From: Deltaproteobacteria bacterium | GTDB lineage: Bacteria; Bacillota; Clostridia; Acetivibrionales; UBA4821 | Reading direction: 5' to 3' | DNA: 64,000 nt | NCBI GenBank assembly: GCA_050258375.1 | Contig: JBLMYQ010000002.1 | Span: forward strand, 29,543 to 93,542 | In this document: positions 1-64,000 of the stretch, piece after piece | How positions within the stretch are numbered: position 1 is the stretch's first letter | Layout: each line of letters begins with the position of its first letter | Notes under the pieces: generated by a model | The model's database searches: none | What the model was told of the DNA's origin: nothing | What the model saw: the letters and a program-made list of their open reading frames with translations, nothing else | Position numbers and translations under genes: made by a program

Positions 1-1741
1 CCATTATCCCCGGAATCTCTTTGAATTGTCTCCTTACTTCCATTATTACATATTGAGCTGCATTTCCTACTGCTTTTATTGCAGTGGAGCTGAACAGGTA
101 TACTATCATAGCGCCGACAAAAGCACCTATGAAAACCTCAGGCTTTCCAATATCAACAGGGAAGGTACTGCCAATTATTCCGTAACTCTTAATCAGGCTA
201 GCATCTCCTGTCTCAGTAACCTTTTTAACAACCTCTTCAATGTATGCTGAGAAAAGAAGGAATGTTGCCAGCGCAGCACTACCTATTGCGTATCCCTTTG
301 TTAGGGCTTTTGTAGTATTTCCGCAAGCATCAAGCCTATCTGTTCTTTTTCTTACTTCTTCAGGTGCATCTGACATCTCTACTATTCCACCTGCATTATC
401 TGTAATCGGACCAAAGGTATCCATTGCAAGAATATATGCACATGTCGCAAGCATACCCATCGTTGCAACAGCTGTTCCATAAAGTCCGCCATTTGCCAGT
501 CCAGTCATTGCACCAAGCTTATATGCTGCCATGATTGCTCCTGATATGAAAACAACCGGAAGAGCAGTACTTTCCATACCAACAGAAATTCCCATTATAA
601 TATTGGTTGCAGGTCCTGTCTCCGAAGCTTTTGCAATACTTTTTACAGGTCTGAAATCATAAGAAGTATAGTATTGGGTTATGAAAACAAATGCAAAGCT
701 TAAAAGAAGACCAATTATTACACAGCCATAAAAATTCAGATAATAATAGGTTCCTGAAAGTCCACCCAGCATAAGATATGTGACAGGCAGCAAAAAGATT
801 GCTGCTAATATTGTAGTAACCAAATAACCTCTGTTGAGAGCACGCATAGGGTCTTCATTCTCCCTTGCCTTTATGAAGAACATGCCAATAACTGAGGCTA
901 TAATTCCAGCTGCACGGGCAACAAGTGGGAACAATATCCCATATATTCCAAACACAGGGAATAATGCTATCCCAAGTATCATGGCACCTATATTCTCAGC
1001 TGCTGTAGATTCAAACAAGTCCGCTCCACGGCCTGCACAGTCACCCACATTATCTCCTACCAAGTCAGCGATAACAGCAGGATTTCTTGGATCATCCTCA
1101 GGAATCCCAGCTTCAACCTTACCAACAAGGTCTGCACCTACATCTGCGGCCTTAGTATATATTCCGCCGCCAAGCTGTGCAAACAAGGCCACAAAGCTTG
1201 CCCCAAATCCGAAACCTATTATTAGATGGGGAGCTGTTAAAGCTACTTCCTGATTACTGGAGCCACCTCCGAAAGCATAAAAAAGACCTGCAACTCCGAT
1301 AAGGCTTAGTGTCGTAACTGATAAGCCAGTTACAGCCCCGCCTCTGAAAGAAGTTCCAAGTGCTCTGTCAAGGCTTGTCTGCGCTCCTGCAGCAGCTCTG
1401 ATATTTGAGCTAACCGCAATATACATACCAATGTAACCGGAAACGGCAGAGCATATTGCTCCTGTAATGAAAGCAATAGGCGTATGAGGATCCATGGTAG
1501 CAAGCCATAATAATCCTGCTACTATTATTGATAATACTCCTATGGTTTCATACTGCCTGTGTAAGAATGCCATCGCACCTTCCTTGATGGCTGAACTGAT
1601 ATCCTGCATTTTTTGTGAACCCTTGTCCTGCTTAAAAACATAATAAACAAAATACGCAACCATTACCAGGGCTATAAAAACAGCTGCCCAAATAAGAAGA
1701 ACTATGTTGTTTGCAAACCAATTTACAGTATTGTTACTCAT
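1..1741 (-). CDS. hppA: K+-stimulated/H+-translocating membrane pyrophosphatase, 5' portion (3' end beyond window)
   Basis: Reverse-complement translation from ATG at 1741 (RBS GGAGGGTGG upstream) gives MSNNTVNWFANN... with the H+-PPase hallmark GGGIYTKAADVGADLVGKVEAGIPEDDPRNPAVIADLVGDNVGDCAGRGADLFES; + strand ORFs here are low-complexity antisense artefacts. Confidence 0.85.
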   Translation of the reverse strand, partial: MSNNTVNWFANNIVLLIWAAVFIALVMVAYFVYYVFKQDKGSQKMQDISSAIKEGAMAFLHRQYETIGVLSIIVAGLLWLATMDPHTPIAFITGAICSAVSGYIGMYIAVSSNIRAAAGAQTSLDRALGTSFRGGAVTGLSVTTLSLIGVAGLFYAFGGGSSNQEVALTAPHLIIGFGFGASFVALFAQLGGGIYTKAADVGADLVGKVEAGIPEDDPRNPAVIADLVGDNVGDCAGRGADLFESTAAENIGAMILGIALFPVFGIYGILFPLVARAAGIIASVIGMFFIKARENEDPMRALNRGYLVTTILAAIFLLPVTYLMLGGLSGTYYYLNFYGCVIIGLLLSFAFVFITQYYTSYDFRPVKSIAKASETGPATNIIMGISVGMESTALPVVFISGAIMAAYKLGAMTGLANGGLYGTAVATMGMLATCAYILAMDTFGPITDNAGGIVEMSDAPEEVRKRTDRLDACGNTTKALTKGYAIGSAALATFLLFSAYIEEVVKKVTETGDASLIKSYGIIGSTFPVDIGKPEVFIGAFVGAMIVYLFSSTAIKAVGNAAQYVIMEVRRQFKEIPGIM

Positions 1742-1893
1742 AACCACCCTCCTTTATCTTATGAAAATAAACTGACCTATTAAATAGAAAAATATAGCTG
1801 GAAAATATTGCTACGAATTTAGCTGAATAGTTAATATTGCCAAATATATTTTACACTTGTTTCTTTAAACCTTCAAGGTGATTGTTTTATAAA

Positions 1894-3072
1894 TTATTTA
1901 CGGATAACAAATTTATAAAATATTTTTAAAGTTATTTCATAAATAATTTTTAAGAAACTATTTAGTTGTGGAATCTTTTTTATAAATCCTAGTCTTGCCT
2001 TAATTAGTGAAATAAATTTATTATAAACAGAAATTTTTAATACTATATTTTTTACTGAGTTAATATCATAAGTACTATAATCATTTGGTCTTATAAATTT
2101 AATTCCTTTATTTCGCAAGTATTTAGCAAGTATAACTATATCCTTTGTCTTTATCAAATCTTTTAATATAAATTCCTCTGTATTCTCATAGATTTCTTTT
2201 AAATAATCATCTCTGATTATGCCCTTATGATATACCGCATGATAAAGCAAAGCAATTACATAGTGACATTTTTGCGGTATATAAAAACCATTTTCATTTT
2301 TGCATCTGCCTCTTAATAATTCATTTGATAGCTTTTTAGGAAAATAATTATCTTTTTCAGTTCTAACATCAATATATATAAAGTTAATACTGCCATTATC
2401 ATCTATAATGTTCATTGTATATTGAACCCTGTTGTTATCTTCAGGGTGCATCTTTTCTAGCTTTAACAGGCTAATAAGCTTTTGTTTATCTTTTTCTCTA
2501 ATCAAAATATCCAAATCACTATGCTCGCCAACTTGAATTTTATCTGGCAACCCTTGATAATTTCTTATTACTAAATATTCCAACTCATCAATTTTTTTAA
2601 ACAGTTCGGACAAATGGATTGGAAAATCTTCCAGATGCCTTTTGGCTTCCATAAAAGCTAAATATAAATCTTCAAATTCATTTCTGCTTATTTCAATCCT
2701 TAAATTATCCCAATGAATATGTATGTAAGTTCTGTCACTAAAAAATTCGCTATCCTTTCCTCCTTCATTGCTTGTATGCTTATATAAATTCCTGCATAGC
2801 TCAAACTTTATTTTTCTATCAATATAGTTTGGCATTACCTCTTTTGATAATTCCTCATGATAGCAGCTTTCAGGCTTTCCTAACTCCTGATATCTTTTTT
2901 CACTTTTATTAAAAACGGATAAAACCTTTTCAAATTCTGCTTTATTCATTTCAATTCTCAGCCATCTGTAATGAATATGAAAATTTTCACAGCATTCAGT
3001 AACCAATCTTCTTGGGAATATGCCACGGCTATTTATATTTTTTTCATGCAGGATTTTAATAGTTTCGCCCAT
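1894..3072 (-). CDS. hypothetical protein in polysaccharide locus; N-terminal ~70-aa tandem repeat (HIHYRWLRIEMNKAEFE / HIHWDNLRIEISRNEFE); C-terminal part has a D-x-D motif (GEHSDLDILIREKD) weakly reminiscent of LicD/nucleotidyltransferase-fold transferases
   Basis: 392-aa ORF, RBS AAGGAGA before ATG at 3072, stop/start overlap with wzt; no confident family match by eye. Confidence 0.5.
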   Translation of the reverse strand: MGETIKILHEKNINSRGIFPRRLVTECCENFHIHYRWLRIEMNKAEFEKVLSVFNKSEKRYQELGKPESCYHEELSKEVMPNYIDRKIKFELCRNLYKHTSNEGGKDSEFFSDRTYIHIHWDNLRIEISRNEFEDLYLAFMEAKRHLEDFPIHLSELFKKIDELEYLVIRNYQGLPDKIQVGEHSDLDILIREKDKQKLISLLKLEKMHPEDNNRVQYTMNIIDDNGSINFIYIDVRTEKDNYFPKKLSNELLRGRCKNENGFYIPQKCHYVIALLYHAVYHKGIIRDDYLKEIYENTEEFILKDLIKTKDIVILAKYLRNKGIKFIRPNDYSTYDINSVKNIVLKISVYNKFISLIKARLGFIKKIPQLNSFLKIIYEITLKIFYKFVIRK

Positions 3073-4364
3073 TAGCGGTCTCCTTCTATCTTTTCCAGTA
3101 GTATTTTGGAATCCAGATCAAAAAAGCCTACTATCTTTTTAAAAGCAATTACCTCCAGTATTAATATATGATACAGTCTTTCATAAACAACAAATTTTTC
3201 ACCTTCAAATCCCGAACAGGCAAAAGTAAGCAAATAAATTCCGGAGTTTAAATTTAATTTATGTTTAAAAGTGACTAGCATGATATCACCTTTATCAAAA
3301 TTGCCGGTATAAATATCCTGGAACATGGTATTTGTGCCAGTAACATCTTGTCCTCCTACATCCCGAATTGTATATGTAAAAGTTGGATTTTCTATATAAT
3401 CATTGAAAACAACTTTCATTCTAAAGGTATAATAACTACCAAAAATCAATTTCTGCGTTGGTTCTCTATTCTCGTCAAACACCCCAAAATCAATAATATT
3501 AGCTTTATTATTACCATATATCTCGCAAACCGAGCTTATTTCAAATGCCTTTGCATCATCCGCATTTTTTAAACTTTGAATCCTTTTATTTTTTTGATTT
3601 TCATATTCTTTTCCTGAATGCACTTTAGTTCCCACAATCAGCTTTTTATATAAATCTACAACTTCTTTAGGCAATCCCTGCATAATAATATTTCCTTCTT
3701 TAAACAATATGGCTGATTGACAATATTTTATGACTGCTTCAATATCATGCGTAACAAAAATTATTGTTTTTCCTTCCTGCTGCAAGCTTCTGAATTTAGC
3801 AAAGCATTTTGCCTGGAAGCCTATATCACCCACGCTTAAAGCTTCATCAACAATTAATATATCCGGATTAACACTTATCGCAACTGCGAAAGCTAACCTT
3901 GCAAACATACCACTTGAATACATTTTTACACGTTGGTAAATAAAATCGCCTATATCAGCAAAATCAATTATATCCTGCATCTTTGCGTCCATTTCTTCTT
4001 TGCTGTACCCCATCAGCGTCCCATTCAAATATATATTTTCTATTCCTGTATATTCAGGATTAAAGCCTGCTCCGAGTTCAAGAAGCGCTGACACTTTACC
4101 ATTTACCGTTACCTCCCCGGAAGTTGGTGTAAGTATACCCGTAATTATCTTAAGAAGTGTTGATTTTCCAGAGCCATTTTTGCCTATAATACCAACAGTT
4201 TCACCTTTTTTTACCTCAAAGCTTATACCGTTTAAGGCATAAAATTCTTTATGGTATCTCTTCCTGAATGGATGAAATGATTCTTTTAATCTATCAACCG
4301 GTCTGTCATAAAGCCTATATAGCTTTATCAGGTTTTCAACTTTTATTGCTATTTCTTCATTCAT
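3072..4364 (-). CDS. wzt: polysaccharide/teichoic-acid export ABC transporter ATP-binding protein (Wzt/TagH-like) with ~180-aa C-terminal extension
   Basis: Walker A GKNGSGKST, signature YSSGMFARLAF, Walker B ILIVDEALSVGD; C-terminal extra domain as in O-antigen-binding Wzt; RBS GGAGGGAA. Confidence 0.85.
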   Translation of the reverse strand: MNEEIAIKVENLIKLYRLYDRPVDRLKESFHPFRKRYHKEFYALNGISFEVKKGETVGIIGKNGSGKSTLLKIITGILTPTSGEVTVNGKVSALLELGAGFNPEYTGIENIYLNGTLMGYSKEEMDAKMQDIIDFADIGDFIYQRVKMYSSGMFARLAFAVAISVNPDILIVDEALSVGDIGFQAKCFAKFRSLQQEGKTIIFVTHDIEAVIKYCQSAILFKEGNIIMQGLPKEVVDLYKKLIVGTKVHSGKEYENQKNKRIQSLKNADDAKAFEISSVCEIYGNNKANIIDFGVFDENREPTQKLIFGSYYTFRMKVVFNDYIENPTFTYTIRDVGGQDVTGTNTMFQDIYTGNFDKGDIMLVTFKHKLNLNSGIYLLTFACSGFEGEKFVVYERLYHILILEVIAFKKIVGFFDLDSKILLEKIEGDR

Positions 4365-4379
4365 TTATCTTTCCCTCCG

Positions 4380-5189
4380 TCATATCACGTCTGCAAAATG
4401 AGGCTTGAGCCTTCTGAAAAGCAGTGCCCCAACAATTAAAACAATTAAGGTTTCAACCCAGAAGTATATAGAGAGATTCGGATATTCCCAAAAGCCTATT
4501 TCATATATGAAGCAATTCCTATAGCCTTCTACAATATAATAGAATGGATTGAGCTTAAAGATTAGCTGATAATTTTCCGGAACGGTTTTAAATGACCAGA
4601 ATATCGGCGTAAGCCAAAAACCAAACTGCAAAAAAATCCCTACTATTTGCCCCAAATCTCTAAGAAATACAATTAATGAAGATGTAATCCATGATAGCCC
4701 TAAAAGAAGGATTATGGTTGCAAACAAGTAATAAATTATCTGCAAATTATACCAACTAGGCAAATAACCATAAATGCCAAACATTACAAATATTAATGCT
4801 ATAAAGAAAAGATGTATAAAGAGTGCTGATATTATCTTTATTATTGGTAAAACGCTTACCCTGAAAACAATTTTCTTAACCAGGTAGCTGTTATCAAGCA
4901 CTGAATTTGTAGCATTCATCAGTGCCTCCGAAAAGAAAAACCACGGAATAATACCGCAAATAAGCCAAAGGATAAACGGGATATCTCCTATAGGTGCAGA
5001 TTTAAATCCAACTTGAAAAACAAACCAAAAAATAAGTATAGAAATAATCGGTTGAACAAAAGCCCATATTATTCCTAGATAGGACCCTAGATATTTGACC
5101 TGTAAATCATTTTTTGCCAAATCAAATATTAGATTTCTGCTAGCTGCTATATCTCTTAGAAAATCTATAAAAAGCCTTGCATATCTCAT
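4380..5189 (-). CDS. wzm: ABC-2 type polysaccharide export permease (Wzm/TagG-like)
   Basis: 269 aa, 6 predicted TM helices, adjacent to wzt. Confidence 0.8.
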   Translation of the reverse strand: MRYARLFIDFLRDIAASRNLIFDLAKNDLQVKYLGSYLGIIWAFVQPIISILIFWFVFQVGFKSAPIGDIPFILWLICGIIPWFFFSEALMNATNSVLDNSYLVKKIVFRVSVLPIIKIISALFIHLFFIALIFVMFGIYGYLPSWYNLQIIYYLFATIILLLGLSWITSSLIVFLRDLGQIVGIFLQFGFWLTPIFWSFKTVPENYQLIFKLNPFYYIVEGYRNCFIYEIGFWEYPNLSIYFWVETLIVLIVGALLFRRLKPHFADVI

Positions 5190-5219
5190 TTTAATTCTTT
5201 CTCCTGTAAAATAAGATTA

Positions 5220-5783
5220 TTAGAAGGGAGAATCCAAATCCTTAAGAATCGGCCAGGTTTTATCCTTCTCAGATAAAATTACATTACATATGTCATTTTC
5301 TTTAATTGGCCATTTAATACAAATATCCGGATCGTTCCATAAGAGCCCTCCTTCATCGTTGGGAAACCAATAATCATCAACCTTGTAAATAAGCTCCGTT
5401 TCATCCTCCAATACTAGAAGTCCATGTGCAAATCCTTTTGGAATAAATAATTGTTTTTTATTTTCTGCAGTAAGCGTTATCCCGAAGCTTCTGCCGTATG
5501 TTTCAGAATTTTTCCTCAAATCCACTGTAACATCATAAATTCTTCCGCTGACAACCCTAATAAGCTTTGCCTGACTATGCTCTTTCTGAAAATGTAATCC
5601 TCTGAGTACCCCTTTTGCTGATTTGGAGTAATTATCCTGAACAAACTCAGCATTAATTCCTTGTTCTATAAAATTCTTACGGGTATATGTTTCCATGAAG
5701 ATTCCTCTGTCATCTCTGTAAACCACTGGCTCTATCACAACCAAATCAGGTATTTCTGTTTTTGTGATTATATATTTCCCCAT
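5220..5783 (-). CDS. rmlC: dTDP-4-dehydrorhamnose 3,5-epimerase
   Basis: RmlC cupin motifs (RGLHFQ..., YDVTVDLRKNS.TYG); ORF-track start is TTG inside RBS AAAGGAAGG, true ATG at 5783 (MGKYIIT). Confidence 0.85.
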   Translation of the reverse strand: MGKYIITKTEIPDLVVIEPVVYRDDRGIFMETYTRKNFIEQGINAEFVQDNYSKSAKGVLRGLHFQKEHSQAKLIRVVSGRIYDVTVDLRKNSETYGRSFGITLTAENKKQLFIPKGFAHGLLVLEDETELIYKVDDYWFPNDEGGLLWNDPDICIKWPIKENDICNVILSEKDKTWPILKDLDSPF

Positions 5784-5806
5784 CTTATCTATCCTTCCTT
5801 TCAAAA

Positions 5807-6673
5807 TTACAGTATATGTTTCAGATACTCAGCAAGTGCTTCATCCCACCCCGGCATTATATTAATATTTTGGAGCTTTAGCATTTTATTTTCCAAAGCT
5901 GAAAAGCTTGGTCTTTTTGCTTCTGTTCTATACTCATTACTAGAAATCGGAATAACATTGATATTTATTCCTGCTTGTTTAAATATTTCCAGAGCATAAT
6001 AGTACCAGCTTGTCATTCCTTCACAGGTCGCATGATATGTCCCAAAATAAGGATAATTTATTAGCTCAAGAATTTGATATGCCAAATAATAAGTATTTGT
6101 CGGCGTTCCAATTTGGTCATTTATTACCTTCAGTTCATGCCTTTGTTTTGAGAGATTCAGCATTGTTTTTACAAAGTTTCCACCCTTTGCTTTACTTCCT
6201 CCATATCCAAAAAGCCACGCTGTTCTGATAATATAATATTTGTTTGTCACTGTAGTAAGAACCCGTTCTCCTTGTAGCTTACTCATTCCATAAATGTTTA
6301 TAGGATTAGGCGTATCGAACTCACTATAGCCTACAGTCTTATTTTCTTTTTTACCGTCAAAAATATAATCTGTCGATATATGTACTATTGATGAATTTAG
6401 CTCATTTGAAATTACACCAATATTTCTTACCCCCAATGTATTAACTGAATAAGCCTTATCCGGCTCCTTCTCACAGTCATCAACCTTATGAAAAGCAGCG
6501 GTATTAATTATTACTTCTGGCATAATCTCTTTCAGGACCTTATAAGATATATTAAAATTAGTAACATCCAAATCTGCATGCGTAAGAGGAATAATCTCAA
6601 AATTAAATTTCAAATTTGCTCTTTCAATATCACTTCCAAGCTGACCTGCTGCACCAATAAGCGCTATTTTCAT
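5807..6673 (-). CDS. rmlD: dTDP-4-dehydrorhamnose reductase
   Basis: MKIALIGAAGQLG Rossmann N-terminus, RmlD-length, adjacent rmlC. Confidence 0.85.
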   Translation of the reverse strand: MKIALIGAAGQLGSDIERANLKFNFEIIPLTHADLDVTNFNISYKVLKEIMPEVIINTAAFHKVDDCEKEPDKAYSVNTLGVRNIGVISNELNSSIVHISTDYIFDGKKENKTVGYSEFDTPNPINIYGMSKLQGERVLTTVTNKYYIIRTAWLFGYGGSKAKGGNFVKTMLNLSKQRHELKVINDQIGTPTNTYYLAYQILELINYPYFGTYHATCEGMTSWYYYALEIFKQAGININVIPISSNEYRTEAKRPSFSALENKMLKLQNINIMPGWDEALAEYLKHIL

Positions 6674-6738
6674 AAATATCTAATCCTTCCATTATCTCTT
6701 AAATTCTTGCTTTCACTTACCTGTTCAAGCCTGCGGAA

Positions 6739-7761
6739 CTATAAAATCTCACCATTATTACCAACAACCGATTTAATATGTTGATTCCAATCCAGAAGGG
6801 TCTTATACCAGTTTACAGTTTTTGTTTTTGGATCATCCCATCTGATGGTACCCTTCTCCATCTCATTCCAAATTTCTATTGCCCCAGCTTCAAAGTCATA
6901 TTCTGTTGTATATCCTAAAACCATATTGATTTTATCAAAGCTCACTCTATAAGAACGCATATCAGGCTCTCCATACCATTCATATTCAAATGGTTTATTA
7001 AGTCCCTTGGCTACTTTCTTTGCAAGTTCAAGAATCTGTATATTCAAATCATTTGCACCCACATTGAATATCTGACCGTTAACCTTTTCTTTATTACTTT
7101 CCATAACCATAGTAAAGGCTTTCGAAGTATCCTTAACATGAACAAATGGTCTCCATTGGCTTCCATCCCTTAGAACCTTAAAACGACCAAGCTTATAATA
7201 TGCTCCAACCATTCCGTTTACTGCAATATCAAATCTCATTCTATATGAAAAGCCATAAACAGTTGCCTGTCTTAAAACTGATACTGTATAATTTTCATCA
7301 GCTAAAGAAAGTACCGCTTTTTCGGCAAGGTAATTTGCTTCTGCATAAGTAGTAAGAGGATTAACCGCAGATTGCTCATCCAATATCCCATCCTGAAACC
7401 CATAAACACTGCATGAGCTTGCAAGGATATATTTTTTAACCCCTGCAAGCTTTGCCAACTGAGCTATCCTTGCCCTTCCAAGATAATTTATATCTATAGT
7501 CTTCTGAGGATCAATCTCGCCAGCAGGGTCATTTGATATTGCTGCCAAATCCATTACCGTATCAACATTATCAAATATCCCCTTACCAACATTCCTTATA
7601 TCTCCTCTAATTAATTCAGCTTTGTTTTTTATATTCTCAAGACTATGATCTGTAAAATAAAATCTATCCAAAACCCTTACTTGATAACCATTATCTATAA
7701 GCATTCTTACAAGTATAGAACCAATATATCCGGCGCCGCCTGTAACCAATACTTTTCCCAT
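6739..7761 (-). CDS. NAD-dependent epimerase/dehydratase family protein (extended SDR)
   Basis: VLVTGGAGYIGS glycine motif, YxxxK (YLAEK); specific substrate (GDP- or dTDP-sugar) not determinable. Confidence 0.75.
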   Translation of the reverse strand: MGKVLVTGGAGYIGSILVRMLIDNGYQVRVLDRFYFTDHSLENIKNKAELIRGDIRNVGKGIFDNVDTVMDLAAISNDPAGEIDPQKTIDINYLGRARIAQLAKLAGVKKYILASSCSVYGFQDGILDEQSAVNPLTTYAEANYLAEKAVLSLADENYTVSVLRQATVYGFSYRMRFDIAVNGMVGAYYKLGRFKVLRDGSQWRPFVHVKDTSKAFTMVMESNKEKVNGQIFNVGANDLNIQILELAKKVAKGLNKPFEYEWYGEPDMRSYRVSFDKINMVLGYTTEYDFEAGAIEIWNEMEKGTIRWDDPKTKTVNWYKTLLDWNQHIKSVVGNNGEIL

Positions 7762-7902
7762 AAAATCCTCCAGATTCTTCTTAACACTAAATCTTATTCT
7801 TTATTGTTTATACTTATTATCTGGCAAAAGATTTTATTCCCTAAATATATTCAAGTAAAATGCTTATTCACTGCATGTTTAGGACATTTAAAATACGTTG
7901 GG

Positions 7903-7937
7903 GAAAAAATAAAAGGTTACTGTTAAAGTAACCTTCA
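7903..7937 (-). terminator. hairpin (AAGGTTAC-loop-GTAACCTT) followed by T-run after manC
   Basis: 8-bp perfect stem plus TTATTTTTT on minus strand. Confidence 0.45.
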
Positions 7938-7957
7938 GGCTATTGACAAACTGACCA

Positions 7958-9355
7958 TTAATCAGTGTAACCTTCTTCTATATTATCGGTTTCGAACCTT
8001 ATAACGTCATCCTCTTCAAGATATAGTCCATTTTGAACCTCTATAATCTCCAAATCAACCTTCCCGGGATTTTCAAGCATATGCCTTACTGCCTTGGGTA
8101 TAAATATGCTTTCATTCTCACTAATAAATCTTTCTTTTTCGCCCATGATTATCTTTGCAGTTCCCTTAGTAACTATCCAATGCTCACTTCTATGGTAATG
8201 CAGCTGCATGAGGATTTTCTGTCCCGGGTAAAGCGTTATCTTTTTTACTTTATATCCTGCACCTCCTGCAATGACTCTATGATTACCCCAATGTTTATAT
8301 GAAGTTGTATGTTCAACAGCCTCTTTTCTTTCCGATATTTTAAGTCTTTCTACAACCTCTTTGACCTTTTGCGATTCACCTTTTTTTGATACAAGGATGA
8401 CATCATCAGTTTCCACAACAATCATATCCTCAAGCCCTATCCCTACAACCAGTCTATCCGCTCCTATTATCAGGGAATCAGAACAATCTATGGTCATACA
8501 GTCTCCATTTTTAACATTCTTATTTTCATCTTTTTGCATCGCATCATAAATAGCATCCCATGAACCTATATCATTCCAATATGAACTAATAGGTATGGTT
8601 ACAACTCTTCTGGACTTTTCGGCAATTGCATAATCGATAGATATCGAGGGCATATCCTCAAATTTCTGAACAATCTCTTGATAAGAATTTTCCATAAACA
8701 GGTCATATATTTCTGGTTGATATAAGGCTAGTTCCTCTAAAAATGTATTAATAGAAAAGGCATACATACCTGAATTCCAATAATAATTCCCGCTTGTTAC
8801 ATATTGTTCAGCCCTCACCAAATCCGGCTTTTCAACAAATTCATCAACATTGTGCCCATATTCCCATGGAAGCCCTACCTTTATGTAGCCATACCCTGTT
8901 TCAGGCTTATTGGGTCTGACTCCTATTGTTACGATTTTATTTTTTTCAGTGCCTTTAATTACTGTTCTTACATCATTTACGAACAGATTCTTGGGCATAA
9001 TAATATGATCAGATGGAGAAATAAAAAGTATTTCGTTTGTGTCTCCGGCCAGGTTATCAAGAATATACTTTGCTGCAAGAACTATTGCAGGCGTGGTATT
9101 TTTCGCAAAAGGCTCAAGAAGGACGTGGGCATTTTCTATATTACATTCTTTTATTTCAGCCTTAACATGATAATAGTACTCTTTATTTGTTACAACAATA
9201 ATATCCTTGGGTTCTACAATATCAAGATATCTATTAAAGGTTTGCCCTAAAAGGGTTTTATCTGAACCTATTTTTAAGAATTGCTTCGGGAAACTTGTTC
9301 GTGATAAAGGAAACAGCCTGCTCCCTCCACCACCTGCAAGTATGATTACTTTCAT
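7958..9355 (-). CDS. manC: mannose-1-phosphate guanylyltransferase / mannose-6-phosphate isomerase (type II PMI, bifunctional)
   Basis: N-terminal ILAGGGGSRLFPLS nucleotidyltransferase motif, C-terminal cupin HYHRSEHWIV; true start ATG 9355 (MKVIILAGG) preceded by GGAGG; the upstream 22 codons of the track ORF are leader. Confidence 0.85.
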   Translation of the reverse strand: MKVIILAGGGGSRLFPLSRTSFPKQFLKIGSDKTLLGQTFNRYLDIVEPKDIIVVTNKEYYYHVKAEIKECNIENAHVLLEPFAKNTTPAIVLAAKYILDNLAGDTNEILFISPSDHIIMPKNLFVNDVRTVIKGTEKNKIVTIGVRPNKPETGYGYIKVGLPWEYGHNVDEFVEKPDLVRAEQYVTSGNYYWNSGMYAFSINTFLEELALYQPEIYDLFMENSYQEIVQKFEDMPSISIDYAIAEKSRRVVTIPISSYWNDIGSWDAIYDAMQKDENKNVKNGDCMTIDCSDSLIIGADRLVVGIGLEDMIVVETDDVILVSKKGESQKVKEVVERLKISERKEAVEHTTSYKHWGNHRVIAGGAGYKVKKITLYPGQKILMQLHYHRSEHWIVTKGTAKIIMGEKERFISENESIFIPKAVRHMLENPGKVDLEIIEVQNGLYLEEDDVIRFETDNIEEGYTD

Positions 9356-9433
9356 GCTTTTGAAACCTCCATTTGGATTGTTAGTAATATTATTCTCCAA
9401 ATCTTCAGATTTTAAAAGCATAGAGGAATAATG

Positions 9434-11260
9434 CTAATATTTTTCTTGCAATTTCTTCCCGAATAAGCGGTCATATTCAATCAGCCAATATTTATCCATA
9501 AGCTCTTTATATTTTTTATCATCACCATTGTAAAGGTTCCCATCGGAATCAATTTTTAATTCGTTTAAGAATCCAGGCAGTATACTATAAACATGATCAA
9601 CGCATTTAAAATAAGGAGGAAGCTCTTTCCCTGCCATTTTTAACACAAATAACCCTAAGAATGAATCGCTCATATTATTGATTGTTTGCTTTTTTTGTTG
9701 AAAGTTAGACCATATGACAACAGGCACACTCCTCATCTTTTTAAATGCTTCAAGAGTCCACTTATGATTTTTTAATGAAAGATATCCGGTTTCTTGATAA
9801 AGATCGTAGCCCAACCCCGGCAGATGATCTCCAAAAAATATAACCATTGTAGGCTCTTCAAAATCATCCAGATAATCAACAAGCATTTTTAGTGATTCAT
9901 CAGCATCCTTAAGACCTTGTGCATATGTTTCAAGTATATTTTTAAATTTGTCGGAAATATCTCCGGTTACCTTTATTTCATTTGTATCATATCTCTTTTG
10001 TTCATAAGCCCCATGATTCTGTGCTGTTATTGCATAAATAAAAGCCGGTTTGTCGCTGTTTTTTATCTGAGCAATAATTTCTTTTGATACTTCCGAATCC
10101 GAAATATAAAATCCTTTCTTTTTTGCTCTCTGCATTCCCTCACTGCTTATAAAGGAATCAAAACCCATATTCTTATATACGCTGTTTCGGTTCCAGAACC
10201 ACCCAAAATATGAATGTACTGCGGCTGTATAATATCCTTGCTCTTTTAATATGCTTGCAAGGGACAATATAGGCTCCTTAATAAATTGCTGATATGGTAC
10301 TGAGCCTTGAGGAAGAAAGCTGGTGGAAAGTCCGGTTAATACCTCAAATTCAATATTAGCTGTTAATCCTCCATATTGAGGTGATAGCAGCCATCCTGAA
10401 GTATAATCCTTTTGGAGCTTACGGAATGTAGGTATTGGGTCGGCACTAAATGAAACAGAGCTTAAAAGAGTGGGATCCCAAAAGGCTTCGTTCATTACAA
10501 AAATTATATTCGGGTTTTTGGTAATTTGAACATTATCATCTGTGCTCCATTCATTCATGACAGCAAGTACCTTTTTTTCAGTATAATCTGAAGGTTTTAC
10601 AATTATTGTCTTTTTCATGTTTCTTAAAAACGAAAGCGCCATTCCGTTTTTTTTGTAGTTTTCATCCGGAACCCAACCAATATCAGACATCCCTGCATTA
10701 ACTAAAAAGTTGTCCAATACAACAATATTAAAATGTGAAATGGTTAAAAGTATTAATAAAGCGATAAGACCTGCTGATGCCCGCGAAAAATAACCCAGCT
10801 TCAGTTTTGGCAGAAATGGTTTTGAAAATATTATTAATAGGCTTGCAATGATTATTATAAAAATAACTATAAGCCCTGTATCTTTTATGACAAGGGGAAA
10901 AATATTGATTCTTTCCTTTTCTGTTATAAGCTCCCACGGAAAAAGCGGATTACCATAGAATTTTTGCTTATAATAGCTGGCAAGGGAAATAAGCAGTAAA
11001 ACAGCATAGCTTATACTGCTGCTAATATAAATACATCCAAAAACAGAATAAAGAACCAGCGTCAAAGAAAAAACAAGAATAAAGTTGGTTATAAAAATTT
11101 GAGGTGCAGAAAAACACCAGGAAAAGGTATCTGCAAAGTCCTGCCTATGCACAAATTCAATCGAAAAAGTCAATATCAGGCACAATGCTGCAAAAATTAT
11201 AACAGCAGTGATATTATTCTTTTTCTTTTTAGTATTATTAAAATCCTCTAATAAGCTCAT
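9434..11260 (-). CDS. LTA-synthase (LtaS) family sulfatase-like phosphotransferase, paralog 1
   Basis: N-terminal 5 TM helices + extracellular alkaline-phosphatase-superfamily domain (FVMNEAFWDP, HSYFGWFWNRN, FFGDHLPGLGY). Confidence 0.75.
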   Translation of the reverse strand: MSLLEDFNNTKKKKNNITAVIIFAALCLILTFSIEFVHRQDFADTFSWCFSAPQIFITNFILVFSLTLVLYSVFGCIYISSSISYAVLLLISLASYYKQKFYGNPLFPWELITEKERINIFPLVIKDTGLIVIFIIIIASLLIIFSKPFLPKLKLGYFSRASAGLIALLILLTISHFNIVVLDNFLVNAGMSDIGWVPDENYKKNGMALSFLRNMKKTIIVKPSDYTEKKVLAVMNEWSTDDNVQITKNPNIIFVMNEAFWDPTLLSSVSFSADPIPTFRKLQKDYTSGWLLSPQYGGLTANIEFEVLTGLSTSFLPQGSVPYQQFIKEPILSLASILKEQGYYTAAVHSYFGWFWNRNSVYKNMGFDSFISSEGMQRAKKKGFYISDSEVSKEIIAQIKNSDKPAFIYAITAQNHGAYEQKRYDTNEIKVTGDISDKFKNILETYAQGLKDADESLKMLVDYLDDFEEPTMVIFFGDHLPGLGYDLYQETGYLSLKNHKWTLEAFKKMRSVPVVIWSNFQQKKQTINNMSDSFLGLFVLKMAGKELPPYFKCVDHVYSILPGFLNELKIDSDGNLYNGDDKKYKELMDKYWLIEYDRLFGKKLQEKY

Positions 11261-11336
11261 AACAAACATCCCCTCTTAGCATAACCGTCTTTTTACAGTC
11301 TACTAAACGGAAGAGCGTTCATATCTAAAGATTCTT

Positions 11337-13190
11337 TTATTTAACCTTTTCCTGAAAATTTTTTCCAAACAACCGGTCATATTGGAGCAGCCAATATTGG
11401 TCTTCAATTTTCTTGAAGGTTTTGTCATTTATTCCGTGCAAGCCGCCTTTAGAGTCAATCTTTAACTCTTTCAAGCATCCTGGCAAGGTTTTATATATGC
11501 TGTCAAGAAACTTAAAATAAGGAGGCAGTTCTTTACCTAACATTTTCAGGACATATACTCCAAAGAACGAATCACTGATATTTTCTACCACTTGTCTTTC
11601 TTGCTTATAGTTTGTCCATATGACAAACGGCACACTTCTCATTTTCTTAAAGTCCTCAAGGGACCACTCTGCCTCTTTATCTGATGGAATGTAACCGGTT
11701 TGAGTATATACCCAATAATCATAGCCCAAAAGCGGTAAATGATCGCCAAAAAACACTACCACTGTGGGCTCTTGCGATTTAGAAGCAAAATCCATCAGGG
11801 TTTTTAATGCTTTATCTGCATCATTTATTCCTTGTGCATAGGTTTCAAGTACATACTTTGAATATTCAGAAAGCTTTCCTTTAACTTTTATTTCATTTTT
11901 TTTGTATCTTTTTTCTCCATCATATGGTCCATGGTTTTGCATTGTAACCGCATAAACAAAAACCGGTTTTTTATTACTCTCAATTTGGTTGATGATTTCC
12001 TTTGTAACCTCATCATCAGAAATGTAAAGACCTTTATACTTCGGGCTTTTCATTTTCTCACTGCTTATAAATGTATCAAAGCCCATATTCTGATAAACAT
12101 TATTTCTATTCCAGAACCATCCCAGATATGAATGCACTGCAGCTGTAGCATACCCCTGTTCCTTAAGTATATTCGGTATTGAAAGAATTGACTTCTTTAC
12201 ATACTGCTGATACGGAATCGAGTCCTTAGGCAAAAAGCTTAGAGAATTTCCTGTCAAAACCTCAAATTCAACATTTGCGGTCAAGCCTCCATACTGTGGG
12301 GAAATAACATTTCCTGTTGTAAAGCTCTTTTGAATCTCGTGAAAGGTAGGAATCGGATCAGTTTCAAAAGAAATTGATTTTATTTTAGTAGGATCCCAGA
12401 AAGCTTCACTCATAACGAATATTATATTCGGGTTTTGTGGATTTTGTGGTTTTTCCTTTTTATTAGCAATGTTTTCATTTAATACTTTGATAACATTAGC
12501 TTCGGAATATCCTTCCGGTTTTGAAACTACTGAATTTTTTATATTTCTAAAAAATGAAAGTACAACTCCATTTTTTTTGTAGTTCTCCTTTTGATTCCAG
12601 CCGATTTCTCCAATTCCTTGCTTCGAAAGCATATTGCTCAGAAAAACAGGTTTTATATATGAAACAGTAGTTAATAAAAAAAGAGCTAAAACACCTATTA
12701 ATATACGTTGATAATACCTGAGCTTTAGCTTTGGTAAATAAAATCTTAATACAGCTGTCAGTATGCTTACAAAAATTATAGCAAAAAGAACAATAAACGC
12801 CTTTTTTTGATTAAGCATCGGGAAAATGTTCATTCCTTCTTTTTTAATAAGCAAGTCCCAGGGAAATACCGGCTCTCCGCGGAATCTTTCCTTATAATAG
12901 CTGGCAAAGGAAAGAATCAGGAGGGCAAAATAACTAATAGTACTGCTTACATATATGCATCCGCAAATAGCGTAAAACACAAGCATAAACAGAAAAACCA
13001 CTGCCCAGTTTGCCAAAAATATTTTTAGTGAAAATATGCTCCATTTAATTGTTTTTAAAAGTGAATAGTTATGATGGATAAACTCAACCCCGAAGGTCAG
13101 AACCAAAGAAAGCATCAGGAAAATACCAAAAGCTATAAGATTACTATATTTATGCTTTTTCAAATTATTCAAGAAATCAAAAACCTTCAT
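11337..13190 (-). CDS. LTA-synthase (LtaS) family sulfatase-like phosphotransferase, paralog 2
   Basis: Same architecture and collinear motifs as 9434..11260 (~50% identical by eye); RBS AGGGGG + ATG 13190. Confidence 0.75.
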   Translation of the reverse strand: MKVFDFLNNLKKHKYSNLIAFGIFLMLSLVLTFGVEFIHHNYSLLKTIKWSIFSLKIFLANWAVVFLFMLVFYAICGCIYVSSTISYFALLILSFASYYKERFRGEPVFPWDLLIKKEGMNIFPMLNQKKAFIVLFAIIFVSILTAVLRFYLPKLKLRYYQRILIGVLALFLLTTVSYIKPVFLSNMLSKQGIGEIGWNQKENYKKNGVVLSFFRNIKNSVVSKPEGYSEANVIKVLNENIANKKEKPQNPQNPNIIFVMSEAFWDPTKIKSISFETDPIPTFHEIQKSFTTGNVISPQYGGLTANVEFEVLTGNSLSFLPKDSIPYQQYVKKSILSIPNILKEQGYATAAVHSYLGWFWNRNNVYQNMGFDTFISSEKMKSPKYKGLYISDDEVTKEIINQIESNKKPVFVYAVTMQNHGPYDGEKRYKKNEIKVKGKLSEYSKYVLETYAQGINDADKALKTLMDFASKSQEPTVVVFFGDHLPLLGYDYWVYTQTGYIPSDKEAEWSLEDFKKMRSVPFVIWTNYKQERQVVENISDSFFGVYVLKMLGKELPPYFKFLDSIYKTLPGCLKELKIDSKGGLHGINDKTFKKIEDQYWLLQYDRLFGKNFQEKVK

Positions 13191-13202
13191 TATAAAAGCC
13201 CC

Positions 13203-14432
13203 CTAAATCTTTACTACATCTTCTCTCTGTATACCCTTATCTTGTTTTGTCCGTAATATTATATTAAATAAATTTATTACAAGCAGGCTTGCTCCTATTC
13301 CAAGCAATATATATAATACCTGATAAATAGTCTGATGGTAAATAGAAATCAATATTATTTCAGCTGTACTACCTAAAACCATAGTCCAGACAGAAATAGT
13401 ATTTTTATTTACAGCAAGATTAAAATTAGCCAATACATTAAGCAAACATAAAGGCAGCATTGCCAAAGATATCAGCTTAATATATGGAAGTGCAGTTAAA
13501 AACCTTTCTCCGAAAAATATTTTTGTTATAATCTCAGGGAATATATAAATCACTGCGATACCTGCTGTACAAACAACAGCACTGTATAAAACTGCTTTTT
13601 TAAGGGATGTATAAACATCGCTATTAAGTACGTTGGCTTCTGTAACAATCGGGAACATTGCCATTACAACAGCTGAAGGAAAATAAAATATAACCCTTCC
13701 AAATATTGCTGCCGCTCCGTAAATACCTGATTCCTGTGGAGAAAAATAGTGTTTTATCATAATCATATCAATATTTGTTAACAGCATCATGCACAAAGTA
13801 ATAACAAATATAGGAATACCATATTGCAAGGCTTTTTTTCTGCCAAGCGCAGCCGTTTTCTCTCCATTGATAGTAAAATTACCTTTTATCAGCCAAAACC
13901 CATATACTACTGAAATTATATTGCCGGCAAGCAGTGCACCCAAAGCGCCTTCAAGGCTATAACCAATTATAACAAATATTACTCCTAAAACAAGTCTGAA
14001 AACATAACTTACAGCATTTACAATTCCCAATTGCCAAAATTTTTTAGAGCCTTGAAACGTTCCAAGCGAAATTGGCAGAAGAAAAGCTGCTGCAATAGCC
14101 AATATTACATACACGACAAAGGATAGCTTTTCAACCTTCAAGTACCACCTGATTACCGGAGAAACTGCTAAACTTGCCGCGGTTATAACTCCTGTAAATA
14201 CGCTGATATAGAAAAATGTTTTTCTAAGGAAAAATCCTATTTTGTAATTCTCGCCGGCAGCTGAATATTCGGCAATATATTTAGATACAACCAATGCTAC
14301 TGCTGTCCCCGGAACAGATGCTATATTAATCAATGATAATAGCGCATTAAATGCGCCATATTCATCATAAGGCAATAACCTTCCCATAATTATTTGATAA
14401 AGGTAATTGCATATATTTGCTATCATCATCAT
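13203..14432 (-). CDS. wzx: polysaccharide biosynthesis protein / Wzx-like flippase (MOP superfamily), possibly N-terminally short
   Basis: ~11 TM helices; first segment LLPYDEYGAFNALLSL corresponds to region after TM1 of typical Wzx; in-frame stop only 19 codons upstream, so no room for a longer N-terminus. Confidence 0.65.
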   Translation of the reverse strand: MMMIANICNYLYQIIMGRLLPYDEYGAFNALLSLINIASVPGTAVALVVSKYIAEYSAAGENYKIGFFLRKTFFYISVFTGVITAASLAVSPVIRWYLKVEKLSFVVYVILAIAAAFLLPISLGTFQGSKKFWQLGIVNAVSYVFRLVLGVIFVIIGYSLEGALGALLAGNIISVVYGFWLIKGNFTINGEKTAALGRKKALQYGIPIFVITLCMMLLTNIDMIMIKHYFSPQESGIYGAAAIFGRVIFYFPSAVVMAMFPIVTEANVLNSDVYTSLKKAVLYSAVVCTAGIAVIYIFPEIITKIFFGERFLTALPYIKLISLAMLPLCLLNVLANFNLAVNKNTISVWTMVLGSTAEIILISIYHQTIYQVLYILLGIGASLLVINLFNIILRTKQDKGIQREDVVKI

Positions 14433-14518
14433 TGTAAAAATTATTAAACTTCCTTTTTCAAGCTCTTTCAGTCTTGTTATTATAAGTCACCCCTTGTATA
14501 GCTTAAAGTGTAAGCTCC

Positions 14519-17254
14519 TTAGACCCCTCCCAATTTTGCAAGCTTTTCTTTTGCCTGGCTGACAGCTTGATCCAGCTCTCCAGCGGTTGTTACTGGCTTT
14601 AATGACTTTTTGCCTGTTTCTTCAAATTCATTTTTAATCTCTGATGCTTTCTTAAAGTAAACCTTCGCCTTTCCCTTGTCTCCTAATTGAACTGCATTTT
14701 CACCTGCTATTATATATAGCTGAGCCTTTTCATAATATGCATCGGCAATGAATCTTTCCATTACTACAAGATTATCTGCATATGCCAACCCTTCATCGAA
14801 CTTTCCATTAGCAAGCAGGAAGGATGCGGCTTGAGCAATAGAAATAAATGAATTTGGTTCATTTTTAACATTAATCTTTATATTATCTCTCAATTGGGTT
14901 TCTATTTCGTCTCTTTGTTCCTTGGATAAATTTTGAGCAAGCATTTGATACATATTTAAATATTTTACATATGTTTGCCTTCTTTTTTCATCAAGCGGCT
15001 GAATCTTTAAATATTCGCTGTAAGAAGGAATCAACACCGGAAGAATCTTTCGCAAATCTTCAGCGGCAGGCTGTTTCCCAGCGTATGTGCTTTCTAAAAT
15101 ACTTGCCTTGGCAATCAGGCTTCTGCCGTTTAAAGAGTTAATTCCTGCAGCAATAAGCATTATCATCAGGATTGCAATTAATGTTGAAGCACAATAATTT
15201 ACTGATGGGGTAAAATCTTTATATTTTTTCTTATTAGCACTATCATATATTTTTATTTCAAAACCTTTATAATCTTTCCGCAAAATATACATACCTGCAA
15301 GTATTCCGGTCAATGCCCATGCTGTAATCGGTACAGCACTCAGCGAAAAATCAAAATCTATAATACTATGTGCATATAATGACAATATCGCTACAAATAC
15401 TGTGCTTGCAGTAATTATCCTATTGGAATTGTCAACACCCTCTGTCTCTGTTTCATTTTTTTCAAGTCTTACCTTTCTATAGTGATGAATAATCAAAACT
15501 ATAGTTCCAATTAATACTGAAATCCCTAAAATTCCCGTTTCAACCCAAAGCTGAACCGGATAATTATGAACCTCATTAGAAGCATACTCGTAAGATTGAT
15601 ATTGATGGTAAAGAGCTTTCCAGCCTCCTCCACCTGTTCCGAACGGATATGCACCTATTATCCTGAATGCATCATTTACAAATATTAATCTCTGCCATGC
15701 ATTATGAGTTTGTAAGCTTATATCCTGAATTTTATATATCAAATCTGTAGGAAGATATTTATATTGTATTATTAATTTTTTTTCTTTGCCCGTATTTACG
15801 TCTTTAAGAACAAAATTTGAAAAGCTGGCGCTGGTATTTGGGATGTAATTTTGCAATTGAATTCTTAATGTCCTAGTGCTGTCTTTTGTTGTAAATTCCA
15901 TACTTTTTCTTGCCTTTTCGGTTTTACCCTTTATTTCTGCAAGCTGCTCAAGATTGGCAAATTTATCCATGCCTAATGCTATAATACTGTATGGCTCCTC
16001 ATTTTTTTCATTAGAAAGGGCATCAACATCAAAATTAAGAATATACTTTGCAGATGGTTTTATATTTGTGATATCTCTGACAACTATCTTCTGGGAAGCA
16101 GCCTCTTTTACATCATGTTTTATAAGCAGCGGCTTTTCAATATTAAGTGCAAAACCTACTAAAACAACAAATATCATTACCACTGAAGCAGCTGTTACTA
16201 CATATATTTTTGTACTTACAGCAAAAAGAACTCTCTTTAATCTCTGAATAATGCTTGTCAGAACTGCCGAAATAAATGCTCCGATAATAATAGTAATCCA
16301 AACCTTTGAGTACTGCCCCGCATTGACATAGTTTCCATACATGGCAGAGAATGAAACGCCTGCAACTATAGGAACAAATGCGTCAACAGTAAAACTCAAT
16401 ATATGCTTTTTATTCCTGAAGGAAATGAAAAGTATTAATACCATAAGCGGAAGAACTAAAACCATTCCTCTCGAACCGGTCAGAATAAATGTATAAAATA
16501 CTATAAAGCCTGCCGCTCCGTACCAAGCCCTCTTCAAATATGATCTTGTTACCATTAGAAGTCCGGATATAAGCAAAAATACCGCTCCGAGATATGAAGC
16601 AAGCACGTTTGGATATTGAAGAGTAGAGAAGATTCTACCTTCAGCAAAGCCCCCAAAGAATTTAAAATCCATAAGCTTTGCCGCGCCTTGTTGAAACTGC
16701 AGCCAAACCGGAATCTGCTTAATAAACCAATTAATCTTATTTGTTAATATTCCGCCAGCTCCTGCATCCACTCCAAGGATACAAACACCTAATGCACTTA
16801 CCAGAATTGCATTTAAAATGATTTTTATATTTTTATCTTCTTTTATAATATCTCTGCATATTAAGTATATAAAGAAATAGTTAATGTATCTTAAAAATTT
16901 GTCCCAGGCTTCTTGTGCGCTCGCAGCTATACCAAGCATAATCGGAAGTGCATAGACCAGCACAAGCAATATGGCTGCAATATCCAACGGTGCTTTAATA
17001 ATCTTAAAATCCTTGTCAAATAATTTTTTTATAATAAAAGCAAGAAAAAGCAAGCCAGTGTATAAAAATGTGGTGGACATTTCTTCATTAAAGTATAATC
17101 CTCTGAAAAATGGAGCATAAAACAGTAAAATCACTAAACCAATCAGTACACATACATTTAGTACTTTTACCAGCTTTGATTTTTGAACAGGATTTTTGAC
17201 AGGCTCGCTGGTCTTCTTAATATTCTGTTTAATATTTGAATTTTTTTTGCCCAT
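14519..17254 (-). CDS. O-antigen ligase/polymerase (Wzy_C)-like polytopic membrane protein with C-terminal TPR repeats
   Basis: 911 aa, >12 TM helices, central periplasmic loop, C-terminal TPR-like region (AYADNLVVMERFIADAYYEKAQLYIIAGENAVQLG...); RBS AGGGAGAAAAGG. Confidence 0.65.
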   Translation of the reverse strand: MGKKNSNIKQNIKKTSEPVKNPVQKSKLVKVLNVCVLIGLVILLFYAPFFRGLYFNEEMSTTFLYTGLLFLAFIIKKLFDKDFKIIKAPLDIAAILLVLVYALPIMLGIAASAQEAWDKFLRYINYFFIYLICRDIIKEDKNIKIILNAILVSALGVCILGVDAGAGGILTNKINWFIKQIPVWLQFQQGAAKLMDFKFFGGFAEGRIFSTLQYPNVLASYLGAVFLLISGLLMVTRSYLKRAWYGAAGFIVFYTFILTGSRGMVLVLPLMVLILFISFRNKKHILSFTVDAFVPIVAGVSFSAMYGNYVNAGQYSKVWITIIIGAFISAVLTSIIQRLKRVLFAVSTKIYVVTAASVVMIFVVLVGFALNIEKPLLIKHDVKEAASQKIVVRDITNIKPSAKYILNFDVDALSNEKNEEPYSIIALGMDKFANLEQLAEIKGKTEKARKSMEFTTKDSTRTLRIQLQNYIPNTSASFSNFVLKDVNTGKEKKLIIQYKYLPTDLIYKIQDISLQTHNAWQRLIFVNDAFRIIGAYPFGTGGGGWKALYHQYQSYEYASNEVHNYPVQLWVETGILGISVLIGTIVLIIHHYRKVRLEKNETETEGVDNSNRIITASTVFVAILSLYAHSIIDFDFSLSAVPITAWALTGILAGMYILRKDYKGFEIKIYDSANKKKYKDFTPSVNYCASTLIAILMIMLIAAGINSLNGRSLIAKASILESTYAGKQPAAEDLRKILPVLIPSYSEYLKIQPLDEKRRQTYVKYLNMYQMLAQNLSKEQRDEIETQLRDNIKINVKNEPNSFISIAQAASFLLANGKFDEGLAYADNLVVMERFIADAYYEKAQLYIIAGENAVQLGDKGKAKVYFKKASEIKNEFEETGKKSLKPVTTAGELDQAVSQAKEKLAKLGGV

Positions 17255-17425
17255 TACCTTTTCTCCCTATTAAAAATATTACTACCTGCTTAGAACACGA
17301 ATTAGTTTAACATATTTTTCTGCAAAGATGCAAACCTCATACAAAAAAATTAAAACTGCTGTTAAAATTACTTTTTCAGCAGTCTTAAAAACTTTCCATT
17401 TAAAAATCTAAGAATATTCAACCAC

Positions 17426-19576
17426 TTATAACTCAAGCATCCTATAAATCATTACTACCGCTTCTGCTCTTGTACTGACATCACTTCCAGCAAGCATTCC
17501 GCCTTTTTTGCCTTTTATTATTCCTGCATTTGCTGCTTGGAGGAGACTCTCCCGCGCCCATTGGGGCACATTATTCCAATCAGTAATTTGCTCCTTGGCA
17601 TTTTCTTTAAGATTTATATTTTTATACTTTAATGCTCTTGAAATCATTGCAGCTATTTCCTGCCTGGTGATTTTTTCTTTTGGCTTAAAAGTGTCATCTC
17701 CCAATCCTTTGATTATTCCGATTCTTTTAGCTGTTGAAATATATGGAACAGCCCACGAGCCTATCTTATCCTGATCCCTAAAAATCTTTCCAGATGCGCT
17801 TTCAGGCTTTTCACCTATAGCAGCAACAATCATTCTTACAACCTCTTCCCTGGTAACCTTACGCTCAGGCTCAAATTTTCCTTCTCCTGTTCCCTCAACC
17901 ACACCTTTTAAAACCATATATTCAATTTCTTTTTTTGCCCATATAAAATTCTCTGTAATATCACTAAACTTATGTATATCTGCGTTTATGCCTTGTTCCT
18001 TGCTTTCCAGCATAGCTGGTTCCTTTACTTGTTCTTGCTGCTCTGCCTGTTCAGGCAAATCTGATTCTGCACTTTCGGACCAGAACCATATAACTATATC
18101 CTTATCTTTAACAGTACAATTTTTAGCTGAAACTCCCGGCACTTTCCCATTGACCTTATACTTCCAGCCAGCAGTAGAAGTAAGGTCTTCCTTTATTCCG
18201 TCAATTTCACTTATATATGCATCATCATTTTTTGTTTTAAAGTTAAGCCCTGTTTGATATAAAGCCTGCAAGACAGTTTTCCCATACTTCGTATTCTCAT
18301 CTACTGTTATTTTTTTAAGGGAACAGACTTCTTTTTCTCCCTTGCCTATTACCGATACGCTTATTGTAATACTTCCGGTCTTATCCTCCTGAGGCTCTGA
18401 GCCTGAAGAGCCACCGGGGCTGTTATTCCCTCCCGAAAACGGAATTAAATATTTAAGGTAATACCTGGTTATTGCCGAAATTTCTTCATAAGTTGAATAT
18501 TTTATATCAAAGCCGCTTTTAAAGCTTCCATCTTCATTTTGATTATCAAGCATTGCTGTAATAAGATTTTTGCCGTTCTTATTCCAGATTCCTTCTGTTG
18601 GGTTTATATTCAAATCAATCAGCATCATAACAGCTTCAGCGGTTGTATCACAATTTGGTGCTCCCCAAGCCTCAATAGCACCTGACGCGGTTTGCAATTT
18701 ATTGATTGACTCGATAGCCTTCTTAATAATTGCATGCTGATTGTCACAACCAAGAATCTTCAGAGAACGAACAATCCTTGCTGTTGTGTCTACATCAGTA
18801 AAGCCCCAATCTTCAAAAATACCGTTATTATAGCTTAATCCCTCAAAATACGCAATCAGCTCGTTCTTTTTCGGTATTCCTACCCCGGACTTGTCAAGAG
18901 CTATTATTGCAAGAACATCGGTATAAACACCCTCGCCAAATGTTCCATCATTTTTTTGTTTATCTAATAAAAGCTGAACTACATTCTTGCCATAAAAATC
19001 CTTCGGATTCTTTTTTAATGATGAGAGTGCATATATAAGCTTGGAAAGCTCCCCAGCTGTTGATTTATCAGTTATATTCAAAGAATGAAGATACTCAATA
19101 TATGTACTTTCTCCAGCCTTTGGAATATTAATATCCACTCCTGCATCTCCTAAAGCCGAAGCAATATAATAATGTCCTGTATAGCCTCCAAAGCTGCCAT
19201 CTGCACTCTGTATCCCTCTAAGGTAATTTACTGTCTTTTGAAGTACAGATTGATTATAAATATTAATCTGTACACTTTTTGTCTCTCCTTCATATACTGC
19301 CTTTATGACTGCAGTTTCATTCTTCCCGGAGTCCACAGAATCAAGAGTTATTATGAAATTGCCCTCTTGAGCATCAACCTTCTTATTATTGTAATACCAT
19401 TTAATATCAGAATAAACGCTTTCAGATACGCTGTCGATATTAAGGAGCATTTGCGAATTATTGAGATAGTATTCACCCTGTCTGGGTTGAATGATTTCAA
19501 AATTGGCATATGTAAAACCATACGTTGAAAGCAAAGTAATCAATAACATTATTGTAGATAAACCAAATTTTTTCAT
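17426..19576 (-). CDS. S-layer-anchored transcobalamin-like protein: signal peptide, prenyltransferase/squalene-cyclase-like alpha/alpha-toroid repeats, DUF4430 (transcobalamin-like beta domain), three SLH domains
   Basis: Signal peptide MKKFGLSTIMLLITLLSTYGFTYA; repeats DGSFGG/NDGTFG/ASGAIEAWG/NEDGSFKSG; DUF4430-like ITISVSVIG...KDIVIWFW; SLH x3 (FSDITENFIWAKKEIEYMVLKGVVEG..., FRDQDKIGSWAVPYIS..., ITDWNNVPQWARESLLQAANAGII...); last gene of B12-riboswitch operon. Confidence 0.75.
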   Translation of the reverse strand: MKKFGLSTIMLLITLLSTYGFTYANFEIIQPRQGEYYLNNSQMLLNIDSVSESVYSDIKWYYNNKKVDAQEGNFIITLDSVDSGKNETAVIKAVYEGETKSVQINIYNQSVLQKTVNYLRGIQSADGSFGGYTGHYYIASALGDAGVDINIPKAGESTYIEYLHSLNITDKSTAGELSKLIYALSSLKKNPKDFYGKNVVQLLLDKQKNDGTFGEGVYTDVLAIIALDKSGVGIPKKNELIAYFEGLSYNNGIFEDWGFTDVDTTARIVRSLKILGCDNQHAIIKKAIESINKLQTASGAIEAWGAPNCDTTAEAVMMLIDLNINPTEGIWNKNGKNLITAMLDNQNEDGSFKSGFDIKYSTYEEISAITRYYLKYLIPFSGGNNSPGGSSGSEPQEDKTGSITISVSVIGKGEKEVCSLKKITVDENTKYGKTVLQALYQTGLNFKTKNDDAYISEIDGIKEDLTSTAGWKYKVNGKVPGVSAKNCTVKDKDIVIWFWSESAESDLPEQAEQQEQVKEPAMLESKEQGINADIHKFSDITENFIWAKKEIEYMVLKGVVEGTGEGKFEPERKVTREEVVRMIVAAIGEKPESASGKIFRDQDKIGSWAVPYISTAKRIGIIKGLGDDTFKPKEKITRQEIAAMISRALKYKNINLKENAKEQITDWNNVPQWARESLLQAANAGIIKGKKGGMLAGSDVSTRAEAVVMIYRMLEL

Positions 19577-19597
19577 GCCTTCCTCCTGAATTTCTTA

Positions 19598-20875
19598 TTA
19601 TTTACCTGCACTGCTTTCCCTAATTACTTGATAAACACTTTTTAAATTATAATAATCCGCAAGTGCGGTTAATGCCCTCGTAGTTGCCATCATATCCGCC
19701 TCTCCTCCTCGGATATGGCTAAAGCTTCCATCCGAGAGCTGAAATGATATTATAAAATCAATCATATTTTTATCTTTTTCTTTTATCCATTCTTCAGAGG
19801 TTGGATCAATCCCTATTGCAACCAATCCCTGAACTACTGCCGAAGCTGTGTCAGGGTTTTCCTGACCGAATATCTCGAACCCACCGGAGGAGCTTTGTCT
19901 GGATTTGATAAACTCAACAGCCTTTTTAACCTCTTTATCATTTTTATTTTTCCCCAGGGCACTAAACCCAACAAGAGCCATACCAGTCATATCCATGTCA
20001 GATTTTGCTCCTGTGAATATTCCGAATCCACCATCAGAATTCTGCCTGGAAATCAGCCAGTCATAAGCCCTTTCGGAATTTGATATCCTTTCACCTGCAC
20101 AATACAAGGATATTATCCCCCAAATGTGTGAATTAAGAAGCTTCTCTCCTTTTCCCTGTATTGTATCTGCAAACTTGCCGGAAGCCGTTTGACTTTTTAT
20201 CACTGCTTCTACAAAATTTATGCCGGCAAAGCTTTTCGGATTTTTCCCCACCGATAAAATTCCGATTATTGTTCTCTGATAATCAGTTGCCCTCTCCGCA
20301 TCAAAATCATTGCCTTCTTTTATTTCTTTCTCTTTCCAATCCAATGCCTTTTTATAGTTATCCGGCTCTGAGCTTCTCTCAATCGAATACATTGCCGCAG
20401 CAGGCCAATCAAGGTATCCTTTAAAATCATTTTTCAAAAAATATGACTTTATATAATTTCCGGTGAGCTTCATAGAATTTAAAGTACGTTCACGTATTAT
20501 TGAATTTCCAGTATTTCTAAAATTAATTTCATTATTCTTTTGGGCTGAAAAAAAATTAGTCTTATGTTGGTTCCTTGTAACTTCAACTTGATTTTTATTA
20601 CTTACTTTTTCTTCATTCTCTTTTATGGAAGCATTGTTAAATTGCTTCTCCTGAATTTCATCCGTTTTAGATAAAGGTACTATCTCAGTCCTTTTTATTA
20701 CTGGTTTTGAGGCTGAAGCTTTGTCCAAAGCCTTTGAGGAAACAAAAATCTGTGTTTTTTTATTTGCCTGATCAGCCATGCCCTTAGTAAAGACAGCAAT
20801 ACCTATTAACATAAAGCTAGCTATTATTCCGATTAAAATACCTTTTTTCTTAATATCCCTCACTCCTTTGGCCAT
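19598..20875 (-). CDS. membrane-anchored protein with prenyltransferase-like alpha/alpha-toroid repeats (transcobalamin alpha-domain-like)
   Basis: N-terminal TM anchor, low-complexity linker, then repeats SQTASGKFAD / SRQNSDGGFG / SRQSSSGGFE typical of squalene-cyclase/prenyltransferase repeat fold. Confidence 0.6.
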   Translation of the reverse strand: MAKGVRDIKKKGILIGIIASFMLIGIAVFTKGMADQANKKTQIFVSSKALDKASASKPVIKRTEIVPLSKTDEIQEKQFNNASIKENEEKVSNKNQVEVTRNQHKTNFFSAQKNNEINFRNTGNSIIRERTLNSMKLTGNYIKSYFLKNDFKGYLDWPAAAMYSIERSSEPDNYKKALDWKEKEIKEGNDFDAERATDYQRTIIGILSVGKNPKSFAGINFVEAVIKSQTASGKFADTIQGKGEKLLNSHIWGIISLYCAGERISNSERAYDWLISRQNSDGGFGIFTGAKSDMDMTGMALVGFSALGKNKNDKEVKKAVEFIKSRQSSSGGFEIFGQENPDTASAVVQGLVAIGIDPTSEEWIKEKDKNMIDFIISFQLSDGSFSHIRGGEADMMATTRALTALADYYNLKSVYQVIRESSAGK

Positions 20876-21500
20876 ATTTTGCTCTCACTTGGGTAACCCT
20901 GTTTTCCTCCTCTATTTTTACATCAATGCTCATTTTCCTTTGAAACCTTGTTACTATATTCACAAACTCAGCACCAAACAACCATGCAAAAATTATGTTT
21001 CCGGCCCCATGCAAGGTATCAAACCAAAAGCTTGAGGCACATAATATCAGATAGCCCTTTAAGCTGTGCGGAGAAGTATATGAGTACCAAGTCCAGAAAT
21101 TCATTATCCATCCAAAAAGGAATCCCCATACTCCACAAAAAATCGCAAAAGCTGGTTTATTAAAACCAATCTTGATTTTTCCAGCCAAGCCTGCCGTTAC
21201 TCCAGCAAATCCCCAGTCAATCATTTGCCAGGGAGTCCAGGGACCTTGTCCCAAAAAAAAGTTTGAAATTCCGGCAGAGAGAACTCCGGTAACAAATCCA
21301 GCCAGCGGTCCCATTGAATAGCCTGTAACAATTACTATAAACGTAGTTGGCTGAACATTAGGAATTGCTGCAAAAGGAATTCTTCCTAATGCCCCCAGCG
21401 CAGACATTATTGATATAAGCGCAATCTGCTTTGAGTTTATGTTTCTCTTTTCATAAATATATAGCCCAACGGCAATAAAAATAATTATTAGTATGGTCAT
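20850..21500 (-). CDS. ECF transporter S (substrate-capture) component, candidate cobalamin-specific (CbrT-like)
   Basis: 216 aa, 6 TM small integral membrane protein between EcfAA'/EcfT and B12-riboswitch context; RBS GGGGGTGA + ATG. Confidence 0.6.
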   Translation of the reverse strand: MTILIIIFIAVGLYIYEKRNINSKQIALISIMSALGALGRIPFAAIPNVQPTTFIVIVTGYSMGPLAGFVTGVLSAGISNFFLGQGPWTPWQMIDWGFAGVTAGLAGKIKIGFNKPAFAIFCGVWGFLFGWIMNFWTWYSYTSPHSLKGYLILCASSFWFDTLHGAGNIIFAWLFGAEFVNIVTRFQRKMSIDVKIEEENRVTQVRAKYGQRSEGY

Positions 21501-21545
21501 AACTCACCCCCTGCCCCCTCTCTTAAAATAGAGGGGAATATAACT
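21501..21545. repeat. TAACTCACCCCCTGCCCCCTCTC + CCCCTCT..AGAGGGG hairpin element between ecfA and S-component gene (includes its RBS/start)
   Basis: repeat family member; rc gives GGGGGTGAGTTATG start context. Confidence 0.5.
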
Positions 21546-23187
21546 TCCTTTTAAGACTCTGTACCCTTCTAATTCTTCCCTCACCCATACCTTTAAACAA
21601 TTTATTAACCTGTGAAGGAAAATACAGATTATTATTCAAAATCTCTTCCCTTGTCCCATCCGCTGCTATTTCTCCTTCATGCATAATAACAACCCTTTCG
21701 CAGTATTGCACTGAAAAATCCACATCATGGGTTACAAGGATAATTGCTGCTCCTCTTTTTTGCAAATCCAGAAGCATTTCTCCAAGAGCCTTTTTGTTTT
21801 TATAATCCATTCCACGGGTAGGCTCATCCAGAAGAATTATTCCTTGAAACATACACATTATACTTGCAAGCGCCACCCTTTGTTTTTGACCTGAGCTTAA
21901 ATCCCTGGGGTTCTTATCCTTAAATTTATCCAACCCAAGAACCTCCATAAGCCCATTTGTTTCGTCATTCCATTTCCTATTAAAATTCTTTAGAGTAAAT
22001 AAAACCTCATCCTTTACTGTATCGTTGAAAAGGTAATCATCCGGATTTTGTCCCAGATAAGAGATTCTTTGAGCCAGCTCATAAACACTCTTTCCTTCGT
22101 TGGAAACCCCAGCCGCCTCAATTGTTCCACTATCAGGCATTAACAGACCGTTGATATTTTTTAAAAGAGTCGTCTTTCCTGCTCCATTTTGACCAAGGAT
22201 TGCTATAAATTCTCCCTTTTTAACCTCAAGATTAATATCTTTTAAAGCATTCTTAAAATTATCATACGAAAAATTCAGCTTGCTGATTTTTACTGCTGTT
22301 TCCCTATGTACCTCAGTTCCACTTTTTAAATATTTCAAAGAAAGGGCTTGCAGATGATTTATCTCTGTTTCGGATAATCCCGCAAGGACTTTGTGCCCTT
22401 CCTCTACAGTGATTGGAATTTTTTCAAGATTAAATCCGAAAAATAATTTTGGAATAACCGGAACAAATTCAAATCCGGTTTTATCTGCCCACCCGCAGTA
22501 TTCGTCTGCTGCACCATCAAATACTATTCTGCCTCCATCCATAGCAATAACCCTATCAGCAAAATGAAGACATTTTTCAAGCTTTTGTTCGGCCATTATT
22601 ATAGTTTTATTACTGCGCTTTGCAACCTTTTTTATTGTATTCATCAACTCTTCCGATGATTTTGGATCTATCTGCGAAGTAGGCTCATCAAGAAGCAGTA
22701 CATCAGGATTCATTCCAAGTACCGAAGCAAGTGCAACCTTTTGTTTTTGACCGGAAGAAAGCATATTAATCTTTTTATCTGTAAGCCTTTGTATGCCAAC
22801 AGTGCGAATAACTTCAGCCATTTTCCCTTTAGCTTCATCCTTATTTATTCCCATATTCTCCATTGGCAGTAATATTTCTCTTTCTACAGTTGAGCAAACA
22901 AGCTGTTTTTCCGGGTCCTGAAAAAGCATTCCGACTTTAGGCGCAAGCGATTTTAAATTTTTCAACATATTTAAATCACCAACAAATGCGCTGCCTGATA
23001 TTCTGCCTCCATAAAATGCTGGAACCAATCCCGCCAACAGCTTCAATAATGTTGATTTCCCACATCCTGAATGTCCGACCAGCAGAATCATTTCTCCCCG
23101 CCTTATTCTCAAATTAATATTTTCCAAAGCAGGCAAAAAAGAGTCCGGATAAAAATATGTTAGGTTTTCTATTTTAAAGTTTTGCAT
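21523..23187 (-). CDS. ecfA: energy-coupling factor transporter ATPase, fused tandem EcfA-EcfA' (CbiO-like)
   Basis: Two ABC domains each with Walker A (GHSGCGKST; GQNGAGKTT), LSGGQ-type signatures (LSSGQKQ twice), Walker B LLLDEPT / ILLDEPT. Confidence 0.85.
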   Translation of the reverse strand: MQNFKIENLTYFYPDSFLPALENINLRIRRGEMILLVGHSGCGKSTLLKLLAGLVPAFYGGRISGSAFVGDLNMLKNLKSLAPKVGMLFQDPEKQLVCSTVEREILLPMENMGINKDEAKGKMAEVIRTVGIQRLTDKKINMLSSGQKQKVALASVLGMNPDVLLLDEPTSQIDPKSSEELMNTIKKVAKRSNKTIIMAEQKLEKCLHFADRVIAMDGGRIVFDGAADEYCGWADKTGFEFVPVIPKLFFGFNLEKIPITVEEGHKVLAGLSETEINHLQALSLKYLKSGTEVHRETAVKISKLNFSYDNFKNALKDINLEVKKGEFIAILGQNGAGKTTLLKNINGLLMPDSGTIEAAGVSNEGKSVYELAQRISYLGQNPDDYLFNDTVKDEVLFTLKNFNRKWNDETNGLMEVLGLDKFKDKNPRDLSSGQKQRVALASIMCMFQGIILLDEPTRGMDYKNKKALGEMLLDLQKRGAAIILVTHDVDFSVQYCERVVIMHEGEIAADGTREEILNNNLYFPSQVNKLFKGMGEGRIRRVQSLKRKLYSPLF

Positions 23188-24089
23188 TTATCAGACCTCC
23201 ATGAAAGTATCGCCGGCATGATAACCAATAGCGGTAAAAAGCCAACTACTATCCATACCCAAGCTGCATTATTGATAGTAAAACCAAGCCTTGGGAAGAA
23301 CTTAAAAGCTAAAAAGCCTCCTGAATAATTAAAAATTGTAATAAAAACAACCATTATTCCAGCAAATATAAGCCAAAAATCTTTTAATCCAAAGCTTTCA
23401 TCATAGTGCCTTCTGCGTTTTGCAGCTCCATAGCCTTTTGATTCAAGCGCCTCCGCTGTCTGCATGGAACCTTCGAGACTCGAAAAAAGCAATATCTTTA
23501 TAAACGGCCACCCGGCTTTAATACGTTTAAATATATTTTTCGAATCAAGCTGTACTCCTCTTGTCATTTGAACCTCAGCAATCCTTTTGGTACTTTCCAT
23601 CATGGAAGGAATCATTTTTGCGGTAAGTGCTGCAGTAACAGCCGAACGTGGAGCTGCAAATGAAATTAAATTAAAAATTTTATCAGCTTCAACGCAAATA
23701 TTTAAAAATACAAATAACAAAACAGTGTTAACAAGCTTAAGCATTAATACCAAAGCGAATATCAGACATTCCAATGTGATTTTTATATCCCCAAAGACAG
23801 GAACCTCGGTCAGCCTGAATAATACAGTTGCGCCTCTACTATTTACGATTGGATTTATCAGCATTATTGGTATCCCAATGAAGGCAGCAAGAATCAATGC
23901 ATTCTTAATAGCTTTTCTATCAGCAGACATTATCAGCAAGCAGATAGAACCAAAGAAAATTATCTGCACAGCCGGATTATTTGTAACTGAAACAAAAATA
24001 AGCATACAGGTCAAATAAATTATTAATGCCAATGTATTAAATGATTTGAAAAAGTCCTTCACTGTTTTCCTCCAATACTCCTTACACAA
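23169..24089 (-). CDS. ecfT: energy-coupling factor transporter transmembrane component EcfT (CbiQ family); start uncertain
   Basis: Polytopic membrane protein overlapping ecfA; CbiQ-like length and hydropathy. Confidence 0.7.
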   Translation of the reverse strand: MCKEYWRKTVKDFFKSFNTLALIIYLTCMLIFVSVTNNPAVQIIFFGSICLLIMSADRKAIKNALILAAFIGIPIMLINPIVNSRGATVLFRLTEVPVFGDIKITLECLIFALVLMLKLVNTVLLFVFLNICVEADKIFNLISFAAPRSAVTAALTAKMIPSMMESTKRIAEVQMTRGVQLDSKNIFKRIKAGWPFIKILLFSSLEGSMQTAEALESKGYGAAKRRRHYDESFGLKDFWLIFAGIMVVFITIFNYSGGFLAFKFFPRLGFTINNAAWVWIVVGFLPLLVIMPAILSWRSDKCKTLK

Positions 24090-25012
24090 GGAAGCCTTTG
24101 AAGCTTTCCTTTATAGGCAATTCCATAATAGCCTTCTATACTTTCCGGTTTTGAGAAAATTAAATCTGTCAAAGCTTCTATTCCTTTATGCTCCAAAGAG
24201 GTAACAACCCATACAGGGGCAGTATCCCCCAGAGAATTTGCTATCGCAAATACTATTCCGGTTTTGGAATCGCATACATCTTCAACTGAACCTGCGCAAT
24301 TCAAAAGGGATATTTCTCCTTTCCCAAATCTTACAGGCATTCCCCTGCTCTCACCGTCAGAAAGCAAAGCTGTAACGCTCTTATTCTTTATCAGATTTGC
24401 GTATTCTCCAACTAATATGCAAGGATAACCAGCAGCTACTTTAATTTTTTCAGGCAAAGGTTCTTCAATAATATTTTGCGCTTTTAAATTAGCAAGGCTT
24501 TGTTTAATCTTTAATGCCTCATTCTTATTCCCTTCAGAATAATAGATTCTCGTTCCCTTTGTCATGCCTTTAAAGCCATTGACAAAAGGCTCAGGATACG
24601 CACCTATTATTGCCGGAATAAAGCTGTTTCCATTCCACTGGTGATAATCCCATAAAAGCTTATCACCCTTCTTTAGATGATAAGCTTTGGATGAACAATT
24701 TGAAGCAATACCATTTACATAGTAAAACCAATCCTTTCCCGACTCGCTTTCAATCGAGGAGCTTAATCCATTTATTGCCTTAACAAAACCTCCGGTAGAT
24801 GCTTCAACTTCAAGATTCTTTTCAAGTATATCCAAAACAGTTTCTCCGGCTTCAACCAAAACAGTTTTCTCAAATAGGATTTCTGAACCAAACTCCCTGC
24901 TTACAATAAGCTCAACCTCAAAGGGTCTGTCCATTCCTTCATTATTATTCACAGAACATCCTGATAATAATAACAGCGATATTATAAGTATGTATTTTAA
25001 TTTTTCAAGCAT
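24059..25012 (-). CDS. lipoprotein with N-terminal DUF4430 (transcobalamin-like beta domain) plus second domain
   Basis: Lipobox LLLLSGCS; DUF4430-like VELIVSREFG...GDKLLWDYH; first gene after riboswitch; ORF-track start is TTG, ATG (MLEKLK) preceded by GGGAGTGAAGG. Confidence 0.65.
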   Translation of the reverse strand: MLEKLKYILIISLLLLSGCSVNNNEGMDRPFEVELIVSREFGSEILFEKTVLVEAGETVLDILEKNLEVEASTGGFVKAINGLSSSIESESGKDWFYYVNGIASNCSSKAYHLKKGDKLLWDYHQWNGNSFIPAIIGAYPEPFVNGFKGMTKGTRIYYSEGNKNEALKIKQSLANLKAQNIIEEPLPEKIKVAAGYPCILVGEYANLIKNKSVTALLSDGESRGMPVRFGKGEISLLNCAGSVEDVCDSKTGIVFAIANSLGDTAPVWVVTSLEHKGIEALTDLIFSKPESIEGYYGIAYKGKLQRLPCVRSIGGKQ

Positions 25013-25038
25013 TCTCAACCTTCACTCCCAACTTATCT

Positions 25039-25067
25039 AAAAAGCCCTTCTCACAAAAGAGAAGGGC
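25039..25067 (-). terminator. riboswitch expression-platform terminator (GCCCTTCTC-loop-GAGAAGGGC + T-run)
   Basis: Perfect 9-bp stem then TTTTT on minus strand immediately 3' of the cobalamin aptamer; alternative pairing with upstream GGGAGAAGGAGGGC suggests antiterminator. Confidence 0.7.
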
Positions 25068-25094
25068 ATGAAAACAAAAAAGCCCTCCTTCTCC

Positions 25095-25262
25095 CACCGA
25101 AAAGGATTTCCAGCACTGTTTCATCCACTCAGATATCCTGGCTCAGGTTCATTCTTCTCCTTCCCTTCCCGGTTCAATCCAGTGGGTATCTAAGGAGTCG
25201 TCACCATTACAGTAGCGGGGGCTGCGACGGATTCTAACCGTCTTTCCTGAAAAGCGTGGACA
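25095..25262 (-). promoter_or_regulatory. cobalamin (AdoCbl) riboswitch
   Basis: Minus-strand sequence GGTTAGAATCCGTCGCAGCCCCCGCTACTGTAATGGTGACGACTCC...ACCCACTGG...GGGAAGGGAAGG matches B12-element core (GGTnAnAATCC, GCnGnCCCGC..CTGTAA, B12 box CCACTG, GGGAAGG). Confidence 0.8.
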
Positions 25263-25283
25263 TTTTTATTCTTTTATATCGGG

Positions 25284-25312
25284 ATTATATAATATAAAAA
25301 TATTTAATTCAA
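25284..25312 (-). promoter_or_regulatory. sigmaA-type promoter TTGAAT-N17-TATAAT driving the riboswitch/ECF operon
   Basis: rc of 25307..25312 = TTGAAT, rc of 25284..25289 = TATAAT, 17-nt spacer. Confidence 0.6.
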
Positions 25313-25343
25313 GGCAGTTTTTCAAATTAATAGGATACACTTT

Positions 25344-25913
25344 CTACGAAAGCTTTTCTCTTAAATTACCAAAGATGCTGTCTATTCTTCTTACTCCAGT
25401 TGTATCAAGGATATATTCATAATTCTGCATAATATCTATTGCCAATTTTTTATCAGTACTGAAGCTGAAACAATTGATAAAATATACAGGAACAGCAATA
25501 TCCTGCAGCGTTCCCTCAGTTTCAATCATAATATTGCTAAGTTCTTCAAATGCTCCATGAATGCATATTATTACACCTTCATTTGAACAGTATCTTGCCA
25601 TAAGACCTATAATTTTACAAATAAAATTCCTGAACTGCTTATTCTCCGACATCTCTTTTATAGATTTTACAGGAAATTGAATAACATTATCAGAAAGCTT
25701 CTGCCTATCTATATTACAGCCGATACAATCTGATTTTTCAATAAGTTTGCTTCTTATATCATCATCAGTAAAAATAAGAACCTTTGACCCTTTCCCAACT
25801 TTCTGGGCAATATATTTTCCTACAGTAACCAGAAAATGTCCATTCCCTGTATAAAGATTGCATATTTTATTAAAAACTACATTGTTTGTATCACTTGTAT
25901 ATGGAACTTTCAA
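25344..25913 (-). CDS. hypothetical cytoplasmic protein (TTG start)
   Basis: 189-aa ORF, RBS GGAGGAA 6 nt before TTG; no recognisable motifs. Confidence 0.45.
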   Translation of the reverse strand: MKVPYTSDTNNVVFNKICNLYTGNGHFLVTVGKYIAQKVGKGSKVLIFTDDDIRSKLIEKSDCIGCNIDRQKLSDNVIQFPVKSIKEMSENKQFRNFICKIIGLMARYCSNEGVIICIHGAFEELSNIMIETEGTLQDIAVPVYFINCFSFSTDKKLAIDIMQNYEYILDTTGVRRIDSIFGNLREKLS

Positions 25914-26133
25914 GCTTTATTCCTCCATTAATAATTATTTGTACCTTCAGTATAATAATATTTCCATATATTTCCTGTCAAGCTTTTATTGTAAAATTTT
26001 GGTAATTATTTTTTTGGTGCTTAATCATTCTTTTAACAATTAATATAATATCCACTAAGTATAATACATAAAATTACGGTCAATAATTACTATAAGAAAA
26101 TAATTCACATACAGTTTAGGGGTGATTGTACAA

Positions 26134-26838
26134 ATGAAATTCATTAATTTTTTAAAACTGAATAATCTTGTTACAATAAAGAAGATATTTCATATGAAAC
26201 ATTTATTGATCTTATCTATACTCGTTGTTTCATATATAATTCTTTCAGGATATATATATTCTGAAAAGATAAGTGAAGACCTTGCCAAAAATGTTGTCAG
26301 GCTGCATGTAATTGCAAACAGCGATTCAAAACATGACCAGCAAATAAAATTAATGGTTAGGGATTCAATACTAAAATATATGGAAGAAAACTCTAAAGGT
26401 ATTAAGTCTGCAGATGAAGCTAAAAACTTCATTTGTAAGAACCTTTTAAATATAGAGAATATTGCTTGTACTGCCTTAAAATCATATGGCTCGGATTATA
26501 GCGCAAAAGCCTATTTTGGCAAATTTGTTTTTCCAACAAAGGTTTACGGCGATGTTACTTTACCATCAGGAGAATATCAATCTCTTAGAGTTGTTCTTGG
26601 GAATGGTATAGGAAAGAACTGGTGGTGTGTAATGTTTCCTCCTTTATGTTTTGTGGATGCATCAACCGGGGTGCTTCCAGATGAATCAAAGCTTCAGTTG
26701 AAAAGCGTTCTCACAGAAGAGGAGTACAAAATTGCTCTGGGGAATGCGAAGAATACTTGCCCTGATATAAAAATAAAATTTAAGATAGTAGAATTGCTGC
26801 AGCAGTCAAAGTTTATGTTGGCAAAGGGAAAAAGATGA
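26134..26838 (+). CDS. spoIIR: stage II sporulation protein R
   Basis: VVRLHVIANSDS...YGDVTLPSGEYQSLRVVLGNGIGKNWWCVMFPPLCF SpoIIR signature; signal-anchor; ATG 26134 preceded by GGGGTG. Confidence 0.8.
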   Translation: MKFINFLKLNNLVTIKKIFHMKHLLILSILVVSYIILSGYIYSEKISEDLAKNVVRLHVIANSDSKHDQQIKLMVRDSILKYMEENSKGIKSADEAKNFICKNLLNIENIACTALKSYGSDYSAKAYFGKFVFPTKVYGDVTLPSGEYQSLRVVLGNGIGKNWWCVMFPPLCFVDASTGVLPDESKLQLKSVLTEEEYKIALGNAKNTCPDIKIKFKIVELLQQSKFMLAKGKR

Positions 26839-26868
26839 AGAAGGCGTTATTGCCTTCTTCATCTTTTA
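26837..26868 (+). terminator. rho-independent terminator after spoIIR
   Basis: GAAGAAGGC-GTTATT-GCCTTCTTC followed by ATCTTTTAT. Confidence 0.5.
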
Positions 26869-26971
26869 TCTGGCTCATTTTCTAATTGGGCATACATAAA
26901 TACCTTTGAATTCACCGTCTAGTATGATATAATTTATATGAATTTAATATTTGTTTGGATGGTGGATAAAT

Positions 26972-27661
26972 TTGAACACCCTTTCACAATGGTTTGTTTC
27001 AAACTATTCTTTTTTTGAGGACTTTTTTAAGCTGCTGATAGCATGCCTGCTTGGCGGATTGGTTGGATATCAGCGTGAAAGCTCGCACAGACCGGCTGGT
27101 TTGAGAACTCATATTCTGGTCTGCGTTGGTTCAGCACTGGTTATGATTACGTCAGAATATATATTTGATGTTTATAGAGGTGTAACAAATCTGGATCCTG
27201 CACGTTTAGGTGCTCAAGTTATCAGCGGTATAGGCTTTTTAGGTGCCGGAACAATACTGCGTGATGGTTCTACTATAAAAGGTCTGACAACCGCAGCCGG
27301 ATTATGGGCTGTTTCATGCATAGGCATTGCTATCGGCGCAGGCTTTTATTCTGGCGGAATAGCTGCAGCGTTTTTGGTATATTTGACACTTACAATTTCA
27401 AAAGATTGGGAGGTCATCACCGATACCAAGAACCGCTCAAAAAAAATCAAGATTTGTGTGCCTAATTCTCCCGGAATAATCGGAAGGGTTGAATCTATAT
27501 TAATTGATAAAAACATTTCCATAAAAACAATGAAGGTGATTCCTTCTTCCAATAATGAAAGCTTAGAATTTTTAATTTATTTAGATAATACAGATTTAGA
27601 TACAAAAGAAGTTATTTCCAGTCTTGTTAAAGAAACAGAAGATTTAATCGAAAATGAATAG
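26972..27661 (+). CDS. mgtC: MgtC/SapB family membrane protein (TTG start)
   Basis: LLGGLVGYQRE...AGLRTHILVCVGSALV...GIGFLGAGTIL MgtC motifs; no in-frame ATG, TTG at 26972 preceded by GGTGGA. Confidence 0.7.
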   Translation: MNTLSQWFVSNYSFFEDFFKLLIACLLGGLVGYQRESSHRPAGLRTHILVCVGSALVMITSEYIFDVYRGVTNLDPARLGAQVISGIGFLGAGTILRDGSTIKGLTTAAGLWAVSCIGIAIGAGFYSGGIAAAFLVYLTLTISKDWEVITDTKNRSKKIKICVPNSPGIIGRVESILIDKNISIKTMKVIPSSNNESLEFLIYLDNTDLDTKEVISSLVKETEDLIENE

Positions 27662-27678
27662 AATGCTCAATTTATTTC

Positions 27679-27707
27679 TTGACCTTTAAAATACTCTTTA
27701 ATATACT
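27679..27707 (+). promoter_or_regulatory. candidate sigmaA promoter TTGACC-N17-TATACT upstream of murA
   Basis: sequence match only. Confidence 0.35.
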
Positions 27708-27747
27708 ACAATACATATGAAAAATTTTTAAGGAAGTGACTTTACAA

Positions 27748-29028
27748 ATGCAAAAGCTCGTAATAAAAGGCGGCAATCAATTAGAAGGAGAAATAAATAT
27801 AAGTGGAGCTAAAAACTCAGCAGTTGCAATAATTCCTGCAACTCTTCTGGTAGATGGTCCATGCAGAATAGAAAATATACCTGACATCAAGGATGTAAAA
27901 ATTTTTCTGAAGATTCTTGAAAATCTGGGTGCGAATATTACATACATAGATGCTCAAACAGTTATTATCGATACAACAAAAGTAGATTGTTATGAAGCCT
28001 GTTATGATGAAGCAAGCAAAATAAGGGCTTCTTATTATTTGATTGGAGCATTGCTTGGAAGATTTAAAAAGGCAAAAGTAAGCTTTCCTGGAGGCTGCGA
28101 CTTTGGCACAAGACCTTTAGACCAACATATAAAGGCATTTGAAGCACTTGGTGCAAAGGTTGATATGACTCATGGAATAATAAATGCAAATGCTGAAACG
28201 CTTAGAGGCTCCTCTTTTTACATGGATATAGTAAGCGTAGGTGCTACAATAAATGCCATGCTTACAGCAGTAAAGGCAGTTGGGACTACAATAATTGAGA
28301 ATGCAGCAAAAGAACCTCATATAGTAGATGTAGCTAACTTTTTAAATAACATGGGTGCAAGTATAATTGGTGCCGGAACTGACATAATCAAAATCAAAGG
28401 TGTTGAAACACTCCCCGGTGGAGGTACATATAGTATAGTTCCTGACCAGATAGAAGCCGGAACCTTCATGATTGCAAGTGCAATAACATGCGGCGATATT
28501 ACAATTCGCAACTGTATACCAAAGCATTTGGAATCTCTGACAGCAAAGCTTGTTGAAATAGGTGTAAATATTGAAGAAAATGAAGATGGAGATTCATTAA
28601 GGATTAGAGCAGATAAAAGTCTATTACCAGTAAATATAAAAACTCAGCCATATCCAGGCTTTCCTACCGACTTACAGCCTCAGTTCTGTGCTCTTGCTGC
28701 AAAAATCAATGGCGTAAGCATTATAACAGAAGCAGTTTGGGATTCAAGATTTCAATACATATCTGAGCTTAGAAGAATGGGCGCAGACATAAAAATTGAA
28801 GGCAGGATTGCTATTGTAAGTGGTAAAAATAAGCTCTTTGGTGCAAAAGTCAAAGCTATTGACTTAAGAGCCGGAGCAGCTATGATTTTAGCAGGATTAG
28901 GTGCAGAAGGAATAACTGAGATTTTCGAGCTTGGAATAATAGATAGAGGCTATGAAAAGGTTGAAGAAAAGTTTATTCAACTAGGCGCTGATATGAAACG
29001 TATGCCAATAAGTGAAGAAGACTTATAA
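27748..29028 (+). CDS. murA: UDP-N-acetylglucosamine 1-carboxyvinyltransferase
   Basis: MQKLVIKGGNQLEGEINISGAKNSAVAI..., catalytic Cys region GGCDFGTRPLD; RBS AGGAAGTG before ATG 27748. Confidence 0.9.
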   Translation: MQKLVIKGGNQLEGEINISGAKNSAVAIIPATLLVDGPCRIENIPDIKDVKIFLKILENLGANITYIDAQTVIIDTTKVDCYEACYDEASKIRASYYLIGALLGRFKKAKVSFPGGCDFGTRPLDQHIKAFEALGAKVDMTHGIINANAETLRGSSFYMDIVSVGATINAMLTAVKAVGTTIIENAAKEPHIVDVANFLNNMGASIIGAGTDIIKIKGVETLPGGGTYSIVPDQIEAGTFMIASAITCGDITIRNCIPKHLESLTAKLVEIGVNIEENEDGDSLRIRADKSLLPVNIKTQPYPGFPTDLQPQFCALAAKINGVSIITEAVWDSRFQYISELRRMGADIKIEGRIAIVSGKNKLFGAKVKAIDLRAGAAMILAGLGAEGITEIFELGIIDRGYEKVEEKFIQLGADMKRMPISEEDL

Positions 29029-29115
29029 CTCACCCCTACCCTAATGACCCTTAAGGATTACTGTGTTCTTCCTTCGCCTTGTTAAGGGAGAAGGAAGTAA
29101 GAGAGATGAGGGTAT
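29027..29115. repeat. TAACTCACCCCTACCC... element with CTTCCTTC/GAAGGAAG hairpin and GATGAGGGTATT unit after murA
   Basis: shares 5' 12-mer with 21501 and 52645(rc); GATGAGGGTATT also at ~33716. Confidence 0.45.
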
Positions 29116-29149
29116 TCTGTTTACAATAATTTAATTTGGAGATATACAA

Positions 29150-29941
29150 ATGATGAAATTTTGTTCGTTGTACAGTGGAAGCAGTGGAAACAGCATATAT
29201 GTAGAAAGTTCAAATTCAAAGATTCTTATTGATGCCGGTGTAAGCGGCAAAAAGATTGAACAAGGACTTGCCTCTATCGGGACATGTGCCAATGAAATAG
29301 ATGCAATTTTAGTTACTCACGAGCATTCGGACCACGTTTCCAGTATAGGCTTGCTTTCAAAGAAATACGATATTCCGGTTTATGCAACCAACCTTACCTG
29401 GAATCAGCTTGATGAGCAATCAGTCAAGATGAAACCCTCTAACAGGATGACCTTTGAAATTGATAATTGGTTCTCAATAGGGGATTTGGACATAATGCCT
29501 TTTAAAATACCGCACGATGCGATAGAACCATGCGGTTTTAGTATTTTTGGCGAGGGCAAGAAGGTTACTATAGCAACAGATATCGGTCATATTAATAATT
29601 ATCTTTCTGAAAACATGGAAAAAAGTAATATGCTGCTTTTGGAATCAAATCATGATATCGAAATGCTCAGGGCAGGACGTTATCCATGGTTTTTAAAAAG
29701 AAGAATTTTAAGTGAAAATGGTCATTTATGCAACGAGGATGCTGCCAGAACAATCGTGAATCTTGTTGAATCAGGCATGAAGAATTTTCTTTTGGGGCAT
29801 CTGAGCACTGAAAATAACTTTCCCGAGCTTGCACTGCAAACAGTCACAAACAGCTTGGAGGAAATCGGCATAAAAATCGGAAGGGATATATGCCTTGAGG
29901 TTGCCCCAAGATATGCACCGTCAACTGTTATCACTTTGTAG
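29150..29941 (+). CDS. MBL-fold metallo-hydrolase (YycJ/WalJ-like)
   Basis: HEHSDH zinc motif, LYSGSSGNS N-terminus. Confidence 0.8.
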   Translation: MMKFCSLYSGSSGNSIYVESSNSKILIDAGVSGKKIEQGLASIGTCANEIDAILVTHEHSDHVSSIGLLSKKYDIPVYATNLTWNQLDEQSVKMKPSNRMTFEIDNWFSIGDLDIMPFKIPHDAIEPCGFSIFGEGKKVTIATDIGHINNYLSENMEKSNMLLLESNHDIEMLRAGRYPWFLKRRILSENGHLCNEDAARTIVNLVESGMKNFLLGHLSTENNFPELALQTVTNSLEEIGIKIGRDICLEVAPRYAPSTVITL

Positions 29942-29978
29942 ATATTTCTTATTTTTTTAGAATTGCAAAGGTACCTCT

Positions 29979-30455
29979 ATGAACATTAACATAATCTGTG
30001 TCGGCAAAATTAAAGAAGCATATATAAAAGCCGGACTGGACGAATACTCCAAACGGCTTTCAAAATACTGTAAATTAAATGTAACTGAGCTTCAAGACGA
30101 AAAGGTTGCGGATAAAACCTCCGAAAAAGAGCTTGAGATAATTCAAAAAACCGAAGCAGAGCGTATAAAATCAGCACTAAAATCCGGCTGCACAATCGTC
30201 CTTGATTTTCGCGGAAAACAGTTGAAATCAGAAGAATTCGCAGAAAAAATTGCAGCAATTGGGGTTTCAGGTCAAAGCACTATAAATTTTATAATCGGCG
30301 GCTCGATTGGTCTTTCAGAAGAAATTCGAAAGAATGCAGATTTTGTCCTTTCATTCTCAAATCTTACTTTCCCCCATCAATTAATAAGGTTATTTCTTTA
30401 TGAGCAGTTATTTAGGTGCTTCAAAATAATAAAAGGTGAAACTTATCATAAATAA
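29979..30455 (+). CDS. rlmH: 23S rRNA (pseudouridine1915-N3)-methyltransferase
   Basis: SPOUT RlmH family: MNINIICVGKIKE..., 158 aa. Confidence 0.85.
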   Translation: MNINIICVGKIKEAYIKAGLDEYSKRLSKYCKLNVTELQDEKVADKTSEKELEIIQKTEAERIKSALKSGCTIVLDFRGKQLKSEEFAEKIAAIGVSGQSTINFIIGGSIGLSEEIRKNADFVLSFSNLTFPHQLIRLFLYEQLFRCFKIIKGETYHK

Positions 30456-30461
30456 CATTTT

Positions 30462-31142
30462 CTAAATTCCAATTGACCCTAAAACTTGTTCGGTATCACT
30501 TAAATCTTTAAACACAAAATCCGGCTTACTTTCTTTTAGCTCTGCTTCTGAGAAGTTACCGGTTGCAACGGCAATACTCCTTACTCCAACCTTTTTTGCA
30601 CATTCAATGTCCCTTGGTGTATCACCAATAACAAAGATGTTTTCATTTTCAAACTTTACGCCAAATAACTCTTCCGATTTTCTTATACCACCCTTTATAA
30701 TCCTCCACCTTTCGGTTTCATTATCACCAAACCCTCCTGTTTTAAAATACTTATTCAAATCAACAGGACTCAGTTTTAATCTGGCACCTTTTTCAATATT
30801 GCCTGTACCCAATACATTATATACTCCCTTTTTGCTTTCAAGAGTCTCCAGAAGAAATACAATATTCGGGTTTATCTTCATTGTACATTTATCTTTAACT
30901 ATCTCTTCCAGTGCCCGTGTATATACCTTAATAAACTCTTCATCCTCTACAGCTTTAACATTAAAAGCTTCGCACATTTCCTTGTATATGCCGATATCGA
31001 CCTTACCTCCTAAATTAATACCACTGCAAGCATTTTTTATACCCGTTAGAATTTCAAAAGCATACTCGAATGCTCTTTTACCCAAGCCCTCACTTCTAAT
31101 AAGTGTTCCGTCAACATCCCACATCAACAATACATTATTCAC
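30462..31142 (-). CDS. HAD-superfamily hydrolase (GTG start)
   Basis: DVDGTL motif I, GDTPRDIECAK motif IV region. Confidence 0.75.
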   Translation of the reverse strand: MNNVLLMWDVDGTLIRSEGLGKRAFEYAFEILTGIKNACSGINLGGKVDIGIYKEMCEAFNVKAVEDEEFIKVYTRALEEIVKDKCTMKINPNIVFLLETLESKKGVYNVLGTGNIEKGARLKLSPVDLNKYFKTGGFGDNETERWRIIKGGIRKSEELFGVKFENENIFVIGDTPRDIECAKKVGVRSIAVATGNFSEAELKESKPDFVFKDLSDTEQVLGSIGI

Positions 31143-31214
31143 ACCCTACACCTTCTCTCAATAATTAAATTAAAATTCAGTATACATTTATAAGAAAAAA
31201 ACGTCAATCATGTT

Positions 31215-31252
31215 CAAAAATAAAATCCCACTTGCGTGAGATTTTATTTTTT
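31215..31252 (-). terminator. bidirectional hairpin terminator after flotillin gene
   Basis: AAAATCCCAC-TTGCG-GTGAGATTTT flanked by A/T runs. Confidence 0.55.
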
Positions 31253-31253
31253 A

Positions 31254-32747
31254 TTATTCAGTTTTTGCTTCACTTATTACTGCTGTTTCCTTTTCTGCTT
31301 TTCCAACCAAAGTCTTTTTTGAAGGTTGAGGCTGAACCTCTTGCGTCTTCGTAAAATTCTGTATCATACCAATCAAATCTATTCCGGTCAAGCCCTTAAC
31401 TGTTTCCGGCAATTGAGCCATTATATTGGTTACATCCTTGGTTACTTTGGATGCGCCGCTGTCACCAATCATAATAATCTTCTCTGTCTTTGAAAGCGGT
31501 TCAGCTATACACGATGCTATATATGGCAGTTTTTCAATAATCATCTGAGCCATAGCTGCATCATTAAACTGCTTGTAAGCTTCAGCCTTTTTCAGCATCG
31601 CTTCGGCTTCAGCCTCACCTTTTGCCTTTATTACTTCTGCCTCAGCAAGACCTGCGGCTTTGATAGCTTCAGCCTTTGCAAATCCTTCAGATTTTATTGC
31701 TGCCGCCTGGCCTTCAGCTTCCTTCTGTCTTTTTATTCTTTCTGCTTCAGCTTGAATTTCAGTTTTGAATCTTTCAGCCTCTGCCGGTTTCTTGATTGTT
31801 GCTTCAAGCTCTTTTTCTCTTCTTAATACTTCCTGCTCCTGAAGCTCTATTTCTTTTTGTTTTTTTACTATTTCAACCTGCATTGCTTCCTTTTCAACCT
31901 CTTGCTGAGTTGTAAACCGCTGCCTATCATAAGACAAATCAGCCTCGGCCTTTTTAGTATTCATTGCTGACTGATATTCTGCTACTTTAATTTCTTTATC
32001 TCTATTTGCCTCTGCGATTTTTGTTTCGGCTAAAAGCTTTGACGTTTGCCCTGCCTGTGTTGCTTCTGCAGACTTTATATCAGCATCTCTTTGGGCTTCT
32101 GCTTGTCCGATTATTGCATCTCTTTGCACCCTTGCTATTTGTGCCTTACCAAGGCTTTCAAGATATCCATTTTTATCAGCTATTTCTTTTATTGTGAATG
32201 AAATTATTGTCATTCCCATATTAGCCAAATCGGTTGCTGCCAGCTCTTGAACCTTTTGAGCGAATACATCTCTGTTTTGGTTAATCTCTTCAACTGTCAT
32301 ATTACCCACTATCGAACGCAGATGTCCTTCCAGCGTTTGTGTTGCAATCTTTCTTATCTCTTCAGTTGAAAGACTTAAAAATTGTTCTGCAGCAGTCGCT
32401 ATAGCTTCTTCTTTTGAATCGATTTTTACCTGAGCAACTCCATCAACTAATACCTGCACACCTTGCGAGGTATAAGCACTTGAATTTACATCCAAGGGCA
32501 TTATTCTTAAGGACATAATTTTTGCAGTTTCCAAAACAGGCCAAACAAATGTCGCTCCACCTTTTACAATTCTAAAACCAACTTGTACGCCTGATTTTAA
32601 TTTTCTTTTTATTCCGGAAACGATTAATGCTTCGTCAGGTCCAACCTTTACATACCGGGATACAAAAACATTTACCAGCAGTATTATAACTGCAACCATA
32701 ATAACCCCAGAAACAATTGGCATTACTATACCACCCAAACCAAACAT
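31254..32747 (-). CDS. flotillin/SPFH (band 7) family protein
   Basis: N-terminal TM, SPFH domain, long E/A/K-rich coiled coil; RBS AAGGAGGA. Confidence 0.8.
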   Translation of the reverse strand: MFGLGGIVMPIVSGVIMVAVIILLVNVFVSRYVKVGPDEALIVSGIKRKLKSGVQVGFRIVKGGATFVWPVLETAKIMSLRIMPLDVNSSAYTSQGVQVLVDGVAQVKIDSKEEAIATAAEQFLSLSTEEIRKIATQTLEGHLRSIVGNMTVEEINQNRDVFAQKVQELAATDLANMGMTIISFTIKEIADKNGYLESLGKAQIARVQRDAIIGQAEAQRDADIKSAEATQAGQTSKLLAETKIAEANRDKEIKVAEYQSAMNTKKAEADLSYDRQRFTTQQEVEKEAMQVEIVKKQKEIELQEQEVLRREKELEATIKKPAEAERFKTEIQAEAERIKRQKEAEGQAAAIKSEGFAKAEAIKAAGLAEAEVIKAKGEAEAEAMLKKAEAYKQFNDAAMAQMIIEKLPYIASCIAEPLSKTEKIIMIGDSGASKVTKDVTNIMAQLPETVKGLTGIDLIGMIQNFTKTQEVQPQPSKKTLVGKAEKETAVISEAKTE

Positions 32748-32792
32748 TTTAATTCCTCCTTAAATTAGTAAAGTATTAAAAATATATTTAAT

Positions 32793-33329
32793 TTATAATT
32801 TTACTTCCGGTTTTTTAATTACCTCTGCGATATTGTCTTTGATGCAAATAATCACAACCTGAGTTCCCTTTAAGATTTCTTCCTGATTTAGAGATTTTGC
32901 AGGAGAAGTATATTTAGACCCACCTGCAATATAAGCTACCTCGCCAAGACCTTCTACTGGAATTGGGGTAATTACATCAGCCAATATGTTTGTTATGCTT
33001 TCATTTGATATAAGACTATTGCTCTGGCATTTGTACATAGGAACAACTACTGTATAGAATATGACTGCAGCACCTAACAGTCCCATAGCTAAGGCAAATA
33101 TAAATACAAAAATTGCCGCAATACTACTCATAAAATGTCCAATAATGCCGAATCCGCCAAACAATGTAATAAAGGTTGCAATTACAATTGGTTTAAGGGG
33201 AGAAATTCCATCAGTACCACCATGTCCTATATCATGAGAATCAATTCCGCCATGACCGCCTAAGAAAACAGCCAGAAGTGAATAGAATAAACCAAAAGAC
33301 AAACACCCAATATAAATATAGAGAAACAT
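32793..33329 (-). CDS. NfeD-family membrane protein (flotillin partner)
   Basis: Multi-TM N-terminus and C-terminal beta domain, upstream of flotillin; ATG 33329 preceded by AGAGGTGA. Confidence 0.55.
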   Translation of the reverse strand: MFLYIYIGCLSFGLFYSLLAVFLGGHGGIDSHDIGHGGTDGISPLKPIVIATFITLFGGFGIIGHFMSSIAAIFVFIFALAMGLLGAAVIFYTVVVPMYKCQSNSLISNESITNILADVITPIPVEGLGEVAYIAGGSKYTSPAKSLNQEEILKGTQVVIICIKDNIAEVIKKPEVKL

Positions 33330-33599
33330 TAAAAAATCACCTCTACAATATTTTACCATTTATAAAATTATTGGTCAAGCAAGTGAAACTCCTTATCTGC
33401 ATATTTTGCGGGCGCAATATATGGTAAAAAAGACCCTCCTTTCCTCCCTTCAAAAGGGAGCGAAAAGTAACTCTATGTAGAAAATTCAATACAAACCTCA
33501 TTTATGCTTTTGCAAACATCTTCAAAATTATAAATTACATCTTAATTTCTAAATTCGACTATAAAATACAGGCTTTTCGTCCCCCAATTTATTAAAGAC

Positions 33600-33760
33600 T
33601 TTACCTTGTTTGTTCCCTTCTCCCTAAAAATCTCCAAAGAACTTTCTTTTCCTTCCCTCGCCTGATTTCGGGAAAGGGAAGATAGATGGGTGAGGGCTAT
33701 AGGGAGAAGGGGCAGGGATGAGGGTATTGAAGGGGAGATAGAGGGGTCTTAAACTAATTG
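33600..33760. repeat. long imperfect palindrome: CT-rich arm (TTCCCTTCTCCCT...CCTTCCCTCGCC) vs GA-rich arm (GGGAAAGGGAAG...TAGGGAGAAGGGGCAGGGATGAGGGTATTGAAGGGGAGATAGAGGGG)
   Basis: arms complementary (CCCTTCTCCCTA / TAGGGAGAAGGG); related G-rich units to the TAACTCACCCC family; sits in divergent promoter region. Confidence 0.4.
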
Positions 33761-33870
33761 AATTTACTCTATCACGTATATTATTTCTTAATACTATTAT
33801 ACTCTTTAAATGAATATTGATATATAATGTATTGTCTGCTAAAATCGCAATTAAGAAAGGAAGGTGGATT

Positions 33871-34653
33871 ATGAGTACAAAAATATTCTATTTTTCCGGT
33901 ACAGGAAATTCTTTTTATGTTTCAAAGCAGCTCGCCGAAAAACTTGGGGATACCGAAATAATTTCCATATCAAAGGTTAAAGGAAATGCTGTTGATACTT
34001 CCTGCCAAAAAATCGGAATTGTATTTCCGGTATATGCATGGGGACCTCCCAGGATTGTCACTGAATTTGTAAAGAATCTGAATCTAAAAGATAAATATGT
34101 TTTTTCTGTCGCTACATATGGCGGATTCATTGGAGGAACTCTTGTCCTATTAAATAATTCAATAAAAGAAAAGGGTGGAAAAATCTCTGCAGGCTTTGGT
34201 TTAAAACAGCCCGGCAACTATATTGTTGGCTACGGAAATTCACGCCCTTCAGAAGAAATGTATAAAAAGTTTGCCGAAAAAGCAGACACAAAGCTTGATC
34301 AGATTGCAAAAGTAATAAACAATTGCGAAGAAACAAAAATAGAGAAAAATTACGGCTTTGTAAATGCAATTACAAATAACATATATAAAGCCTTTACCTC
34401 TCATTTGAAACAGCAAGAAAAAGGCTTTTGGGTAAATGACAATTGTAACAACTGTAAAATTTGTGAGAGAATATGTCCTGTTGAAAATATCAAAGAAACA
34501 GACGGAAAGAGAATTTGGCAAGGCAAATGTGAACAGTGTATGGCTTGCATTCAATGGTGTCCAAAAGAAGCCATACAATATGGCAAGGGTACTGCAAAAA
34601 GACTACGATACCGCCATCCGGAAATTAAGGTTGAGGAAATGTTAAATAGATAA
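33871..34653 (+). CDS. flavodoxin-like domain + 2x[4Fe-4S] ferredoxin domain protein
   Basis: FYFSGTGNS flavodoxin loop; CNNCKICERICP and CEQCMACIQWCP cluster motifs; RBS GGAAGGTGGA. Confidence 0.75.
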   Translation: MSTKIFYFSGTGNSFYVSKQLAEKLGDTEIISISKVKGNAVDTSCQKIGIVFPVYAWGPPRIVTEFVKNLNLKDKYVFSVATYGGFIGGTLVLLNNSIKEKGGKISAGFGLKQPGNYIVGYGNSRPSEEMYKKFAEKADTKLDQIAKVINNCEETKIEKNYGFVNAITNNIYKAFTSHLKQQEKGFWVNDNCNNCKICERICPVENIKETDGKRIWQGKCEQCMACIQWCPKEAIQYGKGTAKRLRYRHPEIKVEEMLNR

Positions 34654-34655
34654 AA

Positions 34656-34694
34656 AACAAGGAGCATAATTTTAAAATGCTCCTTGTTTTTTTA
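34656..34694 (+). terminator. rho-independent terminator
   Basis: CAAGGAGCAT-loop-ATGCTCCTTG + TTTTTTT. Confidence 0.7.
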
Positions 34695-34770
34695 TCTGGC
34701 TTTCTAGTATCATTAATTTAAAATTTACTCAAGCTAAAGTACCAATTAAAATATGCTGGTTCACCTAGTC

Positions 34771-36897
34771 TTAATTTCTCCTAATATCCGAAATTAAATA
34801 TTGCTCACCTTTTTTAATAAAGCTTACTTTTACACCTTTGGCAGGACCTGATGTGATTTTTATGATTCCATCTTTTGTATTATTAGTATCAACTGTCCAC
34901 TCCTGTCCAAAAGGATTTTGAATAAGGTGCATTTCTTTTGCTTTACTTATTAATAATTTATTAACAACCAGTTTTTCTGCTTCTGAATTTTCCCCTTTAC
35001 TTATGTTATACACAAATTGTACAAGCGTTTCATAAGCCGAAGGTATTATTTCAAGCTTCTTTTGTACATATTTATCTCCCTGCCTAACCCATGTATCCTT
35101 GAAATATCTATATGGACCTTTATTATCATTATAAAACGCTCTACTTTTTAAGTCTCTGTATATTCCTTCTCTGGTAAACTCAGAAACTCCATCTTCGGAG
35201 AATGTGAGCTTTCCCCCGTAATACTTCCATCCTGTCACCCTATTCAATTGCCAAACCCTATTCCAATGATTATTCTTTAGCTTAAATAAAATGACTTCAT
35301 TACCATAGGCTTGCGGCTCTCTATCAAAAACTGTCAACATTTCAATTTCATTATTCAATCCGTGCAAAATTTTAACTTGATTTGGAATACAGTTAACCTC
35401 CGCCGAAACAGACAGTTCCCTCCAAGGATTCATTGTTTGATGATTTAATTTACCATTGTACAACCAGTATATATCTAATCCTTTTCCTTCCTCAAAAGTT
35501 CCTAATCCTTTATAAGCCAGAAATATTACTTCAGGAAGAGTACCATCATTATTTGCTGGTTTAAATAGTGAAGAGTTCTCTATATCAGCATCCTTCGATA
35601 ACTTTTCAGCTAGTTTATCAGCATTACTTTGAACTTTTGCATATAAACTAGATAACTTTTTATTTATTATCTTCTCTCTAATTAAAGTAGAAATATCAAG
35701 GTAGGAGCGTGTAACAGCCAAAACTTCACCAAGCTTATTATCATTTCCGCTGCTACATGCATTGATAAGTATTTTTTGTGATTCGGAAAAACTTTCTTGG
35801 GCTTTTTTAAAGTCTTCCAGTTCTTGATATGTTTGCCCTAACCCCAAATACACTTTTGCTAAATTTTTTTGAGTCTGTTGATCGGTTGCAGCACTCATTT
35901 TCTTTATCAATGAATCAAATATATTTTTTGCCTCTTTATACTTACCAAGTGAATTAAAGGCAAATCCTTTTACCAAATAAAACTGATTCTCCGAAGGATA
36001 AGATATATTATATTGTGTACTTTTTTCTAAGCCTTTCTGGATGGATTGTAATGCTTGCTCAGGTTTTCCCGCCTTAACCTGAGAATCAGCTAAATAGTAC
36101 CAAAGAACAGGGTCATTTGGATATTGTTCAACCTTTTGGCTATAATATTTAGCCACCTTTTCAAAATAATATGGGTATACCTCGGTCGCCGGATAAAATG
36201 TTGGTACAGGATTTTCATATTTTTCAACACTTATCAGTCTCCAATTTCTGTATACACCTACTTTAAAAGCTCCTTCTCCATCCTTTTCCCATATAGCCAA
36301 TTCAGCTATTCCGTCCACCCCATATTTCCCAGGCATATCTTCCATTTCAAGTTTGCTATAAGTAATGTCTAACGTCTTTAATAATCCTTCTTCTTGAACA
36401 ATTTTGCCTTCTTCGTATTTGCTGGGCTGCCAATAATACACTCCCAAAGCATTCCCAACTGTTTTGCCTATATTCCTTCCTAATATAATTTCAGGCACTC
36501 TACCTCCCGTAAAATCAACAAAACCTGCCCAGTCAAAGCCGCTTCCAATATCTTTGTCTTCCCACATCTTTTCCCACTTTCCATTATTTTGCTTTATGAT
36601 AGCCGCGCACGCTTGTACCGGATTCTCTCCCATCTGATATGTATATAATATTTCATCCAAGTCATCTCCATTAATGTCACCTTTCTGGACAGCCTTCGCA
36701 CCTTGAGGATTAGCAGGCACTGTAAGCTTTGCACCCTTGGGCAAAAACAGCTGCACTATTTTTGCAAGTCCATCATCAGCTTGATTGGTAGCTTCTGAAC
36801 TTGGAGGCTTGATTGTACTTGTTGGTGATGGAAGAGTATTACAGCCAGCAAATACAAACATGGATAATAGTACAACTACAATGATTTTATTTCTCAT
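34771..36897 (-). CDS. secreted lipoprotein with TPR-like repeats, function unknown
   Basis: Lipobox VFAGCN, TPR-like helices in middle third; ATG 36897 after AAGGGGAAG. Confidence 0.55.
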   Translation of the reverse strand: MRNKIIVVVLLSMFVFAGCNTLPSPTSTIKPPSSEATNQADDGLAKIVQLFLPKGAKLTVPANPQGAKAVQKGDINGDDLDEILYTYQMGENPVQACAAIIKQNNGKWEKMWEDKDIGSGFDWAGFVDFTGGRVPEIILGRNIGKTVGNALGVYYWQPSKYEEGKIVQEEGLLKTLDITYSKLEMEDMPGKYGVDGIAELAIWEKDGEGAFKVGVYRNWRLISVEKYENPVPTFYPATEVYPYYFEKVAKYYSQKVEQYPNDPVLWYYLADSQVKAGKPEQALQSIQKGLEKSTQYNISYPSENQFYLVKGFAFNSLGKYKEAKNIFDSLIKKMSAATDQQTQKNLAKVYLGLGQTYQELEDFKKAQESFSESQKILINACSSGNDNKLGEVLAVTRSYLDISTLIREKIINKKLSSLYAKVQSNADKLAEKLSKDADIENSSLFKPANNDGTLPEVIFLAYKGLGTFEEGKGLDIYWLYNGKLNHQTMNPWRELSVSAEVNCIPNQVKILHGLNNEIEMLTVFDREPQAYGNEVILFKLKNNHWNRVWQLNRVTGWKYYGGKLTFSEDGVSEFTREGIYRDLKSRAFYNDNKGPYRYFKDTWVRQGDKYVQKKLEIIPSAYETLVQFVYNISKGENSEAEKLVVNKLLISKAKEMHLIQNPFGQEWTVDTNNTKDGIIKITSGPAKGVKVSFIKKGEQYLISDIRRN

Positions 36898-36994
36898 TTT
36901 TCTTCCCCTTTCAATTATTTTCTTTCCCATTTAAATTTTAATTTTAAAAGAAAGAAAAAGGGTTATAGAAAGATTAAAAATAGTTACAAAAAAG

Positions 36995-38392
36995 TTACGT
37001 TATCATTGGAAGAGTAATTTCAACCTTGGTACCGTTTTCTTGGTGACTCTCAATTTCTAATGTTCCACCATGAAGTTTCACTATTTCTTCACAAATTGCA
37101 AGACCCAATCCGCTTCCGGCAGATGCCGTGTTTGCTTTGTAAAATCTTTGCTTTACTTTGGGCAAATCTTCTTGCCGTATGCCCCAGCCTGTATCCTCTA
37201 CAATGATTTTTACACTTTCCTTTGAATACACGTTAGCAAGCTTTATTTGCCCGCCCGGAGGTGTGAACTTTAAACAATTATCTAACAGGTTTATTAGTAC
37301 CTGCTTCATCCTGTTTTCGTCTAACGTCAAATTTACAGCTTTAGAATTGATATCAGCTTTTAACTCAATATTCTGACGTTTTGCTCTAGGAGTCATCTGC
37401 TTAGCTATATATTCCATTAGCTCTCCAATATTAACAGAGCTAATGTTTAATGTAATCTTTCCAGCCTCAAATTTTGAAAAGTCCAGCAGTTCCTCAACCA
37501 ATAAAGTAAGCCGGTCTGCTTCTCTGTCTATTATTTCAAGCCCTTCCTTCTGTTCTTCCTGATTTTTTAAGTCTCCTGATAAAAGCGTAACAATCCAGCC
37601 TTTTATAGAAGTTAAAGGAGTTCTGATTTCGTGAGAAATTGAAGAAATAAACTCATTTTTAAGCCTGTCCTGCTTCAGCATTTCACTACTCATATAATTA
37701 AGAGTGTCTGTAAGCTTTCCAACCTCGTCATCATACAGCTTGGGAATTTTTTTAGAAAGATTCCCTGCCGCCATTTCTTGTGCAGCTATTGTTATCTCAT
37801 GTATTGGCTTTGAAATGGTAGAAGAAATAAATATGCTTAGAATTGCCACAAACAAAATAACAAACAATCCTATACTTATTAATATTATTCCAACATTTTT
37901 TGTAATTTCTTTTATATCCTTTAATGATGTAATAAATCTAACAACCCCAATTATCTTTTTATTAGCTTTTAATGGATAAGCTATAGACATTACAGGTTCG
38001 CTGCTCTTAGGTAAAACTCCCCGCCATTTGCCCAGTTTACCCGAAAGTGCAGCTTTTACATCAGTATTTGTGCCACTTTCAGCAATTGAGGATGAATTGG
38101 AATCTGCAATAAGCTTTCCATTTAAATTAAAAATTTGTATTTCAGCAGAGGTAAAATCCGCAAAACTATCCACTAATCTCCGGCTGTCCTGATTTAAATC
38201 CAAATCACTTAGGTAGTCGGCATTAAAATTAGATACAACCTGAATTTGATTTGAAAGTATTTCTTCAACATTAATAATATAATATTGCTGAACAAAAAAA
38301 AGAATAAGGCAATCCAAAATAGCTACTGTTAAGACGATTAACAAAAGAAAGCTAGATAGGATTCTGGACCTTATACTCTTAAAATTAACCAT
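36995..38392 (-). CDS. two-component sensor histidine kinase (HAMP-HisKA-HATPase)
   Basis: H-box SHEIRTPL, N/G1/G2 boxes; 2 TM sensor domain; start overlaps RR stop. Confidence 0.85.
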   Translation of the reverse strand: MVNFKSIRSRILSSFLLLIVLTVAILDCLILFFVQQYYIINVEEILSNQIQVVSNFNADYLSDLDLNQDSRRLVDSFADFTSAEIQIFNLNGKLIADSNSSSIAESGTNTDVKAALSGKLGKWRGVLPKSSEPVMSIAYPLKANKKIIGVVRFITSLKDIKEITKNVGIILISIGLFVILFVAILSIFISSTISKPIHEITIAAQEMAAGNLSKKIPKLYDDEVGKLTDTLNYMSSEMLKQDRLKNEFISSISHEIRTPLTSIKGWIVTLLSGDLKNQEEQKEGLEIIDREADRLTLLVEELLDFSKFEAGKITLNISSVNIGELMEYIAKQMTPRAKRQNIELKADINSKAVNLTLDENRMKQVLINLLDNCLKFTPPGGQIKLANVYSKESVKIIVEDTGWGIRQEDLPKVKQRFYKANTASAGSGLGLAICEEIVKLHGGTLEIESHQENGTKVEITLPMIT

Positions 38393-39080
38393 TATTTCTC
38401 CACCTGTATCCATATCCCCATACAGTTTCAATAAACTTAGGGTCAGAAGCATCGTCTTCTATCTTTTTTCTAATCCGCCTGATATGTACATCAACAGTTT
38501 TAGTATCTCCAAAAAAATCATGCCCCCAGACCATATCAAGAAGCTGATCTCTACTGTATACTTTATCAGGATTCTTAATAAATAGCTTTATAAGCTCATA
38601 TTCTTTAGGTGTCAGTTCTAATATTACATCATTTTTCAATATCTTTTGTGCATCACAGTCTATTTTTAATGTCCCTGCAATTAGGACACAATTTTCTTTA
38701 GGCTTCTGAATATTCATTCTGCGCAATATTGCCCTTATACGCGCCACCAGTTCTAGTGGATCAAATGGTTTTGAAATATAATCGTCAGCCCCCAGTTCCA
38801 ATCCCATTACCTTATCCATGCCCTGAGTCTTTGCAGTAAGCATTATTATTGCTGTATTGGGGAACTCTTTGCTAAGCAATTCACAAGCTTCAAACCCACT
38901 CATTCCTGGCAACATTATGTCTAAAATAATAACATCAGGAATAACTGTTTTAGCAATTTGCAAAGCTTTTTCTCCTGATTCTGCTTCGAAAACTTCAAAA
39001 CCATTTCTAACTAAATTAATATTAATAAATCTACGTATTGGATTTTCATCCTCTACCACCAATACTTTTTTTTCAAGCAT
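38385..39080 (-). CDS. OmpR-family response regulator
   Basis: Receiver D (VIILDIMLPGMSG), winged-helix C-terminus. Confidence 0.85.
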   Translation of the reverse strand: MLEKKVLVVEDENPIRRFININLVRNGFEVFEAESGEKALQIAKTVIPDVIILDIMLPGMSGFEACELLSKEFPNTAIIMLTAKTQGMDKVMGLELGADDYISKPFDPLELVARIRAILRRMNIQKPKENCVLIAGTLKIDCDAQKILKNDVILELTPKEYELIKLFIKNPDKVYSRDQLLDMVWGHDFFGDTKTVDVHIRRIRKKIEDDASDPKFIETVWGYGYRWRNNG

Positions 39081-39090
39081 ATAACCCTCT

Positions 39091-39960
39091 TTAAAATTTC
39101 CCCATACTAAAATACCAACTCAAAATCTGTGTTCCCCATATCATTGCTACCGTACTCCCCAACACAATAAAAGGACCAAAAGGAATCATATCTTTTCTTC
39201 CCTTAATCTTGGTAGCCAATAAAAATATACTGATAACCGATCCTATTATAAAAGCCAAAAACATAGAAAGAACTGTAAGCTTAACTCCTAGAAATAAGCC
39301 TACAACTGCCATCAGCTTTACATCGCCCATGCCCATTACTTCAGCATGCATTAGCCATTCGCCTATTAATACAATCAGCAGGAAAGCAATAAAACCGGTT
39401 AGCAAGCCCAGCCCTGCATCCGCTAAAAAGCTCGGATTAAAACTAATAGGAGTTACAATCTTAGAGCCAATCATCATGAATTTTAATGTTTTTAGCGCCG
39501 CAAATATTACACCTGTTATAAGACCTGCAATTATTAATTCGTTTGGAATTATGTAATGCTTAAGGTCTATAAAGAAAACAGCTAAAAATATTACTGCAAG
39601 GGTTAATACCGCAAAAAGATTAAAGATAGTATCTGATAAAACTAGAGTCATTAAATTAGGTGACATATTCCAACCAAATCTGTAAAATATCCCAACAAAA
39701 ATTATTCCTGTTAAAAATTCAATGAGTGGATATCTTATTGAAATTTTTTCTCCGCAGTAACGGCATTTGCCTCCAAGGATTATGTAGCTCAAAATCGGTA
39801 TAAGATCATACGGCTTGATTTTGTTATTACAATTCACACAGTGTGAAGGCTTGACTACTACATCCTCTTCAATTGGGAGTCTATATACAAGCACATTTAT
39901 CATACTCCCGAATACAGTTCCAAAAATGAAAACAAAACAGTAAATTAAAATATTAAACAT
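39091..39960 (-). CDS. pilD: prepilin peptidase (A24 family)
   Basis: CxxC...CRYCGEKISIRYPLIE motif and DxK membrane aspartyl protease topology. Confidence 0.8.
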   Translation of the reverse strand: MFNILIYCFVFIFGTVFGSMINVLVYRLPIEEDVVVKPSHCVNCNNKIKPYDLIPILSYIILGGKCRYCGEKISIRYPLIEFLTGIIFVGIFYRFGWNMSPNLMTLVLSDTIFNLFAVLTLAVIFLAVFFIDLKHYIIPNELIIAGLITGVIFAALKTLKFMMIGSKIVTPISFNPSFLADAGLGLLTGFIAFLLIVLIGEWLMHAEVMGMGDVKLMAVVGLFLGVKLTVLSMFLAFIIGSVISIFLLATKIKGRKDMIPFGPFIVLGSTVAMIWGTQILSWYFSMGKF

Positions 39961-40002
39961 TTTGCTCCTCCACTTTATTCTTTTAGGTTTTATTTTGAGT
40001 CA

Positions 40003-40040
40003 GTGTAAAATGTAAACTTTAAACTAATTAGCTTTACACT
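40003..40040. repeat. GTGTAAA-heptamer inverted element (pilD-ilvD intergenic)
   Basis: GTGTAAAATGTAAACTTTAAAC...GCTTTACAC. Confidence 0.5.
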
Positions 40041-41697
40041 ATTTTATAACCGCACCTGTACTTGCCGAGCTTACCAATCTCGCATATTTTGCCATATACC
40101 CCTTTTTTATCTTAGGTTCCGGCTTGGTCCATCTTTTACGTCTGTTTTCCAGCTCTTCGATAGATACTTCTAAATCAATTTTATTATTGCTTATATCAAT
40201 ATTTATGATGTCGCCTTCCTGAACAAGTCCAATAGTCCCTCCTTCAGCTGCCTCCGGCGATATATGACCAATTGAAGCCCCTCTTGTAGCACCTGAGAAA
40301 CGACCATCAGTTATAAGCGCAACCTCCTTATCCAATCCCATTCCTGCAATTGCAGATGTTGGCGCAAGCATTTCCCTCATTCCGGGACCACCCTTAGGTC
40401 CTTCATAGCGAATAACTATTACATCGCCTTTGTTGATTTTCCCTCCCATTATAGCTGTATAGGCTTCCTCTTCAGAGTTAAATACACGTGCAGGTCCTTT
40501 GTGCTGAAGCATTTCAGGAGCAACCGCCGCTCTTTTTACAACAGCACCGTCCGGTGCAAGGTTTCCCCTTAAAATCGCTATGCCTCCAGTTTCACTATAT
40601 GGAGCTTCTATATTGCGGATTACCTCATTATTAATTACTTTAGCATCCTTGATATTTTCACCTACAGTTTTTCCCGTAGCAGTCATCAAATTAAGATTCA
40701 ACAAGTTTTTCTTTGCCAGCTCATTCATAACAGCCTGAACTCCACCGGCTTCATATAAATCCTGAACATGATGTACTCCTGAAGGTGCAAGCTTGCAAAG
40801 ATTAGGAGTACTCATACTTATTTCATTTATTATATCAAGATTTATTTCAATTTCTGCATCATTTGCTATTGCAGGCAGATGAAGAACCGAATTAGTAGAG
40901 CATCCCAATGCCATATCAACAGTAAGCGCATTTTTAAAAGCTTCCGGTGTCATTATAGCCCTAGGTCTAATATCTTTTTCAACCAGCTCCATTACTTTCA
41001 TGCCGGCATATTTTGCAAGTCTTATTCTTTCAGCATAAACCGCCGGAACTGTTCCGTTACCAGACAATGCCATTCCCAGTGCTTCACTCAGGCAATTCAT
41101 TGAGTTTGCAGTGAACATACCTGAACACGAACCGCATCCAGGACATGCATAATCTTCGTACTCGCAAACATCTTTTTCATCCATTTTGCCGGCTTTAACA
41201 GCTCCCACTGCTTCAAACACAGAATTAAGGTCAAGATATTTTCCGTTTCTTTTTATTGAAAGCATTGGCCCACCGCTAATAACAATTGATGGAATATTTA
41301 ATCTTGCAGCTGCCATAAGCATTCCAGGAATAATTTTGTCACAGTTTGGGACAAAAACCAAGCCATCAAAAGCATGCGCTACAGCCATACATTCTATAGA
41401 ATCTGCAATAATTTCCCTTGTTGCGAGGGAATATTTCATTCCCTCATGTCCCATTGCTATTCCATCACATACACCAATTACACCAAATTCAGCAGGTGTT
41501 CCTCCAGCCAATCTGATTCCTGCTTTTACTGCCTCAACTATTGTATCAAGATGAATATGTCCTGGAATTATTTCATTTTTTGAATTCACAATACCGATTA
41601 TCGGTCTTTGAATCTCCTCATCGGTATATCCCATAGCTTTAAACAACGAACGATGAGGCGCTCTATCCAAGCCTTTTTTGACCTTATCACTTATCAT
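40039..41697 (-). CDS. ilvD: dihydroxy-acid dehydratase
   Basis: IlvD/EDD family motifs (CDGIAMG..., [16 protein letters not shown]), 552 aa. Confidence 0.9.
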
Positions 41698-41952
41698 CCT
41701 TTAACTCCTTCCGAAATTATATTTATAATTGACATTTACAATGTACAATTATAGAGTAACTATGCTATTAATTATTAACCTTAATAAAATGCAAAATAAT
41801 TTATGAGCAAAATTTTTTGACCCAATTGGAATACATCTAAGTCAAAATGTTCGTGAATAGCTTCTTTGGAAGAGTCCTCAGAATAGTTTGGCGTTGCTAT
41901 CAAAATTTTGTAAGGAAATTATTTTGCATTTATAATGATTTATAATAAGTAA

Positions 41953-42516
41953 TTACTTTATTTCAACATTTAACGAATTTGTAATCAAAACAGCTGCATT
42001 GCCCCTCGTTATCGGAGTATCGGCAGAAACATCAAGATTTTTTAGAAGCCCCAACGTATTTGCCTTATTAATATAATTGTCAGGCCACTGCCCTGAAAGC
42101 TTATCTCCATATTTCAATACTCTTACCATAATAGAAATTGCTTCTGCATATGTTATATTATTTGAAGGCTTGAAAGTCTTATTTGAGTAGCCTTTAATAT
42201 AACCCAGGCTGGCTGCCATTCTCACTGCAGAATATGCCCAATGCTTCTTGGAAAGGTCTTTGAAAGAAATCTTTGAACTGACTTTTATAGGGTTTTTATC
42301 GTATCCCATCATTCTGATTATTATAGATGCAAACTCTGCCCTCGTAATTTTTTTCTCTAATCCGAGGTCGCCATTGCCATATCCCTTTAATAATCCAAGC
42401 CTAACCAGGGCATTAGCTGACTGCTGTTGTATTTTTTGATTTGACCCTTCAGCAAAAGCAGGCATTTGAAGCATCAATAAAAATAATATTAATAAGCAAA
42501 AAATTTTGTTTTTCAT
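41953..42516 (-). CDS. small SLH-domain (S-layer homology) protein, 3 SLH repeats
   Basis: Signal peptide + three SLH motifs (ITRAEFASIIIRMMG; FKDLSKKHWAYSAVRMAASLGYIKG; ITYAEAISIMVRVL). Confidence 0.75.
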   Translation of the reverse strand: MKNKIFCLLILFLLMLQMPAFAEGSNQKIQQQSANALVRLGLLKGYGNGDLGLEKKITRAEFASIIIRMMGYDKNPIKVSSKISFKDLSKKHWAYSAVRMAASLGYIKGYSNKTFKPSNNITYAEAISIMVRVLKYGDKLSGQWPDNYINKANTLGLLKNLDVSADTPITRGNAAVLITNSLNVEIK

Positions 42517-42785
42517 AAAAATCGTATTCCCTTCCCAAAGAATTTTCCAGCTATATTGTGCATTTGTTAGAACTATTTTAACACATGTATGAAAAATAAC
42601 ATAAAAAAAATTATTTTTTTAATTTTTTCTTAATTTTTAATTTTTTCTTAATATGAATAATCGTCTAAAAAATCTTACATAATTCTCTTTTATATACTCA
42701 AAATGAATAAACAATTTTTTTTGAGTTATATTAATTTGAGGAAAGTATTTTATTTTCTAATTATTAAAAACAAGGAGGAATTTTA

Positions 42786-43280
42786 ATGGCAAAAACAATA
42801 GTAGGTGTTTTTGAATATCACAAGGATGCAGAAAAGGCAGCTAGAAAAGTCAAGGAGGAAGGACTTAAGACCTCAGACATATCAATAATCACAAGACAAG
42901 GCTCAGACAATGATTATAACGACAATACCACGGGGCAGGATTATACCATGAAAAATGATAATATTTCAGACGGAGTGGTAACAGGAGGCGTTCTCGGAGG
43001 ACTTGCAGGGCTTCTTATAGGTGCTGGCACAATGGTCATTCCAGGTATAGGAATAATTGCAGCTGCAGGACCGATAACAGGCTTGATTTCAGGTGCTATT
43101 ACAGGTGGAATAGTAGGAGGTCTTGTAGATTTGGGAATACCTGAAGATGAAAGCAGAGAATATGAAAATGATGTAAAAGAAGGAAAAGTTGTATGGAGCA
43201 TGCGAACCGATTCTTCATATGTTGATAAAATAAAATCAATTTTAATAGATTGCGGTGCATACGACATCCAAGCTTATTAA
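42786..43280 (+). CDS. general stress protein 17M (YflT/DUF1269)-like with glycine-zipper C-terminal half
   Basis: N-terminal VGVFEYHKDAEKAARKVKEEGLKTSDISII pattern; GxxxG-rich hydrophobic segment. Confidence 0.5.
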   Translation: MAKTIVGVFEYHKDAEKAARKVKEEGLKTSDISIITRQGSDNDYNDNTTGQDYTMKNDNISDGVVTGGVLGGLAGLLIGAGTMVIPGIGIIAAAGPITGLISGAITGGIVGGLVDLGIPEDESREYENDVKEGKVVWSMRTDSSYVDKIKSILIDCGAYDIQAY

Positions 43281-43299
43281 ATCATCCACAATAAACAGG

Positions 43300-43800
43300 A
43301 TTATTTTCCCTCGGATATAATACTGTTTAAGGGACAGAATAATATCACAAGGGTTCATAGTGGTTGAGCCAAGAGTAACTCAGGGTCTGCTGGGCTCTGT
43401 TTTATTCGGTCAAAGGTCTGTATTCGGTCTACGTGGCTGTTTACCGGCCGGCGAGCAGAGCATTATGTGTCTCCCAAGGCTTTGTATATGCAGCATTTGC
43501 TGTGTATGCCAGGTCGAAAGGGATGTATAATGTTCGAGCTAAGATTGTCGTTAGTTCCGCAGGTTAATTTTGCTGTAGCCCTGCATAACCGTTTGGTTAT
43601 GGCTAACTCAGATTAACTGGAGGTTTTTTGCAGCCGGCTTGCCGGTTGCACTTAGCTTCTAAGGTATTCTCGACAGTCGAGTAAAGGTTGATATGGGTTT
43701 TGATATGCTCTTATACAGCCGGAAGGTTGTATGGGGGTATGAAGAGATTCATATTGGCTGTAGCGTAGATCACTATGGGCTCTTATTTAATTTTTGCTTC
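43300..43800. other. GC-rich (~50% vs ~35% background) ORF-free structured element of unknown identity
   Basis: No ORF >=60 aa in any frame; many short perfect hairpins (CATAACC-GTTT-GGTTATG; GCAGCCGGC/GCCGGTTGC; CTCGA-CAG-TCGAG); no match to tmRNA, RNase P, 6S, group I/II intron cores. Confidence 0.4.
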
Positions 43801-43956
43801 TTATAATAATTGTAATAATATTCAAAAAAGTGTATAATTAAGCTATAAACTTTTTTAAATATTTATTATTGGGAGCAAAAAGATGGTCGAAAAATTAGAA
43901 GACCTTCTATTCAAGGTATTTTTAAATATAATCAAATAAAGATAAAAAATGAAATT

Positions 43957-44214
43957 TTGACAGAAAAAATAAAAGCTTTAGAAGAACAATTAACTCAATC
44001 TGAAAATAGCAATAAACAGCTAAGACATGAGTTGACGCAATCTGAGATTACTAATAAGCAGCTAAGCAATGAGTTGTCACAATCTGAAAACACCAATAAG
44101 CAATTAGTGGATGAAAATGCAGAATTACATACTCTTTCAGAAAAGGATGGTCTTACTAATCTTTGTAACAAGAAAAACTTTGAAATCTCTTTAAATAAAA
44201 AAATAGCAAGGTAG
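43957..44214 (+). pseudogene. remnant of coiled-coil + GGDEF (diguanylate cyclase) gene, truncated after DGLTNLCNKKNFEISL
   Basis: TTG-initiated 85-aa ORF with 11-aa repeats (ELTQSEITNKQL) ending in the first GGDEF motif (DxLTxLxNRR-like) then stop; downstream frames are fragmentary. Confidence 0.4.
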
Positions 44215-44421
44215 AATGCCTTGAGGATAGAAATTTGATAAAAAGCTTTGAAGGAAAAATCGAAGAACAAATCTCTCCTTATATACGGGATACTGCAGAT
44301 AAAAAATCACTTTATTGCGCAAAAAATAAAGAAGGCAAGGGTACAGTAGTAGCAATCAACGGAGATTTATCATCGTTTTGTAATACTCTTAATCCTGACC
44401 ACACCGGAAGATAATAAATTT

Positions 44422-45252
44422 TCAGATTATTTTCATGCTTATATCCATTGCTTTAACAGAATGAGTTAATGCACCAATAGATATTATATCAACTCCAGCT
44501 TCCGCGATACTGCGAACAGTTGAGAGCGAAACACCGCCCGAAGCTTCAACAAGTGCTCTCCCATTTATCATTTTTACTGCTTCTTTCATTTCATCAATCC
44601 CCATATTATCAAGCATTATAATATCAGCTCCATATTCAAGAGCTTCTTTGGCTTCATCAATATTTGAAACCTCAATCTCAATCTTTATGGTATGAGGAAT
44701 TTTTCCTTTTACTGAATTCAATGCATTTTTTATTCCACCAGCAGCTTTTATATGATTATCCTTAATCAATACTCCATCCGAAAGGCAGTATCTGTGATTT
44801 GTTCCGCCACCGCATTCAACAGAGTATTTATCAATAAGTCTTAAGCCCGGAGCTGTCTTTCTTGTATCAGCAATCCTTGCATTTGTTCCTTTGATAATCT
44901 CACAAAATTCGCTGGTCAGTGTTGCGATTCCGGACATCCTTTGCATGAAATTTAAAGCAGTTCTCTCCCCTAAAAGCAAATTTCTTGTATTACCCTCGAT
45001 TTCCACCGCAACATATTTCATTTTTACCTTATCACCATCATTAAACTTCTTTAAAAATTTTATATTGGGGTCAATTATTTCAAATACTCTTTTTGCAACA
45101 TCCAGTCCGCATATGATTCCATTCGCCTTAACTTTTACGATAGCCCTGCCAGTATCACTTTCAGGAATTGTATGCTCTGAAGTTATATCATAATTAAGCA
45201 CATCTTCTTCCAGCGCATTTTTTATTATTTTATCAAGAATAACTTTATTCAT
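44422..45252 (-). CDS. nadC: nicotinate-nucleotide pyrophosphorylase (carboxylating)
   Basis: QPRTase family, 276 aa. Confidence 0.85.
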   Translation of the reverse strand: MNKVILDKIIKNALEEDVLNYDITSEHTIPESDTGRAIVKVKANGIICGLDVAKRVFEIIDPNIKFLKKFNDGDKVKMKYVAVEIEGNTRNLLLGERTALNFMQRMSGIATLTSEFCEIIKGTNARIADTRKTAPGLRLIDKYSVECGGGTNHRYCLSDGVLIKDNHIKAAGGIKNALNSVKGKIPHTIKIEIEVSNIDEAKEALEYGADIIMLDNMGIDEMKEAVKMINGRALVEASGGVSLSTVRSIAEAGVDIISIGALTHSVKAMDISMKII

Positions 45253-46846
45253 CCTGATAGTTCTCCTTTGATACTATTATATTTTTCTTCCATTTTACAT
45301 CATCAGCTTGAGGAAAATCATTACGAAAATGTGCTCCACGGCTCTCTTCTCTCATAAGAGCTGAATTTACAACACTCCATGAAACCAAGAGCATATTCTG
45401 CATTTCAATATGCTCCTGAGTAGAATTTTCAATATTTATTACTCCATCAATATATGCTTTTATTTTTTCTCCGGCTTTCATAAGACCTTCTTTAGTTCTT
45501 ACTATTCCTGCATATTTATCCATAGTTTTTCTGATGTCTTCCACTATTTCTTCAGGATTAATTAAATTAACCTTTCTGGGTATATGGTAAGATTGCTCTA
45601 ATTTAATTTCTTTACCGTCTTTATATAATTCAGCTATTTGCTCTGCGATATTCCGGCCAAAAACCAGTCCCTCAAGCAGCGAATTGCTTGCAAGTCGATT
45701 TGCTCCATGGATACCATTACAAGCAGCTTCTCCACAAGAGAAAAAGCCCTTGATGCTTGTTCTGCCAAAAGCGTCTGTCCTTATCCCGCCCATACAATAA
45801 TGCTCAGAAGGTGCTACAGGCACAAGCTTTTTAGACATATCGATTCCGTACTCCAGACATTTAGCAAAAATATTAGGAAATCTGGCTTTAAGAAAGTCTC
45901 TATCTTTAAAAGTTATATCAATATAAACATGCTCTGAATTGGTTTTTTCCAATTCCTTGAATATGGCCCTTGAGACAATATCCCGTGGAGCAAGCTCAGC
46001 CATTGGATGATAATCAGGCATGAACCTCTCTCCATTTATATTTCTTAATAATGCTCCTTCACCTCTAACCGCCTCAGAGATTAGGAAGGTTTTATTTTTC
46101 CGGTGAAAGAGAACCGTGGGATGAAATTGTACAAATTCCATATCCATTAACTCTACGCCCATGCGGAAAGCCATTCCTGCGCCGTCTCCAGTAGAAACCT
46201 CAGGATTGGTTGTGCTTCGGTAAATCCGTCCATATCCGCCAGCAGCACAAATTACTACTCTTGACTGGAATATAACAGGTTCACCCTGATACATTGCAAG
46301 AACTCCTTCACAAGTATCTCCGGCAGTTATTATATCAATGACGGTAACCTTCTCAATTATATTTATATTATTTTTCTTATGAACCTCTTTAATCAGTATA
46401 TCGCAAACCTCTTTCCCCGTTGCATCACCCACATGGACAATCCTGTCTTTACTATGAGCTGCTTCCCTTGAAAGACTTAAATTTCCCTTTCCTTCTTTAT
46501 CAAATCTGACACCATATGTACACAGCTGATTAATATTATTTTCCGCATTATTAACAAGGAATCTGACTACATCCTCCTTACATAAACCAGCCCCTGCCGC
46601 AATCGTATCCTTAAAATGAAGCTCCGGTGAATCTCCCTTTCCCAAAGAAACCGCAATACCACCTTGTGCCAGAACTGAATTACTTATGTTTATTTCTTCC
46701 TTGGTAATTATCGCTGTATTTAAATATTCAGGAAGAGAAAGAGCAGTATATACCCCTGCAATACCGCTCCCGATTATTATAACGTCAAAATATTCCTTTT
46801 TAATTTCCCTTGAATTAAAGTTTATAAGATAACGTGGAAATTGCAT
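45245..46846 (-). CDS. nadB: L-aspartate oxidase
   Basis: FAD-binding DVIIIGSGIAG, succinate-dehydrogenase/fumarate-reductase flavoprotein family; ATG 46846 after AAGGAG. Confidence 0.9.
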   Translation of the reverse strand: MQFPRYLINFNSREIKKEYFDVIIIGSGIAGVYTALSLPEYLNTAIITKEEINISNSVLAQGGIAVSLGKGDSPELHFKDTIAAGAGLCKEDVVRFLVNNAENNINQLCTYGVRFDKEGKGNLSLSREAAHSKDRIVHVGDATGKEVCDILIKEVHKKNNINIIEKVTVIDIITAGDTCEGVLAMYQGEPVIFQSRVVICAAGGYGRIYRSTTNPEVSTGDGAGMAFRMGVELMDMEFVQFHPTVLFHRKNKTFLISEAVRGEGALLRNINGERFMPDYHPMAELAPRDIVSRAIFKELEKTNSEHVYIDITFKDRDFLKARFPNIFAKCLEYGIDMSKKLVPVAPSEHYCMGGIRTDAFGRTSIKGFFSCGEAACNGIHGANRLASNSLLEGLVFGRNIAEQIAELYKDGKEIKLEQSYHIPRKVNLINPEEIVEDIRKTMDKYAGIVRTKEGLMKAGEKIKAYIDGVINIENSTQEHIEMQNMLLVSWSVVNSALMREESRGAHFRNDFPQADDVKWKKNIIVSKENYQDE

Positions 46847-46887
46847 TTTTTCTCCTTTCATTTAGCTCCAAATGCTTCATAGCCACT

Positions 46888-47805
46888 TCAAGAATTCTCC
46901 AACATTCTTTCCAAACACTTCTTCGCCCTTAGCCTTACTTCTTCTTCAACCTCTATCTCATACTTCATATCCTTCAACGCTTCATAGACACTTTTAAGTG
47001 ATGTCTTTTTCATGTTTGGACAAACAAGACCTTGAGACATCAAATAAAAATCCTTATCAGGATTTTGTTTTTTCAAGCTAAAAAGAACTCCCATTTCGGT
47101 TCCTATTATAAATTTTTTAACCCCGCAGCTGTTTGCATAGTCAATAATTTGCTTGGTGCTTCCTACGAAATCAGCCATTTCAACCATCTCTGGTTTACAT
47201 TCAGGATGCACCAGCAAAAATGCATCAGGATGCAGCTGCTTAATCTTTTTTACCTCTTCCGGATTAATTCTATGATGAGTAGTACAGTAGCCATTCCATA
47301 GAATCACTTTTTTTTCAGGAACCATATCTGCAACATACTGACCTAAATTCTGATCAGGAATAAATATAACCCTTCTTTGAGGCATTGATTTTAAGATTTG
47401 TACCGCATTTGAAGATGTGCAGCAAATATCACTTTCTGCTTTTACTACAGCAGATGAGTTTATATAACAAACAACCCCCGCGTCCGGGTATTCCTCTTTC
47501 ATTTTCTTTAAGGCATCCGGCTCAACCATGTCTGCCATCGGACATCCAGCATCCTTCTCCGGTAAAAGCACAATTTTTTGGGGAGAAAGGATTTTAGCAC
47601 TTTCTGCCATAAAATTAACTCCACAGAATACAACAATGCCAGCAGGGCTATTTGCACAATACCTGCTGAGTGCAAATGAATCCCCTACCATATCGGCAAT
47701 TTCCTGCACTTCATCAATCTGGTAATTATGAGCCACAATTACTGCATTTCTTTCTTCTTTTAGCCTTTTTATTTCTTCGATTATTTTTAGTTTCTGGTTA
47801 TCTAT
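46888..47805 (-). CDS. nadA: quinolinate synthase; apparent non-ATG (ATA) initiation
   Basis: NadA motifs (AHNYQ...); in-frame extension [24 protein letters not shown] upstream of the GTG the ORF track used, no ATG/GTG/TTG before in-frame TGA, strong RBS AGGAAGTGAG 7 nt before ATA. Confidence 0.7.
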
Positions 47806-47832
47806 TTTAACTCACTTCCTATATAATTTTTT

Positions 47833-48270
47833 CTAATTCTCTTTTTTCTTTTTAACAACCATAGAACCGAACACTATTATTACAACCCCCAATGCAAGGT
47901 ATCCCAGAGTAGCTAAAGAAGGGGATGTATTATCAGAAGCAGTATTTATATTCGGCAACGCTTGAAGGTACCTAATATATATCAATGAATTTTTATTAGG
48001 TAAGGATGCAGCATTGTACACTTCCGTCTTTAAATAGCTTCCGCTATGTGATTTCCCGTCAGGGGTAGAAAAACTATATTTAACATCATAATTTTTGTTT
48101 GTAAGATTATTATTATTTTTCTTTTTACTGCTTTCAACGTGCTTCTTAGTTTCTGTAACCACTCCTGTAGTTGATTTGCCAATTATCCCAAGCAGTGGGT
48201 CTTTTACTCCTGCAAAAATAAATAGTAAACCAATTAATATGATAACTAATTTCGAAAATGCATCCTTCAA
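47833..48270 (-). CDS. small membrane protein (two TM helices flanking a soluble domain; DUF3592-like)
   Basis: hydropathy only. Confidence 0.5.
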   Translation of the reverse strand: MKDAFSKLVIILIGLLFIFAGVKDPLLGIIGKSTTGVVTETKKHVESSKKKNNNNLTNKNYDVKYSFSTPDGKSHSGSYLKTEVYNAASLPNKNSLIYIRYLQALPNINTASDNTSPSLATLGYLALGVVIIVFGSMVVKKKKEN

Positions 48271-48286
48271 TTTTTCTCCCCCTTAA

Positions 48287-48547
48287 TTATTCTTCCCTAA
48301 CAAATTGATCCAGAAAATAAATAGACCCCTTCTCTACCATAAATCCTTTTTTAAATTCACCAATTCTGGAATCAAAATGGTCACTAATATGTGCTTCGTA
48401 AATCTTTTCTTCTTCTCCTGTACCAAAATGCTGATACTTGAGCTTTCCTTCACCAATAAGCTTAATCCTTACTCCGATAGAAGTACCTACAATCTTATAA
48501 ATCAGTGTGTTCCCTTCCAGCAGCATAATAAATCCCTCCAAAGTCAA
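48287..48547 (-). CDS. hypothetical small protein
   Basis: 86-aa ORF co-directional with nad cluster. Confidence 0.35.
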   Translation of the reverse strand: MTLEGFIMLLEGNTLIYKIVGTSIGVRIKLIGEGKLKYQHFGTGEEEKIYEAHISDHFDSRIGEFKKGFMVEKGSIYFLDQFVREE

Positions 48548-48669
48548 AAAAGGTATAAACTCCTTTTCACTATATAGTAATAAGAATGTGATAAATCAGT
48601 TAAATATATTATACATTTTTATATGAAATTTTAAAAGTACAACGAACTAATTCATTTGCTTAAATTGTA

Positions 48670-49422
48670 TTATTTACAGCTGTTTTTTCGGGCAATTAAA
48701 AGAACATCTGTCCCGCTGCTGCCCCTCTTTAGAACATGAAACCTTCTAATCTCAACCAGCTCAAACCCGTTTTCACTAATAAATTTCTCCAAACCGCTTC
48801 TGGAAAAGAAATGAACCGGCAAACCCTCCGAGTAGTTCATTACAAGCTCTTCAAAGCTTTCTTTGCTTATTCTCTCTTCAATGTGCTTTTCATTTAATAT
48901 GTAACTCTTTGCGTATTTGTCTTCTTTACCTTTTGAAAGGCAAGTCATTATAATTAATAATCCATTCAGTTTTAATAATTCGCCGAATCTGTTAAACACT
49001 CTCTCGGTAGAAGATAAGCTTATATGCTGAACAACATGGCTGCAAAGAATTGCATCAAATTGCTTATCAAAATTATATTCTTCAATAAACCCATTTATAA
49101 ACTCAACATTATTCATATTCATCTTTTTTACAAGCGAGCATGCTTCAGAAAGCCTTTTCTTATCAGGTTCAAGAGCAATTACTTTAGAGAAAAAAGGCTG
49201 AAGAATTGGAATCAGCCTACCGAAGCCACAGCCAGCATCCAGCATTTCAGCTCCTTCTTCAGTAAGGTTCTCTTTTATATGTCTTTTAACTTTACCAAGT
49301 ATGTACTTTTCACTTTTTTCCCAATAACCCTCTTTTGTTTCTAAATTATCAATCAGCCTTGTGGTTATTATATCCCGTCCGTCTGGATAACAATATTCTG
49401 GAGTATTTTTCAGAAAAATCAC
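48670..49422 (-). CDS. class I SAM-dependent methyltransferase
   Basis: Motif I LDAGCGFGR, motif II/III spacing. Confidence 0.75.
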   Translation of the reverse strand: MIFLKNTPEYCYPDGRDIITTRLIDNLETKEGYWEKSEKYILGKVKRHIKENLTEEGAEMLDAGCGFGRLIPILQPFFSKVIALEPDKKRLSEACSLVKKMNMNNVEFINGFIEEYNFDKQFDAILCSHVVQHISLSSTERVFNRFGELLKLNGLLIIMTCLSKGKEDKYAKSYILNEKHIEERISKESFEELVMNYSEGLPVHFFSRSGLEKFISENGFELVEIRRFHVLKRGSSGTDVLLIARKNSCK

Positions 49423-49601
49423 TCCTTTAGTTTAATACTTTAAAACAATTATGTAACATCTATTCGATGTATTTGCAGTATATAGTATAATACTGTATAT
49501 AATAAAAAAATAGCGTTAAATAACTTGTAAAAAATAAATAATTTTATCAGCTTTAATTGTACATTGACTATAGTTTTGCATTGATTAAGGGGGCATTTTT
49601 T

Positions 49602-50711
49602 ATGAATATCTTATTTTTATCCGTTTCTGCTGGTGGCGGTCATATGAAAGCCGCCGAAGCATTAAAATCATATGTTGAAGAATCTTATCCAGGGTCAAAA
49701 ACCCTTCTTCTTGATACATTGAAATACATTAATCCCATAATAAACAAGCTTGTAATAGGTGGTTATTTAAGTACTGTGCAAATAACTCCAAAGCTATACG
49801 GCATCCTGTATGATTTGGCAGAAACAGGCGAAAACATTTCAGAAGTCAGCCAGATAATGAATCGCATAATCTCTTATAAGATAAAACGTCTAATCAGGCA
49901 ATTTGTTCCTGACATTATAGTATGCACACATCCTTTTACTTCTCAAATGGTTGCTAAATTAAAAAAGGAAGCAAATATTCACCCGAAAATTGTTACAATT
50001 CTTACTGATTTCATTCCCCATCCCTTCTGGCTTCACGAAGGAGTTGACGCATATATTGTCGCTCATCCTGCAATGAAATATGAAATGATTTCTAAAGGAA
50101 TTAAGGAAGAAACTATTTTCCCTTTTGGAATTCCAATTTCTAAAAAGTTTTTGGAACCGCTGAATAAAACCGAGGTTAGAAACAATTTGGGTCTAGCAAA
50201 CAAACCGACTACCCTTATAATGGGTGGAAGTCTTGGCTTTGGAGACATAAAGGAAGTATTTACAGGTCTTGCCGAAAGCCATCGCGATTTACAGCTGATA
50301 GTAGTTGCAGGTCAAAACAAAGAGCTTTATAAGAAGATACGTAAATACTCAAATCGAGTTGATAAGGTTATAAAAGTGTATGGCTATACTGATAAAATAC
50401 CAGAGCTTATGTCTGCTTCTGATCTTCTTATCTCTAAACCAGGCGGTATGACTGTTAGTGAAGCTCTTGTAAAAAAGCTTCCTATGATATTGATCTCACC
50501 AATCCCTGGTCAGGAAGAAAAAAATGCAAGATACTTGCTAAATGGCGGTGCAGCAGCAAGACTCTATCCCAAACAAAATGTTGAAGAGGTTTTGTATCAG
50601 GTTTTGGATATGCCTGCAAGATACAACCACATGAAGGAAATGTGTGGGTATTTGGCTCACCCAAATTCATGTCAGCATATTGGAGAATTATTTCAAGAAT
50701 TAATAAAATGA
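49602..50711 (+). CDS. MGDG-synthase-family glycosyltransferase (GT28; UgtP-like diacylglycerol glycosyltransferase)
   Basis: MNILFLSVSAGGGHMKAAEAL N-terminus characteristic of MGDG synthase/UgtP; RBS AAGGGGG. Confidence 0.75.
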   Translation: MNILFLSVSAGGGHMKAAEALKSYVEESYPGSKTLLLDTLKYINPIINKLVIGGYLSTVQITPKLYGILYDLAETGENISEVSQIMNRIISYKIKRLIRQFVPDIIVCTHPFTSQMVAKLKKEANIHPKIVTILTDFIPHPFWLHEGVDAYIVAHPAMKYEMISKGIKEETIFPFGIPISKKFLEPLNKTEVRNNLGLANKPTTLIMGGSLGFGDIKEVFTGLAESHRDLQLIVVAGQNKELYKKIRKYSNRVDKVIKVYGYTDKIPELMSASDLLISKPGGMTVSEALVKKLPMILISPIPGQEEKNARYLLNGGAAARLYPKQNVEEVLYQVLDMPARYNHMKEMCGYLAHPNSCQHIGELFQELIK

Positions 50712-50745
50712 CCTTAGCCTGAAATTCGCCAAGGTCATTTTATCT

Positions 50746-51735
50746 TTATTTTTGATTTTCAATTGTTGGCATATTTAACCGTTCATTATTAATTGATACA
50801 ATCAAATTACTTCTTTGTCTTTGGGTTTCCGGAGTCTTATCCGTATACTCCTCCCAGTCTTTCCCTTCTTGGGCAACTAATTCTGCATGTTTCTCATAAT
50901 TTTGTCCTAATCCCTTCCGTGCTTTTAATTCGCAGTAAGTAGAAAACCATAAAGCACCTTTATATCCAGCCTCTTCAAAGAAATCATGTGATTGTGCTGC
51001 ACAATCAGCTGCTTCTTTTAAATCTACATTCCTCTCAACATTTAAATACGCCAATCCCTGCATTGAAGAGTACTTTTCATGAGCCATCCTTTTGTCTTTT
51101 CCTGCATTATCTATCAGTTCTCTATATAAATCTGCTGCTTCATTATCCTTGCCCTGGCTTCTTAAAATGGGTATTCTTTGTTCTTGAATCGTGTGTAAAA
51201 ATCTTCTTGGATATAACGGAGGATTTTGATCTGTACGTAAAAACTCCTTCAAGCTTGTTTCTGCTATATCCAGCATTCCTCTTTTTTCATCTGGATTTTC
51301 TTCCAACTTGGATAATTCAAGATATGCAGAACCGACTGCCAGGTTATCTTTATTCATTTTACCTTGATTTACAAGCTTGTCCTGTTCTTTAATCGCTCTT
51401 TTTAAAAAGGCTTCAGCTCCCTTTGCATCACCAGAACATCTTAAAACATCCCCATAGAAAGGTGCTGTCCTAAAAGTTCTTTCATAATTTCCTTCTTTAT
51501 TAGATTCTTCTATTATATATCCAAACACCTCTTTTGACGTATCAAATTGCGAGATAAATCTGCCCGACCTTGCAAGAAAAAAGCAAAGATCATTTTCCAT
51601 ATTGGTTTCTTTAGTATCAACGAATTCTTTCAATCTTCCATCTTCCCACATTGGCAATAATTTATCATAAACATTCTTGAATTGGGAATTAGAAAATAGT
51701 TCTTGAACTTCTTTCAATAACAATTCTTTATCCAC
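50746..51735 (-). CDS. hypothetical all-alpha (TPR-like) protein, GTG start
   Basis: 329-aa ORF, GGGGG RBS before GTG. Confidence 0.45.
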   Translation of the reverse strand: MDKELLLKEVQELFSNSQFKNVYDKLLPMWEDGRLKEFVDTKETNMENDLCFFLARSGRFISQFDTSKEVFGYIIEESNKEGNYERTFRTAPFYGDVLRCSGDAKGAEAFLKRAIKEQDKLVNQGKMNKDNLAVGSAYLELSKLEENPDEKRGMLDIAETSLKEFLRTDQNPPLYPRRFLHTIQEQRIPILRSQGKDNEAADLYRELIDNAGKDKRMAHEKYSSMQGLAYLNVERNVDLKEAADCAAQSHDFFEEAGYKGALWFSTYCELKARKGLGQNYEKHAELVAQEGKDWEEYTDKTPETQRQRSNLIVSINNERLNMPTIENQK

Positions 51736-51940
51736 TCAAATCGCCCCCTGCAGTAAAATAATTCCAAGATATATCGTTAAAACAATAACCATATATAATT
51801 TATTTTACTACACTTCTATAATTTTTTCAAACCAGATTGCTTGTTTATAATTCGTATTTTATCAAATTTTAAAAGACAGAAATAATGATATAAATTTAAT
51901 ATCACTATTTCTGTCTTTTCATAAAATTAATCTTCAATAT

Positions 51941-52540
51941 CTATATTTCTCTTCTTCCCTCTATAGCCTTCAAAAGAGTAACCTCATCTGTATACTCGAG
52001 ATTGCCGCCAACCGGGATTCCGTGGGCAATACGTGTTGCTTTGATTCCCAAAGGCTTAATAATCTTGGATATATACATTGCTGTTGCTTCTCCTTCAACA
52101 TTCGGATTTGTCGCAAGTATAACCTCTTTTACTTCTTCATCCTTCAATCTCTCAAGAAGCTCTTTTATTTTTATATCGTTTGGCCCAATTCCATCCATTG
52201 GAGATATAACCCCTTGAAGCACATGATATACACCCTTGAATTCACGTGTTCTTTCCATTGCAACAACATCCTTAGGGTCTTCAACCACACATATTATGCT
52301 CCTATCTCTCTTATCACTGCTGCAAACAGGACATAATTCCGAATCGCTGATATTACTGCAAACAGAACAATATTTAACCTTTGATCTGGCATCAATTATG
52401 GAATTGGCAAGTCCCTCAGCTTCGGAACTCGGCGAATTCAGCACATAGAATGCAAGTCTTTGTGCTGTTTTATGACCTATACCAGGTAACTTTTCAAATT
52501 CTTCTATAAGCCTTGCAATAGGTGCTGAATATAATTCCAT
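51941..52540 (-). CDS. recR: recombination protein RecR
   Basis: C4 zinc finger [16 protein letters not shown], Toprim domain, 199 aa. Confidence 0.9.
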
Positions 52541-52596
52541 AAAGTCCTCCGAAAAGATTTAGTTCAATGTGCTGCTAAGTAAAATCTTGATAACCC

Positions 52597-52660
52597 CTCT
52601 CTTGATAACCCCTCTTTTGAAAAGAGAGGGGCAGGGGTGAGTTACACTTTACACTAAAAC
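52597..52660. repeat. composite: CCCCTCTTTTGAAAAGAGAGGGG hairpin + GGGGCAGGGGTGAGTTA repeat + TTACACTTTACAC heptamers (recR-ybaB intergenic)
   Basis: same units as at 21501..21545 and 29027..29045 (rc) and as the heptamer arrays. Confidence 0.55.
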
Positions 52661-52995
52661 AGCCCCGGTAGTCCCCCGCCTGTAATTCTCTTCATTTCTG
52701 TAGAAGAAAGCTCATCTGCTTTCCTGATTGCTTCATTTACAGCCGCAAGTACTAAGTCTTGAAGCATTTCCACATCATCAGGGTCAACAACTTCAGGCTT
52801 TATCTTTATTTCTTTTAAATCCTTCTTCCCATTTGCTATAACAGTAACTGCACCGCCGCCTGCACTAGCTTCAACAGTTTTTTCCTCAAGCTCTTCCTGC
52901 ATCTTCTGCATATCTTTTTGCATTTTCTCTGCCTGCTTCATTAAATTTCCCATATTCATGCCCCCAAAGCCTCCTGGGAATCCACCTTTAGCCAT
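52654..52995 (-). CDS. ybaB: YbaB/EbfC nucleoid-associated protein
   Basis: 113 aa, conserved position between dnaX and recR, coiled-coil + GGGLPGLF tail. Confidence 0.85.
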
Positions 52996-53101
52996 AAAAA
53001 TCCCTCCATAAAAATTATTACTGCTGTATTATAACATATTCATTTAATATATTTAAACCATCTTTAAATAATAACACTTTATCACTTGTAGATTTTTAAA
53101 A

Positions 53102-54715
53102 TTATTCCTCTATAACATTAATAGGTACATTAAACTTTTTTGCCAGTTCCTCAACCTTGGTATCTTCTTTTACTTTTTGCGCTTGTTTCCGAGCTTTAAT
53201 CTCATCACTTATGCACTTTATGTTATAATCTATACCGGTAACTTTACTTACCACACTTTTTAAAAGCGCAGTGTTTTCACTTTTCATAATAACCGTTTTT
53301 CTAAACTCTGAAGAATCTTTGTCTAATACCACTGCAATTGTTTTTTCATCGATTTTTTTTGCTTTTGTTCCAATTAGATTTGCATATAAAACCATCTTTC
53401 CGCTGCTCTTTAAAGCTGATATTACTTCCTCCCATTTTTCAAGATAATCTTCCGCACTCATATTGTTTTGTACTGATGCTTTATCCTGAACCTTTGGCTG
53501 ATCAATCGGTTTTACTTCCTGAGTACGGATGTGCTTAGATGCTGCTGCCTCCCTTTCCGGCTGCAGCTTGGTTTTTGATAAGGCCTCTTCCAATCTTAGC
53601 AATCTATCCTCAAAAGCATTATCAGCTCCGGTTGTAATATCCTTGCATAACTTTAACATACCAACCTCTATAACAACCCGCGGCATAGCAGCCCATTTCA
53701 GCGAAGCCTCCATCTCTGAAAGATATTCAACAACCTCTACCAATCTTTGATATTCCATTTTTGAAGATAACTCTTTAAGCTTTAAAATATTCTTTGTTGC
53801 CAAATAAGTATCTATACCTTCTCCTGCCGTTTTGTATATCATTATATCTCTAAAAACTCTAACCAAAACCGATATAAACTGTGTCAAATCCTTACCACTC
53901 TTTGCAAGCTGGTCGATAATCTGAATACACAGCGAAAAATCTTTTTCAGCAATCGCCTCTGCTATATCAAAAAGAAGCTGCTCTCTTGGAAGTCCTATTA
54001 CATCAGAAACTAATTCTCTTGTTATTTTACTGTTTCCATCCATACACTGATCAAGTATGCTTATTGCATCTCTTAAAGCTCCATCTGCAGACCTTGCAAT
54101 AAGCTCCAATGCGTCTTCATCTGCCGCTGCTTTATTCTCTTTAACAATTTGATTAAGCCTTCCTTCCATATCGCCAGTATTTATTTGCTTAAACTCAAAT
54201 CTCTGGCAGCGGGATAGGATGGTTGCAGGAAGCTTATGCGATTCGGTGGTCGCCAATATGAAAACAACATGTTTGGGCGGTTCTTCAAGAATCTTAAGCA
54301 AAGCATTGAAAGCTCCTATAGAAAGCATATGCACTTCATCTATAATATAAACCCTGAATTTAGCAACAGATGGCATATAAAAAACTTCGTCCCTTATAAG
54401 CCTTATATCTTCAACACTATTATTTGAAGCTGCATCAATTTCAACGACATCCATTATGTTTCCAGATATAATTCCACTGCAAATCTCACACGCATTGCAT
54501 GGATTACCATCAACAGAATTAAGACAATTTACAGCCCTCGAAAGAATCTTGGCTGTACTTGTCTTTCCAGTTCCCCTGCCTCCGGAAAAAAGATAAGCAT
54601 GTGCAATTCTGTTATTTAAAATTTGATTTTTTAATACTTTTACTATATTGGGCTGACCAACAATCTCATCAAACATCATCGGTCGCCATTTCCTGTATAA
54701 AGCAACGTACGACAT
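53102..54715 (-). CDS. dnaX: DNA polymerase III subunits gamma/tau
   Basis: AAA+ Walker A GGRGTGKTS, zinc module CxxCxxC, DEVHM; ATG 54715 after GAGGGTGA. Confidence 0.9.
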   Translation of the reverse strand: MSYVALYRKWRPMMFDEIVGQPNIVKVLKNQILNNRIAHAYLFSGGRGTGKTSTAKILSRAVNCLNSVDGNPCNACEICSGIISGNIMDVVEIDAASNNSVEDIRLIRDEVFYMPSVAKFRVYIIDEVHMLSIGAFNALLKILEEPPKHVVFILATTESHKLPATILSRCQRFEFKQINTGDMEGRLNQIVKENKAAADEDALELIARSADGALRDAISILDQCMDGNSKITRELVSDVIGLPREQLLFDIAEAIAEKDFSLCIQIIDQLAKSGKDLTQFISVLVRVFRDIMIYKTAGEGIDTYLATKNILKLKELSSKMEYQRLVEVVEYLSEMEASLKWAAMPRVVIEVGMLKLCKDITTGADNAFEDRLLRLEEALSKTKLQPEREAAASKHIRTQEVKPIDQPKVQDKASVQNNMSAEDYLEKWEEVISALKSSGKMVLYANLIGTKAKKIDEKTIAVVLDKDSSEFRKTVIMKSENTALLKSVVSKVTGIDYNIKCISDEIKARKQAQKVKEDTKVEELAKKFNVPINVIEE

Positions 54716-54796
54716 AAAAATCACCCTCGAAGCAAAAAATAATAGGATAGAAAAACATCTACCCTATTATAACACAAGTATTAATTTTTTCTATAA

Positions 54797-56761
54797 TTAC
54801 TGTTCTAATAAATCTTCAAAAATATTTACATTTCCACTTTTGAACAGCTCGGATAACGCTTCGACAACTTCCGGACTAAATTGAGAATCTTTGCAGCGGA
54901 GTATTTCATTAATAGCATCTTCTTCCGACATGGCACTTCTGTAAGCTCTGTTAGATGTCATTGCATCAAGTGCGTCTGCAACAGAAATAATTTGAGCTTC
55001 AATCGATAATCCTTCTTTGCTGATTCCAAACGGATATCCTTTGCCATCCCATCTTTCATGGTGACAAGCAATCGCCTTAATTGTTGCCTCTGATAAACCA
55101 ACAGGTTCAAGAATTTTTCTGCTTATAGTCGGATGCTTTTTAATCTGTTCAAATTCATCATCAGTTAATCTGCTTGGTTTTCTAAGTATGGCATCAGGAA
55201 TTCCTATTTTTCCAACATCGTGGAGTATACCTGCTATCCTGATTTCATCTATCTGCTCTTTTGGGAGTCCCATCTTTTCTGCAATAACAACAGCAAATTT
55301 TGACACCCTATATGAATGACCTCTGGTATAATTATCTTTTGCTTCAATTGCTGCAATCAAAGCATTAACTGTTTTAATAAAGTTCTTTCTGGACATATCA
55401 AACAGCTGTGCATTCTCAATAGCAATAGCTGCATTATTGGAAATAGATGAGAGCAAACTCTTTTGTCTGGAATTAAATTTTGTTGTTGTTCCAAGAACTA
55501 AAACACCTATTTTTCTTTCTTTTGTTTTTATTAAGGTTACCAGTAATTCTTTGATTTTTTCATTTGGTTTCTTTGTAGCATTTATTTGGGTTATGGTCTC
55601 TGAAAACGAAAAATCATGTATTAATATTGTATCTGTTTTGTTTAAATTGCTTAAAAGCTGTCCTAAATATGAATTATCAGCATTCATAACAGGTAAATCT
55701 TCAACATTACTTATTACAGCCTCCAGATATTCTCCTGCGTAGGCCTTTGGAATCAGATTCTTTCCTTCTTCATCTATTAACCTGAGTAAGCAGAACGGAT
55801 TCCTTAAAACCCTGCATATCTCGGCAACAATCATATTTATTACATTATCAATTTCAAGTGTTGCATTTAATTTTCTGCTCAAGCTATTTATAGTTGCAGC
55901 TTCCTTATACGAAGCAATTATCTCCTGCTCCATCTTTTTCTTTTGAGTAATATCTCTTATAATCGCCTGAATACCTATAATTTCTCCATCATAAACAAAG
56001 TTTGTCAAGGTTGCTTCTGTTAAAATAAAATTTTTATTTTTATGCATAAACTCCAACTCTATAGTTAATGAATTCTTTGTTTTTAGCTCGTTGCTTACTT
56101 TTTCAATAAATGTTTCGGATATTCCCGGCTTTATAAGCTCTCTTATGTTTCTGCCTTCAATTTCTTGTCTGCTGTAACCAAGTATATCTCTAACAATTTC
56201 ATTAATAAAATAAATATTCCCGTCAAGCCTGATAACGCAGACTATATCTGCTATGCTCTTAACCAGGGAATAATATTTTTGCTCGGAATCATTCAATTGG
56301 TTTATTGTTGCTTGAAGCTGCCCATAAGAAGCCTCAAGCTCCATATTGGTCTGCTGGATTTCTATATTCTTTGCGTATATCTCTAAAGCTTGAAGCTCAA
56401 GTTCCCTTTTTCCCGCTTTCAATTTTTCCTTCATTCTGTTATAAGCATCTGAAATTTCATTGAATTCATCAAGCTCAGGGAATATAACATCTCTTTCAAA
56501 ATCCCCTGCTTCAACTGCAATAAGTCCTTTCTTCAATTGCTGTAGAATTTTCGAAATGGTTTTTTGTACGTAATATAGTGTTGCAAAAAATGAAAGGAAC
56601 CCTAAAATGGCAATCCCGAGAGTAAAAGACTTAAGAAAAAATGCCGTATCACAAGTTAAAAACGCATTAAAATAAATCAAAGCAACAAATGCGCTGATTG
56701 GTAGTACCGATATTAAAAATAATAACAAAAAAATTCTGGTTTTCAAGCTTGATATCTTCAT
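54797..56761 (-). CDS. membrane sensor with HAMP, PAS and GAF domains and C-terminal HD-GYP phosphodiesterase
   Basis: HD...HHERWDGKGYP motif; 2 N-terminal TM helices; ATG 56761 after TAGGAGTG. Confidence 0.8.
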   Translation of the reverse strand: MKISSLKTRIFLLLFLISVLPISAFVALIYFNAFLTCDTAFFLKSFTLGIAILGFLSFFATLYYVQKTISKILQQLKKGLIAVEAGDFERDVIFPELDEFNEISDAYNRMKEKLKAGKRELELQALEIYAKNIEIQQTNMELEASYGQLQATINQLNDSEQKYYSLVKSIADIVCVIRLDGNIYFINEIVRDILGYSRQEIEGRNIRELIKPGISETFIEKVSNELKTKNSLTIELEFMHKNKNFILTEATLTNFVYDGEIIGIQAIIRDITQKKKMEQEIIASYKEAATINSLSRKLNATLEIDNVINMIVAEICRVLRNPFCLLRLIDEEGKNLIPKAYAGEYLEAVISNVEDLPVMNADNSYLGQLLSNLNKTDTILIHDFSFSETITQINATKKPNEKIKELLVTLIKTKERKIGVLVLGTTTKFNSRQKSLLSSISNNAAIAIENAQLFDMSRKNFIKTVNALIAAIEAKDNYTRGHSYRVSKFAVVIAEKMGLPKEQIDEIRIAGILHDVGKIGIPDAILRKPSRLTDDEFEQIKKHPTISRKILEPVGLSEATIKAIACHHERWDGKGYPFGISKEGLSIEAQIISVADALDAMTSNRAYRSAMSEEDAINEILRCKDSQFSPEVVEALSELFKSGNVNIFEDLLEQ

Positions 56762-56940
56762 AAACACACTCCTAATGTCTGTAGCATGATGAAAATGTGA
56801 TATGGAAAGCAAAAAAGAACCGATAAAAAACAGAAAAGCTGAATAAATATTCTATTATAAGAATATTATACCATGTTTCTATCATAATTTGAATCTTTTT
56901 GTTAGCTTTTTGTTATTTTTTTGTTGGATTTTAATTCTTA

Positions 56941-56975
56941 TTTATATACAACAAGGCAGAGCAATCATCCATCGC
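56941..56975 (-). terminator. hairpin after SRP RNA
   Basis: GGCAGAGC-loop-GCTCTGCC; weak T tail. Confidence 0.4.
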
Positions 56976-56981
56976 TCTGCC

Positions 56982-57266
56982 TTATCAAAATAATATGGCT
57001 GTGCACCTTTCTTCGACATGCTTCATACAAGCGGCACTCATACTGTTAGCTCAAATCAAGTACCCTCGCGGCACACAAGAGTGACCACTTACCGCTGCTT
57101 TCTTCCGAATCTGACGGGGTTCATAGTTTCCTGTTGCGCAAGACCTGACTCTCATCACCACTTTTTATGCTCCAAACCCTACACGAAACAGCCTTCAAAA
57201 GGAATTAAGCCCTGCTATAGCGGATTGCAGGTACAAGGCACCGCTACCTCCCCGCCTAGCACAGCC
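56982..57266 (-). ncRNA. ffs: signal recognition particle RNA, long (Bacillus-type, with Alu domain)
   Basis: Minus strand GGCTGTGCTAGGCGGGGAGGTAGCGGTGCCTTGTACCTGCAATCCGC... and domain IV GTCAGATTCGGAAGAAAGCAGCGGTAAG closely match B. subtilis scRNA; 5'/3' ends pair (GGCTGTGC/GCACAGCC); followed by hairpin GGCAGAGCGATGGATGATTGCTCTGCC. Confidence 0.85.
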
Positions 57267-57330
57267 AAAACTAATTTCAGCTTTATAGCTTCTATATTAT
57301 ACGGTAACCTGATTTATTAATCAATAATAA

Positions 57331-57813
57331 TTATTTCCCACACTCCGAATCTATTCTTTTAAATATTCTTTCCAATAATTCCTTTATTTCCTCGATACAT
57401 TTCCTGTAAGTCTCAATCGGCATTCCATAAGGGTCAGACACATCTTTTTCTGCAAGCTGTTCTTGATTTTCTCCCAAGTATGAGTATTCATATATTGAGA
57501 AAACCTTATCGCCAAACTGAGGAAACTGTGCAATTATATTCTTTTTCTGAAGTCTTGTCATGCAAAGCACTATATCTGCTGCATCAAGCATATGCTCAAC
57601 CAATCTCCTGGCGCGGTGGTTTCCCATTTTCATACCACTCTCTTTAAGAACCTCAACTGCACTATAGCTCGGTGGCTCTCCCTCCCAAGCAGCTATACCG
57701 GCTGAAGAAACACCAATATTATTTATATCCTTTGAAGCAAGAATCTTCTTAAATATTGCTTCAGCCATAAAGCTTCTGCATGTATTTCCTGTACAAACAA
57801 AAAGTATATTCAT
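57331..57813 (-). CDS. low-molecular-weight protein tyrosine/arginine phosphatase (YwlE-like)
   Basis: P-loop VCTGNTCRS (C-X5-R), 160 aa, adjacent to tsaC as in Bacillus ywlC-ywlE. Confidence 0.85.
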   Translation of the reverse strand: MNILFVCTGNTCRSFMAEAIFKKILASKDINNIGVSSAGIAAWEGEPPSYSAVEVLKESGMKMGNHRARRLVEHMLDAADIVLCMTRLQKKNIIAQFPQFGDKVFSIYEYSYLGENQEQLAEKDVSDPYGMPIETYRKCIEEIKELLERIFKRIDSECGK

Positions 57814-57830
57814 ACGCCACCCCTTTATTA

Positions 57831-57966
57831 GTGTAAAATGTAAAGTGTAGAGTTACCTTACAAAACAGAAACCCATACCTACGCATTCAATATCCAAAAC
57901 ACAATGGACATTTTAGGGCTTGAATTAAAGGTTTAAACTTTACATTTTACATTTTAAACTTTACAC
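57831..57966. repeat. inverted arrays of GTGTAAA heptamers flanking a ~80-bp spacer (ywlE-tsaC intergenic)
   Basis: left GTGTAAAATGTAAAGTGTAGAG; right GTTTAAACTTTACATTTTACATTTTAAACTTTACAC (rc matches left). Confidence 0.6.
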
Positions 57967-57971
57967 TTCTT

Positions 57972-59036
57972 TTAGTCTGCCCTAATAACATTATACCCTG
58001 CGGCTCTTATCATGCGATTCATTATAGCCATACCTATCCCATTTTTTTCGATAGCCTCCATGAAAACTATATCAACCTTTTCTTCATCAAATTTTCTAAG
58101 CAGCCTAAAAAGATTTGCAGCTATTGTTTCCGGATTATCTCTATCTCCGGCCGAGAAAACCAAGCCGGTATTATACAACTTCTTTGTTTGCTCTGTTGCC
58201 ATGATTCCAACCCTTTTCCCTTGATTTAAAAATGCTTTGGCTCTGGACTCTATTTCTTTTACGATTTTATCAATTGAGCCATCAACTAAAATCACTTCCG
58301 CTTCCGGCGAATAATGTTTATATTTTACGCCAGGACTTCTTGGAATTTCTACGCTTTCTTCCATCTTTATATTTATGTGCCTATCTGTGTCAACTCTTCC
58401 TGTTACCTCTTTAATCTGCTCAAATGTAACTGCCCCGGGTCTTAGTATTATCGGAACCTCTCCAGAAATATCAAGAACAGTAGATTCCAAGCCAACCCTA
58501 CAGTCTCCGCCATCAATAATAACATCAACCCTTCCATCCAAATCCTTTAAAACATGGCTTGCAGAAGTAGGACTTGGGGAACCCGAAATATTAGCACTTG
58601 GAGCTGCAACAGGAACATCAGCAAATTTTAAAAGCTGGAGTGCAATATTATTGTCAGGCATTCTGATTCCCACAGTATCAAGCCCTGCCGTAACAATCTC
58701 AGAAACAGCTTTTGATTTTTTTACTACCAAAGTAAGCGGCCCGGGCCAAAATTTTTCTGCTAAAGGCTTAAGCATTACGGGTATTTCAGATGCAACCTCC
58801 TCAATCTGCTTAATATTCCAGATGTGAACAATCAAAGGATTATCTGCTGGTCTTCCTTTAGCAATAAAGATTTTTTCAACAGCTTTTTCATCCAGAGCAT
58901 TCGCACCCAAGCCATAAACCGTTTCAGTCGGAAAAACTACAGTGCCTCCGGCTTTTAATGTCTGTGCTGATATTTCTATATTTTTAATATCTTTTTCAAT
59001 ATTTTGTATCTTAAAAGTTTTGGTCAATTTCTTCAC
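57972..59036 (-). CDS. tsaC: L-threonylcarbamoyladenylate synthase (Sua5/YwlC type with C-terminal Sua5 domain); start GTG 59036 or TTG 59027
   Basis: YrdC domain GGTVVFPTETVYGLG..., 354 aa. Confidence 0.85.
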   Translation of the reverse strand: MKKLTKTFKIQNIEKDIKNIEISAQTLKAGGTVVFPTETVYGLGANALDEKAVEKIFIAKGRPADNPLIVHIWNIKQIEEVASEIPVMLKPLAEKFWPGPLTLVVKKSKAVSEIVTAGLDTVGIRMPDNNIALQLLKFADVPVAAPSANISGSPSPTSASHVLKDLDGRVDVIIDGGDCRVGLESTVLDISGEVPIILRPGAVTFEQIKEVTGRVDTDRHINIKMEESVEIPRSPGVKYKHYSPEAEVILVDGSIDKIVKEIESRAKAFLNQGKRVGIMATEQTKKLYNTGLVFSAGDRDNPETIAANLFRLLRKFDEEKVDIVFMEAIEKNGIGMAIMNRMIRAAGYNVIRAD

Positions 59037-59084
59037 TCTTCCTTAGTATGATATTTTAAGTTTCTTAATCTTACCATATTTTTT

Positions 59085-59130
59085 TAGTAAAACAAAGAAG
59101 AAAAGCTCCTTAATTTTAAAGAGCTTTTCT
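59085..59130 (-). terminator. hairpin spanning citrate synthase stop codon
   Basis: GAAAAGCTC-loop-GAGCTTTTC then TTCTTTGTTTT on minus strand. Confidence 0.35.
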
Positions 59131-60489
59131 TTCTTCAATTGGCACATATTTGCTTCTCGATCCTATCCCAATATACGCAGGCCGGATTAAATCAGCCTTA
59201 TTTTTTATCCCCTCAAGACGGTGTGCACTCCAACCAACAACCCTTGCAATTGCAAAAAGTGCTGTAAATAATTCAAGAGGAATTCCCAGCATTTTGTATA
59301 AAAGCCCACTGTATAGGTCAACGTTTGCACATATACTTTTTGACCTTTTCTTTTCAGATACTATGACCAACGGTGCTATCCTTTCAATTCTTTCATAAAG
59401 TTGAAATTCTTCCATAAGCCCCTTATCTTTTGCCAACTGCGCAGTATGTTCTCGGAGTATTTCGTTTCGTGGGTCTGAAACAGTGTAAACAGCATGTCCC
59501 ATCCCATAAACTTTTCCCGAACCGTCGAAAGCCTCTTTGTTCAAAATCTTCCTGATATAGGCTTCTATCTCTTGGTCATCCTTCAAATCTCCAACATTTT
59601 GTTTTATATCTTCAATCATCTGAACGACCTTAATATTTGCTCCGCCATGCTTTGGTCCCTTTAAGGAGCCCAAGGCAGAAGAAATCACAGCATAGCTATC
59701 AGTCTCTGTTGATGTCATAACATGAGTAGTAAACGTTGAATTATTCCCACCTCCGTGTTCTGCATGAAGAACAAGAGATAAGTCTAGCAGTCGTGCTTCA
59801 TTCTTTGTGAATACACTATCAGCCCTTAACATATGGAAAAAGTTTTCGGCCACAGTATATTCTGGCTTTGGCAAGTGCAAAAACAGACTTTCTTTTTTAA
59901 ATTCATGTGCAAAGATCCTGTAACCATAAACAGCTAACATTGGAAAAACAGAAATCAAGCCAATACACTGTTTAAGTACATTTTCAATGGATGTACTATC
60001 CGGATTAGCATCATACCTATAAAGCGATAAAACACTTTCAGATAGCCCATGCATCATATCTGAGCTTGGTGCCATAATCATTGCATTTGTAAAACCTTCT
60101 GGCAGATGCCTTCTTTCAGATAGATAAGTTTGAAAGTCTTCAAGTTGGTCTTTGCTAGGCAATCTTCCAAAAAGCAAAAGATAGATTGTTTCTTCAAAGC
60201 CAAACCTGCCATTTTCAGTAAACCCCTTAACTATTTCTTTGATTTCCATCCCTCTGTAGTATAATTCACCAGGTATTGATATAGTTTTACCTTCTATAAC
60301 ATTGTAAGAACAAATCTCACCAATTCTGGTAAGTCCTACCACAACTCCTTTGCCATCCTCATCTCTGAGTCCTCTTTTAACGTTATTCTCTCGATACTGT
60401 TGTTCAGTAACGACATCTTCCGCTTCTATCATTTCGCAGTATTCAGATATTAAATTAACCTCGCTTTTGACTTTGCAACCATTACACAT
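59116..60489 (-). CDS. citrate synthase
   Basis: LHAEHGGGNNSTFTTHV and GPKHGGAN motifs; ATG 60489 (MCNG) after AAGGAGTGA. Confidence 0.85.
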   Translation of the reverse strand: MCNGCKVKSEVNLISEYCEMIEAEDVVTEQQYRENNVKRGLRDEDGKGVVVGLTRIGEICSYNVIEGKTISIPGELYYRGMEIKEIVKGFTENGRFGFEETIYLLLFGRLPSKDQLEDFQTYLSERRHLPEGFTNAMIMAPSSDMMHGLSESVLSLYRYDANPDSTSIENVLKQCIGLISVFPMLAVYGYRIFAHEFKKESLFLHLPKPEYTVAENFFHMLRADSVFTKNEARLLDLSLVLHAEHGGGNNSTFTTHVMTSTETDSYAVISSALGSLKGPKHGGANIKVVQMIEDIKQNVGDLKDDQEIEAYIRKILNKEAFDGSGKVYGMGHAVYTVSDPRNEILREHTAQLAKDKGLMEEFQLYERIERIAPLVIVSEKKRSKSICANVDLYSGLLYKMLGIPLELFTALFAIARVVGWSAHRLEGIKNKADLIRPAYIGIGSRSKYVPIEERKAL

Positions 60490-60646
60490 TAAAATCACTC
60501 CTTTATTTTTAACTTCTTTTTTGTTCCTTCCTCCATCGGAAATACTATAATCCGAACAAGATATCTTAATATAAAATTAGCTTTATCTAGTAATTCTATA
60601 TCAATTTCTAATATTTGTAAAGCATTTCCAATAATTTCTAGCGAAT

Positions 60647-61384
60647 TCATATAAAGCTTACAAATATTCCACTCAAAATACCCAGCATATTACCAATAGA
60701 AGACAACCTTCCGGAATGAACTCTTTTTGCTTCAGGAATAAGCTCACTGCAAACAATATAAATCATTGCTCCGCCGGCAAAACCAAGGCACATTGCTATA
60801 ATTTCACGCGAAATTTCTCCAAGTAAGACTCCAAAAAATGCACCTACTGCTGTTGGAAGTCCCGACAAAATAGTTAGGAAAAGAACCCTGGAGCCTTTTA
60901 TTCCAGCCGCCCTAAGAGGAACTGCAACAGCCATTCCTTCAGGAATGTCATGAACTGCAATAACTAGTGCTATACTTAGTCCAAGCTTTATTGATGCTTC
61001 AAAGCCCGAACCTATTGCAATACCCTCAGGAAAGTTATGCAGTGAAATACCTACCGCCATTAACACTCCTGTTTTTAAAAGTGCATTATTCCCAATAGAA
61101 TTTTTTACATAATCAGCTCTTTTAACAGCATCATCCAGAATTATTATTATAATGGTTCCAAGAACAACCCCCCAGCACGAAAGACTTACACCTCCCAAAT
61201 CAAAGGCTTCTGGCAAAAGGTCGAAGCACACTACAGCCAGCATTAGTCCCGCAGAAAATTCCAATATAAAGCCAAGAAGCTTGCTGGAGTTTTTATTAAT
61301 AAAGAAAGCAAGCAGTCCACCTGTTCCAGTCCCTATAACACCTGAAAGCAGTCCAATCAAAGTAATTTCCACTATTCTATCCAT
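60647..61384 (-). CDS. ZIP-family divalent metal (zinc) transporter
   Basis: HNFPEGIAIG and HDIPEGMAVA motifs; 8 TM. Confidence 0.8.
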   Translation of the reverse strand: MDRIVEITLIGLLSGVIGTGTGGLLAFFINKNSSKLLGFILEFSAGLMLAVVCFDLLPEAFDLGGVSLSCWGVVLGTIIIIILDDAVKRADYVKNSIGNNALLKTGVLMAVGISLHNFPEGIAIGSGFEASIKLGLSIALVIAVHDIPEGMAVAVPLRAAGIKGSRVLFLTILSGLPTAVGAFFGVLLGEISREIIAMCLGFAGGAMIYIVCSELIPEAKRVHSGRLSSIGNMLGILSGIFVSFI

Positions 61385-61502
61385 AAAATACCTAATCTTT
61401 TTATTACTACACAAAAGAGAAAATGATTTTTGTAAGGAAATTCATTTTCTCTTTTGCTTAGTTTGCTAATATTTAATCTTATTCCCGTATAATAGAATAT
61501 AG

Positions 61503-61540
61503 AAAGAAAAAAATCCTCTTTTGAGGATTTTTTTCTTTCT
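61503..61540 (-). terminator. bidirectional terminator after prfA
   Basis: AAATCCTC-TTTT-GAGGATTT flanked by A6 and T9. Confidence 0.7.
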
Positions 61541-61545
61541 ATATT

Positions 61546-62610
61546 CTATTCATCTGAGCCTTGCCTTAATCTCTCACTTCTATCATTCGTTATTAGTGCA
61601 TCAATCATCTCATCTACCTCGCCATTAACAAATGCTTCCAGCTTGTAAAGTGTAAGACCGATTCGGTGGTCTGAAACCCTTCCTTGAGGAAAATTGTATG
61701 TCCTAATTCTTTCACTTCTATCTCCTGTTCCTACCTGACTTTTTCTTGCCTGTGCAAGCTTGGCATTTTCTTCTTCCAGCATTTTTTCATAAACCCTTGC
61801 CCTGAGAATTCTCATTCCCTTATCCTTATTTTTTAACTGGGATTTCTCATCCTGGCATGAAACAACTATGCCTGTAGGTATGTGGGTTATTCTCACAGCA
61901 GAATCCGTAGTATTTACGCACTGTCCTCCGGGTCCTCCTGCTCTGAATACATCTATCCTCAAATCGTTTTGGCTTATCTCCACTTCGACCTCTTCAGCTT
62001 CAGGCAAAACCGCAACCGTAACCGTGGAAGTATGTATCCTTCCGCTCGCCTCAGTCTCAGGAACTCTCTGCACTCTGTGCACACCACTTTCAAATTTCAA
62101 TCTGCTGTAAGCACCTTTCCCTTCAATCATGAATATTACTTCCTTAAATCCTCCCAAGCCTGTAGGATTTGAGCTCATTATTTCTGTTTTCCACCTGTTA
62201 GCTTCAGCATAGCGGCAGTACATTCTAAACAGAACTCCTGCAAACAAAGCAGCTTCATCTCCGCCTGCTCCACCTCGAATTTCTACAATAACGTTTTTAT
62301 CATCATTAGGGTCTTTAGGAAGAAGAAGGAATTTAAGCTCCTCTTCAATTTTCTGAATCTTTTCCTGAGCTTCGTCCAACTCCATTTGCGCAAGCTCTTT
62401 CATATCCTTATCTTGCAAAAGTTCCTGTGCATCTTTTATATCTTTTGATACTTTTTTGTATTCTCTGAACTTTTGAACAATATCTTCAATTTCAGCGTGT
62501 TCTTTCATTAATTTTCTCCACTCATCCTGATCTGCAATTACATCAGGATCACTGAGCTTAGTATTTATTTCTTCATATTTCTTTTCAACAAATTCTAGTT
62601 TTGAAAACAT
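61546..62610 (-). CDS. prfA: peptide chain release factor 1
   Basis: GGQ motif [23 protein letters not shown], PxT-type RF1 region, 354 aa, no frameshift site. Confidence 0.9.
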
Positions 62611-62630
62611 TTCATATACCCCTTTTGTTA

Positions 62631-62791
62631 GTTTAAAGTTTAAAGTGTAAAAGATAAAGTTAACTTCAAACTCTCTCCCTAAAAATTATTTATTATTTAA
62701 AAATATATATAGAAGAAATATCTATTCATGCATTTTGTTCAAGTCTTTATGTTATTTAAAACTTTACACCTTACACTTTACACTGTCTACA
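62631..62791. repeat. inverted arrays of GT(G/T)TAAA heptamers flanking ~95-bp spacer (prfA-hypE intergenic)
   Basis: left GTTTAAAGTTTAAAGTGTAAAAGATAAAG; right CTTTACACCTTACACTTTACACTGTCTACAC. Confidence 0.6.
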
Positions 62792-62795
62792 CTTG

Positions 62796-63806
62796 TCAGC
62801 ATATTCTCGGCAGAGGTTCGCCTGACAATACATCAAGAATTCTGCCTCCACTTCCAACAGTTTTTAATATTACCATAGGTTCATCTGTATTGTCTACTAC
62901 TCTCCCAATAATCGCTGATTCATTTCCATATTTATGCTTTTCCATAATACCCAGAAGCCTTTGCGCTTTTTCCTCTTCGACAAAAACAACTATTGTTCCT
63001 TCATTTGCAAGATAAAGAGGGTCAAGCCCCATCAAGCCGCAAACTCCCTTAACATCTTCTCTAACAGGAATTTTTTCCTCTAATATTTCAATTTTTACTC
63101 CGGATTGTAATGCTATTTCATTTAATACAGCAGCGAGACCTCCTCTGGTTGCATCCCTCATAACACAAATCTCAGGAACAGCCTCAAGCATATTTTTAAT
63201 AAGATTATTCAAAGGTGCTGCATCGCTTTTTACAAAAGTCTTGAATCCGAATTCTTCACGTGATGTGATAATAGAAGCCCCATGACTTCCAATTGAGCCG
63301 CTGACTATAATAACATCCCCAGGCTTTGCCATTCCTCCTCCGGTTTCAATTCCTTCAGGTACTATTCCAACTCCCGATGTATTAATGAAAATTCCGTCTG
63401 CACTGCCTTTTTCAACAACCTTCGTATCTCCGGCAGCAATTATTATGCTGGCTTCTTCAGCTGTTATTGTCATAGATTTTATTATTTTTTCCAGTTTTTC
63501 AATCTCAAATCCCTCTTCAATTATAAATGAAGCAGTTAATGCAGCCGGATTAGCTCCCATCACAGCCAAATCATTTACCGTTCCTGAAACAGCGAGCTTG
63601 CCTATATCTCCACCTTCAAAGAAAATTGGCTTTACAACAAAGGAGTCTGTAGTAAAAGCAAGCTTTGTACCCTTCAGCTCAATAATACCTGCATCATTCA
63701 TTTTATCAAGAACAGGATTAGAAAAGTATTTTTGGAACAAATTTTTTATGAGGTCCCGTGACATTCCGCCTCCGCTTCCATGTCCCATTTTTATTATATT
63801 ATTCAT
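62796..63806 (-). CDS. hypE: AIR-synthase-related protein, HypE-like (C-terminal PRIC)
   Basis: N-terminal MGHGSGGGMS..., PurM-like fold, C-terminal ...EPLPRIC as in carbamoyl-dehydratase HypE; ATG 63806 after AAAGGAG. Confidence 0.6.
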   Translation of the reverse strand: MNNIIKMGHGSGGGMSRDLIKNLFQKYFSNPVLDKMNDAGIIELKGTKLAFTTDSFVVKPIFFEGGDIGKLAVSGTVNDLAVMGANPAALTASFIIEEGFEIEKLEKIIKSMTITAEEASIIIAAGDTKVVEKGSADGIFINTSGVGIVPEGIETGGGMAKPGDVIIVSGSIGSHGASIITSREEFGFKTFVKSDAAPLNNLIKNMLEAVPEICVMRDATRGGLAAVLNEIALQSGVKIEILEEKIPVREDVKGVCGLMGLDPLYLANEGTIVVFVEEEKAQRLLGIMEKHKYGNESAIIGRVVDNTDEPMVILKTVGSGGRILDVLSGEPLPRIC

Positions 63807-64000
63807 CTTTTCTCCTTTATTATTTTCTATTTGAGTCGTTCTAAAGTTATCTCTCAAAACCCTCATTCTATCTTTCTCCCACTATTGGGAGAAACGAATC
63901 GTCTTTCTTTGAAGCTTTTAAATGATACCAAAAAACCTAAGAACTTCATAGCCGCCTGTATAACAGTTTAGAAAAAACTCAGAAAAGTTTTTTCTTGTAC

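What the first reader, a model, noticed from the sequence alone, without database searches (positions are those of the whole stretch)
17426..19576. Single polypeptide with transcobalamin-like alpha+beta order followed by SLH cell-wall anchor
- Domain order: signal peptide, ~280-aa alpha/alpha-toroid repeats, ~95-aa DUF4430 ending in the typical ...IVIWFW, then three SLH domains.
- This mirrors the human transcobalamin alpha6/alpha6-barrel + beta-domain arrangement.
- It predicts a B12-binding cleft between the domains.
- The protein would be displayed on the secondary cell-wall polymer.
- The neighbouring genes (19598..20875 alpha-only; 24059..25012 beta-only lipoprotein) look like split versions of the same module.
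Basis: inference. Interest (0 to 1): 0.75.

Follow-up and report, generated by a model that had tools for sequence, protein, structure and literature searches.

The report
Wall-anchored transcobalamin-like B12 capture protein
This gene encodes a cell-wall-anchored bacterial look-alike of the human vitamin B12 carrier transcobalamin, sitting last in a B12-riboswitch-controlled vitamin B12 import operon; the architecture was predicted by comparative genomics in 2007 and is widespread in databases, but I found no report that it has been tested biochemically.

Summary
In a Foldseek search of the PDB with an AlphaFold2 model (pLDDT 84), the 15 best hits are all intrinsic factor, haptocorrin or transcobalamin, aligned across both domains.

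Context supports the B12 reading. The gene is last in a six-gene operon that starts with a cobalamin riboswitch (25131..25248) with a terminator. The operon also encodes a DUF4430 lipoprotein, EcfT, fused EcfAA', an S-component whose only PDB relative is the B12 transporter subunit CbrT, and an alpha-only paralogue. The same gene set recurs in 11 of 15 related loci from GTDB representative genomes and in part in the other four. In 13 of the 15 a cobalamin riboswitch lies upstream.

It is not new as a kind. Burroughs et al. (2007) described bacterial toroid+SLBB fusions in CbiO/CbiQ operons and predicted B12 scavenging. Here, 109 of 169 related proteins examined carry alpha-beta plus SLH. Corrinoid binding is still untested, and the alpha domain matches terpene-cyclase Pfam families rather than Cobalamin_bind. 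Verdict: new member of a known, predicted kind; moderate interest.

The parts
25284..25312 (-). Promoter-like site (TTGAAT-17-TATAAT) upstream of the riboswitch
   Evidence: Consensus scan, 10 of 12 matches. This is a consensus match only.
25131..25248 (-). Cobalamin riboswitch aptamer core (RF00174)
   Evidence: 75.4 bits against a gathering score of 31.5, E 9e-17. The alignment shows an intact core including the B12-box region CCCACUGG...CCGGGAAGG. Only model positions 45-169 are matched.
25044..25067 (-). Intrinsic terminator hairpin of the riboswitch expression platform (GCCCTTCTC...GAGAAGGGC followed by TTTTT), 32 nt before the first start codon
   Evidence: Terminator scan and sequence. 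An upstream near-copy of the 3' arm (GAGAAGGAGGGC) could act as an antiterminator; that is inference.
24059..25012 (-). Gene 1: lipoprotein with a beta-only transcobalamin-like DUF4430 domain plus an unnamed C-terminal alpha/beta domain
23169..24089 (-). Gene 2: EcfT (CbiQ family) transmembrane coupling component
   Evidence: Pfam CbiQ 60.7 bits.
21523..23187 (-). Gene 3: fused EcfA-EcfA' double ATPase
   Evidence: NCBIfam ECF_ATPase_1 and ECF_ATPase_2, about 391 bits each. Two ABC_tran domains.
20850..21500 (-). Gene 4: ECF S-component, CbrT-like
   Evidence: Pfam ECF_trnsprt 37.8 bits. The only PDB sequence hit at E<=10 is 6FNP chain A, E 6e-11 over 170 aa. 6FNP is the ECF-CbrT crystal structure (PMC5997447); that the 182-aa chain A is CbrT itself is inferred from the entry and the chain length.
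19598..20875 (-). Gene 5: membrane-anchored alpha-only toroid paralogue
   Evidence: Pfam Prenyltrans 58 bits. 30% identity to the alpha domain of gene 6, E 9e-19. N-terminal hydrophobic segment ILIGIIASFMLIGIAVF.
19505..19576 (-). Gene 6, aa 1-24: signal peptide
   Evidence: Read from the sequence.
19256..19504 (-). Gene 6, aa 25-107: N-terminal beta-sandwich domain, no Pfam family
   Evidence: AF2 strands. No significant Pfam hit. Absent from some family members such as P0011 and P0015.
18446..19249 (-). Gene 6, aa 110-377: alpha/alpha toroid (the 'alpha domain') with four Q-x-x-[DS]-G-x-[FI] repeats
18377..18442 (-). Gene 6, aa 379-400: flexible Gly/Ser-rich interdomain linker
   Evidence: pLDDT below 50.
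18077..18370 (-). Gene 6, aa 403-500: DUF4430 / SLBB beta-grasp domain (the 'beta domain') with invariant TAGWKYxVN
   Evidence: Pfam DUF4430 52 bits on the isolated domain. Invariant columns. Foldseek alignments to TC, IF and HC span this domain.
17429..17971 (-). Gene 6, aa 536-716: three SLH repeats (cell-wall anchor)
   Evidence: Pfam SLH, 3 stretches, E 3e-30.
17343..17388 (-). Terminator-like hairpin plus T-run ending the operon
   Evidence: RNA fold -17.9 kcal/mol, z -4.09, 0 of 200 shuffles as stable. Sequence.

Best explanation
The protein is an extracellular corrinoid (vitamin B12 family) capture protein held in the cell wall of a spore-forming Bacillota bacterium. It is an accessory to a dedicated, B12-repressed ECF-CbrT importer. 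When intracellular B12 is low, the riboswitch lets transcription run through all six genes. The secreted protein is held in the wall by its three SLH repeats. Its alpha/alpha toroid and beta-grasp domain, joined by a flexible linker, close around a corrinoid as in transcobalamin. This step is inferred. The ligand is then passed inward, most likely to the membrane-proximal pair formed by the TM-anchored alpha-only paralogue and the beta-only lipoprotein, and from there to the CbrT-like S-component, which EcfT and EcfAA' power to import it. The hand-off order is also inferred. Shown here: the domain architecture, the fold match, operon membership, riboswitch control, CbrT homology and conservation of the gene set. 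Not shown: ligand binding, ligand identity and the relay.
Confidence: 0.75

Rival explanations
1. The module binds and delivers heme or another tetrapyrrole rather than corrinoids, as proposed for the L. sakei Lsa1836-1840 ECF-like system with split transcobalamin-like alpha and beta proteins.
For: The L. sakei paper models heme in the alpha/beta groove and reports that the operon acts in heme uptake. Tetrapyrrole pockets can be promiscuous.
Against: Here the operon is headed by a cobalamin riboswitch, as are 13 of 15 related loci. The S-component's only PDB relative is CbrT. No heme-related genes lie in the operon.
Confidence: 0.07
2. It binds corrinoids but acts mainly as a wall-resident store or as a competitive sequestration device (withholding B12 from neighbours), not as an obligatory feeder of the transporter. 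The membrane-proximal alpha and beta proteins alone would serve CbrT.
For: Most related proteins carry several alpha and beta modules plus SLH, which suits high-capacity binding. The SLH anchor places the protein away from the membrane. L. delbrueckii ECF-CbrT transports B12 without such proteins.
Against: The gene is co-transcribed and co-conserved with the transporter under the same riboswitch. That fits acquisition, although it does not exclude storage.
Confidence: 0.13
3. The toroid is an extracellular enzyme or a glycan/lipid-binding domain (terpene-cyclase, prenyltransferase or six-hairpin type) acting on the cell envelope, and the B12 context is incidental.
Against: The third Asp of DxDD is an invariant Thr in this family. 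The protein is secreted, away from isoprenoid diphosphate substrates. The toroid is always paired with DUF4430 under B12 riboswitch control. A terminator separates the operon from the polysaccharide genes.
Confidence: 0.05

Closest known systems
Bacterial 'transcobalamin-like clade' SLBB proteins fused to an alpha/alpha toroid (Burroughs, Balaji, Iyer & Aravind 2007, Biol Direct 2:4)
   Same: Signal peptide, toroid N-terminal to the SLBB/DUF4430 domain (their Desulfotomaculum example), a second paralogous SLBB protein in the operon, CbiO-like ATPase and CbiQ-like membrane protein neighbours, low-GC Gram-positive host, predicted B12 scavenging.
   Different: That paper does not mention SLH anchoring or riboswitch control; both terms occur zero times. 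It lists LPXTG, Ig, FIVAR, fasciclin and beta-propeller fusions instead. The CbrT identity of the S-component was not known then.
Mammalian transcobalamin / intrinsic factor / haptocorrin
   Same: Two-domain alpha toroid + flexible linker + beta domain in the same order. They are the top Foldseek hits. The beta domain is DUF4430, as in TCN proteins.
L. sakei Lsa1836-1840 ECF-like system (bioRxiv 10.1101/864751)
   Same: ECF S, AA' and T components plus secreted beta-like (Lsa1839) and alpha-like (Lsa1840) transcobalamin-type proteins. This corresponds to genes 1-5 here.
   Different: It was assigned to heme. No fused alpha+beta SLH protein is described, and no cobalamin riboswitch is reported.
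ECF-CbrT vitamin B12 transporter of Lactobacillus delbrueckii (PDB 6FNP; Santos et al. 2018)
   Same: Homologous S-component (E 6e-11) working with an EcfAA'T module. It is shown experimentally to import cobalamin and cobinamide.
   Different: That is a group II system sharing a common ECF module, with no extracytoplasmic accessory proteins. The system here is a dedicated operon-encoded module with three surface accessory proteins.
Surface B12-capture lipoproteins BtuG/BtuH of Bacteroides, and the Isd NEAT-domain heme relay of Staphylococcus (from my own knowledge; functional analogues only)
   Same: Surface-exposed high-affinity capture proteins that feed a membrane transporter. Isd is a through-the-wall relay of wall-anchored binders.
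   Different: Unrelated folds (beta-propeller, Ig-like, NEAT), different anchors and different transporters. No homology.

Membership tests
Bacterial toroid + transcobalamin-like SLBB (DUF4430) surface proteins (Burroughs et al. 2007) | DUF4430/SLBB domain above the Pfam gathering score | tested here: met
   47.2 bits (52.4 on the isolated domain) against a cutoff of 23.8.
Bacterial toroid + transcobalamin-like SLBB (DUF4430) surface proteins (Burroughs et al. 2007) | Alpha/alpha toroid fused in the same polypeptide | tested here: met
   [not shown]
Bacterial toroid + transcobalamin-like SLBB (DUF4430) surface proteins (Burroughs et al. 2007) | Secretion signal or surface location | tested here: met
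   N-terminal signal-peptide-like sequence by inspection (no predictor available). Three SLH repeats.
Bacterial toroid + transcobalamin-like SLBB (DUF4430) surface proteins (Burroughs et al. 2007) | Operon with a CbiO-like ATPase, a CbiQ-like membrane protein and a second SLBB paralogue | tested here: met
   Conserved in related loci.
Eukaryotic cobalamin-binding proteins (TC/IF/HC; Pfam PF01122 Cobalamin_bind) | Alpha domain recognised by the Cobalamin_bind profile, or by sequence search against TC/IF/HC | tested here: not met
   No PF01122 hit at E<=10. HMMER profiles of the alpha+beta region and of the beta domain do not reach TC, IF or HC in the PDB.
Eukaryotic cobalamin-binding proteins (TC/IF/HC; Pfam PF01122 Cobalamin_bind) | Two-domain fold: alpha6/alpha6 toroid, linker, beta domain, in that order | tested here: met
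   Foldseek top 15 hits, E down to 2.6e-12, about 435 aligned columns.
Eukaryotic cobalamin-binding proteins (TC/IF/HC; Pfam PF01122 Cobalamin_bind) | One corrinoid bound at the alpha/beta interface | not testable with these tools
   The model is ligand-free and its domains are undocked (rmsd about 23 A). This needs spectroscopy, ITC or a structure.
ECF-CbrT type vitamin B12 importer | S-component homologous to CbrT | tested here: met
   6FNP_A is the only PDB hit, E 6e-11, 170 aa. No other solved S-component is hit at E<=10.
ECF-CbrT type vitamin B12 importer | EcfT plus two EcfA ATPase domains | tested here: met
   CbiQ 60.7 bits. ECF_ATPase_1 and ECF_ATPase_2 at about 391 bits each, above their cutoffs.
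ECF-CbrT type vitamin B12 importer | B12-linked genomic context or regulation | tested here: met
   Cobalamin riboswitch plus terminator directly upstream. Also in 13 of 15 related loci.
ECF-CbrT type vitamin B12 importer | ATP-dependent cobalamin/cobinamide transport | not testable with these tools
   Needs an uptake assay, for example the E. coli triple-knockout growth assay or 57Co-B12 uptake used for ECF-CbrT (PMC5997447).
SLH-anchored cell-wall proteins | Three tandem SLH repeats | tested here: met
   Pfam SLH, 3 stretches, 104 bits.
SLH-anchored cell-wall proteins | Host makes a pyruvylated secondary cell-wall polymer (CsaB-type pyruvyltransferase) | tested here: inconclusive
   No PS_pyruv_trans hit among the 29 window ORFs scanned. 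Only part of one 64-kb window was examined.
Class II terpene cyclases / prenyltransferases (enzymes) | Catalytic DxDD acid motif (SHC D374-x-D376-D377) | tested here: not met
   The aligned motif is D261-V-D263-T264-T265-A, with Thr invariant at the third Asp position. The HMMER sub-alignment is weak (2.6 bits). The role of the residues is from established SHC literature (my own knowledge).

The most novel reading that the evidence does not exclude
ECF transporters, usually described as working without extracytoplasmic binding proteins, here use a three-tier corrinoid relay across the Gram-positive wall. An SLH-anchored fused alpha+beta binder captures B12 in the wall. It passes the ligand to a membrane-tethered heterodimer made of the alpha-only protein and the beta-lipoprotein, a 'split transcobalamin'. 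That pair loads the CbrT S-component. The lipoprotein's conserved, unnamed C-terminal alpha/beta domain could be the docking element for CbrT or EcfT. This would also be the living bacterial counterpart of the module proposed to have been transferred to animals.
Probability: 0.35. Interest if true: 0.65.

Novelty: new member of a known kind. Interest (0 to 1): 0.4.

Why it matters
If the predicted function holds, Gram-positive anaerobes capture vitamin B12 with the same two-domain clamp that humans use in blood and gut. It would also make a textbook statement directly testable, namely that ECF transporters have no external binding proteins. How cobamides cross thick cell walls and how bacteria compete for them are open questions in microbial ecology. 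This operon offers a compact, riboswitch-marked system that also occurs in cultured species (Anaerovirgula multivorans, Desulfotruncus alcoholivorax), where it could be tested. It bears as well on the proposed bacterial origin of the animal B12 carriers. As a sequence finding it is a good example of an already predicted class rather than a discovery.

Tried and rejected
1. HMMER profile of the alpha+beta region against PDB sequences hit only squalene-hopene cyclase (E 1e-6), not TC, IF or HC. The link to TC is therefore structural plus Pfam DUF4430, not a direct sequence match.

2. A beta-domain profile built from 13 diverse homologues against the PDB hit only the bacterial DUF4430 structure 3U7Z (RUMGNA_00854, E 0.004), not TC.

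3. Pfam at E<=10 on the isolated alpha domain gave no Cobalamin_bind hit.

I repeated it with database homologues.

5. Rodionov et al. 2009 (PMC2612444), which first predicted CbrT, is not held. CbrT facts are taken from Santos et al. 2018 instead.

6. The terminator scan missed the 3' terminator because its loop exceeds 8 nt. It was found by reading the sequence and folding it.

7. I looked for CsaB-type pyruvyltransferase among the neighbouring ORFs to support SCWP anchoring and found none.

8. Literature searches for biochemical work on bacterial DUF4430/toroid proteins found only the 2007 prediction and the L. sakei heme paper.

9. The enzyme reading of the toroid was considered and rejected (degenerate DxDD, secreted, always paired with DUF4430).

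10. I could not extract residue-level structural alignments to TC, so conservation of the B12-contacting residues was not assessed.

Full report
**Observation.** The minus strand carries an ATG-started ORF at 17426..19576 encoding 716 aa.
- Pfam finds three SLH repeats (E 3e-30), DUF4430 at aa 432-500 (47 bits, cutoff 23.8) and SQHop_cyclase_C at aa 262-352 (32.4 bits, cutoff 26.1). Prenyltrans scores just below its cutoff.
- The N-terminus reads as a Sec signal peptide (MKKFGLSTIMLLITLLSTYGFTYA|N).
- Twelve homologues with the same architecture (43-66% identical over the full length) conserve many residues in both the toroid and the beta domain, including TAGWKYxVN.

**Structure.** I built an AlphaFold2 model of aa 25-510 from an 11-sequence alignment (mean pLDDT 84.3, pTM 0.72). 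It shows four parts:
- a helical toroid (aa ~110-377);
- a 22-residue low-confidence Gly/Ser-rich linker;
- an alpha/beta domain (aa ~403-500).

Foldseek against the PDB puts intrinsic factor, haptocorrin and transcobalamin in all 15 top places (E 2.6e-12 to 3e-9). The alignments run to about 435 columns and so cover both domains. The global rmsd of about 23 A shows that the two domains sit differently, or are undocked, in the ligand-free model.

By sequence the alpha domain is not a member of the eukaryotic Cobalamin_bind family. There is no PF01122 hit at E<=10 and no TC hit with HMMER profiles. The aligned equivalent of the SHC acid motif DVDDTA is an invariant DVDTTA.

**Surroundings.** The gene is the last of six tightly packed or overlapping minus-strand genes. 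In order:
1. a lipoprotein with DUF4430 (24059..25012);
2. EcfT/CbiQ (23169..24089);
3. a fused double ECF ATPase (21523..23187);
4. an ECF S-component (20850..21500);
5. a TM-anchored alpha-only toroid protein (19598..20875);
6. the alpha+beta+SLH protein.

Regulation and boundaries:
- A cobalamin riboswitch aptamer lies at 25131..25248 (75 bits, core intact).
- It is followed by a GC-rich hairpin with a T-run at 25044..25067, 32 nt before the first start codon. A promoter-like site lies upstream.
- A stable hairpin with a T-run at 17343..17388 ends the unit (z -4.09).

The only relative of the S-component among solved structures is chain A of 6FNP (E 6e-11). 6FNP is the ECF-CbrT vitamin B12 transporter of L. 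delbrueckii, shown experimentally to import cobalamin and cobinamide.

**Conservation.** A scan of one genome per GTDB species returned 15 loci. They come from Clostridiales UBA4821, Peptococcaceae, Syntrophomonadaceae, Dethiobacter, Anaerovirgula multivorans, Desulfotruncus alcoholivorax and others.
- tblastn with the window's proteins shows the same set in 11 of the 15 loci: an alpha..beta..SLH protein, the beta-lipoprotein, EcfT, EcfAA', the CbrT-like S-component and a second alpha protein. The other four loci (L011, L013, L014, L015) contain only part of it. The gene order is often different.
- Rfam finds a cobalamin riboswitch upstream on the same strand in 13 of the 15 loci, and two in tandem in Dethiobacter.
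- An exhaustive HMMER search of 1.84 billion cluster representatives found 5205 proteins at E<=1e-3 and 1474 at E<=1e-10.
- I examined 169 proteins in total: 21 returned by the first homologue search and the 148 new cluster representatives among the best 150. Of these, 109 combine an alpha-then-beta adjacency with SLH repeats, and many are multi-module giants.

The architecture is therefore common, not rare.

**Host.** NCBI labels the source MAG 'Deltaproteobacteria'. The window itself encodes SpoIIR and two LtaS-like proteins and carries a large-type SRP RNA. The host is an endospore-forming Bacillota bacterium, for which SLH anchoring to a wall polymer is plausible. No CsaB gene was seen in the ORFs scanned.

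**Mechanism (shown and inferred).**
- Shown: architecture, fold resemblance, operon structure, B12 riboswitch, CbrT homology and co-conservation.
- Inferred: at low B12 the operon is transcribed and the SLH-anchored protein clamps a corrinoid between toroid and beta domain as transcobalamin does.
- Also inferred: the ligand moves to the membrane-proximal alpha-only/beta-lipoprotein pair and then to CbrT for ATP-driven import.

Rivals:
- Heme, as claimed for the split system of L. sakei. The riboswitch argues against this.
- A storage or sequestration role rather than feeding the transporter.
- An enzymatic or glycan-binding toroid. This is disfavoured by the degenerate acid motif, secretion and the constant pairing with DUF4430.

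**Comparison with what is known.** Burroughs, Balaji, Iyer and Aravind (2007) defined the transcobalamin-like SLBB clade. They noted bacterial fusions with the toroid either N- or C-terminal, and operons with a second SLBB paralogue plus CbiO/CbiQ-like genes. They also noted that hosts usually lack key B12 biosynthesis enzymes, predicted B12 scavenging, and proposed transfer of the fused module from low-GC Gram-positives to animals.

What this window adds is the SLH anchor, explicit riboswitch control and the CbrT identity of the S-component. These are refinements rather than a new kind. I found no biochemical test of corrinoid binding by any bacterial member.

**Verdict.** It is a new member of a known, computationally predicted kind. 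Interest is moderate (0.4). Its value lies in being a clean, testable case of accessory binding proteins for an ECF transporter.

Noticed in passing
[not shown]
   Followed up: partly
window 26122..26838, 9434..13190, 56999..57264; L001: The source MAG is labelled 'Deltaproteobacteria bacterium' at NCBI, and its closest syntenic relative L001 is labelled 'Ignavibacteriales'. The window encodes SpoIIR and two LtaS-like sulfatase-family proteins and carries a large-type SRP RNA, so both bins look like mislabelled Bacillota.
   Followed up: partly
L007 9151..9342 and 9506..9689; L005 9238..9429 and 18605..18796: Dethiobacter alkaliphilus has two full-length cobalamin riboswitches in tandem in front of its version of the operon. 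Anaerovirgula multivorans has a second riboswitch after the operon, in front of yet another alpha-only gene.
   Followed up: no
window 25131..25248: The window's riboswitch matches only model positions 45-169 of 189 (75 bits), whereas the riboswitches in the related loci are all matched over model positions 1-189 (41-137 bits). The peripheral 5' and 3' elements may be reduced or divergent here.
   Followed up: partly
window 19256..19504 (aa 25-107 of the SLH protein): An ~80-aa N-terminal beta-sandwich domain with no Pfam family precedes the toroid. It is absent from shorter family members (P0011, P0014, P0015).
   Followed up: no
window 25344..25913: A 189-aa ORF with no Pfam or NCBIfam match lies just upstream of the riboswitch on the same strand. 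It is conserved at that position in L001 (75% identity) and L002 (34%).
   Followed up: no
window 1894..17254: A cell-envelope polysaccharide cluster lies immediately downstream of the operon. It includes dTDP-rhamnose genes, a mannose-1-phosphate guanylyltransferase, a Wzm/Wzt ABC exporter, two LtaS-like proteins, a flippase and a 911-aa Wzy_C+TPR protein. The 911-aa protein stays syntenic with the operon in L001 and L002.
   Followed up: partly
related proteins P0022-P0169: Many relatives are giant surface proteins (up to about 3,500 aa) with several alpha and beta modules in varied orders (for example alpha-beta-beta-beta-alpha-SLH). This suggests multivalent corrinoid binders.
   Followed up: partly

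Follow-up and report, generated by a model that had tools for sequence, protein, structure and literature searches.

Few structured bacterial RNAs longer than 300 nt remain of unknown function: OLE, GOLLD, ROOL, raiA, HEARO and a handful more. Each such large RNA has opened new biology, including membrane RNPs, RNA nanocages and guide RNAs. OLE RNA (ornate, large, extremophilic; Rfam RF01071) acts in trans; its biochemistry is unknown, and it is thought to work as an RNP. ROOL and GOLLD, which are usually phage-associated and found near tRNAs, are RNAs of a kind able to form RNA-only assemblies. The raiA motif (ModT), a structured noncoding RNA (ncRNA) of Bacillota, has been linked to sporulation phenotypes in Clostridia. 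RNA-level players in spore development are barely known, and in the literature we searched the only forespore-specific RNA examples are CsfG and Bvs196, both small. These are independent, SigF/SigG-driven RNAs of Bacillus: CsfG (the ylbH motif) is about 136 nt long, has conserved CU-rich loops and lies between ylbG and ylbH, and Bvs196, of 294 nt, is restricted to Bacillus.

We show that positions 43349 to about 43800 on the plus strand of the 64-kb stretch of DNA analysed here (the window) constitute a stand-alone gene for an ncRNA of about 440 nt whose family is not in Rfam; that the gene is transcribed is inferred from sequence alone. The RNA is new at the level of the family, and the broad kind to which it would belong, the trans-acting structured bacterial ncRNA, has precedents. 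Our best explanation taken as a whole, a new family of large structured RNAs that would act in trans, be made in the forespore and serve as an RNP scaffold, has in our judgement roughly as good a chance of being right as of being wrong.

A first-pass annotation made by eye had singled out 43300-43800 as an ORF-free, GC-rich, hairpin-dense element, and this description is confirmed far beyond chance. The structured segment (43349-43785, plus strand) spans about 437 nt from one strand of a closing helix, P1, to the other and holds no ORF. It folds with a minimum free energy of -190.9 kcal/mol, compared with -133.1 +/- 5.7 for shuffled sequences (z = -10.1), whereas the antisense strand of 43320-43810 reaches a z of only -2.3. 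G-U pairs, which are unable to form on the opposite strand, account for 34 of the 127 consensus pairs (27%) in the window copy. In the distant homolog L022 the fold z is -7.9 on the sense strand and -3.3 on the antisense strand, and folding that single sequence independently recovered the same architecture. Two parts of the original description required adjustment. GC had been put at about 50% against flanks of about 35%; it is elevated, yet it amounts to 45.2% over 43340-43790 (42.5-46% in 200-nt windows), compared with 35.6% for the whole window and 16-37% in the immediate flanks. The extent is revised as well, with the RNA running from 43349 to about 43800 and the promoter occupying 43313-43341.

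Five arms, H2 to H6, surround a central junction and are enclosed by P1, all on the plus strand. P1 is a 17-bp helix in which AAGGGTTCATAGTGGTT (43349-43365) pairs with GATCACTATGGGCTCTT (43768-43784); all 17 pairs form in each of the 11 aligned sequences, and six of them show double changes between lineages. Hairpin H2 (43373-43407) has a conserved helix in which 5 of 7 pairs covary, and it is reduced in L051; hairpin H3 (43409-43452), with double changes at 9 of 14 pairs, is missing from L051-type copies. The long hairpin H4 (43458-43535) has a lower stem of 16 bp and an upper stem of 14 bp, separated by a 4x4 internal loop (CCAA/GAAA); its two helices are 98.9% and 97.2% paired, 10 pairs carry double changes, and the L022 fold yields the same arm on its own. 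Conservation is highest in the block ATGTATAATGTTCGAGCTAAGATTG (43523-43547), which takes in the 3' strand of H4, the central junction and the beginning of H5, and within which TTCGAG.TAAGATT is invariant across both lineages. H5 (43538-43682) is a multibranch domain with a long-range basal helix (43538-43558 with 43663-43682) showing double changes at 9 of 16 pairs; sub-arms H5a (43559-43584) and H5b (43586-43599) occur in the main clade only, with little covariation, and H5c (43618-43661) has double changes at 4 of 15 pairs. The long hairpin H6 (43689-43756) consists of two helices with 13 doubly changed pairs and is capped by a GNRA tetraloop, GGAA at 43721-43724 in the window and GGAA, GAAA, GUAA or GCGA in every copy. 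The core common to all lineages is made up of P1, H4, the junction UUCGAG.UAAGAUU, H5 with H5c, and H6 with its tetraloop, and H2/H3 and H5a/H5b are lineage-specific additions. H6 resembles the H4 module, and H4 and H6, each with its tail, look like a duplicated module. A U-rich tail, TTATTTAATTTTTGCTTC (43785-43802), conserved in L005, L007 and L013, is the probable 3' end.

Several pairings proposed in the first-pass annotation can be placed on this map. CATAACC/GGTTATG is present as arm H5b, weakly supported and specific to the main clade, and GCAGCCGGC/GCCGGTTGC is present and supported as the tip of H5c. CTCGA-CAG-TCGAG is present in the sequence but probably does not represent a functional pairing: the local hairpin lacks covariation support and is lost in L019, and CGACAGTC pairs long-range with GATTGTCG in helix H5, with compensatory changes in other species. 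The idea of partially inverted termini held in part. CATAGTG/CACTATG is the core of P1, but the terminal pairing GAGCC/GGCTC failed as a conserved pair and is replaced by that of GGGCTCTT with AAGGGTTC. Other local readings were considered and rejected. The hairpin at 43381-43399 was taken up as the end of yflT or an internal terminator; its helix is conserved and its U-run is not, H2 having looked terminator-like in a scan only through the TTTTATT that follows the hairpin in the window copy. A GGAGG in H5c was considered as a mimic of an SD or anti-SD, but the AT-rich lineage does not conserve it, and a TATAAT within H4, considered as a 6S-like promoter mimic, is not conserved.

Homologs were found in two distant lineages of Clostridia. 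In six related metagenomic species the gene occupies a syntenic site, with the order yflT, RNA gene, CDP-alcohol transferase or GGDEF gene, and nadCBA. The main-clade homologs are L005, L007, L010, L013 and L019, together with cut copies in L025 and L027, and their RNA is 75-92% identical, compared with 62-82% for the adjacent yflT gene. Diverged homologs of 315-375 nt (L022, L041 and L051-55) belong to a human-gut Clostridia lineage of 22-24% GC, in which they sit between gyrB and a TraC-like/ATPase cluster; the minimal gut version is 315 nt. A metagenome scan with an 18-mer of the conserved block at 43523-43547 returned 15 loci, five of them true, two of which duplicated loci already known; the newly found ones were the key distant homolog L022 and the partial copies L025 and L027, and the remaining 10 were chance matches within coding DNA. 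Scanning genome contigs for the YflT protein yielded only Herbivorax sp. ANBcel31 and one unrelated match, and neither Herbivorax sp. (L003) nor L018 has the RNA next to its yflT homolog. In one gut sub-lineage (L037-40) the interior of the RNA has decayed to AT-only sequence, and in L056-58 the RNA is absent; therefore, it is dispensable there. No second copy was found by self-BLAST in the 64-kb window or by covariance model R1 on 23 sources, the covariance model built for the RNA being a 103-position sub-model and not full-length. Logan contigs break off inside the element; these breaks are better accounted for by strains that occur together and have identical stretches of at least 31 nt in common than by multi-copy repeats.

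Covariation supports the fold. Alignment A6 holds 11 sequences and 127 consensus pairs; pairing is formed in 96.6% of cells, compared with 37-44% when partners are slid, and compensatory changes occur at 57 of the 127 pairs. The covariation score is 0.42 against 0.07-0.11, and none of 500 shuffles attains the observed value. In alignment A2, 25 of 159 pairs are compensatory. These counts derive from only two lineages and about 10 distinct sequences, and they are inflated by relatedness. What is asked of a structured ncRNA, compensatory changes that support a conserved fold on one strand only, is present here, and the same fold is found in lineages of 36% and 22% GC.

The same data bear on the possibility that the element is a decayed protein-coding gene, which is all but excluded. 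In its favour, the element adjoins another decayed gene at 43957-44414. Against it, stops are abundant in all six frames and the longest ORFs are 56, 49, 44 and 37 aa, so that the claim of no frame of 60 aa or more held; substitutions are compensatory within helices and not codon-periodic; and the element is more conserved than intact neighbouring genes. The description of that neighbour as a decayed coiled-coil/GGDEF gene is itself only partly supported: it consists of a coiled-coil ORF with a C-terminal end resembling that of GGDEF proteins (...ADKKSLYCAKNKEGKG), L010 carries an intact GGDEF gene at the same position, and tblastn detected no similarity between the window ORF and the intact L010 GGDEF.

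A second alternative, also among the candidates initially proposed, is that the element is a relic of a mobile element (a MITE or IS end) or horizontally acquired DNA, the hairpins being inverted repeats at the DNA level. Its GC lies above that of the flanks, two copies in L019 flank a dtxR-feoAB cassette, and the gut-lineage copies adjoin TraC-like and TraG-P-loop genes, all of which speak for this view. However, the element is present only once in the 64-kb window, as it is in all other loci examined; six species share its syntenic site, and it is better conserved than yflT, the core gene that flanks it. The supposed terminal inverted repeat is a covarying RNA helix rich in G-U pairs. About one quarter of the element's pairs are G-U, its pairing is preserved by compensatory changes, and the two strands differ strongly in fold z-score. 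The L019 duplication takes in the promoter and has neither terminal repeats nor a target duplication. Searches of phage and plasmid collections by blastn in distant mode gave only a 27-nt chance match, and pattern scans of viral contigs gave no matches or chance matches in coding DNA. The requirements for a MITE or IS end are not met, no target site duplication having been found, and we consider both the mobile-element and the acquired-DNA versions very unlikely.

Membership in a described RNA family was examined with Rfam 15 (4227 models, covering RNase P, tmRNA, 6S, SRP, OLE, ROOL, GOLLD, raiA, HEARO, group I/II introns, T-box and riboswitches). At gathering thresholds, the whole window contained only an SRP RNA and a cobalamin riboswitch, both elsewhere. 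At E <= 10, the matches in the region 43100-44000 were all snoRNA/miRNA noise that either fell outside the element or scored less than 25 bits, and at E <= 5 five homologous loci (L016, L019, L022, L025 and L027) gave no match in the element. The earlier exclusion by eye of tmRNA, RNase P, 6S, SRP, T-box and group II cores held in these scans, and ARAGORN detected no tRNA or tmRNA in the window. The literature searched contains no described RNA of this kind, only analogues (CsfG, Bvs196, raiA and OLE). It could still be argued that the RNA belongs to one of the known large families (RNase P, tmRNA, 6S, OLE, ROOL/GOLLD, raiA, a group I/II intron remnant or an OMEGA/IscB-type guide RNA) but has diverged too far for the models to recognise it. 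The RNA does look familiar, with a closing helix joining its ends, many arms and a GNRA loop, and very divergent lineages can escape covariance models. We regard this as unlikely, given the Rfam null results, which include the AT-rich form. In addition, no IscB/TnpB, reverse transcriptase or intron ORF lies within +/-5 kb of any locus, and the RNA has no variable guide segment, since neither of its ends varies within a clade; an OMEGA, retron or group II intron assignment thus lacks both an effector gene and a variable end. Decay or loss in some sub-lineages is also unlike what is seen for the essential RNase P or tmRNA. Nor does the RNA qualify as CsfG/ylbH, being 437 nt long and having no CU-rich loop motif and no Rfam match. 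An Rfam match, a decayed protein gene or non-conservation, any of which would have refuted a novel structured ncRNA, were each tested, and none applies; that candidate is supported by the fold, conservation, compensatory changes, promoter and terminator, and the Rfam null.

Every copy is preceded by a promoter-like pattern, G(A/G/T)ATA-N14-(GG)nnAnAHTA, that ends 5-8 nt ahead of P1. In the window, the -35 element is GGATA (43313-43317, plus strand) and the -10 element is GGACAGAATA (43332-43341, plus strand), an exact match to the SigF consensus GGnnAnAHTR that ends 7 nt before P1. In each of the 14 copies examined, 14 nt separate the -35 from the -10 that follows it; the -35 reads GAATA elsewhere in the main clade and GTATA in the AT-rich lineage. 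The SigF consensus in the literature has a -35 of GYATA (GAATA being a documented variant), a 14-bp A/T-rich spacer and a -10 of GGnnAnAHTR. All nine main-clade copies fit the -10 at 7 of 7 specified positions, its GG and A.AATAA being invariant among them; their -35 is GAATA or GGATA, and the spacer is 14 nt long. AT-rich copies have a perfect GTATA and a 14-nt spacer, with the -10 fitting at 5-7 of 7 specified positions. The full SigF-type pattern occurs twice in the 64-kb window against an expectation of 0.39.

At the other end of the gene, P1 and the U-rich tail (43785-43802) act as a terminator-like end in the main clade, and a canonical terminator hairpin directly follows P1 in L010 and all AT-rich copies. 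On sequence evidence only, the gene therefore has what a stand-alone unit needs, a terminator and a promoter of its own, the promoter keeping the same register in 14 copies, and the transcript probably extends from about 43347-43349 to about 43800.

By sequence the promoter meets the description of a SigF/SigG promoter, and a SigA reading is not excluded. In the competing account, the same trans-acting structured RNA would be transcribed by SigA in growing cells without any special tie to sporulation, the SigF/SigG likeness being a by-product of an AT-rich SigA-type promoter. The AT-rich copies read TTGTAT-N17-TATAAT, a good SigA promoter, and one or both G's of the SigF -10 are missing in 4 of 5 distinct AT-rich promoters. 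A SigA reading is possible for the main clade as well, T(C/T)GAAT-N18-CA(G/A)AAT with G at position -14, the window -10 being also readable as a weak extended SigA -10 (CAGAAT), and a case of overlapping SigA and SigF promoters has been documented in B. subtilis. However, the main-clade SigA reading is weak (4 of 6 positions in each hexamer), whereas the SigF -10 is complete in all nine copies with an exact 14-nt spacer and invariant GG, and the SigF-type pattern is rare in the window. The SigA account remains a serious contender, and we lean modestly against it.

We therefore favour production in the forespore from a SigF/SigG-type promoter as the likely mode of expression, although expression is inferred, and not only because of the promoter fit. 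The window encodes spoIIR (26122-26838), which identifies the host as an endospore former. The upstream region of this spoIIR is itself only a partial match to the SigF -10 consensus. The neighbours are also of an origin-proximal type: the window contains SRP RNA-dnaX-ybaB-recR and the AT-rich lineage recF-gyrB-RNA-...-gyrA, so that in both lineages the RNA gene has neighbours whose B. subtilis counterparts lie close to the origin. For the AT-rich gut lineage, the forespore link holds only if that lineage sporulates, which is not established.

Given its position, the RNA might instead be a very large cis-acting leader of the downstream CDP-alcohol phosphatidyltransferase or GGDEF gene, with P1 and the U-tract forming a regulated terminator. 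The next gene does lie on the same strand, 60-170 nt away, in L005, L007, L013, L019 copy b, L010 and the window, and a U-run comes directly after the 3' strand of P1 in main-clade copies. Against this view, the downstream family is inconstant, being either the transferase or GGDEF, which are unrelated. The gene that follows is convergent in L019 copy a (dtxR) and in all AT-rich copies (gyrB), and the latter end in a strong canonical terminator. Between the RNA and the downstream gene there is also a distinct promoter-like TATAAT, and there is no conserved alternative anti-terminator pairing. With downstream genes that vary or are convergent, the RNA does not meet the definition of a riboswitch or leader, and we consider this explanation unlikely. 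The same RNA stands beside different genes in different lineages (CDP-OH transferase, GGDEF, convergent dtxR or convergent gyrB); it therefore acts in trans, not on a neighbouring gene.

In the model that we prefer, the trans-acting forespore RNA, transcription would start from the gene's own promoter at or within a few nucleotides of P1 and end just past the P1 3' strand, at the U-tract or terminator, and the product would fold inside P1 into arms H2-H6 around the central junction. The forespore sigma factors SigF/SigG would make it in the developing spore, where it may act as a compact protein-binding scaffold (an RNP, as with OLE or SRP) with an effect on the formation, dormancy or germination of spores. 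The scaffold role is a guess by analogy, suggested by the size, invariant helices and tertiary-motif-like features of the RNA, and no protein partner or biochemical activity has been identified; a base-pairing sRNA seems less likely still. It is tempting to go further and suppose a new ornate RNA class, built of two duplicated modules of about 100 nt and specific to the forespore, in which docking of the GNRA loop and a UAA/GAN-like junction would yield a compact particle for spore dormancy or germination, whether an RNP, an RNA-only assembly or a ribozyme. This bolder reading is possible and no more than that; if true, no large structured RNA would have been linked to the forespore programme before this one.

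The evidence is unusually clean for an RNA of this size, with sharp gene boundaries, a conserved promoter and terminator, and 57 compensatory pairs. If the forespore-type promoter is real, it provides a directly testable tie between a large folded RNA and spore development, and the 315-nt gut version, together with the apparent internal duplication, makes the RNA an attractive target for structure determination.

Among known systems, RNase P RNA (type A/B) shares with this RNA a length of about 350-450 nt, an end-joining closing helix P1, several arms and GNRA loops, but there is no model match, no P4-type conserved core was seen, and the present RNA is dispensable in some sub-lineages. ROOL and GOLLD likewise are bacterial RNAs whose function is unknown, large and ornate, and rich in covarying helices; in contrast to them, this RNA is chromosomal, is absent from the phage and viral collections searched and matches neither model. 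The raiA/ModT RNA is, like ours, a structured Bacillota ncRNA with its own promoter and terminator. Its length is about 200 nt, and the present RNA is about twice as long, has a different architecture and no Rfam match, and has been found in two lineages, whereas raiA occurs in more than 2,500 species. OLE resembles it as a large, conserved, multi-arm ncRNA of anaerobic or Gram-positive Bacillota, and OLE is tied to membrane proteins, just as the neighbours here include YflT-like and CDP-alcohol transferase membrane proteins; however, there is no sequence or structure match, the RNA is about 440 nt compared with about 600 for OLE, it has no oapA-type neighbour, and its distribution so far is much narrower. 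CsfG and Bvs196 have no homology to this RNA, but, as here, their start lies only a few nucleotides after a SigF/SigG-type promoter, their terminator is rho-independent, and their fold is stable and conserved. In expression logic, insofar as forespore expression can be inferred here from sequence alone, these two RNAs are its closest match.

The interval at 43349-43785 on the forward strand holds a stand-alone gene for an RNA whose multi-arm fold is conserved; this conclusion rests on sequence comparison, without expression data. Local G+C content is 45.2% (43340-43790), against 35.6% in the 64-kb window and 16-37% in the immediate flanks, so that the enrichment reported in a first-pass annotation made from sequence alone holds, although its size is about 45% rather than about 50%. 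The accompanying claim that no frame reaches 60 aa also holds: the longest ORF has 56 aa, and stops interrupt all six frames across the element. These stops, together with the substitution pattern, contradict a decayed protein gene. The minimum free energy of the forward strand is -190.9 kcal/mol, compared with -133.1 +/- 5.7 in dinucleotide shuffles (z = -10.1), and the opposite strand reaches only z = -2.3. Of the 127 consensus pairs, the window copy forms 34 as G-U; these would read C-A in the reverse complement, and hence the structure is that of a forward-strand RNA. A search for a second copy within the window found none.

The product of the gene 5' of the element (42786-43280, +) is a membrane and stress protein with a YflT domain. 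Around YflT relatives of 78-84% identity, the order is ilvD, an SLH protein gene, yflT, a gap of 580-740 nt, a CDP-alcohol phosphatidyltransferase or GGDEF gene, nadC, nadB and nadA, and in every such contig the gap is occupied by the element (5584-6058 in L010/L011/L034, 5667-6156 in L007, 5525-6012 in L005/L021, and L013-L016, for example 4508-4996 in L013). Conservation has sharp edges, beginning at AAGGGTTCATAGTGG and stopping at CACTATGGGCTCTT, and nucleotide identity is higher in the element than in yflT in every comparison (0.92/0.82, 0.84/0.78, 0.85/0.78, 0.87/0.80 and 0.75/0.62). In L019, a more remote relative whose YflT is 66% identical, the RNA gene is present twice in full (747-1227 and 4490-4974). 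The copies are about 95% identical, have a promoter each, and flank genes for a DtxR-like repressor, FeoA and FeoB that have inserted between the yflT and CDP-alcohol transferase genes; this duplication shows no terminal repeats and no target duplication apart from the gene copies themselves. The element is missing beside the yflT homologs of Herbivorax sp. ANBcel31 and of one further locus (L018).

Several features of these records deserve separate mention. Six short-read Logan contigs from several samples (L001, L002, L006, L008, L009, L012) break off within the RNA gene, and two share one end point, window 43475. These breaks probably reflect assembly-graph branching where blocks of 31 nt or more are identical among co-occurring related strains, and they fit a locus at which no DNA is more conserved than the element. 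On the 3' side, 43957-44414 (+) holds two ORFs: one of 85 aa is a coiled coil with QSE(N/I)xNKQL repeats, and one of 59 aa has a terminal motif like the GGDEF C-end. At the matching position L010 has an intact 357-aa GGDEF gene, to which tblastn found no similarity in the window; we regard the region as a broken gene of uncertain origin. NCBI metagenome-assembled genomes with identical or 83%-identical YflT (P0001, P0003) carry the labels Deltaproteobacteria and Ignavibacteriales. The hallmarks of the locus are those of Firmicutes (a large SRP RNA, SLH domains, spoIIR), and Herbivorax, Petroclostridium and Ruminiclostridium are its closest relatives with a name; these bins are likely mislabelled.

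Diverged copies were found in an AT-rich human-gut lineage. Scanning metagenomes with the 18-mer ATGTTCGAGCTAAGATTG returned 15 loci, of which five were true (two duplicates of known loci and the partial copies L025 and L027 among them) and ten were chance matches in coding DNA. The main yield was L022, a 20% GC contig in which the RNA is recognisable over its whole length. Beside it lies a gene for a TraG-P-loop/DUF87 ATPase, which is abundant in metagenomes of the human gut under the label Clostridia and which led us to further copies at 3722-4093 (-) in L041 and in L051-L055 (for example L051 1930-2248, -). The layout in this 22-24% GC lineage is recF, gyrB, the RNA on the opposite strand, a TraC-like gene, the ATPase and, farther on, gyrA. 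The RNAs are 315-375 nt long and lack sub-arms H5a and H5b; L051-type copies additionally lack most of H2 and H3. Their promoters end 5-6 nt 5' of the closing helix P1, and a canonical terminator hairpin lies directly 3' of it. In L037-L040 (L037 3690-4010, -) low-complexity AT repeats without any G or C stand in place of the interior and are about as long as it. The terminator hairpin, the two P1 strands and a promoter with a perfect GTATA-14-GGTCATAATA are retained, and the locus is apparently a decayed RNA gene. This decay, coupled with the absence of the RNA from L056-58, indicates that it is dispensable in some gut lineages. The intergenic space that separates the RNA gene from the divergent TraC-like operon also has a conserved block in this lineage, about 40 nt 5' of the RNA promoter, GTCAAGAAAAATCGTTCG.CA...TTCGAC (L022 ~815-845, -; L041 ~4290-4320, -; and its L051 equivalent), possibly a regulator-binding site.

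Comparison within and between the two lineages supports a common fold. RNAalifold gave 159 pairs for eight main-clade sequences, 25 with compensatory double changes, and 127 pairs for 11 sequences from both lineages, 57 with compensatory changes. With no more than about ten distinct sequences, from two clades, shared ancestry inflates the covariation counts. Even so, a control that preserves relatedness, in which the 3' partners of the 127-pair structure were slid by 1-3 columns, remained cleanly separated from the observed values: standard pairs formed in 96.6% of cells against 37-44%, double changes occurred at 57 pairs against 8-14, and the covariation score was 0.42 against 0.07-0.11. No column shuffle out of 500 equalled the observed value in four of five measures; the remaining measure, further pair types, was matched by 12. 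Each major helix contains several covarying pairs, including six of 17 in P1, where main-clade G-C becomes A-U in the AT-rich lineage. The single-sequence fold of L022 independently gives the same architecture (z = -7.9 sense, -3.3 antisense). The CTCGA/TCGAG and GAGCC/GGCTC pairings proposed in the first-pass annotation are not the conserved ones.

In the window, P1 unites the RNA ends (43349-43365 with 43768-43784), and a 2-bp helix (43368-9 with 43763-4) lies within it. The arms, all on the forward strand, are H2 (43373-43407), H3 (43409-43452), H4 (43458-43535; a 16-bp stem, a 4x4 internal loop and a 14-bp stem), H5 with its sub-arms H5a, H5b and H5c (43538-43682), and H6 (43689-43756), followed by a U-rich tail (43785-43802). 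Transcription would start at P1 and end just past it. The core shared by all lineages comprises P1, H4, the junction, H5/H5c and H6. A GNRA tetraloop caps H6 (GGAA in the window; GAAA, GUAA or GCGA elsewhere), and the invariant junction block UUCGAGCUAAGAUU (within 43523-47) places CUAAG opposite CGAG(U/C), which we take to be similar to a UAA/GAN-type tertiary motif. A covariance model of H4 and the junction alone also matches H6 and the 3' tail at full length without a non-canonical pair, in the window (43682-43785, 33.7 bits), L007, L041 and L051. Window 43454-43560 and 43682-43785 share the 16-bp stem, 4x4 internal loop and 14-bp stem, followed by GAGCUAAGAU or GUAGCGUAGAU. These matches suggest an origin of the RNA in the duplication of a module about 100 nt long, which we consider likely.

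Among the candidates raised by the first-pass annotation, a novel structured ncRNA held, given the conserved covarying fold and the lack of an Rfam match; a MITE, an IS remnant and acquired DNA were not supported, and copy number, synteny, the asymmetry between strands and the covariation contradict them. Nothing resembling the element turned up in the collections of phages, plasmids and viral contigs. A match to a known Rfam family, named beforehand as a refutation, was not obtained: at gathering thresholds Rfam 15 found in the whole window only the large SRP RNA and a cobalamin riboswitch, both outside the element; at E <= 10, 43100-44000 gave just sub-threshold snoRNA/miRNA noise; and at E <= 5 five homologous loci had no match inside it. 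ARAGORN found no tRNA or tmRNA. A divergent member of a known family is contradicted by these scans and by dispensability in some lineages. The riboswitch (25131-25248, -; 75 bits) precedes a DUF4430/CbiQ/ABC ATPase/ECF S-component transporter cluster (20850-25018). Sequence comparison further shows that the RNA acts independently of neighbouring genes, because these vary from one lineage to another and in some cases are convergent. Such variable and convergent downstream genes, and the strong terminators, contradict a cis-acting leader.

All 14 copies have G(A/G/T)ATA, exactly 14 nt, and a 10-mer (GG)nnAnA(A/C)TA ending 5-8 nt 5' of P1. The published SigF consensus combines a -35 GYATA (with a documented GAATA variant), a 14-bp A/T-rich spacer and a -10 GGnnAnAHTR. 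The -10 agrees at every specified position in nine of nine main-clade copies; AT-rich copies have a perfect GTATA and agree at 5-7 of seven -10 positions. The full pattern GNATA-N14-GGNNANAHTR occurs twice in the window (0.39 expected), once at the element; the other match (36119-36147, +) falls within a TPR-protein gene (34771-36930, -), on the strand opposite to it, and is likely due to chance. A 10-nt inverted repeat, AGGATTATAT-N8-ATATAATCCT, overlaps the -35 in three species (L007 5650-5680 and the L010 and L013 equivalents), with an imperfect form at window 43299-43326 and none in L005 or L019; it could be an operator or a yflT terminator.

The presence of spoIIR (26122-26838, +; Pfam Spore_II_R, E = 3.9e-49) identifies the host as an endospore former. 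Early forespore genes need an origin-proximal position, as established for spoIIR in B. subtilis. The window carries the large SRP RNA (56999-57264, -) and then dnaX, ybaB and recR (51941-54724, -), an order that occurs near the B. subtilis origin, and the layout resembles origin-proximal Bacillus regions; GC skew is negative throughout, and the gut-lineage RNA lies between gyrB and gyrA. Genes for prfA, sua5 and an LMW phosphatase are also nearby. The same promoter sequences can be read as SigA promoters, and this is not excluded: the gut-lineage TTGTAT-17-TATAAT is a good SigA promoter. The region upstream of the window's own spoIIR (26059-26087, GTATA-N14-GGTCAATAAT) fits the SigF -10 only in part. 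Forespore expression, rated likely but unproven, is inferred from sequence alone without expression data, and could prove right or wrong.

It is tempting to speculate that the RNA serves as a compact protein scaffold, although this is a guess and no protein partner has been identified. The idea draws on the invariance within a clade of both strands of long helices (P1, lower H4 and the H5c base), which would point to sequence-specific recognition, on the conserved GNRA loop and junction, which would point to tertiary folding, and on the lack of a conserved single-stranded seed as in base-pairing sRNAs. A ribozyme or an RNA-only assembly is not excluded. The RNA should be of high interest to RNA biologists, more so if the forespore link is true; independent RNAs driven by SigF/SigG are known, namely CsfG (136 nt) and Bvs196 (294 nt). 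The RNA under study matches no catalogued family and is not described by any paper in the searchable literature library. The family is new; the broad kind is not, and the RNA joins OLE, raiA, ROOL and GOLLD among the large structured trans-acting bacterial RNAs.

Follow-up and report, generated by a model that had tools for sequence, protein, structure and literature searches.

Organisation of the heptamer arrays

The 64-kb window (the whole stretch of DNA that was analysed; G+C 35%) carries five loci, all on the minus strand, at which degenerate tandem copies of the heptamer GTGTAAA, of its complement TTTACAC or of both lie between genes. Gene boundaries are those of the ORF calls, and units are written here in the sense of transcription. 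Element E1 separates sua5/tsaC from a low-molecular-weight phosphatase gene: its 5′ arm (57932–57966; GTGTAAA GTTTAAA ATGTAAA ATGTAAA GTTTAAA, 5.3 copies by Tandem Repeats Finder) begins 5 nt past the sua5/tsaC stop codon TAA (57972–57974), a partly self-pairing spacer of 80 nt follows (57852–57931), and the 3′ arm (57831–57851; TCTACAC TTTACAT TTTACAC) stops 7 nt short of GGGGTGG, the ribosome-binding site (RBS) of the phosphatase gene (ATG at 57811–57813). Element E2 lies between hypE and prfA, with a 5′ arm (62755–62792; GTGTAGAC A GTGTAAA GTGTAAG GTGTAAA GTTTTAAA) that begins 3 nt past the hypE stop codon TGA (62796–62798), a very AT-rich spacer with no convincing promoter (62665–62754), and a 3′ arm (62631–62664; GTTAAC TTTATCT TTTACAC TTTAAAC TTTAAAC) that stops ~7 nt short of the prfA RBS AAAAGGGG (prfA ATG at 62608–62610). 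The two spacers show no kinship, their alignment being no better than that of shuffled sequences (z = −1.6 and 0.6), which makes the elements unlike recently copied miniature transposable elements (MITEs) or REPINs and agrees with the earlier remark that they are not simple MITE copies.

The remaining loci are smaller. E3 (40003–40041; TAG-TGTAAAG CTAATTAG TTTAAAG TTTACAT TTTACAC) is a compact form whose first unit overlaps the ilvD stop codon TAG. E4 (52641–52656; TAG-TGTAAA GTGTAAC) is a lone 5′ arm, its first unit overlapping the ybaB stop codon TAG, after which comes a G-rich hairpin repeat that belongs to another family; the orthologous position in the related locus L001 reads TAGTGTAAAGTGTGAAG. 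E5 (14495–14512; (C)TTACAC TTTAAGC) is a weak lone 3′ arm followed by TATACAAGGGGTGA, a context resembling the 3′ flanks of E1 and E2. E4 and E5 thus have two units each, in one arm without a partner. A further, possibly degenerate period-7 array was seen in the ilvD leader, also on the minus strand (41721–41750; ATTGTAC ATTGTAA ATGTCAA TTATAAA), and its ortholog in the related locus L214 reads TTAACTG TAAATTG TTAACTG TAAACTA directly 5′ of the RBS.

The five loci had been listed in the first-pass annotation, and on re-reading all of the heptamer sequences given there were present. Inverted arms had been described at two loci, and E1 and E2 have them; the spacer of 80–95 bp given for them did not hold, however, the strict runs being 80 and 111 nt apart. 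The contact of one arm with the upstream stop codon was borne out, and at E3 and E4 the TAG itself opens the outermost unit (TAGTGTAAAG), whereas the placing of the other arm directly 5′ of the next RBS applies to E1 and E2 (~7 nt) but not to E3 at 40003, which is 40 nt off. By our own reading of the window and its relatives, the outermost unit is the best kept (GTGTAAA at 8 of the 10 ends of family F1). Arrays that start at a stop codon do so at TAG at all four independent loci, although TAG makes up 24.5% of the stop codons in the window, and the outer junctions of the window elements read TAGTG or AAGTG.

The arrays are non-random and intergenic. Runs of at least two tandem units within one mismatch of GTGTAAA numbered 7 against 0.35 expected, a ~20-fold excess (200 second-order Markov shuffles of the 64-kb window), while 4 runs of at least three such units were seen in the window against none in the shuffles. 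Tandem Repeats Finder independently reported period-7 arrays at 57932–57968 (5.3 copies), 62630–62651 (3.1 copies) and 62761–62794 (4.6 copies), with unit matches of 82–93% within the window arrays. Lone GTGTAAA or TTTACAC heptamers were not in excess in the window (15 against ~14 by a rough base-composition estimate), and a global lag-7 autocorrelation of the intergenic DNA gave no signal; the arrays are local. Intergenic sequence makes up 10.9% of the window and holds six of the seven runs (binomial P = 1e-5), the seventh, of two units (61643–61656), lying inside prfA probably by chance. Each of the five loci is flanked by co-directional minus-strand genes, as had first been noted, and this bias taken alone is suggestive at most (P = 0.02–0.06; five loci in one 64-kb window).

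Complementarity of the arms and predicted folding

The arms of the paired elements are complementary over 25 nt at E1 (57830–57854 with 57936–57960; 88%, 81 nt apart) and over 22 nt at E2 (62630–62651 with 62763–62784; 86%, 111 nt apart), and at both several alternative pairing registers are possible. Arm duplexes were predicted at −18.3 kcal/mol for E1 (z = −4.7 against shuffled arms) and −22.1 kcal/mol for E2 (z = −3.4), and those of the relatives L003 (z = −7.1) and L216 (z = −2.9) also exceeded shuffled arms. The E1 3′-arm variant TTTACAT is mirrored by ATGTAAA in the 5′ arm, where TTTACAC and GTGTAAA are found elsewhere; as pairing is kept, this was read as a compensatory change. The long A-U-rich stems that had been proposed for these apparently polycistronic transcripts are thus supported by arm pairing better than that of shuffles at both elements. 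Folding of the intergenic RNAs, which had been put forward as a check, gave a divided answer, with arm duplexes favourable at E1 and E2 but the fold of the whole E2 element no better than shuffles (z = 0.22). The sense strand folds better than the antisense in three window elements (by 7.0, 8.9 and 1.4 kcal/mol), while across the clade the signature of selection on sense RNA was inconsistent (4 sense-favoured against 4 antisense-favoured). TAAnAAAGGGG comes after the predicted A-U-rich stems, and the Shine-Dalgarno sequence lies outside the stem at E1 and E2.

Scans of E1 and E2 gave no convincing promoter and no U-tract or terminator-like site. An intrinsic terminator or attenuator, with a G+C-rich stem and a U-tract, was accordingly rejected for these A-U-rich stems, and the intercistronic attenuator suggested in the first-pass annotation was dropped with it. 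No Rfam family matched at the arrays, either at gathering thresholds or with E ≤ 5 over the window, and a search of the element alone at E ≤ 10 returned noise only; elsewhere in the window a conserved structured RNA candidate of ~460 nt (43332–43795) was likewise without an Rfam match. BLAST of E1 gave one chance match inside a coding gene among plasmids and zero matches among phages. A scan of species-representative genomes for two 3′-arm units followed by TAA and GGGGT returned four chance matches, and a viral scan with a 17-mer common to E1 and L100 returned just coding or operator-like matches in AT-rich phages. An exact look-up of the PrfA protein gave no match. A multiple alignment of all the elements was uninformative.

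Filled and empty sites in related genomes

In the relatives (~160 kb of sequence) several of the junctions that are filled in the window are short. The gap between sua5 and the phosphatase gene is 158 nt in the window and ~3–30 nt in L003, L129, L131 and L133, and that between hypE and prfA is 185 nt against 36 nt in L133; the ybaB–recR gap measures 18–87 nt in L129, L131 and L133. In some genomes the genes at the nadB–nadC and nadA–nadB junctions overlap or almost abut, and in others array pairs separate them. E3 differs from L214 by a clean indel of ~36 nt, and its right-hand junction (CATTTTACAC followed by TG) also belongs to a larger element (~190 nt) that L218 has at this site. In other lineages the same junctions hold an unrelated palindromic element rich in G, as would be expected if such junctions were niches in which insertions are tolerated. 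On these sequence comparisons the arrays are derived, lineage-specific insertions and not as conserved regulators of sua5, prfA or recR.

The layout is shared with other heptamers in the relatives, among them TTGGTAG, TTAACTG, TTAGCTG and ATTCTGA. In the relatives examined the first array starts at or just past the stop codon, with its inverted partner ending a little 5′ of the RBS, as in TAG TTGGTAG ×4 ... CTACGAA followed by the RBS (L216), GTTGACA/GTGTACA ... TCAACTG (L003), TTAGCTG ×5 ... CCAACAG ×5 followed by GGGGG (L220), GCTGGTA ... TAGCCAA (L219) and TAGTYCC ... AGGAACA (L214). Close relatives use at least six different heptamers between them, and a single species (L001/L214) has up to four. 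Within intergenic gaps, the six closest loci have 13 period-7 arrays where shuffles give 1.3 (~10-fold), with periods 5, 6, 8 and 9 at background level. Period-7 density per 100 kb was 6.3 in the clade against 0.8 in the negative control, 1 Mb of unrelated metagenome loci obtained through a Sua5 search (distant homologues). The same layout was also found in a viral contig with a G+C content of 63%, and AT-rich phage contigs have AT-rich stretches bordered by inverted GTGTAAAC arrays beside a gene of ~750 aa, an arrangement resembling iterons at an origin.

Assemblies break exactly at such arrays in three genomes (L004, L218 and L220), and the sole other contig of the organism studied here ends inside an E1 arm. 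Contig pairs from different samples, checked for polymorphism in unit number, were 99.98–100% identical. The pattern RGTK-N3 repeated at least three times has 6 occurrences in the closest loci, where 0.6 are expected, and fits four families, but as a core of all of them it fails for TTAGCTG, ATTCTGA and AGAAGAC, and it may reflect merely the start of arrays at TAG stop codons. Restriction-site-like palindromic cores were also rejected, a hexamer palindrome being present in 3 of 8 families (P ~0.04 by estimate), which is too weak.

Origin and possible function

The explanation that we prefer, and to which we would give an even chance of being right, is that the elements are lineage-specific small palindromic intergenic repeats of the REP-dimer or REPIN kind, whose arms are degenerate tandem (GTGTAAA)n and its complement, and which are co-transcribed inside operons. 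The REP-like family proposed at the outset is in keeping with dispersed repeats ~20-fold over chance, six of whose seven runs are intergenic. Such elements would have been inserted where a few bases separate a stop codon from the following Shine-Dalgarno sequence, in a tight operon probably the sole site that can take an insertion at little cost, and their arms would lengthen or shorten by 7-nt steps while keeping complementarity. As they lie inside transcription units, we propose that they are transcribed by read-through and then fold arm to arm, so that the spacer would loop out and bring the upstream stop codon close to the downstream RBS. Cleavage by RNase III or protection of the 3′ end of the operon mRNA would be a likely result, with translational coupling probably retained; these steps, like the mode by which copies arise, are what we infer. 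Neither the window nor the relatives' loci showed a transposase, a RAYT or any other mobilising gene (for transposases, in ~290 kb of clade sequence).

A chance or base-composition effect of AT-rich intergenic DNA, to which the low G+C of the window and the near-expected number of single heptamers might point, is so improbable that it can be set aside, because the shuffling controls refute it: runs are far in excess (7 against 0.35, and 4 against 0 for at least three units), the enrichment is limited to period 7, arm complementarity reaches z = −3 to −7, and the layout recurs in the relatives and in the G+C-rich viral contig. Repeats mobilised as MITEs of the IS630/Tc1-mariner type, comparable to Correia, RUP and ERIC, would have the arrays as terminal inverted repeats, a duplicated TA target and a transposase elsewhere. 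We consider this distinctly unlikely, although the elements are intergenic, 38–160 bp long, capable of forming hairpins and bounded by terminal inverted repeats, the terminal GTGTAAA unit is well kept at F1 ends, E3 forms a clean indel against L214, both L216 junctions are TA, and by our reading the dinucleotide outside F1 ends is TA at 6 of 10 and ends in A at all 10. Against this, the copies differ in their interiors, the 5′ sides of E1 and E2 lack TA, the TA may belong to the repeat unit or to a TAG stop codon, each heptamer family would need its own transposase, and transposases are absent from the ~290 kb of clade sequence. Integron attC sites were excluded by the absence of RYYYAAC/GTTRRRY core sites and by flanking housekeeping genes in conserved order. 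Iterons beside an AT-rich origin were excluded by the neighbours hypE, prfA and sua5 and by a GC skew that is negative in all 4-kb bins, so that the cumulative skew falls steadily across the window.

Two further readings place a protein on the arrays. The ribbon-helix-helix omega repressor of pSM19035 coats arrays of 7-bp heptads (WATCACW) in either orientation, and a heptad-recognising nucleoid-associated protein or global regulator could similarly bind the DNA and bridge the two inverted arrays. The omega operator itself is a poor match, as the heptad is not WATCACW, the arrays are 80–111 bp apart and no promoter was found, yet its build recurs in the 3–5 units, exact 7-bp period and both orientations of our arrays. 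The RGTK-N3 core of several families (6 against 0.6 expected for at least three repeats in the closest loci) also favours binding to DNA, as do the inverted GTGTAAAC arrays of the phage contigs and eight MTYCTGA array pairs of the same layout annotated as regulator sites in Geobacter metallireducens (PMC2700814). We nevertheless hold this reading to be unlikely. Promoter-like sites are absent in and between the arms, the arrays are operon-internal between housekeeping genes, the TTAGCTG and ATTCTGA families lack the RGTK core, no ribbon-helix-helix or other candidate gene is present in the window, and the diversity of heptamers among close relatives (at least six, up to four in L001/L214) is hard to reconcile with a single binding protein. 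In Beggiatoaceae, moreover, TAACTGA repeats are strongly biased in orientation relative to the downstream gene (PMC4679880), which argues for a strand-specific feature, at the RNA level or linked to transcription.

In the second of these readings the arrays would be sites on single-stranded RNA for a translational or post-transcriptional factor, the candidates being ribosomal protein S1, a cold-shock protein with a 6–7-nt site, or a HutP-like ring protein that would read a short core every 7 nt. A G-poor array 5′ of the Shine-Dalgarno sequence would then enhance or gate initiation, and the complementary array behind the upstream stop codon would keep it covered as long as no terminating ribosome had opened the foot of the stem. 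The window and the relatives show one constant polarity, with the stop-bearing array (AGTGTAA, TAGTTGG, TAGTYCC) after the stop codon and the complementary array 0–10 nt 5′ of the RBS, and lone arrays show the same polarity. The 3′ arm of E2 contains TTAACTTTA, identical to the 'epsilon' enhancer of phage T7 gene 10, and some L216 and L214 arrays are exact UAG-N4 repeats, the format of the HutP site; we count both in favour of binding to RNA. Beggiatoaceae TAACTGA sets are mostly forward and a few nt 5′ of the start codon, and S1, Csp or CsrA have been proposed as their binders (PMC4679880). Still, the heptamers vary by locus without a core common to all families, the Shine-Dalgarno sequence lies outside the stem, arrays are gained and lost between close relatives without visible consequence, no candidate protein was found, and the polarity could be mere tolerance next to the end of an ORF; on balance this reading seems rather unlikely to us. 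Several other resemblances were set aside as poorly fitting or untestable: WalR/PhoP and LytTR boxes (wrong spacing), the heptad of CtsR, 7-1-7 sites of the Fur family, boxA, PUF sites, and mimicry of an anticodon loop.

Comparison with known repeat systems

The occurrence of several heptamers in one layout points to a structure or a 7-nt-step process as the common factor and not to one sequence-specific binder. Two aspects are new here: close relatives offer filled and empty orthologous sites, and so record the gain and loss of arrays at operon junctions, and the same stop-to-RBS hairpin is formed from several heptamers, GTGTAAA among them. Should the hairpins be processed or active in coupling, they would offer cheap and fast-evolving retuning of protein ratios within operons; if they are only selfish or neutral, they represent ordinary repeat biology in an uncultured lineage. 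The arrays break short-read assemblies and so bear on the quality of metagenome-assembled genomes.

REP-type repeats, of which REPINs are a further comparison class, resemble the elements in being extragenic, locally dense, inverted, hairpin-forming and co-transcribed (as predicted here), with poorly conserved linkers. Their unit is, in contrast, a palindrome of 20–40 bp, whereas the window arms are tandem direct repeats that pair with each other, and the window has no RAYT gene. In GTAG-tagged REPs the terminal TAG often provides the stop codon of the flanking gene, and dimers lie 20–100 bp apart (Di Nocera et al. 2013, PMC3733652). A strict end tag of the REP type (GTAG or CGTC) is not evident in the present elements, whose outer junctions read TAGTG or AAGTG, and GTAG is confined to the interior of TTGGTAG arrays in L216 and L219. 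In Haemophilus influenzae the (ATCTTTC)n repeat in the hmw1A 5′ UTR forms one arm of a long hairpin that is cleaved by RNase III and alters expression, and changes in its unit number require both hairpin and RNase III (PMC12721329). That repeat, unlike those of the window, is a single phase-variable locus of at least 10 perfect units, with a G-rich stretch as partner, and is not dispersed. The MITEs Correia, RUP and ERIC are 100–160 bp long, gene-adjacent and co-transcribed, with terminal inverted repeats, and the inverted-repeat hairpin of Correia is cleaved by RNase III, which changes mRNA stability; our elements differ from them in having dissimilar interiors and tandem heptamers as terminal repeats.

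Heptamer repeats themselves reach back to the cyanobacterial STRR sequences, reportedly described by Mazel et al. in 1990. To our knowledge, neither a mechanism nor a function has been demonstrated for the cyanobacterial, Geobacter or Beggiatoaceae heptamer repeats, known since 1990, 2009 and 2015, respectively, and REP dimers are likewise without a tested function. TAACTGA repeats occur in marine Beggiatoaceae, some Cyanobacteria and Bacteroidetes as sets of two to six tandem units at many loci, nearly all intergenic, in fixed orientation just 5′ of start codons or overlapping the end of the upstream ORF (MacGregor 2015, PMC4679880). Units of this type carry stop codons, so that three of them close all three reading frames. 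The sets are near-perfect direct repeats, with one inverted case in 170, and usually replace the Shine-Dalgarno sequence (PMC4679880). The window agrees with STRR and TAACTGA repeats in having one heptamer unit at five loci within 64 kb, all intergenic, but its units are degenerate, mostly inverted and paired, with a normal Shine-Dalgarno sequence after them; the TTAACTG/TAAACTG arrays of L003 and L214 come almost to the TAACTGA unit.

[quoted passage not shown] 2009, PMC2700814). There, 3–5 tandem units of 7–9 nt form opposite-strand pairs ~70–115 bp apart, site A lying 3′ of one gene and site B 5′ of the next and reaching its RBS (PMC2700814; supplementary file S9, Table S4); the sites are multicopy and species-specific, being absent from G. 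sulfurreducens, and were read as IHF/HU sites, some class 1 sites having an IS inserted at a fixed distance (PMC2700814). Like class 3, the window arms have 3–5 heptamer units, lie on opposite strands 80 and 111 nt apart (two other loci being single arms), and as pairs span the interval from the 3′ end of one gene to the RBS of the next co-directional gene. They differ in their unit, GTGTAAA instead of MTYCTGA, and in their Clostridia-like host, the class 3 unit (ATTCTGA-type) being seen only in the relatives L001 (5534–5564) and L218; no fixed-distance IS insertion of the class 1 kind was seen at the window elements. It is conceivable, though we rate it rather low, that a widespread class defined by layout, spanning this Clostridia clade, Geobacter, Beggiatoaceae, cyanobacteria and some viruses, has a dedicated mechanism that sets coupling or mRNA processing between cistrons; the agent may be a protein or ribonucleoprotein acting in 7-nt steps, or repeat expansion dependent on an RNA hairpin and RNase III. 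The heptamer repeats described here belong in any case to a scattered bacterial class that was already known, to which the GTGTAAA family itself is newly added.

Occurrence of GTGTAAA arrays in the window

The GTGTAAA heptamers described in the first-pass annotation were checked in the sequence and are present at the positions claimed for them, at five loci (E1, 57831-57966; E2, 62631-62792; E3, 40003-40041; E4, 52641-52656; E5, 14495-14512). When units within one mismatch of GTGTAAA were scanned against 200 second-order Markov shuffles, seven runs of at least two tandem units were observed where 0.35 were expected, and four had at least three units, which no shuffle produced; the supposed excess over chance therefore holds in the window, and coincidence is an extremely improbable account of the arrays. 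Six of the seven runs are intergenic, although intergenic DNA makes up 10.9% of the window (P = 1e-5), which bears out the proposed bias to gaps between genes. Single heptamers showed no enrichment in the window whereas runs did, so the signal lies in the tandem arrangement. Tandem Repeats Finder returned period-7 arrays at 57932-57968 (5.3 copies), 62630-62651 (3.1 copies) and 62761-62794 (4.6 copies), and a repeat finder gave inverted arms of 25 nt (88% complementary, 81 nt apart) at E1 and 22 nt (86% complementary, 111 nt apart) at E2, with more than one pairing register possible at each.

A protein of the window matches at 100% one recorded from an NCBI MAG labelled 'Deltaproteobacteria bacterium', probably a taxonomic mislabel because the genes resemble those of Clostridia (SpoIIR, SLH domains and a large Firmicutes-type SRP RNA at 56999-57264); IlvD is 79% identical to that of Acetivibrio clariflavus. 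On this gene content the host belongs to an uncultured Clostridia lineage close to Acetivibrio.

Structure and predicted folding of the elements

The elements are described in minus-strand orientation, the sense orientation of every flanking gene, with gene identities taken from translations and Pfam, gene boundaries from ORF calls, and unit registers and 'outer junctions' partly from our own reading. In E1 the sua5/tsaC stop codon TAA is followed by AAGAA, a 5' arm (GTGTAAA GTTTAAA ATGTAAA ATGTAAA GTTTAAA), an 80-nt spacer, a 3' arm (TCTACAC TTTACAT TTTACAC), then TAATAAA, GGGGTGG and the start codon (ATG) of the gene for a low-molecular-weight phosphatase. In E2 the hypE stop codon TGA and CAA precede the arm GTGTAGAC A GTGTAAA GTGTAAG GTGTAAA GTTTTAAA, a spacer of some 90 nt that is very rich in A+T, the 3' arm GTTAAC TTTATCT TTTACAC TTTAAAC TTTAAAC, then TAACAAAA, GGGG and the prfA ATG. 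The proposed arrangement, one arm at the upstream stop codon and the other before the next ribosome-binding site, is thus seen at both. E3 (minus strand) is a compact 38-nt form whose first unit overlaps the ilvD stop codon (TAG/TGTAAAG); E4 (minus strand) is a lone two-unit arm that likewise overlaps the stop codon of ybaB, and E5 (minus strand) a weak lone arm before AAGGGGTGA. Since every 5'-arm unit contains TAA and a 7-nt period shifts the frame at each repeat, three units supply stop codons in all frames.

In the minimum-energy folds of E1 and E2 arm pairs with arm, in agreement with the long A-U-rich stems that had been predicted, and the arm-to-arm duplexes are much more stable than those of shuffled arms (z = -4.7 and -3.4, respectively). 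E1 contains a compensatory change, TTTACAT pairing with ATGTAAA of the opposite arm, as against TTTACAC with GTGTAAA. When sense and antisense folding were compared for a sign of selection on the sense RNA, the window elements favoured sense by 1.4-8.9 kcal/mol, but across the clade the split was 4 to 4.

Other features of the window

A non-coding region of about 460 nt (43332-43795, plus strand) lies just 3' of a yflT-like gene (42786-43280), with 45% G+C against a background of 35% and nucleotide identities of 91.5% (L214), 85.6% (L216) and about 74% (L219 and L220) to related genomes. RNAalifold on five sequences predicted 163 base pairs closed by a long-range helix, 26 of them with compensatory double changes, and Rfam 15 gave no match even at E <= 10; the model makes this region a candidate new large structured RNA, which may exceed the heptamer arrays in interest. 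A 42-nt tandem repeat (43996-44102; 2.5 copies, 80% identity) lies in or beside a 91-aa ORF (43995-44270) without a Pfam match, and a cobalamin riboswitch (25131-25248, minus strand) lies upstream of an operon for an ECF/CbiQ-type transporter and DUF4430 and SLH-domain proteins.

Filled and empty junctions in related genomes

Syntenic contigs were fetched from relatives (about 160 kb beside the 64 kb window). The sua5-phosphatase gap measures 158 nt in the window against about 3 nt in L003 and about 10-30 nt in L129, L131 and L133, the hypE-prfA gap 185 nt against 36 nt in L133, and the ybaB-recR gap 113 nt against 18-87 nt in L129, L131 and L133. The closest relative (L001, Sua5 80% identical) has no GTGTAAA arrays at the sua5-phosphatase and hypE-prfA junctions, the former holding a G-rich hairpin element instead, and retains TAGTGTAAAGTGTGAAG downstream of ybaB. 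E3 differs from L214 by a clean indel of about 36 nt; L218 has a larger, degenerate element at this site, and it and E3 have the right-hand junction CATTTTACAC/TG in common. From these comparisons the elements are derived insertions, gained, lost and remodelled at operon junctions, and not conserved regulators of the flanking genes.

The G-rich palindromic repeat (CTCACCCC...GAGGGG) is unrelated to the heptamers and takes the same junctions in other lineages. It forms a second dispersed family, CTCACCCC(T/C)RNCCC(C)TCTC-loop-GAGRGGGG, found in the window at 52586-52640 (with a 15-nt tandem repeat inside at 52585-52620), 29029-29120 and about 33400-33780, and in the ilvD-pilD gap of L216 and the EPSP-lactamase_B gap of L218. 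It occupies stop-codon-to-ribosome-binding-site niches in both orientations, and in one of them its end GGGGTGAG serves as a Shine-Dalgarno sequence. An unrelated repeat at the same junctions is what would be expected if these few bases were the one place where a tight operon tolerates insertion.

The same layout from other heptamers

Relatives carry the layout in other units, all examples spanning the interval from upstream stop codon to downstream ribosome-binding site. The EPSP synthase-lactamase_B gap of L216 reads TAG TTGGTAG TTGGTGG TTAGTAG TTCGTAG, about 45 nt, GAACTAACAACTACGAACCTAAC, AGAAAGGAA and ATG; ybaB-recR of L003 reads TAG TTTACGG TTGACAG TGTACAG, about 110 nt, TTAACTG TCAACTG TAATCTG TAAACTT and GTGGAGGG; nadA-nadB of L220 has five TTAGCTG, about 30 nt, five CCAACAG-type units and GGGGG; and the ilvD leader of L219 has four GCTGGTA, 23 nt and three TAGCCAA. 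In L214 a TAGTYCC array over the end of nadB, before nadC, supplies the nadB TAG and has an AGGAACA-type partner, and L001 and L218 carry ATTCTGA-type arrays. Partner arrays were significant for E1, E2, L003 and L216 (z = 4.9-8.3). Arrays beginning at a stop codon use TAG in 4/4 independent loci, TAG being 24.5% of window stop codons.

Intergenic gaps of the six closest loci hold 13 period-7 arrays against 1.3 +/- 1.0 when shuffled, periods 5, 6, 8 and 9 being at background in the same gaps. The eleven clade loci together have 6.3 such arrays per 100 kb, compared with 0.8 in unrelated metagenome loci (1 Mb); L129, L131 and L133, three of the more distant relatives (46 kb), have none, and L219 and L220 do have them. 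Short-read assemblies of three different genomes stop exactly within heptamer arrays (the end of L004, at window 57938, the start of L218 and the end of L220); the arrays are therefore so repetitive or variable that assembly graphs break at them.

Viral contigs

Viral examples came from a loose pattern scan that returned mostly chance matches. IMGVR_UViG_3300032038_000176 (loci L100 and L109; 63% G+C) has at least three long heptamer hairpins of the order (GTGTAAA/ATGTAAA)n, (GTGCTTG)n, loop, (GCACCAA)n, (TTTACAY)n, the hairpins and arrays lying at L100 1291-1433 and 2307-2400 and L109 8165-8313, 9251-9336 and 10372-10562. One hairpin begins at a TGA stop codon and reaches AAAGGAGGTG and ATG; copies differ in unit number, one with a 14-nt expansion, and two more GCACCAA/TTGTGCC-type arrays lie within 19.5 kb. 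Pfam matched none of ten flanking proteins. The layout thus occurs in an unrelated genome, convergent and divergent gaps included, in an example subject to selection bias; as the contig was found by searching with GTGTAAA, the shared heptamer is no evidence of a common factor. In AT-rich viral contigs (L110, L016, L022, L073, L107), inverted GTGTAAAC/CTGTAAAC arrays surround very AT-rich stretches and adjoin a conserved gene of about 750 aa; the GTGTAAAC arrays resemble the iterons of a phage replication origin.

Interpretation of the elements

Several identities were rejected. No Rfam family matched, and neither a sigma-70-like promoter nor an intrinsic terminator lies within the elements, which leaves the attenuator role once suggested without its terminator. 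GC skew is negative throughout the window and cumulative skew falls steadily without a switch, contrary to a replication origin. BLAST of E1 gave one chance match within a coding gene among plasmids and zero among phages.

The unit varies by locus and among close relatives, period 7 and layout stay constant, and elements come and go; a class of fast-evolving, hairpin-forming dispersed repeats fits this better than do binding sites of a single sequence-specific regulator, and we hold that reading with about even confidence. A heptad-binding protein acting on DNA, of the kind suggested for Geobacter, would have to accept those changing units and is unlikely; a translational factor that binds single-stranded RNA, its site masked by the upstream arm, has a parallel in proposals for Beggiatoaceae, faces the same variation and is a slightly more doubtful candidate. 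An IS630-type MITE is less credible again: E1 and E2 have unrelated spacers, as the first-pass annotation had noted in setting aside simple MITE copies, and the window has no transposase, RAYT, ribbon-helix-helix or HutP-like gene, so that a mobile element whose enzyme is encoded close by was also rejected. For the dispersed repeats a selfish or neutral origin is plausible, and the same unit at five window loci, best conserved in its outermost copy, implies that sequence was copied from locus to locus or that the loci are under a common constraint.

Any molecular consequence would most likely lie at the RNA level. By analogy with Correia elements and hmw1A, the A-U-rich stem (about 20-25 bp, reaching some 55 bp in the relatives and the virus) may become an RNase III substrate in a polycistronic transcript, and folding would bring the upstream stop codon beside the downstream ribosome-binding site.

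Comparison with known repeats

Both the GTGTAAA family and the clade that carries it are new; this kind of element has been on record earlier and never explained. The feature is real and non-trivial and offers useful comparative leverage on an old puzzle. Cyanobacterial STRRs are a further precedent. Among GTAG-REPs, the TAG stop codon of flanking genes often comes from the REP, and dimers lie 20-100 bp apart (PMC3733652). In Haemophilus influenzae the (ATCTTTC)n tract that precedes hmw1A makes up one arm of a hairpin in the 5' UTR; this hairpin is cleaved by RNase III and is required for repeat-number change (PMC12721329). Beggiatoaceae have 169 TAACTGA repeat sets, most of them in forward orientation a short way before a start codon and some overlapping ORF ends, for which MacGregor proposed S1, Csp or CsrA as binders (PMC4679880); L003 and L214 carry nearly the same unit. 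In Geobacter metallireducens, multicopy 'predicted global regulator binding sites', mostly opposite-strand pairs at variable distance, comprise class 1 (four GTTGCTYN units), class 2 (three TCTCCGTS(Y) units) and class 3 (five MTYCTGA heptamers), with IHF or HU suggested by the authors as putative binders (PMC2700814). Class 3 has site A 3' of one gene and site B, which extends into the ribosome-binding site, 5' of the next, 70-115 bp apart (PMC2700814); this layout is the same as that of the window elements, and its unit is the one carried by the relatives L001 and L218.
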